64,000 nucleotides of DNA. Source: Octopus vulgaris. Lineage: Eukaryota. The position numbers and the translations under genes are program-made. Shown here piece by piece: positions 1 through 64,000 of this stretch (its first letter is position 1; each line of letters opens with the position of its first letter). Below the pieces are notes generated by a model. The model ran no database searches. It saw only the letters and a program-made list of their open reading frames with translations, and was not told the origin of the DNA. The stretch spans positions 81,406,001-81,470,000 of the forward strand of contig OX597826.1 of the NCBI GenBank assembly GCA_951406725.2, written 5' to 3'.

Positions 1-391
1 TTTGGTGGTGTAGGCTATAGTCTAGTCAACCGGATGATACGTGAAGGAATCATACCCAATGACTGGAGTAGCAGCACCATAGGGTTGGCAACAAGTATAG
101 TGAAGAATTTCTGGTAGGAGTAGGGGTCCACCAAGGATCAGTCCTCCTGGCAATAACAGGGGAATTCAAAACAGGATGCCCCTCTATGCTGTTGATCTTG
201 TTGTAATAGTTGAGTCACTACTAGAACTAGAGGAGAAGTTTCAGGTGTGGAAGCAAAGTGTAGAATTGAAATGCCTTGGAGTCAATCTAGCAAAAACCAA
301 AATCTGAGTAAGTAGAAAGGCAGACAAATCAGAAATCTCTTCAGGTAGATGGCCCTGCTTGATCTGTAGAAAAGGTGTAGGTAGAAACTCT
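1..391 (+). mobile_element. Degenerate, internally deleted RTE-clade LINE RT fragment (PHD family)
   Basis: Translates with frameshifts to GIIPNDWSSSTI, GVHQGSVL, EFKTGCP, LEEKFQVWKQ and GRWPCLICRKGVGRNS, matching the ORF at 2102-4018. Confidence 0.85.
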
Positions 392-1164
392 TCAGAATGC
401 ACTCATATATAAGCTACAGATGCAACCACTACAAAACTCATTGGATATTTTCAACTTGCAGCCAAGTACCGAATCTAACTACCTCGATGTATATTTAGAA
501 ATTAAGTCATGCCTCGCTACACCCTGTCGCCTTGAACACTTTTATCTCTGATGTGCCTACTACTTCATGTGTGATCAAGAAATAAATTGTTGTTGATTAA
601 CAAAAAGGAAAAAACGTTGCCTTCTGATATTTCTCGTTACCTTCATGTAAAACATAACATTTATATATTTCAAACCTTCCGACACGTACACATCTAAATA
701 TAGTTTCTAACGAGGTAATCCCAGGTCTTAATCTTCCTCTTGTTACAGAGTTTTACAGGGATTGAACCCACTACTTCATGGTTGTGGTATATATTATAAA
801 TATATTGTATATATTAGTAACAAACACAGACACAGCATTGTGGCATTGTATAGCGTGGAATACATTAATGAACATTGTACTCCAATCAAGATTGAATGGT
901 ATAACTTGAGGGAAATTTGACAGTTATTTCTAGCAGATCATGCAAGTATGTAGAGGTTCCATTGCTCCTACGTCATTGTTTAGTCCAAGAGAAGCCATGG
1001 TTGACAAGCTCTGCCTATTCAGTGCTGGTCAATCCATAGTTGTTAAGAGAATAACTATGAAACTATCTCCCAGTATAATAATGAGCCTAGTACTTTTATA
1101 TATCTTTGTCCGTTTTTCTGTCTCCATTTTTTTCTCCTTGTTTCTCTCGTTTTTTTCTGTGTCC

Positions 1165-1200
1165 CTTTCTGTAGAAGAGCATAGGCTCGAAACGTAAAAG
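1165..1200 (+). ncRNA. Minimal type-I hammerhead-ribozyme-like motif (Penelope-like element type), with U at core position 6
   Basis: cttt-CTGTAGA-a-gagc(atag)gctc-GAAA-cg-TA-aaag: stem I cttt/aaag, stem II gagc/gctc, minimal palindromic stem III (acgt). The core deviates from CUGANGA at position 6. Confidence 0.55.
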
Positions 1201-1681
1201 ACTTTTTCTATTCCTGAGCATTATACTAATACATCTGTTTGTTTTGTACACCACCTGTCTTCGTCTTTTGTTTTTTTTTTTCGTAAACTCTCCCTATATA
1301 CATATATATATATATATATATATTTAATTTACGAAGGTGTCATAGATTAATCTTTGGTGAATTATTTTTCTCGTAAATTGTATCGAGATTCTTTTACACT
1401 GGTGGCTGCTGTGATTTCGGCGCGAAACGAATCAGTTGCAGCACAGACTTCGGAACAATGGGTTGGGAATCTCTAATTATGGTAATGCGTGCTGAAGAAG
1501 TTAAGGCTTCTTTTGGCAGTGCAGACACGCGTCCACATGAGTCCAGATACTTAAATAGATAGTCTTAACCTGATTTTGCCTTCGTTTTGATTTCTGTAGT
1601 TTTCATCAAAGTATTTTTGGCGATTTAATAAGAGTTTTGACTCTTATTTCAAGCAGGTAGACATACTTAGTATGTCCTTTG

Positions 1682-1690
<9 letters not shown>

Positions 1691-1727
<37 letters not shown>

Positions 1728-1788
1728 TGTATGTATGAATGTATGTATATATATATATATATATATCACCATCATCATCATCATCATT
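1691..1788. repeat. (TA)n/(TATG)n/(CAT)n microsatellite tract; the (CAT)n part is the LINE 3' tail
   Basis: Read directly. Other (TA)n runs at ~1295-1323, 6588-6630, 11969-11997, 12365-12440, 17263-17302 and 22500-22517. Confidence 0.95.
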
Positions 1789-4031
1789 TAGCGTCCATTC
1801 TCCATGCTAGCACGGGTTGGACAGTTCAACCGGGGTCTGGGAAGCCAGAAGGCTGCATCAGGCCAAGTCTGATCTGGCAATGTTTCTACAGCTGGATGCC
1901 CTTCCTAACGCCAACCACTCCGCGAGTGTAGTGGGTGCTTTTTACGTGCCACCGGCCACGTTCGGTTGGTGCTTTTAACGTGCCACCGGCACGGAAGCCA
2001 GTCGATGCGGCACTGTCATCGGCCTCGTTCGGATGGTGCTTTTTATATGCCACCGGCCCAAGTATCACAACTACTATTTCCATTGATATTTATTTCGATG
2101 TTCATGTACTTGACTCAATAGGTTTCCTCAAGCACAGCGGGATGTTCTGGTATCGAAGGTACTTTGAATGGGCAGGGGCTATGCGGGACTGGTGCAGGAA
2201 GCAGCCCGGGCCTTTGCAGCGATCTCGGTCCTTCGTCATTGCCTGTGTGAGGCCGAACGCTCTGAGGTCATGCTTGACTACCTCATCCCATGTCTTCCTG
2301 GGTCTACCTCTCTCCCTGATACCTTCAACTGTTTGGCAGCGGCACTTCTTCACACATCTCTCCTCATCCATCCGCAGTACATGACCATACCATCGCAAGC
2401 GTCGCTCTTGCACACCACATCTGATGCTTCTTATGTCCAGCATTTCTCTCAGGGTGCTTACACTCGGTCGTGCGCGCACACTGACATTACACATCCAGCG
2501 GATCATGCTACCTTCATTTCTTTCAAGCCTACGCATGCCCTCTGCAGTCACAGCCCATGTTTCACTACCGTGAAGCATGGCAGTTTGCACACATGCATCG
2601 TACAATCTGCCTTTCACTCTGAGCGAGAGACCCTTTGTCGCCAGTAGGGGTAGGAGCTTTCTAAACTTTGCCCAGGCTATTCGTATTCTAGTGGTGACAC
2701 TCTCTGAGCATCCCCCTCCACTACTAACTTGGTCACCTAGGTAGTGGAAACTATCTACTACTTCTAGTTTCTCCCCCTGGAGTGTGATGGAATCTGTTTT
2801 CTGAGTATTTGTGGTGTCTATTGTCCCTGTGCATCTGCTGCACATGAAAGCTATCTTATCAGTTAATTTCCCTTTGATGTTGCTGCACCTCTTATGCATC
2901 CATAGCTTACACTGGGTACATCTTATGGAGCTTCTACCTACACCTTTCCTACATATCGAGCAGGGCCACCTGCCCGAGGGTGTGTGTGCTGAGTTCGCCT
3001 TTCTGCTTACTATAACTTTGGTCTTTGCTACATTTACTGTAAGGCCCTTTGATTCTAACCCTTGCTTCCACACCCGAAATTTCTTTTCTAGTTCCGGTAG
3101 TGATTCTGCTATGAGAGCCAGGTCATCAGCATAGAGGAGCTCCCAGGGGCAACCTGTTCTGAATTCCTCTGTTATTGCCTGGAGGACTATGATGAATAAA
3201 AGGGGACTGAGGGCTGAGCTTTGGTGTACACCTACTTCTACCCGGAATTTTTCACTATATTCGTTGCCAATTCTAACCTTGCTGACAGCCTCTCTGTATA
3301 AGGCCTGTACAGCCCTTATTAGCCATTTGTCAATCTCCAGTTTCCGCATCAACCACCAGATAAGGGATCGGTGGACCCTGTCAAAGGCTTTCTCCAAGTC
3401 CACAAAAGCTATGTAGAGGGGTTTATCATTAGCTAGGTACTTCTCCTGCAGTTGTCGGACCAAGAATATAGAATCAGTGGTGCTTCTACCTGGCACAAAT
3501 CCGAACTGCATCTCATCTAAGCAAATTCTCTCCCTAATGAGATGGGTTATAACCCTCTCTGTGACCTTCATCACCTGATCCAACAGTTTAATACCCCTGT
3601 AGTTATTTCTATCTAGAGCATCACCCTTACCCTTGTAGCAGTTGACTATGGTGCTGCTACGCCAGTCATTGGGTATGATTCCAATATGAACTACCTGGTT
3701 TACAATGCGGGTGACTAGGCCATAGCCCACATAACCAACTGTTTTAAGCATCTCAGCGGTGATTCCTGATGGGCCGGGGGCTTTACCTGGTTTCATACCC
3801 TTAATTGCCTTAACTACAAGGGAGCTGTCTATTCGGATAGCTGGTCCCTCTACTGGGTCAACATTTGGCAGGCTCTCCTCCTCCCATTCATTCTCCACAT
3901 TCAGCAGTCTTTCATAATGGCTTCTCCAAGCCTCTTTCTTTTCACCAACATTAAAAGCAAGTGCCCCGTCATCCATGCGGACACATTTCTCTCCTGTAAC
4001 ATCACTATTTTCTCTCACACACTATTTTCTC
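1767..4031 (-). mobile_element. 5'-truncated RTE-clade LINE (RT with embedded PHD-type finger, no endonuclease); open frame 4018-2102, first ATG at 3976
   Basis: RT motifs NYRGIKLL, QFGF.PGRST, FVDLEKAFD, GVHQ, YADD, FHYLG, plus the RTE C-terminal LRWYGHV and GRPRKTW. The 3'UTR ends in (GAT)n. The native C-terminus is deleted, so the ORF runs into the 3'UTR. Confidence 0.95.
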
Positions 4032-4260
4032 CGTCACAACATAGGAATGAGAAAGGAAAGGGTGACAGCTGAATGACAAAGGAAGGGGTGAAAGAGTGTG
4101 TGTGTGTGTGTGCAATGGCCATGTCCATTGTTTAATGCTGTGTAAAAAGTTACCTGTTTCACTAATTATCTCGCAACTTAATTTTTAATTACTTTTTAAT
4201 ATTACCATATTGAACGATTTACGGCAAATTTTGTTTTTCTATTTACGAAAATATTTCTTC

Positions 4261-4365
4261 GGATTCTGTTACTTCCGCCCAGAATCTACCAAAATCATTT
4301 CCAGCCAAGAACTTTCTCTCGTCTGAATCGAATTTATCCAAGAAATTATAAAGCTACGAGGAAAA
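4261..4365 (+). promoter_or_regulatory. Putative core promoter and non-coding exon 1 of ZNF-A (ETS-like ACTTCCG at 4271; donor GTAAGT at 4366)
   Basis: Conserved in inverted orientation upstream of ZNF-C (34261-34390), where surrounding sequence is largely unrelated. Matching acceptor (ttttccttcttatttcag) ends at 6769. Confidence 0.65.
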
Positions 4366-5053
4366 GTAAGTATTTATAGTGTTTAAATGGATATAAAATA
4401 TTTTGAGGACGGATCTTCGGAATAACTCTTTGGGGCAATGAAAAGAGCAAAGAATCGGGAAGGTTTTTTCTTCGTCATTTCAATATTTTACGATTCTCCG
4501 CCAAAATTTCGATCAGAATCAGAATTTCCTTTCTATCAAACACAGAAATACGAGGAAAAAGTGCGCTGGCTTTCGAGATAGCTGTCGCAAATAAAAGGGA
4601 ATTGCTCAGAGATTTCTTTTTTTTAGCATTTTTCACCATTTTATAGAATCTCACTTGGCAAAACAAGATATTAATCGCCTTCTTAAAAAACGAAAAAAGA
4701 AAAGAAATTGAGTATCTTTGCTTCTTTGGAAATGTCTCAGTCTCTCTGTCCCTCTCAGTTACGCCTTCCGAATAACTGCCACGATTCACAGGAATTAATT
4801 TCCTTCCCAATTTCTTCTGAAATATTTACAATTCACATTAGAAATAATACAAAATAACGAAAACTACCAAATGCACCTCACACTTCATCGCACCTTTAAC
4901 GATCTGTAGTCTATACTCGAGTAGAAGCCGATCCCCTATTTTGGGCAAAAACTTGGTAATTTTCCATGGATCCTGTATACAAGTTGACCCTAGTATTTGA
5001 CGAGTAACATTTGTGGGTCCAGATGCAGTATAATCCTGTACGTAGAAGTAACT

Positions 5054-5450
5054 TTTTGTTTCATTTCTACTGTAGGCACAGGGCCCGGAATTTTTTGGGT
5101 GGGTGTCAGTCGATTAGATCGAACAAGTACGCAACTGGTATTTAATTTATCGACCCCGAAAGGATGAGAGGCAAAGTGGACCTCGGCGGAATTTGAACGT
5201 AGGACATAAAGACAGATGAAATGCTTATTTCTTTCCTATCCACAAGGGGCTAAACACAGAGGGGACAAACAAGGACAGACGAACGGATTAAGTCGAGTAT
5301 ATCGACTCCAGTGCGTAACTGGTACATATTTAATCGACCCTGAAAGGATGAAAGGCAAAGTGGACCTCGGCGGAATTTGAACTCAGAACGTAGCGGCAGA
5401 CGAAATAGGGCTAAGCATTTAGTGCTAACGTTTCTGCCAGCTGGCCGTCT
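5054..5450 (-). mobile_element. Dimeric tRNA-derived SINE with ~17-bp TSD
   Basis: Two SINE bodies (gagttcaaattccgccgaggtc...cctttcggggtcgataaattaa). Flanked by tgtacgtagaa(g/a)taact at 5037-5053 and 5451-5467. Duplicate at ~15728-16123. Confidence 0.85.
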
Positions 5451-5562
5451 TGTACGTAGAAATAACTTAGAAAACTATGTATCCTGCTTTTAGGTGGAAT
5501 GCTTGGTGCTTATAATGGAATGTTCAGTGCACCATTTAATAGAGTACACTACACACAAGTGA

Positions 5563-6060
5563 AGGAAAACTGCAAACAAGAGAAATAATATCCTTAAGGT
5601 TATAAACCTGGAAGATTACAGGACAAGTTATTACCCCTAAAAATAGTTGAGGACAGCTTATTACAGAACAGGACAATTTTTACTTAAAATATTGCAGCCA
5701 AGGATAAAATTTCAAATAAAATATTTAGAATTCGAAATTTGCCTACCATATATACTATTCTATTTTGCATAAAACTTTAGCTATATTGATACTTCTGGCT
5801 CTCATTTTTTAAATATTCTAGTGTGTCAGTATTTTAACAAAATAATGATACCTCTTTTAATTATAATGTAAATTAAAATCAAATAATTTTAAATTTTCAA
5901 ATTTTATCCTTAGCTGCAATATTTTAAGTAAATATTTTCTTGCTCTGTATTTTACCAGATGTAATAACCTGTTCTGAACTTTTCCAAGTGAAATAACTTG
6001 TCCTGCAATTTTCCAGGTTTATAATCTTAAGAATATTATTTCTCTTGCTCAAATTTTCCC
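5563..6060. mobile_element. Foldback/MITE-like element with ~160-bp imperfect inverted arms in ZNF-A intron 1
   Basis: 5563-5725 is the reverse complement of 5890-6060 (e.g. caagagaaataatatccttaaggttataaacctgg / ccaggtttataatcttaagaatattatttctcttg). Confidence 0.85.
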
Positions 6061-6586
6061 ATGTAATCCACGTTTTTTCCATGCTGTGCTGTTATGCTAA
6101 TTAATAACGTGTCAATTAGTGGTGTCGTTGATAATTTTTCCTTACCCCAATAACATCGGTGACGTATATTAAAAGTCCCCTTATAGGACTATATTCATAG
6201 AAAGTATAGAACTATACTATCACCCTCAAATTGCAGAAACAAACACTCATTACCTTTTTCTTTTAAAACTTCATTGCATGAGATTGATACCTTGAAGCTC
6301 CTTGAATCGATCTCTATCAATTAAGCCTAATTAAAATATAGTCTGTTTATAAAATTTAATAGTTAATTATACTATAGTGTTGCGATAAGTTTTGATGTAA
6401 ACTTTTTTCTTCTGGATCAAATCTCAATGATTTTTATGCCAAGATGTAGCTAGGGACCAGCCCTCTTCAAAAATGTTAACAGTTTTCAATTCAGTTAAGA
6501 ACCGAATTAGCGACAAGCTCTGAAAAATGCTGCATGGGAGCAAACTGTGGCCTTCCCAATATTATTCAATTACTACTGTAGTTGAA

Positions 6587-6625
<39 letters not shown>

Positions 6626-7170
6626 TATATGCACAGTATTATAGAGATACGCTGGAGGAGTTCATTCGTTCTAGTCAAGGTTTCACTTGTACAATTTATA
6701 AGTATAGCAATAACATTGATGCTGTTTATGTATCCTTGAAAGCTTATACTGTTTTCCTTCTTATTTCAGAATCAAAGCTGGAACTGGCATCAACATTTTT
6801 GTTTATCATACAACAGAAGCATCAACAATATTTATCATCTTTTAAAGACAAAAAATGTTATCCTGAACAAATATGACCATTTTCACATAAATTTAATGAA
6901 TGATGTTTGAAAGATTTCCCCTGGGTAAGATTATTAGCAACAGTTGTGTGTGTCATTCCCTGGAATGAGTACAATACAATTCTGCATTGAAAATATATGA
7001 AGATCGATTTATGAAGCACTTTGCATCCAGATAATGGACTTGTAGCAGAAGGAATGTTTGTTAGAAATAAATTATAGAAAGGAAAACAGCAAACATAATA
7101 TATTGTGGTGAGAGAAGGAAGAATTATTATTCAATGAAATAAACAACTGTTATTTTTTGGTTCTTAAAAG

Positions 7171-8370
7171 ATGGCAAAAAGCTTAGCAAAGTCTTCATAT
7201 GAATGTGATGTCTGTAAAAAGTCATTAAGTTCAAGAGGTACACTAACTGCTCATGTACGTATTCATACAGGAGAGAAACCATATCACTGTGTTATCTGTG
7301 GTAAAAGATTCACTAGAACAGATGACTTGACTGTTCATGTACGTGCTCATACAGGAGAGAAACCATATCAGTGTGATATCTGTGGTCAGTCGTTCACTCG
7401 TACAGATATTTTAACCACACACAAACGTATTCACACAGGAGAGAAACCATATCAATGTGATATGTGCAGTAAATCATTCGCTAAAAGTACCAACTTAACT
7501 GATCACAAACGCATTCATACTGGAGAAAGACCATACCATTGTGATATCTGCGGTAAATCATTCAATCAAAATAACCAGTTAGTTAAACACAAACGCATTC
7601 ATACAGGAGAAAAGCCTTATCAATGTGATACCTGTGACAAAGCATTCTCTCGTAATGCTGAGTTAATTGCTCACAAATACATTCATACAGGAGAAAACCC
7701 TTATCAATGTGATATCTGTGGTAAATCATTCCGTCAAAATAACAAGTTAATTAAACACAAACGTATTCATACTGGAGAAAAACGATTTCATTGTGATGTT
7801 TGTGGTAAAGCATTCTCTCAGAGTACGGATGTGAAAATGCACAAACGTATTCATACCAGAGAAAAACAATATCACTGTGATATCTGTGGTAAATCATTCA
7901 TTCGAAGTAAAGATTTAGAGGTCCATAAGCACATTCATTCTGGAGAAAAACCATATGATTGTGATATCTGTGGTAAATCGTACGCACAAAGTAGTGCCTT
8001 AAATTCTCATAAACACATCCATACTGGAGAGGCACCATATCAGTGTAATATCTGCGGTAAATCATTCCCTACAAATAATTCCCTGAGTGGTCATAAACGT
8101 ATTCATACTGGGGAAACACCGTATCATTGTGATATCTGTGGTAAATCTTTCTCTCAAAGTACTGCTGTAACTGTACATAAACGTATTCATACAGGAGAGA
8201 AGCCATATTATTGTGATATCTGTGGTAAATCTTTCTCTCGAAGTACTGCTGTAACTGTACATAAACGTATTCATACAGGAGAGAAGCCCTATCACTGTGA
8301 TATCTGTGGTAAATCATTCAATCGAAATAGCCACGTAACTAGACACAAACGTATTCATACAGGAGAATAG
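7171..8370 (+). CDS. ZNF-A: poly-C2H2 zinc-finger protein, 399 aa, 14 fingers, no effector domain; ends at a TAG inside a TGEKP linker
   Basis: 14 repeats of C-x2-C-x12-H-x3-H with TGEKP-type linkers after a 9-aa leader (MAKSLAKSS). Confidence 0.93.
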   Translation: MAKSLAKSSYECDVCKKSLSSRGTLTAHVRIHTGEKPYHCVICGKRFTRTDDLTVHVRAHTGEKPYQCDICGQSFTRTDILTTHKRIHTGEKPYQCDMCSKSFAKSTNLTDHKRIHTGERPYHCDICGKSFNQNNQLVKHKRIHTGEKPYQCDTCDKAFSRNAELIAHKYIHTGENPYQCDICGKSFRQNNKLIKHKRIHTGEKRFHCDVCGKAFSQSTDVKMHKRIHTREKQYHCDICGKSFIRSKDLEVHKHIHSGEKPYDCDICGKSYAQSSALNSHKHIHTGEAPYQCNICGKSFPTNNSLSGHKRIHTGETPYHCDICGKSFSQSTAVTVHKRIHTGEKPYYCDICGKSFSRSTAVTVHKRIHTGEKPYHCDICGKSFNRNSHVTRHKRIHTGE

Positions 8371-8975
<605 letters not shown>

Positions 8976-9539
8976 GAGAAAGAAGTACCTTGTGCAAATT
9001 AAGAGGCTAAAACATCTCGCAACTGTAAGCATTCATACCTATGTCTGATACTAAATAAGAAGGAACAAACAATTCATAAAATATAGTATTTCATTAATCT
9101 ATACTATAAGACAAGTATATCATGTGCTCATCTGGTTTGTGGGTACACTTTCTCTGTATGTTGTGTATATTCTTTCAGGTGTACTATCTTTTATTGGTTT
9201 ATCCTTATTGTATTTTATCAAGAGACCAATTCTGTTGTTGGTAATGTCTGTAATTTAAACTATGGCATGGTTCCTTCAGGTGTTTATGGTGAAAACTAAT
9301 GTTAATTTGTCATTGTCGTATTAAACTTTGCATAAAAACGAAATTGGTGGAGCAATTTTTTTGAATTATCATCATCAGTGATTTTTCTATGTCCATTGAC
9401 GATGCTGGAATGTGTTGGACCACATCATCATCATTTCTGGATGATGATTTTTATCTCAAGCATTTTCTCATTTCAAGTGTGAATTCCAGAGTTCTCACTG
9501 CAACAGTCTCTTTGTATTTTCATATTAATTTGAACTCTA

Positions 9540-9545
9540 AATAAA
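9540..9545 (+). promoter_or_regulatory. Candidate polyadenylation signal of ZNF-A
   Basis: AATAAA followed by a T-rich tract. Conserved at 19797-19802 (ZNF-B) and 30235-30240 minus (ZNF-C). Confidence 0.5.
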
Positions 9546-9834
9546 AATGGTTTACTCTGAAATTATTCTCTTTTTATTTTTCAAAAAGCAAGTGTTGTTT
9601 GCACGTTTTCTAAACTGATTTTCACCGACTGTTTACTTTAAAGCCATTAAATCTATTGACATTATTTGATACAAGATGTGATCTGATGTTACAAGGAAGT
9701 GAATGAGATGTAAATAATAGGATGATATTGTAGATGAAATGGTGATGACGGTGGCTTTGTAGTGGTGATGCAGTGAGTTGGTTGATGAGAGCCAAGTGAG
9801 AGGCTGTCTAAGGACAAGATATTTCCCCATTCTC

Positions 9835-10012
9835 AGATGATATTGGTTTAAAATTTTGGCACAATGCCAGCAAATCCAGGGAATGGTACTTTTCTTATTG
9901 ACCTGAAATGATGAGAGCAAAGTTGACTTTGGTGGAGATTGAACCCTGAACATAAAGGCAGATGAAATGTTTGCTGAGCATTTCATCTGATGTACTTATC
10001 ATTCTTCCAGGT
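9835..10012 (-). mobile_element. Degenerate tRNA-derived SINE
   Basis: Same body as the other SINEs. The copy at ~20095-20310 retains an internal ~40-bp segment that this copy lacks. Confidence 0.65.
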
Positions 10013-10046
10013 CACAGCCTTCAAATATTGTCAGATAATATTAAAA

Positions 10047-11064
10047 TGTGTGTTCCCAGAAGAAGACCAGCATGGAAAAGAAGGGTCTGGAAGCTGAAGG
10101 ATCTTGTGAATGAACAAAGATTTAGAGATGTATTAAAGTTTTTGATAAAAAAGAGGAGGATATACCATCACAATGTGCAAGACAACTGGAGGTTCCTATG
10201 AGGCGACCTGTTGAGGGCTGTTGACCAGATCTGTGGATGGTGCAAAGTCTGCTCTCAACCTAAGGTAACACAGTGGCAGAACAATGTAGTTGACAGGGTT
10301 ATTAGGGAAAAGAAACAAGCATGGTGGCAGGGAACTGTATCAGATTGCTGGAAGGGGAGCTAGGTGACCACCAATGTTGTGTGTCATGAGGACCAGAGAC
10401 TTGAAGTGTTTCGTGTTGCCAGACTGTGTGAAAGAGAATTGTGATTTCATAGGAGAGAAATGTGTCTGCATAGATGATGGTTCACTTGCATTTAATGATG
10501 CTGTGAAGAGAGGGACTTGGAGACTATGAAAGGTTGCTAAATGAAGAAATATCAAGCCAACAGAGGGAGCAGCTATTCAAATTGACAGTACTTTGATAGA
10601 TAAAGCAATTAAGGGTCTGAAGACAAGGAAAATCCCCAACCCACCAGCAGTCACTGCAGAGATGCTTAAACTATTTGGTGGTGTAGGCTATAGTCTAGTC
10701 AACCGGATGATACGTGAAGGAATCATACCCAATGACTGGAGTAGCAGCACCATAGGGTTGGCAACAAGTATAGTGAAGAATTTCTGGTAGGAGTAGGGGT
10801 CCACCAAGGATCAGTCCTCCTGGCAATAACAGGGGAATTCAAAACAGGATGCCCCTCTATGCTGTTGATCTTGTTGTAATAGTTGAGTCACTACTAGAAC
10901 TAGAGGAGAAGTTTCAGGTGTGGAAGCAAAGTGTAGAATTGAAATGCCTTGGAGTCAATCTAGCAAAAACCAAAATCTGAGTAAGTAGAAAGGCAGACAA
11001 ATCAGAAATCTCTTCAGGTAGATGGCCCTGCTTGATCTGTAGAAAAGGTGTAGGTAGAAACTCT
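10047..11064 (+). mobile_element. Degenerate RTE-clade LINE fragment at the duplication junction
   Basis: PRRRPAWKRRVWKLKD, ENCDFIGEKCVCIDDG, AEMLKLFGGVGY and GRWPCLICRK, with stops and frameshifts. Its 3' part is identical to 1-391. Confidence 0.85.
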
Positions 11065-11838
11065 TCAGAATGCACTCATATATAAGCTACAGATGCAACC
11101 ACTACAAAACTCATTGGATATTTTCAACTTGCAGCCAAGTACCGAATCTAACTACCTCGATGTATATTTAGAAATTAAGTCATGCCTCGCTACACCCTGT
11201 CGCCTTGAACACTTTTATCTCTGATGTGCCTACTACTTCATGTGTGATCAAGAAATAAATTGTTGTTGATTAACAAAAAGGAAAAAACGTTGCCTTCTGA
11301 TATTTCTCGTTACCTTCATGTAAAACATAACATTTATATATTTCAAACCTTCCGACACGTACACATCTAAATATAGTTTCTAACGAGGTAATCCCAGGTC
11401 TTAATCTTCCTCTTGTTATAGAGTTTTACAGGGATTGAACCCACTACTTCATGGTTGTGGTATATATTATAAATATATTGTATATATTAGTAACAAACAC
11501 AGACACAGCATTGTGGCATTGTATAGCGTGGAATACATTAATGAACATTGTACTCCAATCAAGATTGAATGGTATAACTTGAGGGAAATTTGACAGTTAT
11601 TTCTAGCAGATCATGCAAGTATGTAGAGGTTCCATTGCTCCTACGTCATTGTTTAGTCCAAGAGAAGCCATGGTTGACAAGCTCTGCCTATTCAGTGCTG
11701 GTCAATCCATAGTTGTTAAGAGAATAACTATGAAACTATCTCCCAGTATAATAATGAGCCTAGTACTTTTATATATCTTTGTCCGTTTTTCTGTCTCCAT
11801 TTTTTTTCTCCTTGTTTCTCTCGTTTTTTTCTGTGTCC

Positions 11839-11874
11839 CTTTCTGTAGAAGAGCATAGGCTCGAAACGTAAAAG
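11839..11874 (+). ncRNA. Duplicate copy of the hammerhead-like motif
   Basis: Identical to 1165-1200. Confidence 0.55.
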
Positions 11875-12355
11875 ACTTTTTCTATTCCTGAGCATTATAC
11901 TAATACATCTGTTTGTTTTGTACACCACCTGTCTTCGTCTTTTGTTTTTTTTTTTCGTAAACTCTCCCTATATACATATATATATATATATATATATTTA
12001 ATTTACGAAGGTGTCATAGATTAATCTTTGGTGAATTATTTTTCTCGTAAATTGTATCGAGATTCTTTTACACTGGTGGCTGCTGTGATTTCGGCGCGAA
12101 ACGAATCAGTTGCAGCACAGACTTCGGAACAATGGGTTGGGAATCTCTAATTATGGTAATGCGTGCTGAAGAAGTTAAGGCTTCTTTTGGCAGTGCAGAC
12201 ACGCGTCCACATGAGTCCAGATACTTAAATAGATAGTCTTAACCTGATTTTGCCTTCGTTTTGATTTCTGTAGTTTTCATCAAAGTATTTTTGGCGATTT
12301 AATAAGAGTTTTGACTCTTATTTCAAGCAGGTAGACATACTTAGTATGTCCTTTG

Positions 12356-12401
<46 letters not shown>

Positions 12402-12440
12402 TGTATGTATGAATGTATGTATATATATATATATATATAT

Positions 12441-14705
12441 CACCATCATCATCATCATCATTTAGCGTCCATTCTCCATGCTAGCACGGGTTGGACAGTT
12501 CAACCGGGGTCTGGGAAGCCAGAAGGCTGCATCAGGCCAAGTCTGATCTGGCAATGTTTCTACAGCTGGATGCCCTTCCTAACGCCAACCACTCCGCGAG
12601 TGTAGTGGGTGCTTTTTACGTGCCACCGGCCACGTTCGGTTGGTGCTTTTAACGTGCCACCGGCACGGAAGCCAGTCGATGCGGCACTGTCATCGGCCTC
12701 GTTCGGATGCTGCTTTTTATATGCCACCGGCCCAAGTATCACAACTACTATTTCCATTGATATTTATTTCGATGTTCATCTACTTGACTCAATAGGTTTC
12801 CTCAAGCACAGCGGGATGTTCTGGTATCGAAGGTACTTTGAATGGGCAGGGGCTATGCGGGACTGGTGCAGGAAGCAGCCCGGGCCTTTGCAGCGATCTC
12901 GGTCCTTCGTCATTGCCTGTGTGAGGCCGAACGCTCTGAGGTCATGCTTGACTACCTCATCCCATGTCTTCCTGGGTCTACCTCTCTCCCTGATACCTTC
13001 AACTGTTTGGCAGCGGCACTTCTTCACACATCTCTCCTCATCCATCCGCAGTACATGACCATACCATCGCAAGCGTCGCTCTTGCACACCACATCTGATG
13101 CTTCTTATGTCCAGCATTTCTCTCAGGGTGCTTACACTCGGTCGTGCGCGCACACTGACATTACACATCCAGCGGATCATGCTACCTTCATTTCTTTCAA
13201 GCCTACGCATGCCCTCTGCAGTCACAGCCCATGTTTCACTACCGTGAAGCATGGCAGTTTGCACACATGCATCGTACAATCTGCCTTTCACTCTGAGCGA
13301 GAGACCCTTTGTCGCCAGTAGGGGTAGGAGCTTTCTAAACTTTGCCCAGGCTATTCGTATTCTAGTGGTGACACTCTCTGAGCATCCCCCTCCACTACTA
13401 ACTTGGTCACCTAGGTAGCGGAAACTATCTACTACTTCTAGTTTTTTCCCCTGGAGTGTGATGGAATCTGTTTTCTGAGCATTTGTGGTGTCTATTGTCC
13501 CTGTGCATCTGCTGCACATGAAAGCTATCTTATCAGTTAATTTCCCTTTGATGTTGCTGCACCTCTTATGCGTCCATAGCTTACACTGGGTACATCTTAT
13601 GGAGTTTCTACCTACACCTTTCCTACATATCGAGCAGGGCCACCTGCCCGAGGGTGTGTGTGCTGAGTTCGCCTTTCTGCTTACTATAACTTTGGTCTTT
13701 GCTACATTTACTGTAAGGCCCTTTGATTCTAACCCTTGCTTCCACACCCGAAATTTCTTTTCTAGTTCCGGTAGTGATTCTGCTATGAGAGCCAGGTCAT
13801 CAGCATAGAGGAGCTCCCAGGGGCAACCTGTTTTGAATTCCTCTGTTATTGCCTGGAGGACTATGATGAATAAAAGGGGACTGAGGGCTGAGCCTTGGTG
13901 TACACCTACTTCTACCCGGAATTTTTCACTATATTCGTTGCCAATTCTAACCTTGCTGACAGCCTCTCTGTATAAGGCCTGTACAGCCCTTATTAGCCAT
14001 TTGTCAATCTCCAGTTTCCGCATCAACCACCAGATAAGGGATCGGTGGACCCTGTCAAAGGCTTTCTCCAAGTCCACAAAAGCTATGTAGAGGGGTTTAT
14101 CTTTAGCTAGGTACTTCTCCTGCAGTTGTCGGACCAAGAATATAGAATCAGTGGTGCTTCTACCTGGCACAAACCCGAACTGCATCTCATCTAAGCAAAT
14201 TCTCTCCCTAATGAGATGGGTTATGACCCTCTCTGTGACCTTCATCACCTGATCCAACAGTTTAATACCCCTGTAGTTATTTCTATCTAGAGCATCACCC
14301 TTACCCTTGTAGCAGTTGACTATGGTGCTGCTACGCCAGTCATTGGGTATGATTCCAATATGAACTACCTGGTTTACAATGCGGGTGACTAGGCCATAGC
14401 CCACATAACCAACTGTTTTAAGCATCTCAGCGGTGATTCCTGATGGGCCGGGGGCTTTACCTGGTTTCATACCCTTAATTGCCTTAACTACAAGGGAGCT
14501 GTCTATTCGGATAGCTGGTCCCTCTACTGGGTCAACATTTGGCAGGCTCTCCTCCTCCCATTCATTCTCCACATTCAGCAGTCTTTCATAATGGCTTCTC
14601 CAAGCCTCTTTCTTTTCACCAACATTAAAAGCAAGTGCCCCGTCATCCATGCGGACACATTTCTCTCCTGTAACATCACTATTTTCTCTCACACACTATT
14701 TTCTC
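12441..14705 (-). mobile_element. Duplicate 5'-truncated RTE-PHD LINE; open frame 14692-12776
   Basis: Same boundaries as 1767-4031; 9 amino-acid differences in 638. Confidence 0.95.
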
Positions 14706-14934
14706 CGTCACAACATAGGAATGAGAAAGGAAAGGGTGACAGCTGAATGACAAAGGAAGGGGTGAAAGAGTGTGTGTGTGTGTGTGCAATGGCCATGTCC
14801 ATTGTTTAATGCTGTGTAAAAAGTTACCTGTTTCACTAATTATCTCGCAACTTAATTTTTAATTACTTTTTAATATTACCATATTGAACGATTTACGGCA
14901 AATTTTGTTTTTCTATTTACGAAAATATTTCTTC

Positions 14935-15039
14935 GGATTCTGTTACTTCCGCCCAGAATCTACCAAAATCATTTCCAGCCAAGAACTTTCTCTCGTCTGA
15001 ATCGAATTTATCCAAGAAATTATAAAGCTACGAGGAAAA
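14935..15039 (+). promoter_or_regulatory. Putative core promoter and non-coding exon 1 of ZNF-B (donor at 15040, acceptor ends 17441)
   Basis: Identical to 4261-4365. Confidence 0.65.
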
Positions 15040-16235
15040 GTAAGTATTTATAGTGTTTAAATGGATATAAAATATTTTGAGGACGGATCTTCGGAATAAC
15101 TCTTTGGGGCAATGAAAAGAGCAAAGAATCGGGAAGGTTTTTGTCTTCGTCATTTCAATATTTTACGATTCTCCGCCAAAATTTCGATCAGAATCAGAAT
15201 TTCCTTTCTATCAAACACAGAAATACGAGGAAAAAGTGCGCTGGCTTTCGAGATAGCTGTCGCAAATAAAAGGGAATTGCTCAGAGATTTCTTTTTTTTA
15301 GCATTTTTCACCATTTTATAGAATCTCATTTGGCAAAACAAGATATTAATCGCCTTCTTAAAAAACGAAAAAAGAAAAGAAATTGAGTATCTTTGCTTCT
15401 TTGGAAATGTCTCAGTCTCTCTGTCCCTCTCAGTTACGCCTTCCGAATAACTGCCACGATTCACAGGAATTAATTTCCTTCCCAATTTCTTCTGAAATAT
15501 TTACAATTCACATTAGAAATAATACAAAATAACGAAAACTACCAAATGCACCTCACACTTCATCGCACCTTTAACGATCTGTAGTCTATACTCGAGTAGA
15601 AGCCGATCCCCTATTTTGGGCAAAAACTTGGTAATTTTCCATGGATCCTGTATACAAGTTGACCCTAGTATTTGACGAGTAACATTTGTGGGTCCAGATG
15701 CAGTATAATCCTGTACGTAGAAGTAACTTTTTGTTTCATTTCTACTGTAGGCACAGGGCCCAATTTTTTGGGTGGGTGTCAGTCAATTAGATCGAACAAG
15801 TACGCAACTGGTATTTAATTTATCGACCCCGAAAGGATGAGAGGCAAAGTGGACCTCGGCGGAATTTGAACGTAGGACATAAAGACAGATGAAATGCTTA
15901 TTTCTTTCCTATCCACAAGGGGCTAAACACAGAGGGGACAAACAAGGACAGACGAACGGATTAAGTCGAGTATATCGACTCCAGTGCGTAACTGGTACAT
16001 ATTTAATCGACCCTGAAAGGATGAAAGGCAAAGTGGACCTCGGCGGAATTTGAACTCAGAACGTAGCGGCAGACGAAATAGGGCTAAGCATTTAGTGCTA
16101 ACGTTTCTGCCAGCTGGCCGTCTTGTACGTAGAAATAACTTAGAAAACTATGTATCCTGCTTTTAGGTGGAATGCTTGGTGCTTATAATGGAATGTTCAG
16201 TGCACCATTTAATAGAGTACACTACACACAAGTGA

Positions 16236-16733
16236 AGGAAAACTGCAAACAAGAGAAATAATATCCTTAAGGTTATAAACCTGGAAGATTACAGGACAAG
16301 TTATTACCCCTAAAAATAGTTGAGGACAGCTTATTACAGAACAGGACAATTTTTACTTAAAATATTGCAGCCAAGGATAAAATTTCAAATAAAATATTTA
16401 GAATTCGAAATTTGCCTACCATATATACTATTCTATTTTGCATAAAACTTTAGCTATATTGATACTTCTGGCTCTCATTTTTTAAATATTCTAGTGTGTC
16501 AGTATTTTAACAAAATAATGATACCTCTTTTAATTATAATGTAAATTAAAATCAAATAATTTTAAATTTTCAAATTTTATCCTTAGCTGCAATATTTTAA
16601 GTAAATATTTTCTTGCTCTGTATTTTACCAGATGTAATAACCTGTTCTGAACTTTTCCAAGTGAAATAACTTGTCCTGCAATTTTCCAGGTTTATAATCT
16701 TAAGAATATTATTTCTCTTGCTCAAATTTTCCC
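16236..16733. mobile_element. Duplicate foldback/MITE-like element in ZNF-B intron 1
   Basis: Matches 5563-6060. Confidence 0.85.
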
Positions 16734-17260
16734 ATGTAATCCACGTTTTTTCCATGCTGTGCTGTTATGCTAATTAATAACGTGTCAATTAGTGGTGTCG
16801 TTGATAATTTTTCCTTACCCCAATAACATCGGTGACGTATATTAAAAGTCCCCTTATAGGACTATATTCATAGAAAGTATAGAACTATACTATCACCCTC
16901 AAATTGCAGAAACAAACACTCATTACCTTTTTCTTTTAAAACTTCATTGCATGAGATTGATACCTTGGAAGCTCCTTGAATCGATCTCTATCAATTAAGC
17001 CTAATTAAAATATAGTCTGTTTATAAAATTTAATAGTTAATTATACTATAGTGTTGCGATAAGTTTTGATGTAAACTTTTTTCTACTGGATCAAATCTCA
17101 ATGATTTTTATGCCAAGATGTAGCTAGGGACCAGCCCTCTTCAAAAATGGTAACAGTTTTCAATTCAGTTAAGAACCGAATTAGCGACAAGCTCTGAAAA
17201 ATGCTGCATGGGAGCAAACTGTGGCCTTCCCAATATTATTCAATTACTACTGTAGTTGAA

Positions 17261-17297
<37 letters not shown>

Positions 17298-17832
17298 TAT
17301 ATGCACAGTATTATAGAGATACGCTGGAGGAGTTCATTCGTTCTAGTCAAGGTTTCACTTGTACAATTTATAAGTATAGCAATAACATTGATGCTGTTTA
17401 TGTATCCTTGAAAGCTTATACTGTTTTCCTTCTTATTTCAGAATCAAAGCTGGAACTGGCATCAACATTTTTGTTTATCATACAACAGAAGCATCAACAA
17501 TATTTATCATCTTTTAAAGACAAAAAATGTTATCCTGAACAAATATGACCATTTTCACATAAATTTAATGAATGATGTTTGAAAGATTTCCCCTGGGTAA
17601 GATTATTAGCAACAGTTGTGTGTGTCATGAGTACAATACAATTCTGCATTGAAAATATATGAAGATCAATTTATGAAGCACTTTGCATCCAGATGATGGA
17701 CTTGTAGCAGAAGGAATGTTTGTTAGAAATAAATTATAGAAAGGAAAACAGCAAACATAATATATTGTGGTGAGAGAAGGAAGAATTATTATTCAATGAA
17801 ATAAACAACTGTTATTTCTTGGTTCTAAAAAG

Positions 17833-19026
17833 ATGGCAAAAAGCTTAGCAAAGTCTTCTTACGAATGTGATGTCTGTAAAAAGTCATTAACTTCAAGAAG
17901 TAATTTAACTGCTCATATCCGTATTCATACAGGAGAGAAACCATTTCACTGTGATTTCTGCGGAAAAAGGTTTACTAGAAAAGGTGAGTTGCCTGTTCAT
18001 GTACGGGTTCATACGGGAGAGAAACCATATCAGTGTGATATCTGTGGACAATCATTCACTCGTAAAGATATTTTAACTACACACAGACGTATTCACACAG
18101 GAGAGAAACCATATCAGTGTGATATGTGCAGTAAATCATTCGCTAAAAGTACCAACTTAACTGATCACAAACGCATTCATACTGGAGAAAAACCATATCA
18201 TTGTGATATCTGCGGTAAATCATTCAATCAAAATAATCAGTTAATTAAACACATACGAATTCATACAGGAGAAAAACCCTATCACTGTGATATCTGTGAC
18301 AAATCTTTCTCTCGAAATGATGAGTTAACTACACACAAACTTAGTCATACAGGTGAGAAACCTTACAGGTGTGATATCTGTGGTAAATCATTCCCTGTAA
18401 ATAATGCCTTGACTGTACACAAACGTATTCATACCGGAGAAAAACGATTTATTTGTGATATTTGTGGTAAAGCTTTTCTTAAAAGTCGTGATTTAGAGGA
18501 TCATAAAAGCATTCATACTGGAGGAAAACTATATCGTTGTGATATTTGTGGTAAAGCATTTACACATAGGCCTGCTGTAAATGTACATAAACGCATTCAT
18601 ACAAGAGAAAAACCGTATCATTGTGATATCTGTGGTACATCCTTCTCTCAGCGTACTGCTGTAACTGTCCATAAACGTGTTCATACTGGAGAAAAGCCAT
18701 ATCACTGTGATATCTGTGGTAAATCATTTATTCAGAGTAACGATTTAAAGGGACATATACGTATTCATACTGGAGAAAAACCATATCAGTGTGATATCTG
18801 TGGTAAATCTTTCTCTCAAAGTACTGCTGTAACTGTACATAAACGTGTTCATACCAGAGAAACACCATATCATTGTGATATCTGTGGTAAATCATTCTCT
18901 TACAGTAACCTATTAACTAAGCACAAATGTATTCATATGGCAGAAAATTCATATCGGTGTAATGTCTGTGGTGAGTCCTTCTCTCAACAGGAGGATTTAG
19001 CCAATCATGTCTGTGTTATTCCATGA
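17833..19026 (+). CDS. ZNF-B: poly-C2H2 zinc-finger protein, 397 aa, 13 canonical fingers plus 1 degenerate finger
   Basis: Intact ORF of tandem C2H2 fingers with TGEKP linkers and the same leader as ZNF-A. Confidence 0.95.
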   Translation: MAKSLAKSSYECDVCKKSLTSRSNLTAHIRIHTGEKPFHCDFCGKRFTRKGELPVHVRVHTGEKPYQCDICGQSFTRKDILTTHRRIHTGEKPYQCDMCSKSFAKSTNLTDHKRIHTGEKPYHCDICGKSFNQNNQLIKHIRIHTGEKPYHCDICDKSFSRNDELTTHKLSHTGEKPYRCDICGKSFPVNNALTVHKRIHTGEKRFICDICGKAFLKSRDLEDHKSIHTGGKLYRCDICGKAFTHRPAVNVHKRIHTREKPYHCDICGTSFSQRTAVTVHKRVHTGEKPYHCDICGKSFIQSNDLKGHIRIHTGEKPYQCDICGKSFSQSTAVTVHKRVHTRETPYHCDICGKSFSYSNLLTKHKCIHMAENSYRCNVCGESFSQQEDLANHVCVIP

Positions 19027-19255
19027 GAGAAAGAATTTCCTTGTGGCGGGTAAGAGACATCTCTCAACTGTCATAAACAAATCATAAAATATAGCATTTC
19101 ATCACAGTATACTCTAAGACAGAAGTGTATCATGTGCTTGTCTATCTGGATTGTGTATGTTATATGTATATATACTTTCAAAAGGAGGATTTAGCCAATC
19201 ATGTCTGTGTTATTCCATGAGAGAAAGAATTTCCTTGTGGCGGGTAAGAGACTGA
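18989..19255 (+). repeat. Local duplication (period 194 bp) of the ZNF-B stop-codon region
   Basis: aggaggatttagccaatcatgtctgtgttattccatgagagaaagaatttccttgtggcgggtaagagac occurs at 18989 and 19183. Confidence 0.9.
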
Positions 19256-20977
19256 GAAATCTCTCAACTGTAAGCATTCATACCTATGTATGATACTAAG
19301 TAAGAAGGAACAAACAATTCATAAAATATAGTATTTCGTCATACTACAATAGGACAGAAGTATGTGATGTACTTATATATCTGGATTGTGGGTACACTTT
19401 CTCTGTATGTTGTGTATATTCTTTCAGGTGTACTATCTTGATTATTGGTTTATCCTTATTGTATTTTATCAAGAGACCAATTCTGTTGTTGGTAATGTCT
19501 GTAATTTAAACTATGGCATGGTTCCTTCAGGTGTTTATGGTGAAAACTAATGTTAATTTGTCATTGTCGTATTAAACTTTGCATAAAAACGAAATTGGTG
19601 GAGCAATTTTTTTGAATTATCATCATCAGTGATTTTTCTATGTCCATTGACGATGCTGGAATGTGTTGGACCACTTCATCATCATCATCAGTTCTGGATG
19701 ATGATTTTTATCTCAAGCATTTTGTCATTTCAAGTGTGAATTCCAGAGTTCTCACTGCAACAGTCTCTTTGTATTTTCATATTAATTTGAACTCTAAATA
19801 AAAATGGTTTACTCTGAAATTATTCTCTTTTTATTTTTCAATAAGCAAGTGTTGTTTGCACGTTTTCTAAACTGGTTTTCACCGACTGTTTACTTTAAAG
19901 CCATTTAATTTATTGACACTGTTTGATACAAGATGTGATCTGATGTTACAAGGAAGTGAATGAGATGTAAATAATTGGATGATATTGTAGATGAAATGGT
20001 GATGACGGTGGCTTTGTAGTGGTGATGCAGTGAGTTGGTTGATGAGAGCCAAGTGAGAGGCTGTCTAAGGACAAGATATTTCCCCATTCTCAGATAATAT
20101 TGGTTTCAAATTTTGGCACAATGCCAGCAAATCCAGGGGAGTGGGGTAAGTTAGATTACGTTGAGGCCAGAGTTCAACTGGTACTTTTCTTATTGACCTG
20201 AAATGATGAGAGCAAAGTTGACTTTGGTGGAGATTGAACCCTGAACATAAAGGCAGATGAAATGTTGCTGAGCATTTCATCTGATGTACTTATCATTCTG
20301 CCAGGTCACAGCCTTCAAATATTGTCAGATAATATTAAAATGTTTTCTGAACCCCAGATCCTGTTGCTGGTGTTTCTTGTTAGTTTTGATACATGTTGCT
20401 TCACCACTGAAACAAAATCTTTTGAAAGAAGCTCTCATCTTCATTATATAGAACTAACATGTCCACCAGAAATGGTTTACTTGGAACTGAAGTGCTTGCA
20501 AAAGTTGCATTTTATAAGCATAGAATCACAGATTACTTTGCAAAACTTCATGAATTGTTGAATGTGGTACACTTAACTGTGTACTTGCTATACGAATGGT
20601 CTTTGTAGTACTATGATGAATTTGCTGAAAGTATTCCATAGAGGTTTTTGGTCACACGGGCCTTGTTTTCTGTAAGATTAGCCAAGTACGGTAAGACGTC
20701 TCCTACTATCCCTCGGTTATACTCTAAGCTCTCACCTAGCACACAGCTTCTTCCTTTTGTTCTGTTCCTTCACCCAGCTGAGAGGTCTTTGTTTTGCAAT
20801 ATACTTGGTAACTCCACTAGTGTTGGTGCCACATAAGAAGCATGCAGTATGCTTTGTAAAGTGGTTGATGTTAAGAAGGGCATCCAGCTATAGAAACCTG
20901 GATCATACCTGATGCAGCTCCTCTCAAACCATCCAACCAATGTCAAAAAGGGAGACACCTGTTAAATGATGATGACT

Positions 20978-21139
20978 TGTGGTTTCTATAAACTTTTTAT
21001 GCCAGGCACTGATGCTTACATGAGTTGGTGGTTCTTTTCCATTCTTCATAGAAGAATTCCTCCAAACCTGAGTGCCTGATTCGTTCTCTATGAACCAGGA
21101 TAAAGATTGCACTTTCTCTTGTGGTGGTATCACTTTCAT
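20978..21139 (-). mobile_element. Tc1/mariner-superfamily transposase N-terminal (HTH, DUF4817-like) relic
   Basis: PQEKVQSLSWFIENESGTQVWRNSSMKNGKEPPTHVSISAWHKKFIET resembles the PQEKAQCV.WF.E..S..QVQR.FR..YG..PP....I..W..KF.ETG pattern. Recognised from memory. Confidence 0.65.
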
Positions 21140-21605
21140 TACAAGTCAGAGATAATAATAAACACCTTTAAAAAACAAAAGCAAATGATGGAAATACTAA
21201 AACAATGTACATATATTAAAACTTTGAATAATATTTAACATGCAAAGAAGTTGCTTGATGGATCTCAGCTTCAATAGATTCAATAAATTGTGGAAGTTGT
21301 AACGATAATCTATGGCTACCATTGCATATCTGGATTGAAACGTACAGTTTTTTTTATATGTTTTGTGCATTCTTTGAGGTATTCTTATGCAGATTTTTGT
21401 TGATATTGTTTCCTATTTGTTCAGTTGAGAGACAAATTCTTTTGTTGGTGACATTTCATGCATGGCATGGTTCCTTCATGACTTCATGCTGAACCTTAAG
21501 TATTACTTTCAACATGTGGGCTTTAGCTTCATGTCAAGACAAAATTGGTGGAGAGTAATATATGAATTACCAACATTAATGTTTTTTATGTCCATTGCCC
21601 AATGG

Positions 21606-21714
21606 GTGGAAGAGGAAGAGGCAAGCATGAGAAGTGGAAGAGGAAGAGGCAAGCATGAGAAGTGGAAGAGAAAGAGGCAAGCATGAGAAGTGGAAGAGGA
21701 AGAGGTAAGCATGA
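21606..21714. repeat. 28-bp minisatellite, ~4 copies
   Basis: Unit gtggaagaggaagaggcaagcatgagaa. Confidence 0.95.
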
Positions 21715-21849
21715 TGCATGAGAGGTGCAGAGAGATCACTTCCAGGACTCAGTTTTTCTGAGGTGGGAGATTCTTATTGAGAACCTCATATTGCCAGAAA
21801 CCCCAGTCCTATCAGGCACAGGATCGTAAGGATTAAATTTCATTCAATG

Positions 21850-22152
21850 TGCTCCTAGATCTTCCTTTTCCCCTGGTTCCAGGTTCCAGTTACATCAATG
21901 GTACTTTACACAGTTGTCTTCATATGCATCACCTGTCCATACCAGGCTTCTTTCTTCAACACAACATCTCATTCCTGTTATAACCAGTTTTTCACTCAGT
22001 GCCTTTCCACAAATTCTTTCAAACACATCCACTCGTGCAGACTTGCTCCGTTTCTTTCCAACCTTCTCAAATTTTCTGCATTTGAGACCCGTGTCTCATT
22101 GCCCTGCATCATTGCAGTTCTAACACAAGCATCATAAGACCAACCATTCACC
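21850..22152 (-). mobile_element. Old RTE LINE C-terminal relic
   Basis: YDACVRTAMMQGNETRVSNAENLRRLERN. Inverted homologue of 29705-29960. Confidence 0.75.
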
Positions 22153-22517
22153 ATTCGGAAAAAGACTGTGGGCGGCAATGGACATCCATGCCTGCGGCAG
22201 CCGGATCTGCTCAAGCTTTCTTGAGGGGTCGATGGTCTAAAATGTTTGGCAATCCCTGGCTTAGAGCATGGAATTTATTTACCCAAACAGAGTTGTTAGA
22301 ACAGAATTAAGTGTATTGTAAAAATAAGGGAGCAAGTTTTGCTGATGGCCTCTTACCGTTTTGCAAATAGATGCACATATGATGCATTTCTCAGCTGATG
22401 AAGATAAGCTCTCCATATATTAAGGGACGATTCCATCTTCAGAGAGGAAGGAATAAAGGGAGATCCTTAGCAAATTTATAGTAGAGGATATTTTGGAGAT
22501 ATATATATATATATATA

Positions 22518-22733
22518 ATCTTTTCTACTCTAGGTACAAGGCCTGAAATTTTGGGTGGTGGGGCAGTCAATTAGATCAACCGCAGTATACAGCTGGTACT
22601 TAATTTATCGACCCCAAGAGATGAAAGGTAAACTTAACTTTGGCGAAATTTGAACTTAGAAAGTAAAGACGGACAAAATACCACTCCGTATTTTGCCCGG
22701 TGTGCAAATGATTCTGCCAGCTCCCCCTGCCTT
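22518..22733 (-). mobile_element. tRNA-derived SINE monomer (other copies ~23010-23210 +, 24112-24320 -, 25668-25880 +, 61802-62015 -)
   Basis: Head ggcaggggagctggcagaatc, B-box-like gttcaaattt, body ggggtcgataaattaagtaccag, tail agagtagaaaagat. Confidence 0.8.
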
Positions 22734-23419
22734 AGATAAATATATATATTGGTGGTGGTGGTGGTGGTGGTGGTGGCGGCGGCGCTGTTCTTTGTGGTGG
22801 TCACCAACAATGATGACAAAAGCTGCCTGCTTCAGGTTTTTTTTTATGATAAATAAACTGCTTTTATCAACTTGAAATTTGGAACTAAAATACAAAGAAA
22901 ATGAAATGAAAGATAAGAAAGAAAGAAAGAAAGATTGTTTTGTTTGCTGGGTTTTGTTTAGGAAGTTATTATTTTGCCTTGAGGTGTCTGGATTTCACCT
23001 GTCACATGTCAGAATCAGTAGAGCATCAAAAGAAATGCCTTGTAGCATTTCTTCCTGCTTGCTATGTTCTGAGTTCAAATCCCACCAAAGTCAGCTTTCA
23101 TCCTTCCAGGGTCAATAAATAAAGTACCAGTCATTTACTGGGGTGTCGATGGTATCAACTTTCCCTTCCCCTTAAAATTGCTGCCCTTGTGCTGAACATA
23201 GAACTGTTATGAGTTGAAATGGCAGAATGGTTCCATTCAAAGTGATTTGAGATTTGAAATTTCTGAGAACTTTGGCTGCAAGGATTGTACCTTGAGAAAG
23301 TTTGCTAAAGCCATTTCTTTTCCATTTAGAATATGGTTCCACATTGAAGTGGAACTGCTGCACTGGAACTAACAGTTTTATTTCATTTGCCATTTAATAA
23401 AACATCTGTGCTGGCACTT

Positions 23420-25120
23420 TGTGAAAAGCACCCAGCACCAGAGTGGTTGGGATTAGGAAGGGCATTGTCATCGTTGTTTAACATCCACTTCCCATTCTGG
23501 CATGGGTTGGACTGTTTGACTGGGGACTGGCGAGCCAGAAGGCTACAATCCAATCTGGCAGTGTTTCTACAGCTGGATGCCCTTCCTAATGCCAACCGCT
23601 CCGAGCATGTAGTGGGTGCTTTTTATGTGCCACCGGCACAAGAGCTAGTCAGTTGACACTGGTATCGACCATGCTGGAAACTATACCAAAAGCAGACAAA
23701 TGGAAACTGGTGCAGCTCTCCAGCCATGCCATCTCCTGCTAAACTGTTCAACCCATGACAGCGTGGAAAACAGATGTTAAATGATGATGGTGATTGTTAT
23801 CCTCCCCACCTCTTTTTGGGGAGGAAAAAAATGAACTTTATTTCTTTGGCAGAATCAATTATTGTGCAATCCTTTTGCATTCATATTTTTCTACCAAATG
23901 TTTTGCTTATTTATTCAGATTTTCTATAATTGGTCTTGAATTATCTCAAAGCTTCCAGATTTCAATGCTGTGATTGTTTATTTTTCTGAATGACATTGTT
24001 GGACAGGTGCAAGCGGTCAGATCTGGCCAGTTTGAACATAAAACAGGCAGAATATTTGAACTGGCCGGAGGATTAAGGGGACATTCGTATTTGACAAACG
24101 CTAAAGCTAATCCATTCTACTCTAGGCACAAGGCGTGGAATTTTGGGGAAGTGGGGGTAAATCGATGACATCGATCCCAGTTATTTATTTCATGAAACCC
24201 CAGAAGGACGAAAGGCAAAGTTGACCTTGGTGGCATTTGAACACAGAACACAAAGATGGACAAAACGCCGCTAAGCTTTATGTCCAGCATGCAAATGATT
24301 CTGTCAGTTTGCTGCCTTATAAAAGCTGAAGATAATGGAAACGGATTTTCTTTTCCTTTTTATTGCTAATTTTTCAAAGCCAATAGAATGGTATTCACTT
24401 GATCAACCAAACTCTCTGATGTTGTTATACCTCACTGGTCACAATGTGCTTTGCATTGTTTTTTAGCTTTTGAATGATGCCAACCCAACTGGGTGGGGCG
24501 AACAGGTCAGCATTCTCCCTGGTCAGAAGGCTACTCTGTCGTAGAGTTACCCATTTACAGCCGAGTGGAGAAGCCCATTGTATGGCTCCCGTGCTAGTGG
24601 TACGTAAAATGCATCATTCAAGCATAGTCAATGCGGAGTGGTTGGCATTAGGAAGGGCATCCAGCTGTAGAAACAATGCCAGATCAAGATTGGAGCCTGG
24701 TTTTCCAGACCTCAGTCAAATCGTCCAACCCATGCCAGCATGGAAAGCAGACGTTAAATGACAACAATGATGATGATGATGATGAGGATGGTTGGTAAAA
24801 TCCCAAAAGCATTTGACAAAATGTTTTGAAGCTTTAGTTCTGGTTCTTCTTGTTCATCATCATCATCATCATCATCATTGTTTAATGTCCACTTTCCATG
24901 CTGCCATGGGTTGGATGGTTTGACTGGGGACTGTCAAGCCAGGAGGCTGCACCAGACTCCCAATCTAATCTGGCAAGGTTTCTACAGTTGGATGCCCTTC
25001 ATAATGCCAACCACTCCAAGAGTGTAGTAGGTGCTTTTTCATGTGCCACCAGCAGGGGAGCCAGTCAGGTGGCACTGGCATCAGCCACAACAACGATTTC
25101 ACTTGACTCAACAGGTCTTC
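23420..25120. mobile_element. Cluster of short RTE-PHD 3'-UTR copies in both orientations (23420-23790 nested; 24590-24790 +; 24855-25120 -)
   Basis: Shared motif ctacagctggatgcccttcctaatgccaaccactc with (GAT)n tails. Further copies at ~20820-20980, 41930-42120, 43920-44215, 48660-48900 and 54610-54745. Confidence 0.8.
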
Positions 25121-25320
25121 CCAATTCCTCTGCAATTAAAGTTACCTTTCATCCTTCCAAAGTTAATAAAATACCAGCCAAATGAGGGTAGGGCGTGGGG
25201 AGGTCATGTACTTGATTGTTCTTTTCCCACCAAATTTGTAACTTTGTACCTTTGTAAGAAATCAGTGTTAATTTTTCGAATTTCATTTAATTTTTGTTTT
25301 TTTTTCTTCTCTAATTTCAG

Positions 25321-25471
25321 TAATGCAATTAAAATCACAAAATATTTTCCTCATATAAATATGACAGAATATGCTGGTCAAGCAGTTGACCAGACAACTA
25401 TTGGAATACCCAGTGGCAAATTGAAAGATTTGGCTCTCGACAAATGTGTCTTACAAGAAGATTTGAACAAA
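25321..25471 (+). CDS. Candidate orphan internal coding exon (151 nt) of an unidentified gene
   Basis: Long polypyrimidine tract ending in tttcag at 25320; open frame NAIKITKYFPHINMTEYAGQAVDQTTIGIPSGKLKDLALDKCVLQEDLNK; donor GTAAGT at 25472; non-repetitive sequence. Confidence 0.45.
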
Positions 25472-25972
25472 GTAAGTCTGAAGTTTTAAATTTTGTTTGT
25501 TAGAAGAAAAAGGGGCGGCACTTATCAATTTTTTCTGGGTCTCCAATTCTGGTAGGAGAAAGGAACCCGTGGCTGCAACTGTGTAGTGGCAAAGCTAAAC
25601 CCTCACCCTCACAACTATACATGATCCTATAAGATGAAAATTATTTGTAATATTTATCTAAATAAAGCAGGGAGTTGGCAGAATCATTAGCACGCTGGGC
25701 AAAATGCTTGGCAGTGTTTCCTCTGTCTTTACATTCTGAGTTCAAATTCCACTGTGGTCAGTTTTGCTTTACTTCCTTTCGGGGTTGATAAAATAAGTAC
25801 TCGTTGAACTCTGGGGTCGATGTAATCGACTTGCACTCCCTGTCCCCAAATTGCTGGCCTTGAGGCAAAACTTGAAATCAATATTCAACCTAAATTATTA
25901 ATTATAATTTAAGGGTCTATTCTATTTTATTTGAAACTAGAGAGAGATTAAATATATGTGTGTATATATATA

Positions 25973-27887
25973 TCATCATCATCATCATCGTTTAACGTCT
26001 GCTTTCCATGCTAGCATGGGTTGGACGATTTTGACTGAGGTCTGGCGAACCAGATGGCTGCACCAAACTCCAGTCTGATCTGGCAGAGTTTCTACAGCTG
26101 GATGCCCTTCCTAATGCCAACCACTCCGAGAGTATAGTAGGTGCTTTTACGTGCCACCGGCACGAGGGACAGTCAGGCGGTACTGGCAACGCCCACGCTT
26201 AAATGGTGCTTTTTATGTGCCATCGGCATGGGACCAGCACTGGTATCAACTATGCTCAAATGGTTGATACCAGTGGCACTGGCAACAACCTCGCTCGAAT
26301 GTTTTTTCATGTGCCACCAGCACAGGTGCTAGTAAGGTGACAAAGGTAACGATCATGGTGCTTTTAACGTGCCATCGGCACAAAGGCCAGCTTGTTGCTC
26401 TGGCAACGATCTCACTCGTGTGGTACTCTTAGCGCTCCAGTACCAATGGATGCCAGTCACCGAGTTTGATTTCGATTTCACTTGCCTCAACTGGTCTTTG
26501 CAAGCAGAGTTTAGTGTCCAATAAAGGAAAGGCACGCATAAGTGGACTGGTTACACCCCTAGCATAGGCCACAAGGTTATGGTCACACTTGCGCTTGCCA
26601 AGTCTTCTCAAGCACAGCATATTTCCAGAGGTCCCAGTCACTAGTCATTGCCTCGGTGAGGCCCAATGTTTGAAGGTCATGCTTCACCACCTCTTCACTA
26701 CCTCTTCCACAGGTTCCCTCAACTGCTAGTGTGTGGCACTTTTTCACACAGCTATCCACATCCTTTCTCACCACATGACCATACCAGCGCAGTCGTCTCT
26801 CTTGCACACCACAACTGATGCTTCTTAGGTCCAATCCATTACACATCCATCGGAGCATGCTGGCTCATTCCTTGCAAGCTTACGCATGTCCTCAGCAGTC
26901 ACGGCCCATGTTTCACTGCCATGTAGCATGGCTGTTCGTACACATGCGTCATACAGTCTACCTTTTACTCTGAGCGAGAGGCCCTTTGTCTCCAGCAGAG
27001 GTAAGAACTCTCTGAACTTAGCCCAGGCTATTCTTATTCTAGCAGTTACACTTTCAGTGCACCCTCCCCTGCTACTGACTTGGTCACCTAGGTAGCGGAA
27101 GCTATCGACTACTTCTATTTTTTCTCCCTGGAATGTGGTAGAAGTTGGTCTCTGCACATTTCCAGTGTTTATTGCTCCTGAGCATCTGCCACATACAAAA
27201 ATTATCCTCACAGTTAGCCTTCCTTTGATATTGCTGCACCTCTTATGTGTCCATAGCTTACACTGGGTACATCTTATAGAGTTTCTACCTACGCCTTTTC
27301 TACAGATCGTGCAGGGCCATCTACCTGAAGGGATTTGTGGTTTGCCTGCCTTCCTACTTATTAGGACATTGGTTTTAGCTAGGTTGACTCTAAGGCCCTT
27401 CGATTCTAATCCTTGTTTCCATACTTGAAACTTCTCTAGTTCTGAGAGTGACTCAGCAATTAGAGCAAGGTCATCAGCATAGAGGAGCTCCCAAGGGCAT
27501 CCTGTCTTGAATTCCTCTGTTATTGCCTGGAGGACTATGATAAATAGGAGGGGGCTGAGGACTGCACCTTGGTGGACCCCTACCTCTACCCAGAATTCTT
27601 CACTGTACTCGTTGCCAACTCTCACCTTACTAGCAGCATCCCTGTACATGGCTTGCACGGCTCTCACTAACCATTCATCTATCCCTAGTTTCCTCACTGA
27701 CCACCAGATAAGGGATCAGGGGACCCTGTCGAAGGCTTTCTCCATGTCAACGAAAGCCAGGTACAGGGGCTTATCTTTGGCTAGGTATTTCTCCTGCAGC
27801 TGTCTTACCAGGAATATAGCATCAGTGGTGCTTTTCCCTGGCATGAAACCAAACTGCATCTCATCCAAACTGACTCTCTCCCTAATA
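25973..27887 (-). mobile_element. 5'-truncated, frameshifted RTE-PHD LINE
   Basis: GVHQG, YADD, GRWPCTICRK...CTQCKLWTHKRC...FVCGRC, FRYLG and LRWYGHV motifs; 3'UTR with tandem units; (GAT)n tail. Confidence 0.93.
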
Positions 27888-29539
27888 AGTATTTCTAGAG
27901 GGTTGGATGGTATTAGCTAAATTAATGTTAGTTTTAGTAAATGTATTAATATTTAACAGTTTGTTATTATGTGAAGAGATAATTTATAAGAGATTTCTTG
28001 TGTTGGAAAAACCGTATGTGAATTGATAATAGAGTAATACCTAGAATTCTTTTATATTTAACATAGGAAGGGGCTGCTGAGTGAACCTTGGTGGACACCT
28101 AATAGTATTTTTTTTTTATCTAATAAAGACTTTTATATTGACAAAATGTGTTTGTTGTTGATTACAGTAAGATAAAATCATGACAATTAGCAATAAATCT
28201 CACAATTGCAAAATAAGGGGTTTTTTGAAACTACATACACGTCAACAACAAAAAAAGCTAACTTTGGACCCGTAACATTTTAGGTCTTTTAAACACTGGG
28301 GTGGTTAATGTGTTGTCATGGTAACAAGCTACTGAGGCCACCTATCTGTTGATTGGGGCTAAAATTACCCAAATTTCCCAACTTTAATTCCGAACAACAT
28401 CAAATTCTAATAGATAAAGTAACTGGTTAATCATAATCAAAATTCAAAGTTGCATCGATAGACCAAAATTGAAAGCAATCTGAGCCAAATTAAAGGGGGC
28501 TGATTTTATGAGTGAAAAAGACTAGATCCTTGGTCGACTTACAACACTGTTCTTTGTCTTGAGTTTACTTGGTAAAATGTGTTTGTTAATTTGACGAGGT
28601 CAAGACGAGCTCTGATTGACTGCATGCAAATGAATTCATTACAGGGCTCTGGAACTCTCGTGGGGAAAAAAAAATCTCGCTGCCCATACTTGTCTTGGAT
28701 GCGATCTTTCTAAGAGCAAGCCCAAGATCATTCATGACTGAAGGGGGTCTTTACCCTACCCTTTAATGTTTATTACATATAATAAACATATTTAGGGTCA
28801 CTGTGCATTCAAACGGATGATGAATTCGTACTCTCATTATGAACGAAAAAAATATGCCCCGACCCCCTCTCGGTGTAGTTTAAGGAAGATTTGACTGCTA
28901 TTTCTAGTAGGTTTAGAGACCACGTAAAGGTTTCATCTTTCTTGTCTTTGTCGATTTCCATGACAACAGACAGGTTCCACCTAAAGTACGTTGGCAATAA
29001 ATGTCTTTGATTGGCCCACATTACAGAACTGTATATGTTTGTGACTTCTTTATTAAGTTCGAGAAGGAAAATATGAATACAATTTCCATCACCAGAATGC
29101 GAAGACTAGATTGATTTAAAAAAAAAAAATAATTTTATAAAAGTTTGGAAAACATCAACTGATTGGAGAAAATTTAACAAGTTCCCCAGAGGTAACAACT
29201 AAATTGCTCACACTAGAATATCTTGAACCTATGTCTGCTCAGCTGGACTGAGCTGGGGCTAGTGACTAACTGTTTCTAAGTTAAACGTAAGGGCAGCAAT
29301 CTGGGAGGAGAGATTTAGACACAAGTGCTGACTCTAGCACTTCACTGGTACTTTATTTCATAAGCTCCAGAGAGATGAGAGTCTACTGCACTGACACTGC
29401 CAGATCCAATGGAGCAAACAAATAACGGTAAATGAGAGTTCCAAAGAGATTACTATGCTATTGTCCGCTGTTCTGTAATTTCCTAAATGCAAGCCAACCC
29501 AATTGAAAGTGGCTGCAGTGGAGCAGTACATGTGAGGAG

Positions 29540-29965
29540 CACATCGGAAGCTGAGTCTCTCAAATGTCTTTATGGCTCATTAAAAGTAGTCGATAGTTTT
29601 TGTTACCTTGGAGATGTAACTAGCAAGAGAGGTGCTAGGGTAAGTACTAGTTGGGGAAAGTTCAGGGCTATTGCCACTATTAACTACAGAGATCTTTTTT
29701 ACTGATGGTGAATGGTTGGTCTTATGATGCTTGTGTTGGAAGTGCAATCCTGCATGGTAGTGAGGTATGGGCCTCGAATGTAGAGAATTTGGTAAGGCTG
29801 GAAAGAAACAAAGCAAGTCTGCACAAGTGGATGTGTTTCAAAGACTTAGTAGAAAGGTGCTGAGTGAAAAACTGGGTATAACAGGAATTAGATGTTGTGT
29901 TCAAGAAAGAAGGCTGCACTGGTATGGAAAGGTGATGTGTATTCATGAAGACAGCTGTATAAGTA
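29540..29965 (+). mobile_element. Old RTE LINE relic
   Basis: LKVVDSFCYLGD, YDACV, RCCVQERRLHWYG, with frameshifts. Confidence 0.75.
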
Positions 29966-30552
29966 CTGCTGACTTAATGTACTCCACCAACTTTGTCTTG
30001 ACTACATTACATCACCACTACAAAACCACCGTCATCACCATTTCATCTCCAATATCATCCTATTATTTACATCTCTTTCACTTCCTTGTAACATCAGATC
30101 ACATCTTGTATCAAACAGTGTCAATAAATTAAATGGCTTTAAAGTAAACAGTCGGTGAAAACCAGTTTAGAAAACGTGCAAACAAGACTTGCTTATTGAA
30201 AAATAAAAAGAGAATAATTTCAGAGTAAACCATTTTTATTTAGAGTTCAAATTAATATAAAAATCATAAGATGATGATGATGATAATGTGGTCCAACAAA
30301 TTCCAGCATTGACACTGGTCATAAAAAAAAAACATTGATGATGATAATTCAGAAAATTGTTCCACCAGTTTGTTTTTATAGCCACAATCCAGATAGATAG
30401 GTACATGACATACTTCTATCCTATTATAACATGATGAAATACTATATGTTATGGATTGTTTATTCCTTATTATTTGGTTTCATACATAGGTATGAATGCT
30501 TACAATTAAGGGATTTTTCAGTCTTTTACTCACCACAAAGAAATTCTTTCTC

Positions 30553-31572
30553 TCATGGCCGAATACAGAAATGAATAGCTACATCCTGTTGAGAGAATGA
30601 TTTACCACAGACATTGCACTGATAGGATTTTTCTCCTGTATAAATACATTTGTGCGTAGTTAATACCTTTCTGTTAGAGAATGATTTACTACAGATGTCA
30701 CAATGATAAGGCTTCTCGCCAGTATGAACACGTTTATGTACAGTTAAAGCAGTACTTTGAGAGAAAGATTTACCACAGACATGACAATGATACGGTTTTT
30801 CCCCAGTATGAATACGTGTATGTGCTTTTAAATCGCTACTCCGAATGAATGATTTGCCACAGATATCACAATATGGCTTTTCTCCAGTGTGAATACGTTT
30901 GTGATAACGCAAAGAATAGTTTCGAAGGAATGATTTACCGCAGATATCACAACTATATCGGCTTTCTCCAATATGAATACGTTTGTGTACAGTCAAGGCA
31001 TTATTGCCAGGGAATAATTTACGACAGATATTACATTTATAAGGTTTCTCTCCTGTATGAATGTATCTGTGTGTAGTTAACTCATCATTTCGAGAGAAAG
31101 ATTTGTCACAGATATCACATTGATAAGGCTTTTCTCCTGTATGAATTCGTATGTGTTTAATTAACTGATTATTTTGATTGAATGATTTACCGCAGATATC
31201 ACAATGGTATGGTTTTTCTCCTGTATGAATGCGTTTGTGATCAGTTAAGTTGGTACTTTTAGCAAATGATTTACTACACATATCACACTGATATGGTTTC
31301 TCTCCTGTGTGAATACGTTTGTGTGTACTTAAAATATCATTACGAGTGAATGAGTGACCACAGATATCACACTGATATGGTTTCTCTCCCGTATGAACCC
31401 GTACATGAACAGGTAATTCACCTTTTCTAGTAAACCTTTTACCACAGATATCACAGTGAAATGGTTTCTCTCCTGTATGAATACGGATATGAGCAGTTAA
31501 ATTACTTCTTGAAGCTAGTGACTTTTTACAGACATCACATTCATATGAAGACTTTGCTAAGCTTTTTGCCAT
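30553..31572 (-). CDS. ZNF-C: poly-C2H2 zinc-finger protein, 339 aa, 10 canonical plus 2 degenerate fingers
   Basis: Intact ORF with the same leader. Upstream homology to ZNF-A/B extends to ~32102, including the acceptor at 31975-31974. Confidence 0.95.
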   Translation of the reverse strand: MAKSLAKSSYECDVCKKSLASRSNLTAHIRIHTGEKPFHCDICGKRFTRKGELPVHVRVHTGEKPYQCDICGHSFTRNDILSTHKRIHTGEKPYQCDMCSKSFAKSTNLTDHKRIHTGEKPYHCDICGKSFNQNNQLIKHIRIHTGEKPYQCDICDKSFSRNDELTTHRYIHTGEKPYKCNICRKLFPGNNALTVHKRIHIGESRYSCDICGKSFLRNYSLRYHKRIHTGEKPYCDICGKSFIRSSDLKAHTRIHTGEKPYHCHVCGKSFSQSTALTVHKRVHTGEKPYHCDICSKSFSNRKVLTTHKCIYTGEKSYQCNVCGKSFSQQDVAIHFCIRP

Positions 31573-33762
31573 CTTTTTAGAACCAAAAAATAACAGTTGT
31601 TTATTTCATTGAATAATAATTCTTCCTTCTCTCATCACAATATATTATGTTTGTTGCTTTCCTTTCTATAATTTATTTCTAACAAACATTCCTTCTGCTA
31701 CAAGTCCATCATCTGGATGCAAAGTGCTTCATAAATCTATCTTCATATATTTTCAATGCAGAATTGTATTGTACTCATTCCAGGGAATGACACACACAAC
31801 TGTTGCTAATAATCTTACCCAGGGGAAATCTTTCAACCATAATTCATTAAATTTATACGAAAATGGTCATATTTGTTCAGTATAACATTTTTAGTCTTTA
31901 AAAGATGATAAATATTGTTGATGCTTCTGTTGTATGATAAACAAAAATGTTGATGCCAGTTCCAGCTTTGATTCTGAAATAAGAAGGAAAACAGTATAAG
32001 CTTTCAAGGATACATAAACAGCATCAATGTTATTGCTATACTTATAAATTGTACAAGTGAAACCTTGACTAGAACGAATGAACTCCTCCAGCGTATCTCT
32101 ATCAGTTTACAAATATAACAGAGCAGAGAAATAAATATATCTTAACAATACATCATATCCTAAAAAGATAAATGCCTGCTTGGCTTCGTGTTGCCTGATG
32201 GCTGGAAGCAAGAGTCACAGGATCATGCAACAAGTGTCGTTTGTTTCCAGTCTTCTGCGAACATGACCAGTGAAGGGACAGCTTTACCTTACTTGGAAAC
32301 AAGTGAAGGTTGCAGACAATAGAAAATCTGCCTCAATCCTTGGACATTAAGACGAGCAAAAAAAAAAAAGCACAAAGTTATTATATACTAGACAAGTTTA
32401 TAAGTCATCATGTTGATGTCAGCTTTTCCATGCTGTCCAAATCATTTGTCTCTAGGAGTTTCCTGATACAAACCCTTTCGTCTCTTATGGCATGCAGGAA
32501 TATACTGTGTACATCCAAGTTATATTATGGCACATATAATACTGTGCATATATATAAGATTATCTTTGACTTATGACTACTAGAAGCTAGGACTACCCGT
32601 AAGAAACCAATAAGAGGGAACTGTCCATGCTATCACATGCAATCTGCAGTTGTCTCATTCCACAATCTCAACAATTCTTCAGGACAAGGAACAACCTTTG
32701 GGTTCTGAAAGTGATTCAACAACCACGTGGACAGCAATGATATTATACTTTTCTTCAGTTACAAATATTCTCTTCTACTTTTTAAACAACTGAAATTATC
32801 AGTTTATAGATACTACTTTCAGAATTCCAACCATATTCTTCACACATCCACTTGTGGAAGTCTTGGATAAAATATCTTGCAAATAGCACTCTCTGACAAA
32901 ACCTGTTGCAGTGCAGCAGAATTTTTCCTCTCACTCAAACTTCACATTTTCTGGAGGATGCTTAATGGGGAAAATAGTCATAAAAAGTTCATCAGTTGAT
33001 GTCGAAAATTGAACTGATGTTGGTTTAATAAATTCTTGTTTCTCCCTTTTTTCTTTGCCTTTACCATGTCATACAAGCAAAAGTTTTTTTACAGAGAGGA
33101 AAAGTGTGCAAAGAAATGTCATTTTGGGATAAAAAAAATAAGCGATAAACATGTGGTAGGCATGGCAACGGCAACATAATTAAGTACCAGACTTTTAAGA
33201 ATAGGGATTGATTTGTTTGACTAAACCTTTAAAGGCGATGCCCCACCTTGGCCGCACTCTAATGTCTGGAACAAGTAAAAGATATACCATGTATAACTCT
33301 TGTAAAAGTCGAAATTTTAACGACCATTTTCTAAGGTCAAATTTATGGGACCGACTATTCCAAGGATAATACTTTTGAGGGGCTGAAATTCAAGCTAGAA
33401 TCCGAAGTACCATATCAGCAGCAGTAGCAGATCTCTAATCAAATAAAAAGAAAAACAATGAATTACAGTAATATGACGAATTCTGTGCATCAAAACACAC
33501 GTCCTAATTAAATAGCAAAACCCATAAACGAGGCCGCGTAGCTCTCATAAATATTTACCTTATCTCTTTTATTTATATATCCATCAAACTTAGCAGACTA
33601 GCTGAGTGAAATTAATTTATATCTTATAATTATGTTATATCTCCACCGGTAACATATCTACCTGGTACAAGCATGTCACTACCTACTGCAATACGGTGCA
33701 TACACTTGGTACCTCTACTGGGCGTGTTTCAAAAGAAATGGTGTGGAATTGTTAATTTGGAG

Positions 33763-33850
33763 CAGGGATTCCCAAAGTGTGTTCTGCAAAATCTCAGGGT
33801 TCCAAGTTTTTAAAAATAATGTCGAAGGATTCCACGACAAAACAAGTTTG
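33763..33850. mobile_element. hAT-type MITE fragment
   Basis: Begins cagggattcccaaa and ends aagtttg. Related to 41072-41290; its right end is replaced by the next element. Confidence 0.45.
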
Positions 33851-34060
33851 GGTACTACTGGAGTACAGTGGTCCCGGTGCGCGCACTCACACCAGCTAGT
33901 CATGACTAGTCGATCCTTTGTTTAAAAAATTATTTACTTTGTGTCGAAAGTAGCTAGTTGTAAGTAGTCGATCCTACAACGACTACCTAGCAAAGTAAAT
34001 AAAACACAAAATAAATAAGTTTTTACACAAAGTAAATAATTTTTGTTAAACAAAGTAAGG
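33851..34060. mobile_element. Truncated copy of the GGTAC-TIR MITE
   Basis: ggtactactggagtacagtggtcccggtgcgc...ctagtcatgactagtcgat...gcaaagtaaataaaacacaaa matches 38524-38759. Confidence 0.75.
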
Positions 34061-34137
34061 ATAAGGAAAAATTATAAATTTTGGGCCGCAAAATAGGGTC
34101 ATCGACTTTTACTCGAGTCTCTACGATCGATCGTGAA

Positions 34138-34195
34138 AGGTGCGACGAAGCGTGAGGTGCGACGAAGCGTGAGGTGCGACGTAGTGTGAGGTGCG
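34138..34195. repeat. 17-bp tandem repeat (x3.4) in ZNF-C intron 1
   Basis: Unit aggtgcgacgaagcgtg; a single diverged unit is present at ~4873-4897 and ~15547-15571. Confidence 0.9.
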
Positions 34196-34283
34196 CTTTT
34201 CAGTCCCCGTGGAGAAACGACTGGGAATCCGAAAATCCGCCTTGAAAATATTTTCTATCAATTTAAACACTATAAATACTTAC

Positions 34284-34390
34284 TTTTCTTTTTACTTTTA
34301 TATTTTCTTGGATAAATTCGATTAAGACGAGAGAAAGTTCCGCGCAGGAAATGATTAAGAGAGAAGCTGGGCGGAAGTAACAGATTCCGG
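34284..34390 (-). promoter_or_regulatory. Putative core promoter and non-coding exon 1 of ZNF-C (ETS-like motif 34370-34378; donor 34283-34278)
   Basis: The reverse complement aligns with 4261-4388 (tctgttacttccgcccag...aactttctctcgtct.aatcgaatttatccaagaaa...gaaaagtaagtatttatagtgtttaaat). Confidence 0.65.
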
Positions 34391-34630
34391 ATAAAACAAT
34401 TATTATCAAAAATATAATAACATGGATATTTATTCTTACACAGAGTTTCGTAGTTAATAACAATGGATTGATCAGCATTTGGTTGCTCAGTCTTGGTATT
34501 TCATCGACTAAACAACGACATATGAGCAGGGGAACCTCGACGTACTTGTACGATCTGCTGGAAATAACTGTCAAATTTCCCTCAAGTTATACCTGAATTC
34601 ATTAATGTATTCCACGCTATACGATGCCAT

Positions 34631-34899
34631 AATGCTGTGTATGTGTTTTGATCTCCATGTGTCTAACACACGTGGACATGCCCACAAAGTCAGAAAACAA
34701 CACAGCTCCCATGACTTTCGGAAACATTTCTTCACACTCAGAGTTGCTGAAGCATGGAATAAACTGCCTGCGTCAGTTGTTGACTGCCATGACACTGCAT
34801 CCTTTAAGGCCCTCATGCTTTCCGAAATCCGTCGAAACTACACCTGATTATATATACACTTTCGATGAGTTGTAGTGCACCTGAGCACTGTACACAATG

Positions 34900-34936
<37 letters not shown>
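34631..34936 (+). mobile_element. CR1-clade LINE 3' end with (TTA)n tail
   Basis: NTRGH..KVRKQ...RKHFFTLRVAEAWNKLP. Same family as 45652-46462. Confidence 0.85.
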
Positions 34937-34938
<2 letters not shown>

Positions 34939-35919
34939 ACGTACAAGTCATGAACTCATACGTTTAGCTGCACACAGTTGGCTCATGCACATACAAGTCA
35001 GAAATCAGTTCTTTCTTGGTATTTTTACACATAAATATATACACATCAGTATGTGTGTGTGTGTTTCTGCATGTACACATGCATGTGTAAAGGATCAAAG
35101 TGTAGGAAGTCAGTAAGCTTCAAACAGTCGGTAGTAATTGTGGTGGTGGTAGATGTGGTTATAGTAGTAGCAGCAGCATCTTACAGAACAGAAGCTAACA
35201 TTCTCCAGTTTCACTACTAAAATCTCATAATTCTACTTGTCATTGCATTTCTCAGCCTGTTGGTAACACTTTCAGGGAGAAAGAAAAGAGGGAGAGAAAA
35301 AAGGGAGAAAGAAAACCGTTCATGGTGTGAGGTAGAGGCAATGTAATTGTAATGCTTTCATATGATTAGTTGAAGGGAAAGAGAGGAGAGAGAAAAAGAG
35401 GACAAGGCAAAGAGTGAAACAGAAAGGGGGAGAAAGAAAAAGAGGGAGGGAGAAGCGTCCATGATGTGAGGTAGGGGAAACTTGATATTCATTACATGGT
35501 TAAAAGAGCGAGTTGAAGGCAAAGGAGGAGAGTTTAAAATATAATTTTAGCCGAGGGGTGATGTTCTGATGGCGATGTTAAAGAAAGGCACAGAGACAGG
35601 GAAAGAGAGAGAGGGGGATTGGAGAGAGAGTGGGAAATTAGAGAGAGGTGGTGATGGTGCTGGTGGCGGCAGCGGTAGCAGCAGAGATAGAGGTGAGGAA
35701 GGTGACTGGATCATGAAAAGTGTTCTTTGTTTTAATTGAACTAAGTAAGTGCAATTCTGTGAAATATTCATGTTTACTTACATGGCAGATATATGCAATT
35801 TAACTAAAGGTTGTATCATATGTAAGGGATTTTTTTATTTATGGGAAGCATCACACTGATAACCAACTGGCAGAAGATCTGCCTGGGATTAAACTAGAAG
35901 TAACATGGAATAGTCACTT

Positions 35920-36392
35920 TGATGTGGAGATTAACTTTACTCGTGTATACAAGTATAAACAAGACATCATAAAGAAGAATGGAGAATTAGGCATCTTCAA
36001 AACTTCTTTATTTCACGGTATTATTTACATTCACATTCGATGTCCCAACACATTTCTCTGCTGCATAAGTTTCTGATGTCCCTTCATGTAGCATTTATAT
36101 ATGTATTTAGTCAGTTCAGCTGTGGTCTTCTTCTTCTTCTCCTCCTACTACTCCCCCTTCTCCTTCTACTACTCCCTCTCCTTCTTCTACTCCCTCTCCT
36201 TCTTCTACTCCCTCTCCTTCTTTTTCTTCTTCTTCTACTCCCTCTCCTTTTTCTTCTTCTACTCCCTCTCATTCATCTTCTTCTCCTCCTTCTTTTTCCT
36301 CTCCTTCTCCTTCATCCTCTCCTCCTTCTTGTTCTTCTTCTTCTTCCAGACCAAAGTACTGTCTGTCTATGTGGAAGGGGTCACTTACAACA
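35920..36392 (-). mobile_element. 3' LTR of a Ty3/Gypsy element, containing a (GAA/GAG)n microsatellite
   Basis: Minus strand reads TGTTGT...ACATCA, preceded by a purine-rich tract. TATA-like TATATAAA (~36094-36101) lies upstream of AATAAA (~36007-36012). Confidence 0.65.
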
Positions 36393-37965
36393 TTCCACGT
36401 GTTTTCTCTGCTGCCATACCGTCTAGCAGGTCTCATGCTGTCCACTGCCAACTAACAGCTCGCACCTCACCAACCCTGCATGCCCATCTTGGCCCTTCCA
36501 GTGGGACCCGCAGGCCCCACTTCTGACAGGACATGCATACTCCCTCACTTCCGGTCTTTTCTTCCAACACAGCCTGGCTCATGACACACCCCGCCCCACC
36601 TGATCTGAAGATCATTCAACCAGCCTGCCCACATCCTCTCCTCAACCCTGACTACACACCTTAACTTGTCTCATAATCAGCCAACCAGTGAGGAGAGCAC
36701 TGCTCCCTCTGCGACTGCCGTGGGACTTCAGGACTGGCCTCAGTCCCTGGCATGTCACTGTTGGCTTCATCCTCTTGTCCATTACTGTTGGTTGCATCCT
36801 CCGATGCATTGATGATTCTGCGCACATCTAAAACATGACGTGGCATGCCATCTACAGAACACATTGTTCCTCAAATTTACAGAGGTTATTGTCCCCTTTC
36901 CTCGTTGTGATGTGCTCTGTGCATTTGAGGGTTTAACCCACACTTCTTCCCCAACCTGCACAAAGGCATTCTCTTTCTCTTCTGCGGGTTGCATTGATGC
37001 AGTACATGAATGTCTCCACTTGTACTTGAATATTACCCTGTGTGACACTGACTCCCCAGTCTGTCCTGACCTGGGCAACATATTATACCAAAAAATGGCA
37101 TCGACTGGCGAGATGTAGCCTCTCTCTGCCATGGTATTGATGGTGTGATGCTGCCTCTCCACAACCCCGTTGCCACTTGGCTGGTATGCCACCCTGAAGA
37201 AATGACTAGCATGCTGCTTGTCGAGCATTTCCTCCAGCACCTCCAAATGAAGCAGCTTCTCCACGGGGCCTCGTTCTAGGAATATCTCATTTAGTATTCT
37301 TGTGATTTCCTACACGCACCCCGTCTTCGTTTCCCGCCCTATAGCCAACCGCTCCAGTCTGCAGTTGACCATTGAGAGGCATTCCCCTGCCGGTAATGCG
37401 TCCACTGCCAGTTATTTCCAGTTGTGATCTGCTGGAATGCTTCCTGCCTCGTGCACACCTGGAGCAGGGGTTGATGAACTGGCACCTGTCGCAGCTCCCA
37501 ACTACTCTCTGCACACTCTGCCTGGTCGCGTCAGGGTCAACTTTCCTGGCTCAGAATATGGTCCTGTCCACCCCCATGTGATGCATGGTATGCAGTCTCT
37601 TCAGCTCCGAATCACGCTGTCGACACACTACAGCCACTCCTTGCTCCAGCACCTGCAACCAGGCTTCCTTTACTCTGGTTAGGATATCCGCTCTATACTT
37701 CTCAGAGGGCACAAAAACCACACTCAGCCTCAGGTCAAATTCGACAGCTAGCTCACCCAGAATTCCCAAGCGGCATCTTATCAGCATATCTGTGCTCCCT
37801 TTGGTTTGTACCCTCTGCTCACAAGTGACCACTGATCCCACCCATCTAAGTACAGTGGCTGAATCGGTCCAGATCTCGATGGTACACTGCCCCTACCTCA
37901 GGGCCAGGTTCACCCCCTTCAGCACAGTATCGAGCTCTGCCACGTTGATGTTGTTGACAACGATC
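36393..37965 (-). mobile_element. Ty3/Gypsy pol relic (RNase H, integrase zinc finger, integrase core)
   Basis: DSATVL.WV, VVFVPSEKYRADILTR, LHTMHHMGVDRT...VVGSCDRC (HHCC) and AYQPSGNGVVERQH, across several frames. Confidence 0.85.
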
Positions 37966-38523
37966 CGGAGATAGTGTATTCACCTCAATAGTCGTCATTG
38001 ATTGGTTGAAAATGCCGAAATGCAAGAAATTAAACAACAAATAGCTTACAAACTACAGAATTTTCCCAAGAAAGCCAAGAGAAAAAGATGTTTTATAAAC
38101 ACATTCTACCAGTATACAAAGTTTAAAAGTTTTTAGTTACAAAGAAATTATTAAAAAAATCTGCCGGTCAAAGCGAAAAGATCCTACTCTTTTTTTTAAC
38201 GAAAATGCCTCTCCCATCGTTTTTAATCACGCAGTGTCCACAAAATCAACCAAACTCTATCCGGGGTAAGGAAAGGAGGCGGAATGCTCCATCATTTTTC
38301 GAAATTTTACCTCTTTGTTTTTTGCGGAAACGTTGCGCCCCACCATTTCCAAAGGCACCGCGACCCCCCCCCCCCCTTGGAAAATCCTCATCAAAACGTA
38401 GAAATTCCAACTCGTGTGTGCAATCTATCGCTGACTCTGCTCCGCTAAGTTCAACTTTACCTTTCATCTTTTTGGGGTCGATACAGTATCAGTCAAATAC
38501 TGATGTAGAGGTATCGACTATCC

Positions 38524-38759
38524 GGTACTACTAGCGAACAGTGGTCCCGGTGTGCGCAGACGCGCATCTGGGGTTGCTAGTCGTGACTAGTCGATCCTAC
38601 GACTACCTAGCAAAGTAAATAAAACACAAAAACACAAAGTAAATAATTTTTTAAACAAAGTAAATAACACAAAAACACAAAGTAAATATCGACTAGTCAT
38701 GACTAGCTGGCGCGGATGCGCGAGTGTGCGCACCGGGACCACTGTTCTCGAGTAGTACC
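38524..38759. mobile_element. MITE with GGTAC-starting ~35-bp TIRs and a degenerate 9-bp TSD (Merlin- or MuDR-like), inserted in a SINE
   Basis: ggtactactagcgaacagtggtcccggtg / caccgggaccactgttctcgagtagtacc. Flanks cgactatcc / caactattc match at 7 of 9 positions. Confidence 0.8.
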
Positions 38760-39179
38760 CAACTATTCTTTCCCCTCTATACTAATTGATCTTGTACCTA
38801 AATCAGTAACATTTATTAATAAATCCATTGGAACAATCAAAGACTTGGGCTTGGCCTGCATTTTATGTTACTTCCCTTTGGAGCCAACTTTCACTTGTAA
38901 TTGAGTTCCAGGGACAAAACTTATTGTTTGTTTTTAATGTTCCAACAGGAGAAAGAAGGCTTTCAAACTTTATATGTCCACCTCATTATTATATCGAAAT
39001 TAGATTACATGTGATAAATTTCTAAATTATCGTACATTGGACTTGAAATTTTTAATCCGCCAATTGGGCCTTCATTTATGAGAGTATTTATTTCCGTTGT
39101 CACCGCCTGTGTTTTGACAAACAACTTTCTTCTTCCCAGTTCGATTCTTGCTCTCATCTTTTCTCTTGTTTGTCAATCG

Positions 39180-39209
39180 ATGGAGTTTTTGCCCGGTTCT
39201 TTTCTTTGA
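39180..39209 (+). promoter_or_regulatory. Upstream ORF (MEFLPGSFL*) ending 2 nt before the TMEM184C ATG
   Basis: ATG at 39180, TGA at 39207-39209, main ATG at 39212. Confidence 0.5.
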
Positions 39210-39211
39210 CG

Positions 39212-39456
39212 ATGGATTTGTTGCTAAGATGGAGACACTGGATTCGTCCGTTGGTAATGACTTTCTATGGCGTGTGCCTTTTGGTGGCCCTGCCCCTCTG
39301 CATCGTGGAACTGCACAAAGCTGGGGCTGAGACTCATGTGGAAGGTTGGTTCGTTGGAGGTCTGTTCGTCATGATGGCTCTACCGATATCTTTATGGGGA
39401 ATCCTTCAACATCTTATCCATTATACTCAGGCTCACCTTCAGCGTCACATCATCAG
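39212..39456 (+). CDS. TMEM184C: Transmembrane protein 184C (OSTalpha/TMEM184 family), coding exon 1
   Basis: MDLLLRWRHWIRPLV...PISLWGILQHLIHYTQAHLQRHII matches the TMEM184C N-terminus (WRQWIRPLV...[25 protein letters not shown]). Phase-2 donor GTAAGC. Confidence 0.93.
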
Positions 39457-40628
39457 GTAAGCATCAAAAAACCTCATCGCATTTCGCTTCTCCACAACTT
39501 TCTCCACACTGAACGTTTGCTTTTGTTTTAACCAAGAAGATTTATTGTCGGGTTGTGAAGGTTTCCATCTTCGTTCAGGTGCACCACAATTTCTTTTGCC
39601 CTCAACGCTAGATTTTTTGTGGCTCTTTTAATGAGTCTTAGGATTTTGCGCTTTAAAGCTCAACATGGCTCGAAGGTCATTAAGCTGCTCATAGGGCTCA
39701 TAATATGGTTTTGAAAGGATTTCATATCATGAATGAATGTTTTGGTTCCTTACCGAGGAGTATATAAGTAATCTAAATATTTCCTTTGGGTTTAACTGGG
39801 TTTCACCGTTGATCTTAGGATGTTTTGTTTCTAGCTGACTCAGCCCATGCTTGGGCAATCATGTGGTTTACTACAATAGAATGGTCATTCGACTAATTAT
39901 TCGAAATTATGCTCTGTTCGATGGTTCTACTTCCTGGAAGCTCGAAAGTCTGAGTATAGTTCATCTTTGATATAATCTGTCACAGCAGTTTGTAGATAAG
40001 ACAAAAAGTTTATGGGGTCTTTTGCTAAAAGTAGTCTGCGATTTCTTTTCTCTTGCAGAACTACGGCAACGATTTCTATGAAAGAATGGGGACCACATCC
40101 CGCTGACACCCTCAAATGGTTTTGCAGTTATTTCGCTCCTAGCTTTTAGAAATTCGGAATTGTTTCATAAATTGCTGCACGTTTACCTAATCAGGTTGAT
40201 TTTAGTCCAGATTCTTCCAGAAGTAGGTGGATACTTTCGGGTAGACAAGGAAGCAAAACAACAAAAACCACTTGAACATCTTAACATTTAAAAATATCCT
40301 GAAAATTTAGTTATACATATTTCGTAAATTGATAGCTCTGTTCTGTTATTGTCATAAGAGGGCGTATATTAACACGTGATGACAACTCCATCGAGACCAC
40401 TCTCCTTTACCTGTCTTTTTTGTTTCGTGTTTATTTTCAACTGTCACCTGAGCTACATTTTGTAATAGGAAGTGCAAAAAATATTTGGGAAAAGTATCTG
40501 ATGTTTTTATAGGTGTGTTCTTTAAGTGATATTCATACTTTTAACCAGGCGCAAGGTTGTGTAATTTTAAAGGGGATAAGTCAAATAAAGTGTGGTAGTT
40601 AGGTCGTTTACTCATTTATGCATGAATA

Positions 40629-41009
40629 TTCTTTTCTACTCTAGGCATAAGGCCCGAAATTTTTGGGGAAGGAGCCAGTCGATTTGATCGACTTCAGTAC
40701 GCAACAGGTTTTTATCGAACCCGAAGGGGAGAAAGGCAAAGTCGACATCGGCGGAATGTGAACTCAGAAATACCTATTTCTTTACTGCCCACAAGGGGCT
40801 AAACACAGAGGGGGCAAACAAGGACAGACACACGGATTAAGTCGATTATATCGACCCCAGTGCGTAACTGGTACTTAATTTATCGACCCCGAAAGGATGA
40901 CAGGCAAAGTCGACCTCGGCGGAATTTGAACTCAGAATGTAAAGACAGACGAAATACCGTCAGGCATTTCGCCCGGCGTGCTAACGTCTCTGCTAGCTCG
41001 CCACCTTCC
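40629..41009 (-). mobile_element. Dimeric tRNA-derived SINE with 14-bp TSD
   Basis: Flanked by tttatgc(a/c)tgaata at 40615-40628 and 41010-41023. Same two-body architecture as 5054-5450. Confidence 0.88.
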
Positions 41010-41071
41010 TTTATGCCTGAATAGATGAATCTATATAATTAGCGCTAGTTATATAATGCATTGGTCTGGGT

Positions 41072-41290
41072 CAGTGGTTTTCAACCAGGGTTTCGCGGAA
41101 CCTTAGGGTTCCGCCAGTACAGTCCAGGGGTTCTGCAAGAAGTTACAAAACTGCTAAAATCGGCAGTAATTTTTAAGTCTCCTGTGCAGATATGTGTGCA
41201 TAAGACTATTAAATTATTGCACAGGGGCTCCTCGAGCCAGTGGAATGTTTCCTTGGGGTTCCGCTCCAGCAAAAAGTTTGAAAAGCACTG
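41072..41290. mobile_element. hAT (Charlie-like) MITE with 8-bp TSD
   Basis: TIRs cagtggttttcaa / ttgaaaagcactg; TSD gtctgggt / gtctgagt. Confidence 0.88.
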
Positions 41291-42769
41291 GTCTGAGTGA
41301 TATCTTTCTCTCTCTCCATTGGTCATGGACAATTTTGTGGCCCGCGGAACTTCCTGAATGGCAAAGAATTACTTTGAATATTCTTAGTAGGGTGTCCCAC
41401 TTGATGATGTTCCTTGTCTCTTGTGATCCACTTCTTGAAAGAGGTTGCCCGTGTCAGCTCTACATAGTCACTCAACAGGCTAGAAATAAAAGCTAAATCA
41501 CCATCAAATTATGCCTTACTGCTTAAAAAAGTACAATACATTATATAATGTTGTCATAGATACACTAAAAGAGGGGGAAATCATGGCCAGTATACTGTTT
41601 ATGATGGATTGAAATACTAAAACAGAGGTGCGCAGATGTGTAGCGTGGGCGACTGTCAGTCAGGCTCCTCAAAGATGAAGGACATAGATATAACATCTGG
41701 AAAGGTAGCAGTGTTAATGTGGGCATTCTTTTAGGACAGAACTGGATGGATAAAATGATCAAGGTAACCCGAGTTCCTGATAAAATACTCAAAGCCTCAG
41801 CCAGACTCCATAAAATCTTCTGGGAAAATAACAGTGATAGTGTGGGGCTGTGGGTATAGTTTTACCAGAGAAATAGGTGGATAAAGGGGTCCAGGCAGTG
41901 AAAGTGTGTCATCTAATAAATAAACTTAGACATGCCGGTGGCACGTAAAAAGCACCCACTACACTCATGGAGTGGTTGGCGTTAGGAAGGGCATCCAGCC
42001 GTAGAAACACTGCCAGATCAGACTGGAGCCTGGTGCAGCCTTCTGGCTTCCCAGACCCTGGTCAAACCGTCCAACCCATGCTAGCATGGAAAACGGATGT
42101 TAAGCGATGATGATGATGAGAGTTAAAGTTATCAACACTGACAAAGAAGGGAAGAGGAGAGAACTTACATGAAGAAAATTGTCTGCAAAGAAGTATTCGA
42201 TTGAAAGGTATGCGTAAATTGAAATGTCTATTGGCCCTGATCCATCACCTTGGCTTATTATTTACCAACAGTGTAGTTTTCAGAGTATGCCACGTTGCGT
42301 TAAATTTTTACCCTCATGAAATTGTAATCCCCATATTTTACACATAGATTAATTTTTTTTTACTATAAAATTTTTGTTTTCTAGTTATGAAATTGTGACC
42401 ATGTAAATTTTAAAATGTAATTTTTTCAGTTTATGGGGAAAATGGAAAAAATAAGAGTGAATATTTATTAATCATGTTTCAATTTTGTTCATTTTTCAGC
42501 GACCAGCCATGAGAATCAAACTCATCTCCCTTTGATTTCCTATCAAGTGCTTTACCATTAACCTAAACTGCTTTACTGGCAATTTGTTCTGCAATTTAGA
42601 ACTTATAAAGTCATCCCAAAACGCTAGATATTTTTCAATGCATAAATATGTCTTTCTATTTGTACTTACAATACATTTCAGTGCTTCAAAAACAACTTAT
42701 GTTTATTTACATATGATGTAAAAAAAAAATCAATATTCATATAGCTACCCAATATCAAATGTTGCTACA

Positions 42770-43037
42770 CATCGCTGGTCACAATGTGCTTCACATTGTT
42801 TTAGCCTTCAAATGACGCCACCCCGCTGGCTAAGTAAGGAAGGCCAACAGAAGAAAGAGTGAGAGAAAGTTGTGGCGAAAGAGTACAGCAGGGATCACCA
42901 CCACCCCCTGCTGGAGCTGCGTGGAGCTTTTAGGTGTTTTCGCTCAATAAACACACACAACGCCCGATCTGGGAATCGAAACCGCGATTCTCCGACCGCG
43001 AGTCCGCTACCTTAACCACTGGCCATTGCGTCTCCAT
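42770..43037 (-). mobile_element. tRNA-derived SINE (octopus OR-type head)
   Basis: Minus-strand head ggagacgcaatggcccagtggttaaggtagcggactcgcggtcggagaatcgcggtttcgattcccag, with A- and B-box-like motifs. Confidence 0.75.
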
Positions 43038-43154
43038 GTTACCCAATATATTCTTCCTTTATTGAGACAGTTATGATTTAAATATGATGAAGCTGCTATT
43101 TTCTGGCAAGTTGAATGGCCATGTAGATATTCCCACATTACTTCAAACTTGGCT

Positions 43155-43517
43155 ACTGTTGTTGTTGAGCGAGCGAAGCGGTGTTCGTCCTCGTGGGAGA
43201 AGTCCGAAACGCGGTCCTTTGCTATTCATAAGACCCGCAGAAGAGAAAGCAGGTCAACCCCCGACACCGAGAGCATCGACGGATGGATGAATGCGCATCC
43301 AGGCTCAGCGGTTGCGTAGGATGTCAGGGACAAGAAACAGGAAGAAAGAGTGAGAGAAAGTTGGAGCGAAAGAGTACACCCCACCCTTGCCAGAGCCTCG
43401 TGGAGCTTTTAGGTGTTTTTGCTCAATAAACACACACAACGCCCGGTCTGGGAATCGAAACTGCAATCCTCCGACCGCGAGTCCACTGCCCTAACCACTG
43501 GGCCATTGCACCTCCCT
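43155..43517 (-). mobile_element. tRNA-derived SINE with the same head and a different 3' tail ending in (CAA)n
   Basis: Head and body shared with 42770-43037; the tail differs. Confidence 0.75.
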
Positions 43518-43618
43518 TGTTGTTGCTGTTGATGATGATAATGATATAGTACAATAAAGTGGTAGTGTCATAATATAATATTCTGTATACTAAAGCTGAG
43601 TTTTTCTTCTCTCTTCAG

Positions 43619-43655
43619 AATTCTATGGATGGTTCCAATCTATGCTCTAAATGCC
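43619..43655 (+). CDS. TMEM184C: TMEM184C coding exon 2 (37 nt)
   Basis: (R)ILWMVPIYALNA; ttcag acceptor, GTAAGT donor; phases consistent with neighbours. Confidence 0.93.
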
Positions 43656-44295
43656 GTAAGTTCTACCTATTGATTTATTCTTATTTTACTTTGAATTTGT
43701 TTCATTTGATAATTTTTTTTTTTGCAATAGTTCCCCAAGGTATTGCTTAATGGTTTGGCACCTGAAGCCATGTAACGACATGGTTTTGGTGTCCATCCGA
43801 CTGTGGCACTTTGGCATGTGTCTTCATCTTATAGCCTTGCACCGATCACTGTACTTTGAGTGAAATTAGTAGAGAAAATCTGGGTAGAAGCCTATCGTGT
43901 GTGTGTGTATGTATGTACATTATCATCATCATCATTTAATGTCCGTTTTCCATGCTAGCATGGGTTGGATGGTTCGACCGGGGTCTGGAAGCCATGGAGG
44001 CTGCACCAGGCTCTAGTCTGGTTTGGCAGTGTTTCTACAGCTTGATGCCCTTCCTAACGCCAACCACTCCATGAGTGTAGTGGGTGTCTTTTATGTGCCA
44101 CTGGCACAGTGGCCAGAGCAGGCTGGTAAATGGCCATGATCAGTTGGTGCTTTTATGTGTCACCGACACGGACACCAGTTAGGCGGCGCTGGCATCTGCC
44201 ACATTCGGACGGTACATACATATGTATATGCACATACACACACACATACATTCACAGACGCACACACACACACACAGTCATTTAACATGTCTTTC

Positions 44296-44540
44296 ATAGA
44301 AGGTGTTTTATGAAAAATAACTTAAGTTTTAACATCATCTCCTTCAAAATCCATCGGCCCCAGCATCCCTGCCACTTTTGAATTCTGACCTGGAAGTCGT
44401 TTCCCATAAGTGAGTCGAAGACCTTCTGTTATTCATTCTTGATTTTGACAATGGTGTTAGAACAGTGTCACTTAAGCTGCATCTTTCATCTTGGGGGAAG
44501 AGATGGAAGTCTGCAGGTGCCAAAAAGTCTGGGGAATAGG
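44296..44540 (-). mobile_element. mariner transposase C-terminal relic
   Basis: YSPDFLAPADFHLFP (mariner YSPDLAP.D..LF motif), truncated by an RTE fragment. Confidence 0.75.
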
Positions 44541-44939
44541 TCGGCTCAGAAACCTGGACATTATCAAAGAAGCTTAGAGGCGGTTGGATGGAACTTACAC
44601 TCACCTCCTTATGAGAGCTCAAAATCTCTCGTGGAAGCGTCATCCAACCAAAGTACAAATATATGGGAAACTACCACCTGTATCATCTCTTGTGAAAGGT
44701 AGAAGAGTCCAGTTTGCTGGACATTGTTGTAGAGCTGAAAACGAGGTAATTTCTACTCTCCTCCTCTGGAAGCCATCTGCTCGCGATACCGGAGGGCGCA
44801 CACTCTCCTACTCTGATGTAATCTCCAGGGATACAGGCATCCAGCAACAGGACCTCTGTAATGCTATGATGGACCATGAAGTCTGGTGTAACATATTAAA
44901 TTCCATTGTCTCGACTACGGTCGAACACTGATGATGATG
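44541..44939 (+). mobile_element. 3' fragment of the same RTE family as the intact element at 49783
   Basis: DGTYTHLLMRAQNLSW...IVSTTVEH* followed by (TGA)n. Confidence 0.92.
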
Positions 44940-45651
44940 TTTTTTTTTGGAGAAACTCACAAGTGAGGAGAGCATAGTGACAGGTTGCATTATCATCTCC
45001 ATTGTTTTTTCCCCAGTCTCCTCTCACATAATCTCATATAATGCAGGGTAATCTTAACAAGCAATCTGCACCCCCTCCTCTATCGTACTTCAGCCTCTCA
45101 ACGCCTGGCCTAAAGCCACCTTGCCTTTTTTCATTGAAGGGCTATTTTCTTTTGCAATAGTGCTGGTGTCACAAGAAAATAGTTCTTTCTGTCTATAAAA
45201 TGGTTGGTATTTGGAATTTGAAAGGGAATCTAGCTTTAGAAATCATGCTAAAACAGAATTGGAGCTTGATGCAGTATTTAGGTTTGTTGGACCCTCTCAA
45301 ATTGTCCATGCATAGAAGACACATGATGATGATGATGACACAGAGAATGAGGATTATACACACACACACACACATATATACACACACATATATATATACA
45401 TATATATAGAGGTTATGAGAGGTAATGGTGTCAATAAGAGCCAAAGGTGTCAGGTAATGCTGAGTAAGTGCTATGGACAGACCCTAGTTAAGCTTCAGGT
45501 TCTGTGATTATGTGAATAAGTTGATGGTATTGACTTATGCCTTCCCTGCAAAACAGTTGGCCTTTTGCTGAAATCAGGAGCCATTATCATTACTATCAAA
45601 GGCAGTGAGCTGGCAGAATCAGTAGAGCATCAGAAAACATATCTTGTGGTA

Positions 45652-46462
45652 TTATAATAATAATGAAATTATTGTATACAGTGCTCAGGTGCACCACAAC
45701 TTGTCAGAGTACATGCAGTAATGTAAAAATGTCTGGAAAGCGAACAATGTATGAGTCAGATACATGCTTGTGTGTGTATGGAGGGGAGAAAACCAGGTGT
45801 AGTGTTGACGAATCTCAGAAAACATGGAAGTTTTGAAGGATGCAGTGCTCCGACAACTAACAACTGATGCCGGCAGTCTGTTCCATGCTTCAGCAACTCT
45901 TAGCGTGAAAAAATGTTTCCGAAAGTCATGGGAGCTGTGCTGTTTTCTGACTTTGTAAACATGTCTACGGGTGTTAGACAGGTGGAGTTTGAAAAGTTGC
46001 TCAGAGTTATTGTTTGTACGATGGTTGATAATTTTATGGGTGTTTGCCAAGTCAGCTGCTAGACGTCGGAGTTTCAATGTGTCCATGCCCAGAGAAGTAA
46101 GGCATTCAGAATATGGCAAATGCCTGATGGAGGGTATTCTTTTGGTTGCACGTCGCTGAACGGCTTCCAGACGATTGATATCCTGGGCAAGATAGGGGTT
46201 CCAGACAGGTGATGCAAATTCCAGGTGAGGTCGTACCATAGCTATATAAAGCTGCAGAGATAGTCAGAGAGCGGCTCACAAAGGATTTGGTGAGTGATGC
46301 CAAGACACCCTCAGCCTTCTTGACAATTTTAGCGATGTGTTTTGTCCAATGCAAATCACTATTGACAATAACACCCAGGTCACGTTCACATGAAGACTTT
46401 TTGAGACTAGTGTTGTGGAGGGAGTAGGTGGATGCTGGGTTTCTCCTCCCAAAATGCATGGT
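45652..46462 (-). mobile_element. 5'-truncated CR1-clade LINE
   Basis: ERDLGVIV, VRPHLEFASPVWNP, LEAVQRRATK and FFTLRVAEAWNRLP; (TTA)n tail. Confidence 0.92.
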
Positions 46463-46616
46463 GGTATTGATTCTGGTTCTTCATGTTTTGACATCAAATT
46501 TTGTCGTAGTCAGCTTGGCCTGTCATCCTCTCGGGTTTGAAAAAGTCAAGTATCAGTGAAGTACTGAGGTTGATGGCAACAACTAACCCCTGTCTCCCAA
46601 AATTGTAGTTTTAGGA

Positions 46617-48018
46617 GTGGAAGCGGGGTTTGCAGATCAAATATTTGTAGTAAGGCAGATGTGGGAGAAGCTTTTTGGCAAAAGAGAGAGAGAGAGAGAG
46701 ATGTATTGGGCCTTTATGGACCGAGAGAGGGCATGTGAGTGCATGGATAGGGGTGCAATGTGGCAGGTGTTGCTGTTGTATGGAGGAGATAGTAGGTTGT
46801 TGAGAGCTGTCCAGAGTTTTTATAGAGAAAGTAGGACGTGTGTTAGGGTGGGTGGTGAAGTGAGTGCTTTGATGTGGAGGTGGGGTTAAGGCAGGGTTGT
46901 ATGATATCTCTGTGGCTGTTTAATTTATATATGGATGGTGTGGTGAGAGGTGAATGCTGGAACCTTTGGTAGGGGAGCCCAAATGGTGGGAGAAAATGGA
47001 GAGAAATGGCAGGCGAGCCGATTGTTGTCTGTTGTTGATACAGCAGTGGTGGTGGATTTGGAAGAGCAACTGAGGAGATTGGTGGTGGAGTTTGGAAGAG
47101 TGTTTTGAGAGGAGGAAACTGGAAGGGAATGTAGCTAAGAGTAAGGTGATGAGATGCTCGAGAGATGGAATGGCTGGTAGGATGGATGTGAGTATGAATG
47201 GTGAGGTGTTAGAGGAGGTGGGTGTTTTTAAGCATCTGGAATCACATGTGACAGCGGATGGAGGTGGCGGTGGCAGAGGAAGTGGGATATAGAGTGAGGG
47301 AGGGGAGTAAGACACTTGGAGTTGTGCAAAGTATGATGAGAGATAAAAGGTTGAGTACGAAAGCGAAAAGAGGTGTGTATGATGGTGTGATTGTGCCGAC
47401 AGTGTTATATGGTGCAGAGACGTGGGGGCTGAGGGAGGCGGAAAGGAGGCGACTAGATGTGTTTGAGATGAGATGTCTGAGGGCTATGGTTGGTGTGACA
47501 TGGATGGACAGGATGAGGAGGTACAAAGGCGAGCAGGAATGAGAGAAAACTAACAACCACAATGGATAGACGAATGTTGAGGTGGTTTGGCCACATGGAG
47601 AGGATGGATGATGAGCGGATGGTAAGGAGGGTGATGGAGGCAGAAGTGGTTGGCAGCGGAACCAGAGGCAGACCTCGGTTTGTGTAGATGGATGGAGTGA
47701 GGAAAGCTTTGGTGGTCAGAGGTGTTGGAGTGAGAGAGGCAAGAGAGTTTATAAATGATAGGAAAGCTTGGAGAGTGTTTGTGGATGGATGAGTGAATTC
47801 TGATGTTGCTCAAAGGGGTACGGAACGAGCATGATGTGGCAGGGGTAAACCAGCATATGCTGTCGGGCCCAGCTGCTGATATTGAGGGTTGACCTGAGCA
47901 TAGAAAGGGGCTTGCCTCTTTGAGCTGGCAAATGAATGGAATGCCTGGTGTGTGTCTTGTGGCTAAAAAAAGTGGGAAAAGGCCTGGGTATATAAAAAAA
48001 AAGAATTATTATTATTAT
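46617..48018 (+). mobile_element. Degenerate RTE/BovB-like LINE (a third RTE family)
   Basis: DQIFVVRQMWEK, AFMD.E.A, GLRQGC, NVAKSKVM, VPTVLYGAETW...DVFEMRCLR, LRWFGHMERM and RGRPR, with frameshifts. Confidence 0.85.
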
Positions 48019-48212
48019 TGGAAAAAATCATTAGCACATTGGACAGAATACTTGGCTGTATTCTTCTGCTTATTTATCAAATACTGTCATGGTCAATTTT
48101 GTCCTCCACCCTTTTGTGTTGATAAAATAAATATCAGTCAAGCCCCCCCCCCCCCCTGTACCAAAATTGAGACTCTTATTTTCTCTAATCCTCTTCGTCA
48201 TTTCTCTTTCAG

Positions 48213-48415
48213 TGGTTTGCGTTGCGCTTTCCACAAGCTGCAATCTATTTGGATACCCTGAGAGAATGTTACGAAGCCTATGTCATCTACAATTTCATGA
48301 GTTACTTACTCAGCTACTTGCATAACGAATATTCTCTGGAAGTTGTTCTCTCACTCAAAAGCCAAGTTAATCATTTTTTCCCATTTTGTCTACATCCTCC
48401 TTGGCCCATGGGACG
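48213..48415 (+). CDS. TMEM184C: TMEM184C coding exon 3
   Basis: WFALRFPQAAIYLDTLRECYEAYVIYNFM...HPPWPMG(R); canonical splice sites. Confidence 0.95.
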
Positions 48416-48627
48416 GTAAGTATTAAATTAGCTCTTTTGTATCTTCAGGGCAGGCATTCACTTATCCAAATGCATTATTTTGTAGTCAGATGTATGTCTG
48501 TGTGAATATGTTGTGTACAAAACCTCACTTCACTTTAAAAGGCATCATACACAGGTATCGCTTGAAGTACCATCATTGTTATCCTATACTCAGAAACGAG
48601 GAAGTGGCCATCGTACATGCGTGTATA

Positions 48628-48660
<33 letters not shown>

Positions 48661-49782
48661 CATCATCATCATCATCATTGTTTAACGTCCGTTTTCCGTG
48701 CTAGCACAGGTTGGATGGTTCGACCAGGGTCTGGGAAGCCAGGAGGCTGTACCAGGCTCCAGTCTGATCTGGCAGTGTTTCTACAGCTGGATGCCCTTCC
48801 TAACGCCAACCACTCCGCAAGTGTAGTGGGTGCTTTTTACATGCCACCTGCACAGGTGCCAGGCAAGGCTGGCAACGGCCACGGTCGGATTGGTGCATTT
48901 TATAAACATGGTGGTTAGTGTTGTATGAGGAAATCCCCAAACTGCAGGCTAGGATAAGGTATTAGAGAATATTCCGGGATTTGAAAGGGTGTATGTATGT
49001 AGCTAGGGAGGAAGAGAGTTTAGAGGCCTCATTTGTGAATGAATTCAGTTGAGCCTGGTAGCAGCACTTGAAATCAACAGTGTTACCAATGTAAACCCTA
49101 GCCTGGTTGCAATGTGGGGGCATTTATATATGACATTACAGTGTAAACAAAAACCATCCAACAGACATAGCTGGGAGACCTGAGAATGACAGCTTTTTCC
49201 ACTAGTTTAGGATCAATCCCTATTCTAAGCTGATTCATATGATCTGTTACCCTGGAAGTAGGTCTAGAGGTGTTATCATTACTAGTATGGGGCTGGGAGA
49301 AGGGGTCACCGCTGTCACATGTATTATTTGTCTGTTGGTTCTGTCCAGATCACTCATTGAGGTTGTCTCCAACTCAAAAGTACAGTATGTCTTTCATTGG
49401 AATTTTTTGTGGCTATGGTCTTGGACCAACTGCTCAGTTTGCCAGCCCACATGCAGAATGTTTTTACAGGATGCCACTCATAATGAGCTCATCCGTCCAT
49501 TGACAGGTTTTGCTTTTACTCCTACAGAGTGTACGCAACCCCCACCTGCAAGCAAAGTTGGGGTAGAAAGGGCTCCTTAGCCGTAGTGAAGGCAACCTAT
49601 CTAGGGAGATAACCTTACAATAAATCACTCAGCCCGTAGCTTAGAAGTACTGGGTTGACGTCCAGCGGGAACAGCTTTGTTTCATGAAGGAGGAAAGATC
49701 TTCTTTAGTACTTGGTTGTACAATGCTTTCCAATGTGTGTAGTAGTGGCGCGCGCACACATTATTAGCCATTTGAAAAGACT

Positions 49783-52700
49783 ATGGAATTTACAATTAAC
49801 TGCACCAGGGTTCCTCTTCCCCAGGGAACCAGACCTAATGGTATACCTGCGGATGTAGGTCCAGCCCCTGCTTTGCCGGGTCCTGTCTCTGATCATGTTG
49901 CACCTCCAAGGGCATCCATTGACGGTGATGCCCTCAATCTTAACAGACGGGTATCACCTGATGGAGAAGAGTCAGCCCCCAACCAAACAACACCAAACAA
50001 ACACCTCATCAGCTGTAAAAATCATACGATACTCAGCACCCTCAATGCCCGCACCCTCGGCTCTCTTGGCCGTCTAGAAGAACTTGGTGCAAATGCAGAA
50101 TCACATGGCATTGATATAATAGCTGTCCAAGAACACCGATTTTACCACCCTGACAACATCCTCAAATACCATCAAGTCGGTTCTTATCAACTTGTAACCT
50201 CCTCAGCATCAAAGAATACTGTTAATTCAACAGTTGGAGGTATCGGATTTCTACTTTCATCAAAGGCTAGTGATACTCTCTTGAGTATAGAGTCAATCTC
50301 ACCTAGAATTATGGTGCTTGAGATAGATGGAAACCCAAAAACAACATTGGTATGTGTGTATAGCCCACATAATTCGTCTGTGGCAGACGAAATTGAAAAT
50401 TTCTATACAACCCTTCGTTCAACCATTGAGCAAGTACCTCTCCATAATTTTCTGGTTATAGCTGGTGATCTGAATGCTAGACTAGGACCCGATGAGAACA
50501 AGTTTACTTTCAACTCTAAAACCAATCGGAACGGAGAAATGCTCAAAGACTTCTTGGAGGAATTTAATCTCTACACCTCCAACAATTCTTTTATGAAACC
50601 AAAAGGTCAACTTTGGACATTTGAGTCCCCACTTGGTGATAGGGCACAAATTGACTACCTCATCTTTCGAAAGAAATGGCGCAATAGTGTTAAGGACTCG
50701 AGATCCTACTCTTCCTTTAGTTCTGTCGGCTCTGACCACAGAATTGTATCAGCTACCGTTAAGCTTAGTCTTCGCTCATCCAAAAAAACTAAGCCTCACC
50801 CGATCAAAATGATCGACTGGGAGGAAGTCTTATCTAACCCCGATATGTCCAAACAATTTACTATTGAGGTCTATAACAAATTTCAATCTCTGTCTACTTC
50901 TGAAATAGATGCTGAGAACATTGAGGAAGTATACAGCAGCCTCATCAAATCAACAGAGGAAGTTGCACTGGCTACTCTTCCCAAAAGGAAGAGTAGGGGC
51001 CAGAGCAAACCTTCTAATTCCCCAAATGTCATCGAAGCCAGAAACTATCTAAAGTCTATATCACTAGCTTACCACCGTTCTCCATCCCAGTCACTGAAGA
51101 TCCAACTCATAGCTGCCAGGAAGAATCTTGATGAGGCTTACTTGAACGCCGAGGTCGAATTTATCAATGGCAAAATTAGTAAACTATCAAAAGAGCACAT
51201 TAGTAAAAAACACCATCTCGCCTGGAAATCCATCAAAGACCTATCAGGCAAAAATTCTGGGTCATCAATTAGAATTAAAGGGGGATCAGCTAAGAAGCGT
51301 TTAGAAAATTGGTCAACCCATTTTAAAAACCTCCTTGGGAAGAATGCCAAAATCCCTGATAACCCCACTCTCCCAAGTGTGCCTATATCAGACACGCTGG
51401 ACATCAACACCTCCCCTTTTACCATATTTGAACTAACAGCAGCCACCAGGCAACTAAAAGCCTCGAAAGCATTTGGTCCCGACAACATTCCGGCTGTGAT
51501 TTGGAAGGATGATAGATTTCACACACTTTTGCTTAACCTCTGCAACCACACACTTTCCACCTTTGTCGCTCCAAAGATTTGGCACCAATCTCAAATCATT
51601 CCAATACCCAAAAAAGGCGATTTGTCCCTCGTCACCAACTACAGGGGCATATCTCTAATGTCAATTGCTGCAAAACTGTACAACAAACAGATCCTAAATC
51701 GTCTTGTCCTTTTTGTTGAATCTTTGCTCCGAAAGAACCAAAATGGATTCAGACATGGGCGCTCAATGCTGAGCCAGATACTATGCCTGCGCAGACTTAT
51801 TGAAGAATCAAAAGCATTTAATCGCGATCTTGCAATGGTATTTGTAGACTTTTCTAAAGCGTTCGATTCTGTAGATAGGTACAAGATGTTTGAAATCCTT
51901 AAGCTCTATGGGATACCAGACAAAATCATTTCTGCCATCAAGGTCCTCTACACAGATACGTCTTCAACCATCTTAACCCCTGATGGAGAAACATCATCTT
52001 TCTCGATCGAGGCCGGAATACTGCAGGGAGACACACTCGCCCCATTTCTTTTCATCATTGTTGTTGATTATGTGCTACGTATGTCAGTTGATACCATCTC
52101 TGGCAAGGGCTTTGAAATAAAACCAAGAAGAAGTTCCAGACACCCAGCTGAGTACTTGACAGACACTGACTTTGCTGACGACATCGCTCTTATCAGTGAT
52201 TCTCTCTCCAATGCCCAGTCTCTTTTACAATCTCTTGAACAAGCCTCAAATTGTGTAGGTCTTTACCTCAATGAGGCCAAGACTGAATACATAAACAAGT
52301 GCCTGTCCAACAGCGATTGCATCATCCACACTCTCAACAGTGCACCTTTAAATATGGTTTCTGATTATAAATATCTTGGGTCATACATATCATCATCTGG
52401 AAAAGACTTTCTAACTAGAAAGGGTATGGCCTGGCCAGCCTGTAATGACATGCATAAGATCTGGTCATCAAATCTAAGTAGAGACTTCAAACTTGAAATA
52501 TTCAAAGCCACAGTCGAACCAATTCTACTATATGGCTTAGAAACCTGGACGTTATCAAAGAAGCTTGAGAGGCGGTTGGATGGAACCTACACTCGCCTCC
52601 TTATGAGAGCTCAAAATCTCTCGTGGAGGCGCCATCCAACTAAAATGCAAATATATGGGAAATTACCACCTGTGTCATCTCTTGTGAAAGGTAGGAGAGT

Positions 52701-52923
52701 CCAGTTTGCTGGACATTGTTGTAGAGCTGAAAAAGAAGTAATTTCTACTCTTCTCCTCTGGAAGCCATCTACTTGCAACACCAGAGGGCGCACACTCTCC
52801 TACCCTGATGTAATCTCCAGGGATACAGGCATCCAGCAACAGGACCTCCGTAATGCTATGATGGACCGTGAAGTCTGGCGCAACATGGTAAATTCCATTG
52901 TCTCGACCACGGTCGAACAATGA
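49783..52923 (+). CDS. Intact RTE-clade LINE polyprotein (APE endonuclease + reverse transcriptase), 1046 aa, in TMEM184C intron 3
   Basis: APE motifs LNARTL, VQEHR, VYSP, GDLNA, IDY, SDH; RT motifs PKKGD, NYRGISL, QNGFR, FVDFSKAFD, GILQGD, FADD, YKYLG. No stops; (TGA)n tail at 52921-52934. Confidence 0.95.
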   Translation: MEFTINCTRVPLPQGTRPNGIPADVGPAPALPGPVSDHVAPPRASIDGDALNLNRRVSPDGEESAPNQTTPNKHLISCKNHTILSTLNARTLGSLGRLEELGANAESHGIDIIAVQEHRFYHPDNILKYHQVGSYQLVTSSASKNTVNSTVGGIGFLLSSKASDTLLSIESISPRIMVLEIDGNPKTTLVCVYSPHNSSVADEIENFYTTLRSTIEQVPLHNFLVIAGDLNARLGPDENKFTFNSKTNRNGEMLKDFLEEFNLYTSNNSFMKPKGQLWTFESPLGDRAQIDYLIFRKKWRNSVKDSRSYSSFSSVGSDHRIVSATVKLSLRSSKKTKPHPIKMIDWEEVLSNPDMSKQFTIEVYNKFQSLSTSEIDAENIEEVYSSLIKSTEEVALATLPKRKSRGQSKPSNSPNVIEARNYLKSISLAYHRSPSQSLKIQLIAARKNLDEAYLNAEVEFINGKISKLSKEHISKKHHLAWKSIKDLSGKNSGSSIRIKGGSAKKRLENWSTHFKNLLGKNAKIPDNPTLPSVPISDTLDINTSPFTIFELTAATRQLKASKAFGPDNIPAVIWKDDRFHTLLLNLCNHTLSTFVAPKIWHQSQIIPIPKKGDLSLVTNYRGISLMSIAAKLYNKQILNRLVLFVESLLRKNQNGFRHGRSMLSQILCLRRLIEESKAFNRDLAMVFVDFSKAFDSVDRYKMFEILKLYGIPDKIISAIKVLYTDTSSTILTPDGETSSFSIEAGILQGDTLAPFLFIIVVDYVLRMSVDTISGKGFEIKPRRSSRHPAEYLTDTDFADDIALISDSLSNAQSLLQSLEQASNCVGLYLNEAKTEYINKCLSNSDCIIHTLNSAPLNMVSDYKYLGSYISSSGKDFLTRKGMAWPACNDMHKIWSSNLSRDFKLEIFKATVEPILLYGLETWTLSKKLERRLDGTYTRLLMRAQNLSWRRHPTKMQIYGKLPPVSSLVKGRRVQFAGHCCRAEKEVISTLLLWKPSTCNTRGRTLSYPDVISRDTGIQQQDLRNAMMDREVWRNMVNSIVSTTVEQ

Positions 52924-53814
52924 TGATGATGATGGGGGAGCTGGTTTAGTTACTGATCACCTGACCATTGTAAAGAGTTCTTGTAAAATACTTCTGTCTT
53001 AGAATTTGGCAGTATTATTGATCAAAGTGCAAATGCTCATTCTGATTGTACCATCACAACTTGGTGCCTGAAGAGCACTTTTGATCAATAATTATTACAG
53101 CTTCTCTGAGCATAATTAAACCTGTTATGAAGAACAAATTTAATGAACTCCGCTTTTGATAATTTTTACTGAAAAGTTTTGTGAAAGGAACATCTGCTTT
53201 ACGCTTTAGCAGGAAATCCTTATCTGGTTTTCGTTGTTTTAGGTTATTTTCATCAGAAAACTTTAAATATTGAATTGAACAATCCTGACTTGTAGAATAC
53301 AGTTTGATGCCATATCATGCAAAGAATTTCAGCTTAATTAATTAAGGCTTTGTGTCTTGTATTAACAGTTTTGAGTGAAACTGTATCAGCCATGCCTCTC
53401 TTTCTTCAATATTAGCAACATTTAAGTGTTCAGTGGACTTCATCTTTGTGTTTTAGCTTAATGCAAACCTTCAGACAACTGCTGTAACTGTGTATTGGGA
53501 TTTACCAACATTATGCCTGTGTGTGTGTGTGTGTGTACACATGCATGCTGCTTAGATATTGTTGGGGAATATATGATGCATTCTATGAGCAACAGTGCAG
53601 ATAATTATAGGTTTCCAACCAATCAGTTACTGGTTCCATCATTTGGTTATGTTTCTTTTTACCTGGTCAACATTGCCTTTTTCTCTTTATGAAGTTAATA
53701 AGTATCAGTCTAAGTACGGTGACTTATAATATAGTTGACTTTAAGATAGTAAGACCCTAACTGCAATCCAGTGACTGAGACTAATAAAAGAACTGAAGAC
53801 TAATAATTAGTAAA

Positions 53815-53871
53815 CGTGAGTTCAGGTGAAGCTGACTGTGGCTGCAGATCTCGATGGTAGCAGCAAATATT
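53815..53871 (+). rRNA. Short degenerate 28S rRNA-derived fragment (not a functional rRNA gene)
   Basis: cgtgagttcaggtgaagctg...tgcagatctcgatggtagcagcaaatatt resembles the conserved LSU segment GGTGCAGATCTTGGTGGTAGTAGCAAATATTC. Confidence 0.6.
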
Positions 53872-53952
53872 TGTAAAGGAAAAAAAACAAAGAATCTTAT
53901 TTTGTGATAACTTAACAAATAAATAACTTCATTTCAAACTTTTTCTTTGTAG

Positions 53953-54027
53953 TAAATTCATCAGAAATTGCAAGCATGGAGTATTACAGTATACAATCAT
54001 ACGACCAACTACGACAGTGTTAGCTTT
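53953..54027 (+). CDS. TMEM184C: TMEM184C coding exon 4
   Basis: KFIRNCKHGVLQYTIIRPTTTVLA(L); phase 2 at both ends; canonical sites. Confidence 0.93.
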
Positions 54028-54814
54028 GTAAGTATGATCAGAATGTGATTTCTTGTTTTGCATGCATTATCTATCACCAGAGTTTATTTATTGAAAGTTG
54101 ACAATATTTCTTTCAATCATCCCATCACCATTGCTTTTTATTATATATATCCCCATCACTAAGAGTAAATATCCCCTAATGCTTCCAAACCCTGCACCAA
54201 ACACATTCCATTGGAATTATCTCTCTGCATACATTTTCCTTACAGATATAAGGGCTGTGGATGGTTAACAGAATTTGATGAATAGTGTATAAAGTACTAT
54301 GTCATATGAAGTAATGAATTACCTGAGCAATGAATTACCTGAGCTGTTACAGCATCTGACAAGATGCATTGGGTTATTTTTTTCATTCCATCACCTTGTA
54401 TTCTGAGATCAAATCTTGCTGAGGTCAAACTTAAATCACTGGTTTCCTAATACTTACCTCCTTCCATGCTGTTAGTTTCAGTCTCTGTAAAGGGTCATAG
54501 GTGATATCCTTTCCTCCTCACTAAAAACATTATAAGACTATCATTTGATTACATTTGATTTGACCACAGAACACCTGTTCTGTATTCAAATCCCACCTAA
54601 GTCAGTTTTCCATCATCATCATCATCATCATTACCATTTAACATCAACATTTCCAGGTTTGCATGGGTCAGGTGAAATATGTTGAGGCAGATTCTCTACA
54701 GCTGGATGCTCTTTCTGTTGCCAACTCTTGCCTATTTTCAAGCTTGGTAATATATAACACACACATATATATATATGAATGTATGTATATCCGACGCCAT
54801 GCACACATGAATAT

Positions 54815-55040
54815 AGGTGCAAGGGAAGCTGTGTGGTTAAGAAGCTTGCTTTACAATCATGTGTTGTTGGCTTCAGTTCTAGTGGCACCTTGGGCAAGTG
54901 TTTTCTCTCTAGCCCTGGGCCAACCAATGCCTTGTGAGTATATTTAGTAAACAGAAACTGAAAGAATCCCATGTGTGTGTCTACATGTGCGTGTGTGTCC
55001 TCTTGTCTAGATATTACAGATGGTTGTGAGTGTCATTGTC
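54815..55040 (+). mobile_element. tRNA-derived SINE of another family (similar copy ~43745-43900)
   Basis: gctgtgtggttaagaagcttgct...ggcaccttgggcaagtgt...gccttgtgagt...gaaactgaaagaa, then a (TG)n-like tail. Confidence 0.6.
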
Positions 55041-56636
55041 CTACAAGTATGGATGTTTCATGTGTTGGAGGAGGAGAGTAGAGCTGAATATAGGGAATGG
55101 AAGAAAAGGGTCGGTGGTGGAACAGTAGGAGTTGTTCAGACAGGTAGATGTGATGAGTGGCAGTATAGGAAAGGAGGAGAGCAATAGTATATCACACCTG
55201 TAGGGTATGTTATGCTATAAATATGGGAATGATGTGCAGGGTGGGAGAATAGAGGGTTGGGTGAGATGTACAGTGATAGAGATGGATGTCAGAAGTATGT
55301 AGGGGTGGCTATAATGAATGGGTGTGTGTGCAAAGGTGAGGTGGGAGAGGTCATTGACTGCAGATAAGAGAGGGTGTTAAGGGTAAAGTGATGACAGTCC
55401 CAAGATGTATCTCGGTGGAGAGACAGAGACAACTGAAGGCCAAGAAAGGTGGAAATAATGGTGGGAAAGGGGTAACATTGAGAATAGATACAATGAACTC
55501 TGCTCCCTCCAGGAAAATTGTTGAGAATGACAGCAGATATGAGAAGGTGTTAAAGATGAGGTATGGCACTCCTAAGATGTATTTCAGAGGAATGGAAGAG
55601 ATAACTGGAGGTACAGAAAGGAGTAACAAGGGATGATATTGAAAACGAAGGATGGAGTTTAAAAGAAAAAGGGTTCCAAGGAAAAGGGGAGGCAACTCGT
55701 ATCACAAAGAGGAAGAAATATGTGCAGATTCTGCTCTTATAAAATACAACATAGGGGTGGATATTAAGAAGGTAAGAGATGGTGGGTGGGGAGCCTGACA
55801 GTGATAGATTGAATGCAGGAGACATAAATAATGCCACTTAAGCCTCACTTTCTAAGATGGTTAGGTCTTCTGAAGTGCAGCAAATTGCCAGCCATCTCAG
55901 TTCTTTCTCTCTCTCCTCCTCCATAAGGCTTAACATCTTGAGATCAGCTTTTGCTAGTTTCTCATATTCACATTTAACAACCAATACTTATTTATATTTC
56001 TGTTGGTTTTGATTTCACTTGCCCCAACAGGTCTTTGCAGATGATGATGATGATGTTGTCTTTCGCACACGTCACATGACCAAACTATCAAATTCTTTTC
56101 TTTTGCACACTACATCTGATTCCTCAGTTTTTTTCTCAACACATTTTTCACTTTGTTCTCTATGTACATCATGTTGCACATCCAATGGAGTATACGAGTT
56201 CCATCCTTTTCTAGTCTTTGCATATTCTCTATATTCAGGGAACATGTCTTACTGCCATGTTGCATTGCCCTTCATACGCAATCATCATACAACCTGTCTT
56301 TCACTCTGAGAGTGGAGCTTTTTTATTACTAACAGAGGTAACGGTTCTCTGAACTTTCTTCAGCCAGTTCTTTTCCTAGCAATTCTTTTATCATGCTGTG
56401 GTTGACCGGGATAGCTAGTCCTGTTGGAAAGACCCTCTTTCTCCCTTGCATGCTCCTCATTTGGTAACTTTTTATAGTAGCACCTCTATAGATAAGTGCA
56501 GCTTTACCATTATCCACCACACATGCATATCACTTGCAATATCTCATTTCTCTCTGATTCACCATCTTTTAATCTGATTCTCATGCATTTGAACATTGGC
56601 AGACTTTTTAGTTTTTTACTTCTTCCTTTGTCATTT

Positions 56637-56870
56637 GAACCTGGCACTTAGCTTCTCTCCGAGCTGCCTGGGACAATTCTCTGCCGCTTCCATTTTACCA
56701 TTCTTTTCAAACAAATGCAACTAGTTTAGCTGCCCACCTACTTAATCTAACATTGGAATGTTGATATTCAGTGCTATAAAAGCAAAAAATACAGGTTTGA
56801 AAAGAATGGTAAAATGGAAGCGGCAGAGGATTGTCCCAGGCAGCTACAAGAGACGCTAAGTACCAGGTTT
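56637..56870. repeat. Palindromic element with ~75-bp arms and ~82-bp spacer
   Basis: agctgcctgggacaattctctgccgcttccattttaccattcttttcaaac / gtttgaaaagaatggtaaaatggaagcggcagaggattgtcccaggcagct. Confidence 0.9.
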
Positions 56871-57002
56871 CAGTTTTAGCTGTTTTTATTTATTTATTTA
56901 CTGTATCTGCAGCACCAGTAATGCTTAAATTTATGATGTCCATAATGCTTATACTTATAACATTGCTAACACCTACTCCTACCCCCTGCAGGGGCAACAA
57001 TC

Positions 57003-59368
57003 TTAGAACTCCAGTAGCCTAGTTCCCTCTTCATTTTGGGAACCAATTCCATGGCCACCGTGAACACTATGGAGGATACCAGATTGCCATCCGACATGCC
57101 CATTAAAATCTCCAGCCACAAAGATGAGGTCATTGCCACTTGTCTTTGAGGTAGCCTGTAGAAGGGTATCATAGAAGTGGTCCTTCTGATCATTTGGTAG
57201 GCCCACTTGTGGGGTGTAGGCAGAGATAATTGTAGCTATACTATTCTGCAGAACTAGCCTGAGCTCAAGCACTCTATCGCTTACCCTGACTACCTCTATG
57301 ACCTTATCCACACATTTCTCTGCAAGGAGTATGCCTACATCCCCTACACCATCACTGTTACCTTCCCAGAAGATTTCATACCTATTAATCTGCAACACCA
57401 ACTTCAGGAATCCTGAAAGCCACCTGATAACCTATCAATCAGGCGACTCTGCTAGCCAGATTGATTTCATCCTCACCAGACAGCAGGATGCAAGATTGCT
57501 CTTAAATACAAAGACCCGCCCGGGTGAAGAATGTAGCCCCCAGCATAAACTAGTCATTTGAGACTTTAGACTCGAAGCCAAAAGGATGCCAAGAAGCAAA
57601 CCAATCCAGAAAAGAAGGATTCGGAAGCTTAAGAACCCTTCAGATGGTCAGAGATTTAGGGACATCCTCATTGAGAAATTTGATGAGAGAGAGGAGGCAC
57701 AGACTTGGGACATAGAGGGTAACTGGGAATTCCTACAGGGCAGCTTACTGAGCGCCACAGACCAAATCTGGTGCAAAGTCCCTTCCAGACCTAGAGTAAT
57801 GTGGTGATGGAATAATGCGGTAGACAAGGCCATTAGAGCAAAGAAACAAGCCTGGGAAACCTGGAAGAGTAGCCAGATAGCCAGAAGGGAGGCTGGGTGA
57901 CAGGTATGCATAGCCAAGGGAGAAGCAGAAAAGAAGTTTGCCAATGTTCAGCGAATTGAAGACCAAAGAACTGAGGTATTTCGGATTGCAAGACAGTGTG
58001 TGAGAGAAAATTGTGATGTCAGAGGAGACAAATGTGTTAATATGGATGATGGTGCACTTGCTTTTAATGTTTCTGCAAAGAAAGAAGCTTGGAGAAGCCA
58101 TTATGAAAGGCTGCTGAATGTGGAGAATGAATGGGAGGAGGAGAGCTTGCCAAATATTTACCCAGTCAAGGGACAAGCTACCCGAATCGATAGCATCCTG
58201 GTAGATAAAGCAATTAAGAGTATGAAACCAGGAAAAGCCCTTGGCCCAACAGGAATCACTGCTGAGATGCTTAAAGCATCTGGTGGTGTGGGTTATGGTC
58301 TAGTCACTCGTATTGTAAACTTGGTAGTTCACGAAGGAGTCATACCCAATGACTGGCGTAGCAACACCAGAGTCAACTACTACAAGGGTAAGGGTGATGC
58401 TCTAGATAGAAATAATTACAGGGGTATCAAATTGCTGGATCAGGTGATGAAGGTCACGGAGAGGGTCATAGCCCAACTAATTAGGGAGAGAACCTAGATG
58501 AGATGCAGTTTGGTTTTGTGCCAGGTAAAAGCACCACTGATGCTATATTTCTGATGCTATATACAGCAACTGCAAGAGAAATACCTAGCCAAAGATAAAC
58601 CCCTATACTTGGCTTTTGTTGACTTGGAGAAAGCCTTTGACAGGGTCCCCTGATCCCTTATCTGGTAGGCAATGTAGAAACTAGGGATAGATGAGTGGTT
58701 AATAAGAGCTCCTCTATGCTGATGATCTTGTTCTCATAGTGGAATCACTACCAGAACTAGAGAAGAAATTTCAGGTGTGTTAGCAAGGTTTAGAATTGAA
58801 GGGCCTTAGAATCAATGTTGCAAAAGCCAAAGTCCTAGTAAGTGGGAAGGCTAACAAATCACAAACCCTGTCAGGTAGATGGCCCTGGTTAATCTGTAGA
58901 AAAGGGGTAGGTAGATACTCCATAATACGTACCTAGTGTAAGCTATGGGCGCATAAGAGGTGCAGCAACATCAAAGGAAGGTTAACCAGGATGATAGCTA
59001 TTGTGTGCGGAAGATGCACAGAGGCAATAAACGCTGCAGATGCTCAGAAAACGAATTCCATCTCATGCCAGGGGAAGAAACTAGAAGTAGTTGATAGCTT
59101 TTGCTACCTATGTGACCAAGTCTGTAGTGGGGGGGGTGGGTGCTTGGAGAGTGTTTCCACTAGAATAAGAATAGATTGGGCAAAGTTCAGAAGGTACCTA
59201 CCTCTACTGGTGACAAAGGGCTTCTCGCTCAGAGTGAAAGGTAGACTGTATGATGCATGTGTGCAAACTGCCATGCTACACGGCATTGCAACATGGGCCA
59301 TGACTGCTGAAGACTTGCATAGGCTTGAAAGAAATGAAGTTACTATGATCTGCTGGATGTGTAATGTT
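57003..59368 (+). mobile_element. Degenerate RTE-PHD LINE with an inverted 5' segment (57003-~57385 minus, remainder plus)
   Basis: Minus part: APE fragment YEIFWEG...GDFNGHVG...GTRLLEF. Plus part starts ICNTNFR and continues through the RT to ICWMCNV; stops and an internal deletion. Confidence 0.88.
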
Positions 59369-60110
59369 GTCAATCTGGCTTGCCCACCAGATTGACAGGT
59401 GATGAGGAGACTGGCTGGTTTCCTCCTGAAGTCTGTGTTGCAGATCATGAAGTTATTTTAATTACAGAACTTCAGCAGCCTTGTTCCCTCTTCATTTCTA
59501 GAATCAAAGCAGCAACCTCTGTGCACACCTTGGAATCCATTATTGTGCTGCCAAACATACTTCTTGAGGTCACCTTTTACAATAATAAGGTCCTTGTCAT
59601 CCCTCATCAAAAGGGCCTTGTAAAATTGGTCTGTCTGTTCATCTGCCAGCTTAGATGGTGGAGCATTGGCAGAGACTGATGACACTGTTGCTTTATCCAA
59701 GAATAATCTCAGTTTACCTGTCCTATCACGTATTCCAACTACCTTGATTACTTGTCTAACAATTTCTCTGCTGAAAACCTGTCCACTCCACACTCTCCAT
59801 CATTACCTTTGTCTGTCCCAAAGCATTTATACCTTTGTTCCTTGCCTGTGAGGAGTCCAGCTTAGGATGCCCTGCATCTTACCTGTTGCATACAGCACAC
59901 ACCTACAAAATTCTGCTCTAGCATTCCAACAATCTTACTGCACCCTATGCTAGCATTGACTGCAGCTGTTTTAAGGGTGTGGACCGGGTAGCAAGAGGTA
60001 TCCATCTGGAAAGGGGAGTTGTGTGAATGTTTGCCTTAAGATAGGGAGCTCTTGCATGTATCCAAGTAATTATACAAGTATTACTGCTCAAGGAATTATC
60101 GTACCCTAAA
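59369..60110 (-). mobile_element. 5' (APE) fragment of another RTE-PHD family copy
   Basis: VIKVVGIRDR, GDLKKYVW, RNEEGTRLLKFC, ICNTDFR. Confidence 0.75.
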
Positions 60111-60189
60111 TCCTGAAGTTCTAAGCAGAAAGGGGTATATTGCCATTCATATCAAGGATGGTTAACAAAGGGGGTTGTTGTATTGCAAA

Positions 60190-60435
60190 CATCATCATCA
60201 TCATTGTTCGACCATGGTCGAGACAATGGAATTTACCATGCTACGCCAGACTTCACGGTCCATCATAGCATTACGGAGGTCCTGTTGCTGGATGCCTGTA
60301 TCTCTGGAGATTACATCAGGGTAGGAGAGTGTGCGCTCTCTGGTATCGCGAGCAGATGGCTTCTAGAGGAGAAGAGTAGAAATTACCTCGTTTTCAGCTA
60401 TACAAATGTCCAGCAAACTGGACTCTTCTACCTTT
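60190..60435 (-). mobile_element. 3' fragment of the intact-RTE family
   Basis: Reverse complement of ~52690-52934, with its (TGA)n tail. Confidence 0.9.
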
Positions 60436-61229
60436 CACACACACACACACACACACGTCAAATGCATGAACACATGTATTTAAATATATACTTGTGCATA
60501 CCCTCAATAAGAAAAGGAAAGGTAGGGGGAACGTACCCTGATTAGAGGTGGCAGTGGGGTAGGAGGAGTGTAAAGCCTGAAGAAAATACAGGGACTTCTG
60601 TTGCTCTCTCCAGTCAAGTTGTTGGTGTTGTTGTTGTTACTTTTCATCCTGTGTTTGTCTTTACTGGGTTTTTTTATTTATGTTTGCCCTTGTGGCCAAT
60701 AAACCAGAATTTATTATTATTATTATTATTATTAACATTGTTGAGACATTTCCCTTAACATGGCTCTATTTTTGCATTTAAAACATCATTACTTAATTAG
60801 ATAATGAAATATGTATATATTATGAACTAGTATTGTCTGTTAACCAAAATACAAAAAATTTAATTATAAGTAATTATAAGTAATGAGGGAGACAGCAAGA
60901 ACACTGAGCAATTTTGTTACATATTGAACAGAAAAGCAATCAAAATAATGTCTGTTTCAAGAGTAAAACAGTTGACTTCTGTACTCCAGTTGGGGCTTCA
61001 GAATGCCATAATAAAATAACAAGAAAAGCCTCCACATGACCAACACTGGAAAAGTGCTGGACAAATTGAAAATAGACAAAAAAAAAAAAAAAAAACCTCC
61101 CAGTACTGGCTGAGAAATGCAGGGCTCAAAACTTGATTGTGACACAAGGCCAGAGCCTTCCTACGAGAAACCTTGCAAAATATACAATGAAGCAGAAACA
61201 GTATATAGAGGTGAGATTATCTCTGGCTG

Positions 61230-61800
61230 TCTAGTTTTAGTTAAGAATGAATACATCCATGGATATACACTTACATACATCAGTGTTATGCCATCACTAT
61301 GAAGTACCAAGAGATAAGAAATGGTTATAAATATATACCAGAACAGTTTCGGAAAACAGTGAAGCGACCATACTTTGGTCTATACACACTGACAAGGAAA
61401 TCAAAATTAACTGACCAGATATTGTTGCCAAAGACCACCAAGAACAGAAATGCCTCCTAGTTGACGTCCCAACAAATAAGATATATCTAAATAATTTGAA
61501 AATATCAATAGCGCAAATGTGGGTCCTGAAAACCAGAAACAATCCCTGTAATAATATTTGAAGTTTGGAAATGATCAAAAAACATGCAAACAAATACAAA
61601 ATCTTATGATTTTCTCTCCTGCTTAACATACAGAAAATAGCATTGTTAGGTAGCAGAAATATAATATGTAGGATACTGCCAATACAGTAAAAATAACAAA
61701 ACACTGTCCGTACCCAGAGCTGCACTCAGCAGTGCAGTGAAAACATGCAATAAAACAAACAACTGAATAATAATACTAATAACAATAATAATATTAATAA
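61230..61800 (+). mobile_element. Degenerate Dong/R4-clade (restriction-like endonuclease) LINE 3' end with (TAA)n tail
   Basis: Frameshifted KWY.Y.PE, ATILW, IHTDKEIK.N.PDIV.KD, KCLLVD, MWVLKT, TIPVII and IQKIALLG pattern, recognised from memory. Confidence 0.65.
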
Positions 61801-62174
61801 TCGTTTCTACAATCAGCACAAAGCCTGGAATTTTGGGTTAGGGGCTAATTGATTACATTGACCCGAGTGGTCGACTGGTACTTTTTTTATTGACCCTAAA
61901 AGTATATAAAGCCAAGCTGGCTTCAGCAGAATTTAAACTCAGAACGTCAAGACAGATAAATATCACCAAGCATTTTTGCCCGGTGAGCAAATGATTTTCT
62001 GCCAGTTTGCTTCGTTAATAGCAGCAATAATAACAGAGTAATAATGATAATACATAACCACAATGCAATGGAATTATAAGGGGTTTTGTATATGGAAACG
62101 CAACGGGAGGGAGAACAAGTAATATGTATTTACTTTTTTTGATTACTTTTCAATTTTTTTTTTTTACTTTTCAG

Positions 62175-62268
62175 AATTACTGCACTTTGTGGGAAATATG
62201 ATGAAGGAGAATTCAATGTTGATTCCGCTTGGCCATATTTGGTTTTCATTAACAATGCTTCTCAAGTT
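62175..62268 (+). CDS. TMEM184C: TMEM184C coding exon 5 (the gene continues beyond the window)
   Basis: ITALCGKYDEGEFNVDSAWPYLVFINNASQV; ttttcag acceptor, GTAAGT donor. Confidence 0.93.
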
Positions 62269-62425
62269 GTAAGTACATCAATGGAGATTCAGAATATGTT
62301 TTTAAATCTTCAATGGGGAGAACATATCACTGCCAAAGACTTCAGCTTTTTTTTTTATATATGATTTATGATTTCGTTTTTGGATTTGGTTTGCAAGATT
62401 CTTTATATGAGTTCGTGTGTTGAAG

Positions 62426-62663
62426 CATATTCTGTTGTGTCTGGAGAGAGTCATTTTCTTTTTGTGCCTTATTATGTAACACACTCACCAGTAAAATTTC
62501 CATTTATTTCTTATTTTCATTTTTCTAAAATTTTCGTTTTGTCTTGCAATCTTTTCAATAAGGACAATAAAAATAAGAAAAAAAAAAGTGGAAATTTTAC
62601 AGGTGAGTCTTAAATAATAAGGCACAAAAAGAAAATGACTCTCCCCAGACACAACAGACTATG
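62426..62663. repeat. Palindromic MITE-like element with ~95-bp arms, ~157 nt downstream of TMEM184C exon 5
   Basis: tctgttgtgtctggagagagtcattttctttttgtgccttatta / taataaggcacaaaaagaaaatgactctccccagacacaacaga. Confidence 0.9.
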
Positions 62664-62779
62664 ATTTAGTTTACAGTAGATATTGAATTGGTTTCAATAA
62701 TAAGTGCACCCATTGTTGATTGAACAGAACTCATTAATGTATAAATGACCGAGTATTCCATTGACATATTTATGTTCGT

Positions 62780-63689
62780 TGAAGGTGTTTTTCACATTGT
62801 CATTGGCATCAAGTGTAGGTGCGTAAGCAGAGATCAGTGTCATAAAGGTGGAAGCAGAGGTTGGTATTTGGAGAGTCACAAGCCATTCATTGATGGTAGA
62901 AGGTTTCAGATGGTGTTCCTTCAAATGCTTGGATTTTACAGCAAAAGCAACTCCGTGAATTATGCTCTCTCCTTTTTTCCCTTTCCAGAACAAGATGTAA
63001 TCCAAACCTATCTCTTCAGTCTTTCTTTCCCCAGATGGCCGTCTTTCACTGAGGGCAGCAATGTTGATGTTAAATCTTGCCAGTTCTTTGCAGACAAGAG
63101 CTGTTCTACAGTCTGGTCCCTCTCTCTGTCTTGAGGATTGAGGAGCATGTTCCAACGGTTGATTTAATTTCTGTTGTTCAACTGCTTGAATGGGTGTCCT
63201 GCTGGATGTGGCTTACCATCCAGGATTCTGTGGTAACATCTGATGTTTAGACCACCTTTCTGGGCCCTTCCTCATTCAGGGTGCGCAACAGTGTTCCCAA
63301 ATAGGTCTGCCCAGTCGCAGATGTTGAACCGAGTCCCTGGGTTGTCACCAGGTCCCAGGAAGGTGACCATCTTGCATCTACCACCAACATGCGGGTTTGG
63401 ACCAAGGGCTCCCACCATCCTTACCCCATCGCTGTTGGGCTTTTGTAGAGAAAAAAAAAGAAGGAAGAGTTGGATCAAAAGGAAGCCAGCCAATAGCATG
63501 AGTTTGTTTTAGGCGGAGATCTCCTTGCCAAGGGCTCCCCATGCACCATGGCCCCAAAATTCTTCTGTTGTGGCACTACATAGAGTGACATGCAAGGTCC
63601 AGAAGATGGATTGCAACGGAATGCCGCTAGCTCCAATGTTATTAGAATCATGCCTTTCTCGCCAGTCCGTCTGGCATCACCCTCTTCCA
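62780..63689 (-). mobile_element. 5' fragment (probable 5'UTR plus APE N-terminus) of a BovB-like RTE LINE
   Basis: RTALVCKELARFNINIAALSE, YILFWKG, HGVAFAVK, TLISAYAPTL. The UTR boundary is uncertain. Confidence 0.75.
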
Positions 63690-64000
63690 CTAGGATCAGT
63701 CGTTGAGTTTGGAAACTCCAAACTCGACGATTAATTAGAAATAAGTTTATATTAAAACGTTAAATTTATTATCTCAAAAACAAACAACTAGTTAAATATT
63801 TTTATGGTCATATATTAAGATTTTTTTCTTTTGCTTACTTACCATAGAAATTTGGCAGTCATAGTCTCTTTTTAAATTTGTGTGTACAAATTGATACAAT
63901 AATAAACATTATTGTCTTGGAGGAATTGGATCTAAATTAACGTTTAAATTTTTAATTAATTCAAAACTGTGCTGTTCTTACTCTTTTTGAATCAGTGACT
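63690..64000 (-). mobile_element. Probable Helitron 3' terminus (element extends beyond the window)
   Basis: Minus strand: 14-bp hairpin tcgtcgagtttgga-gtt-tccaaactcaacga, 6 nt, then CTAG followed by T. Confidence 0.6.

Follow-up and report, generated by a model that had tools for sequence, protein, structure and literature searches.

A selected PHD finger between motifs 6 and 7 of the reverse transcriptase of an RTE-type LINE in Octopus vulgaris

PHD fingers in LINEs of the CR1/L2 type were reportedly described by Kapitonov and Jurka in 2003. There the finger belongs either to ORF1 or to the N-terminus of ORF2, ahead of the endonuclease, and is often shuffled, and ORF2 has been called highly constrained (Metcalfe and Casane 2014, PMC4120745). 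The finger which we describe here is likewise LINE-borne, and the CR1/L2 fingers, too, best match Pygopus (2vpb, 3zpv) and have been proposed to aid genome targeting (PMC4120745); in contrast to them, the octopus finger lies inside the reverse transcriptase (RT) of an RTE-type element and appears to be fixed in its lineage. A PHD finger inserted in the RT domain of a retroelement has a precedent in the Penelope-like elements of Chlamys (Craig et al. 2021, PMC8557442), which, however, belong to another class and have the finger located between RT2a and RT3 or inside the endonuclease, in five algal families. The preliminary description of this DNA, according to which LINE fingers are best known from ORF1 of CR1/L2-type elements and not from inside the RT, missed this precedent.

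The element R2 has an insertion at the same place, between RT motifs 6 and 7 and starting just past the motif 6 strand. In R2Bm this 6a loop contacts and reads the target DNA on the upstream side, nicking is blocked when the loop is deleted, and the loop is predicted to be unique to R2 (Wilkinson et al. 2023, PMC10499050; Thawani et al., PMC11601368). In the text of PMC7617806 we found nothing on the region. Yet 6a is a short basic loop that reads DNA sequence, whereas the octopus insert is a domain of 60 residues with two zinc sites, carried by an APE-type element. The coincidence of the two sites does not appear in the preliminary description. Chromatin-reading domains on the integration protein of a retrotransposon are also known from chromovirus chromodomains and from CopiaMBD (de Mendoza et al. 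2019, PMC6673714); these are LTR elements for which chromodomain targeting and MBD binding were shown experimentally, whereas the octopus finger is known from sequence and models.

In the literature searched we found no description of a PHD finger inside the RT of an RTE element; an earlier mention is possible in Repbase/Dfam or in subscription papers, which lie outside this search. The pairing of RVT_1 with PHD is already present in automatic annotation. The consulted text of PMC3849965, PMC9115989, PMC11203168 and PMC10294476 does not mention a PHD domain (their supplements could hold RTE sequences of the lineage), and for the published octopus element RTE-2_OV a C2H2 finger is described there, with no mention of PHD (PMC9115989).

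The window, that is the whole 64-kb stretch of octopus DNA analysed here, contains the following features:

1766–4023, minus strand: RTE-type LINE copy (subfamily A) holding the finger, 5′-truncated and without the endonuclease half (alignment to the longer copies L031/L032/L037 from 4023 down)
2102–4021, minus strand: 639-codon open reading frame with RT, PHD insert, motif 7 and thumb (ORF listing, Pfam, copy alignment)
3122–3133, minus strand: YADD catalytic motif, RT motif 5 (sequence)
3014–3034, minus strand: RT motif 6 strand NVAKTKV, aligned with R2Bm residues ending at 669, before the 6a loop (672–677)
2795–3001, minus strand: complete insert including both variable linkers, 69 codons, compared with about 8 codons in the PHD-less 46.6 kb family
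2831–2968, minus strand: PHD finger core W352–C397, with the zinc ligands at 2831–2962
2966–2968, 2939–2941, 2927–2929 and 2900–2902, minus strand: pocket positions W352, V361, S365 and W374 (alignment to Pygopus)
2735–2767, minus strand: RT motif 7 LEVVDSFHYLG, weakly aligned with R2Bm 694–715
1766–1787, minus strand: (ATG)n 3′ tail, adjoining an (AT)n microsatellite (sequence)
13505–13636, minus strand: finger in the segmental duplicate, ORF 12776–14695 (pattern scan)
27182–27313, minus strand: finger of an independent subfamily copy, ORF 26825–27715, 77% protein identity, all ligands kept (pattern scan, Pfam)
58885–59020, plus strand: decayed finger of a broken copy, C1 and C3 lost and a stop present
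350–406, plus strand: finger frameshifted past the third Cys, duplicated near 11023–11079 (pattern scan)
46550–47800, plus strand: old PHD-less RTE family used for comparison, running from motif 6 to motif 7 without insert
49768–52934, plus strand: young, intact RTE family that lacks the PHD finger and likewise ends in an (ATG)n tail; it served as control for the insertion sites (Pfam, copy search)

The final ~40 codons of the 2102–4021 frame deviate from the full-length copies. The finger at 13505 is not an independent copy, because it lies inside an 8.3 kb local duplication in which both RTE copies are 99.4% identical: positions 1–8319 and 10674–18981, together with 10 kb upstream (L039), form tandem units of about 10.7 kb, each consisting of a C2H2 zinc-finger gene and an RTE copy, and there are at least three such units, the third just upstream of the window. 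Short matches to the 3′ end only of the finger-bearing family occur at 23468–23648, 24856–25088, 41933–42119, 43918–44213 and 48650–48900 and may be either extreme truncations or a partner SINE. The pieces at 36782–37309, 45685–46263 and 62694–63212, all on the minus strand, we take to be fragments of, respectively, an integrase-like sequence, a CR1/L2-like thumb and another APE domain.

The insert is confirmed as a C4HC3 PHD finger between RT motifs 6 and 7. A six-frame pattern scan found the exact spacing C-x2-C-x10-C-x2-C-x4-H-x2-C-x14-C-x2-C at 2831–2962, 13505–13636 and 27182–27313, always on the minus strand, preceded by NVAKTKV/NLAKTNV and followed by LEVVDSF.YLG, with W two residues before the His and F two residues ahead of the final Cys pair, so that the ligand pattern proposed in the preliminary description, its preservation in the duplicate and in the independent copy, its decay near 59 kb and its absence from the 46.6 and 49.8 kb families all hold. 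The damage to the finger near 350–390 is likewise real and consists of a frameshift after the third Cys. The finger of the 2831 copy has a private N-to-S change. On the isolated insert the Pfam PHD profile scores 30.2 bits (E 4.6e-7, over the 24-bit cut-off), ahead of C1_2 with 26.2 bits and RING with 12 bits; within the whole ORF of the 2831 copy it reaches 22.8 bits and within whole subfamily ORFs 20.6–22.8 bits, under the cut-off, while the whole ORFs of the database proteins P0200 and P0397 lie above it. Pfam gave no PHD match in the 49.8 kb RTE ORF. Identity as a C1, RING or FYVE domain was rejected on lower profile scores and lower fold ranks, and chance or artefact on the ligand conservation in homologues and on purifying selection.

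Longer copies elsewhere in the genome have single frames of 1037–1051 codons with APE endonuclease, RT and PHD. In the 1045–1051-codon frames Pfam matched Exo_endo_phos, RVT_1 and PHD and nothing beyond these three, neither a C-terminal CCHC nor an RNase H, and no ORF1-like frame was seen in the 5′ region of the single copy examined (L115). The (ATG)n tail is present at 29 of 33 family loci, the other four having no 3′ end. By architecture and tail the element classes as an RTE-type LINE, the label resting on this architecture and on motifs known from the clade. A genome search with a 123-residue region returned 27,004 first-look candidates, a figure which is not a copy number, and the 150 that were scored are 91–100% identical. 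Among the sampled copies there are three finger-bearing groups: subfamily A, subfamily Y, which has 78% protein identity to A and includes many copies that are about 99% identical to one another, and an older family of broken copies in which Asp or Gly precedes the first Cys. Older broken copies with the Asp-type finger (L061, L063, L071, L072, L084–L113) have 69–81% protein identity to their query in the top 30. In a young PHD-bearing subfamily (L114–L133), with many copies ~99% alike and 1051-codon frames, tandem repeats of ~340 bp and ~63 bp bring the distance from finger to tail to 1.4–3.3 kb, and the 5′ region contains units of ~650 bp in duplicate. The PHD-less RTE at 49768–52934 (plus strand) has its 3′ end matched by at least 39 other copies with 99–100% identity and was likely active recently.

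In a database search with the whole ORF as query 7992 proteins were scored and 2494 of them found to match; the best 120 of those 2494 (47–73% identity) all keep the eight ligands. Because this query contained the finger, a second search was made with only the RT residues of the divergent P0200: of its 120 matches 106 have full fingers, 10 are visibly broken, three end before the finger and one was unparsed, and a clean PHD-less passage from motif 6 to motif 7 occurs in none of them. Among 50% representatives there were 2198 matches at E 0.001; the full pattern is present in 86 of the 149 inspected, and the remainder, uncounted, we read as mostly fragments or decayed copies. That such inserts might be widespread had been surmised before and is borne out. 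The few named matches come from a catfish, two lancelets, a bacterial bin from a bivalve and a fluke, the fluke protein ending before the finger. The protein in the bin (P0108), an RTE protein filed under a bacterial symbiont, is likely host DNA. Another database protein (P0156) has two tandem copies of the finger. Longer fused forms (1120–3195 aa) were not found among 339 candidates, which argues only weakly against them.

In a FastTree phylogeny of the RT columns before the insert, built from 60 of the 149 aromatic-type and 35 of the 69 Asp-type proteins together with those genome copies that had at least 200 filled positions (L140 and L141 were removed as misaligned or chimeric), 99 PHD-bearing rows split from seven PHD-less rows with a branch support of 99. 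A single gain of the finger is the simple reading of this tree, its outgroup being thin, as the seven rows come from only two families of the octopus genome. In a comparison of 22 A with 20 Y copies the 46 codons of the finger have a dN/dS of 0.14, RT residues 100–340 one of 0.08, the part following the insert one of 0.09 and the linkers one of 0.68; the codon bootstrap (95%, 10 by 10 copies) gives 0.05–0.36 for the finger, 0.06–0.13 for the RT and 0.21–2.09 for the linkers. These copies were picked by similarity in the finger region with the first five ligands required, which hides some recent damage, and between Y and the 27 kb copy the finger value is weaker, 0.42 on few changes. The ligands are unchanged across about 50% RT divergence, while no linker column reaches 90%. 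The finger is, as judged from these sequences, conserved throughout the lineage and, between the two subfamilies, under purifying selection.

The AF2 model of the RT (121 sequences) has a pLDDT of 90 overall and of 87–94 over the finger, and its best Foldseek matches are L1 ORF2p and R2 with overall TM 0.64–0.70. The zinc-free model of the finger alone (pLDDT 71) is predicted to adopt a PHD fold, with Pygopus leading in both Foldseek and VIA; PHD-containing chains make up the top 50 VIA rows and all Foldseek rows except the last, at middling scores (VIA Z at most 6.0, rmsd 2.3 over 51; best Foldseek E 0.016). In the alignment of the family profile with R2Bm, the motif 6 strand ends at residue 669, and 694–715 correspond, weakly, to motif 7. 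As 6a (672–677) falls between these aligned motifs, the finger occupies the 6a segment of R2Bm. By analogy the loop with the finger would face the target DNA as in R2; the path of the target DNA may be a different one in APE-type LINEs.

Pygopus is the best PHD match of the octopus finger both by family profile and by fold. Its cavity for K4me2 is formed by W366, Y341 and D352 with V350 and A356 at the base, of which V350, A356 and W366 are required for H3K4me binding, and its binding face is acidic (Fiedler et al. 2008, PMC2726290). In the alignment W352, V361, S365 and W374 of the 2831 copy correspond to Y341, V350, A356 and W366, whereas D352 falls into a two-residue gap and E360 is replaced by Thr; in the aromatic subtype four of the five Pygopus pocket positions are thus matched and D352 is absent. 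Unlike Pygopus, the octopus finger also has a loop that is shorter by two residues, a short loop 2, a basic surface and no known BCL9-like partner. Among the 224 of 240 pooled homologues with the full pattern, the pocket has V in 210, S/A in 219 and W in 222, with the preceding N in 216, and at the position of Y341 an aromatic residue or His in 149, Asp in 69 and others in six. The only non-ligand columns reaching 85% are P, V, N, S and W. An acid at the position of E360 occurs in 9/224, and the net charge is positive in all 224. As the aligned stretch of PHF13 is also net positive, a basic PHD finger can, in that instance, read H3K4me.

The preliminary description had noted that W-x-H contributes to the aromatic cage in PHD fingers that read H3K4me3. 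Readers of the BPTF/ING type were defined by a cage of 2–4 aromatic residues, M/Y at C3−3 and an acidic R2 pocket; here C3−3 is S/A in 219/224, and an acid is present at C3+1 in 9/224 and at C3+2 in 7/224. H3K4me0 readers of the AIRE/BHC80 type, defined by an acidic cluster before the first Cys without an aromatic cage, are approached by a lone Asp at C1−2 in 69/224, with the W at H−2 kept, and the 2831 copy with its W at C1−2 falls outside this type. By its residues (aromatic or Asp, V, S/A, W) the pocket is semi-aromatic and resembles that of Pygopus, not a full cage of the BPTF/ING type. In host PHD fingers an aromatic residue before the first Cys goes with K4me3 readers and an acidic one with K4me0 readers (PMC3241642), and in the RT tree the Asp-type fingers form at least two separate groups.

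Given these features, a role as histone reader is plausible. We suggest, at about even confidence, that the selected finger in the 6–7 loop tethers the integrating protein to the chromatin of the target site: grafted into this loop in a whole lineage of single-ORF RTE-type elements, it would take the tail of histone H3 at K4 in its predicted Pygopus-like pocket and contact DNA with its basic surface. H3 would then be the ligand, and the tethering would affect the choice of insertion site or the efficiency of insertion. As RTE-type elements have a single ORF, the RT protein itself would be the only place for an accessory reader of the sort found in ORF1 of CR1/L2 elements.

A possible but clearly less probable explanation is that the finger binds nucleic acid only, as an enlarged, folded counterpart of 6a which grips the target DNA, perhaps AT-rich repeats, or the RNA of the element, and has no histone role. 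The shared site with a DNA-reading loop, the positive charge of all 224 fingers and the conserved H-K-[KR] fit this idea, and DNA-binding PHD fingers exist (PMC6222470; BAZ1A, Hop1). Those of PMC6222470 are, however, atypical C3HC2H fingers without the histone residues, whereas the octopus finger is canonical and keeps them, and its most conserved non-ligand residues are those of the pocket, not the basic ones. Also in favour of nucleic-acid binding, 3′ junctions run into (AT)n in 15 of 29 PHD-family copies and in 4 of 30 copies of the young PHD-less RTE (Fisher p 0.002; background 2%), a comparison of one PHD lineage with one distant family under a scoring rule adjusted after viewing the sequences. 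Endonuclease preference or tail pairing would explain the contrast equally well, and since endonuclease and tail repeats have already been linked to site choice in RTE elements (PMC6007223), the preference for (AT)n is not assignable to the finger. Calls of target-site duplications are unreliable inside microsatellites. The unrelated insertions L032 and L120, and also L038 and L116, have the same other repeat just past the tail, which suggests that several elements stack at the same microsatellite sites. No excess of GC or CpG was seen in 27 flanks of young PHD-family copies relative to 30 control flanks (GC 0.36 against 0.39, CpG ratio 0.44 against 0.51), so that in this small sample targeting to promoters finds no support.

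We consider it rather unlikely that the finger is a protein-interaction or structural module, whether by packing against the RT or endonuclease, by oligomerising the protein in the absence of an ORF1, or by binding a host factor other than a histone, as Pygo binds BCL9. Asp at the first pocket position pairs with Arg at C2+3 in 62/69 fingers and an aromatic residue with Gly in 147/149, a covariation that agrees with such a module and could also be plain compensatory packing; the Pygo PHD needs its partner for full binding, and the pLDDT is higher within the RT model than for the finger alone, a gap that may, however, stem from differing alignments. A mutual-information search for contacts between finger and RT in 240 homologues gave a signal dominated by shared ancestry, with only W352–G360, a pair within the finger, matching direct counts. 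Against this explanation, the nearly freely evolving linkers fit a domain that is hung flexibly, and the RTs of PHD-less RTE elements work without a finger, as the young family illustrates. A role outside integration, as a chromatin sensor or counter-silencing decoy directed at host readers or at the loci of the element itself, has been suggested for other retrotransposon reader domains (PMC6673714) and seems highly improbable here, as none of our results points that way and a DNA-facing loop of the catalytic domain would fit integration better. That the finger is a tolerated passenger without function, in a loop that accepts insertions as R2 shows, is largely refuted by its low dN/dS, its invariant ligands and the lack of clean losses.

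If the tethering reading is extended to the two pocket types, a large animal RTE clade would carry an epigenetic reader in its polymerase, at the target-facing 6–7 loop, and repeated switching between methyl-K4 (aromatic) and unmethylated-K4 (Asp) recognition would steer insertion to different chromatin. We put this forward as a tentative and rather doubtful proposal; were it true, theirs would be the first non-LTR RT to include a sensor of histone marks that can be retuned, and the loop would be a natural site for grafting retargeting modules. The proposal that LINEs use PHD fingers for targeting is two decades old, and in the literature surveyed we found no test of it. Here the finger belongs to the catalytic protein of single-ORF elements that have young copies, its pocket occurs in two natural types, and the same genome offers a young PHD-less RTE as control, so that a domain of 60 residues would allow a direct test. 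The 6–7 loop, reported as a DNA reader of R2 only, can hold an entire folded domain; this matters for how non-LTR RTs may contact chromatin and for where gene insertion tools could accept grafts.
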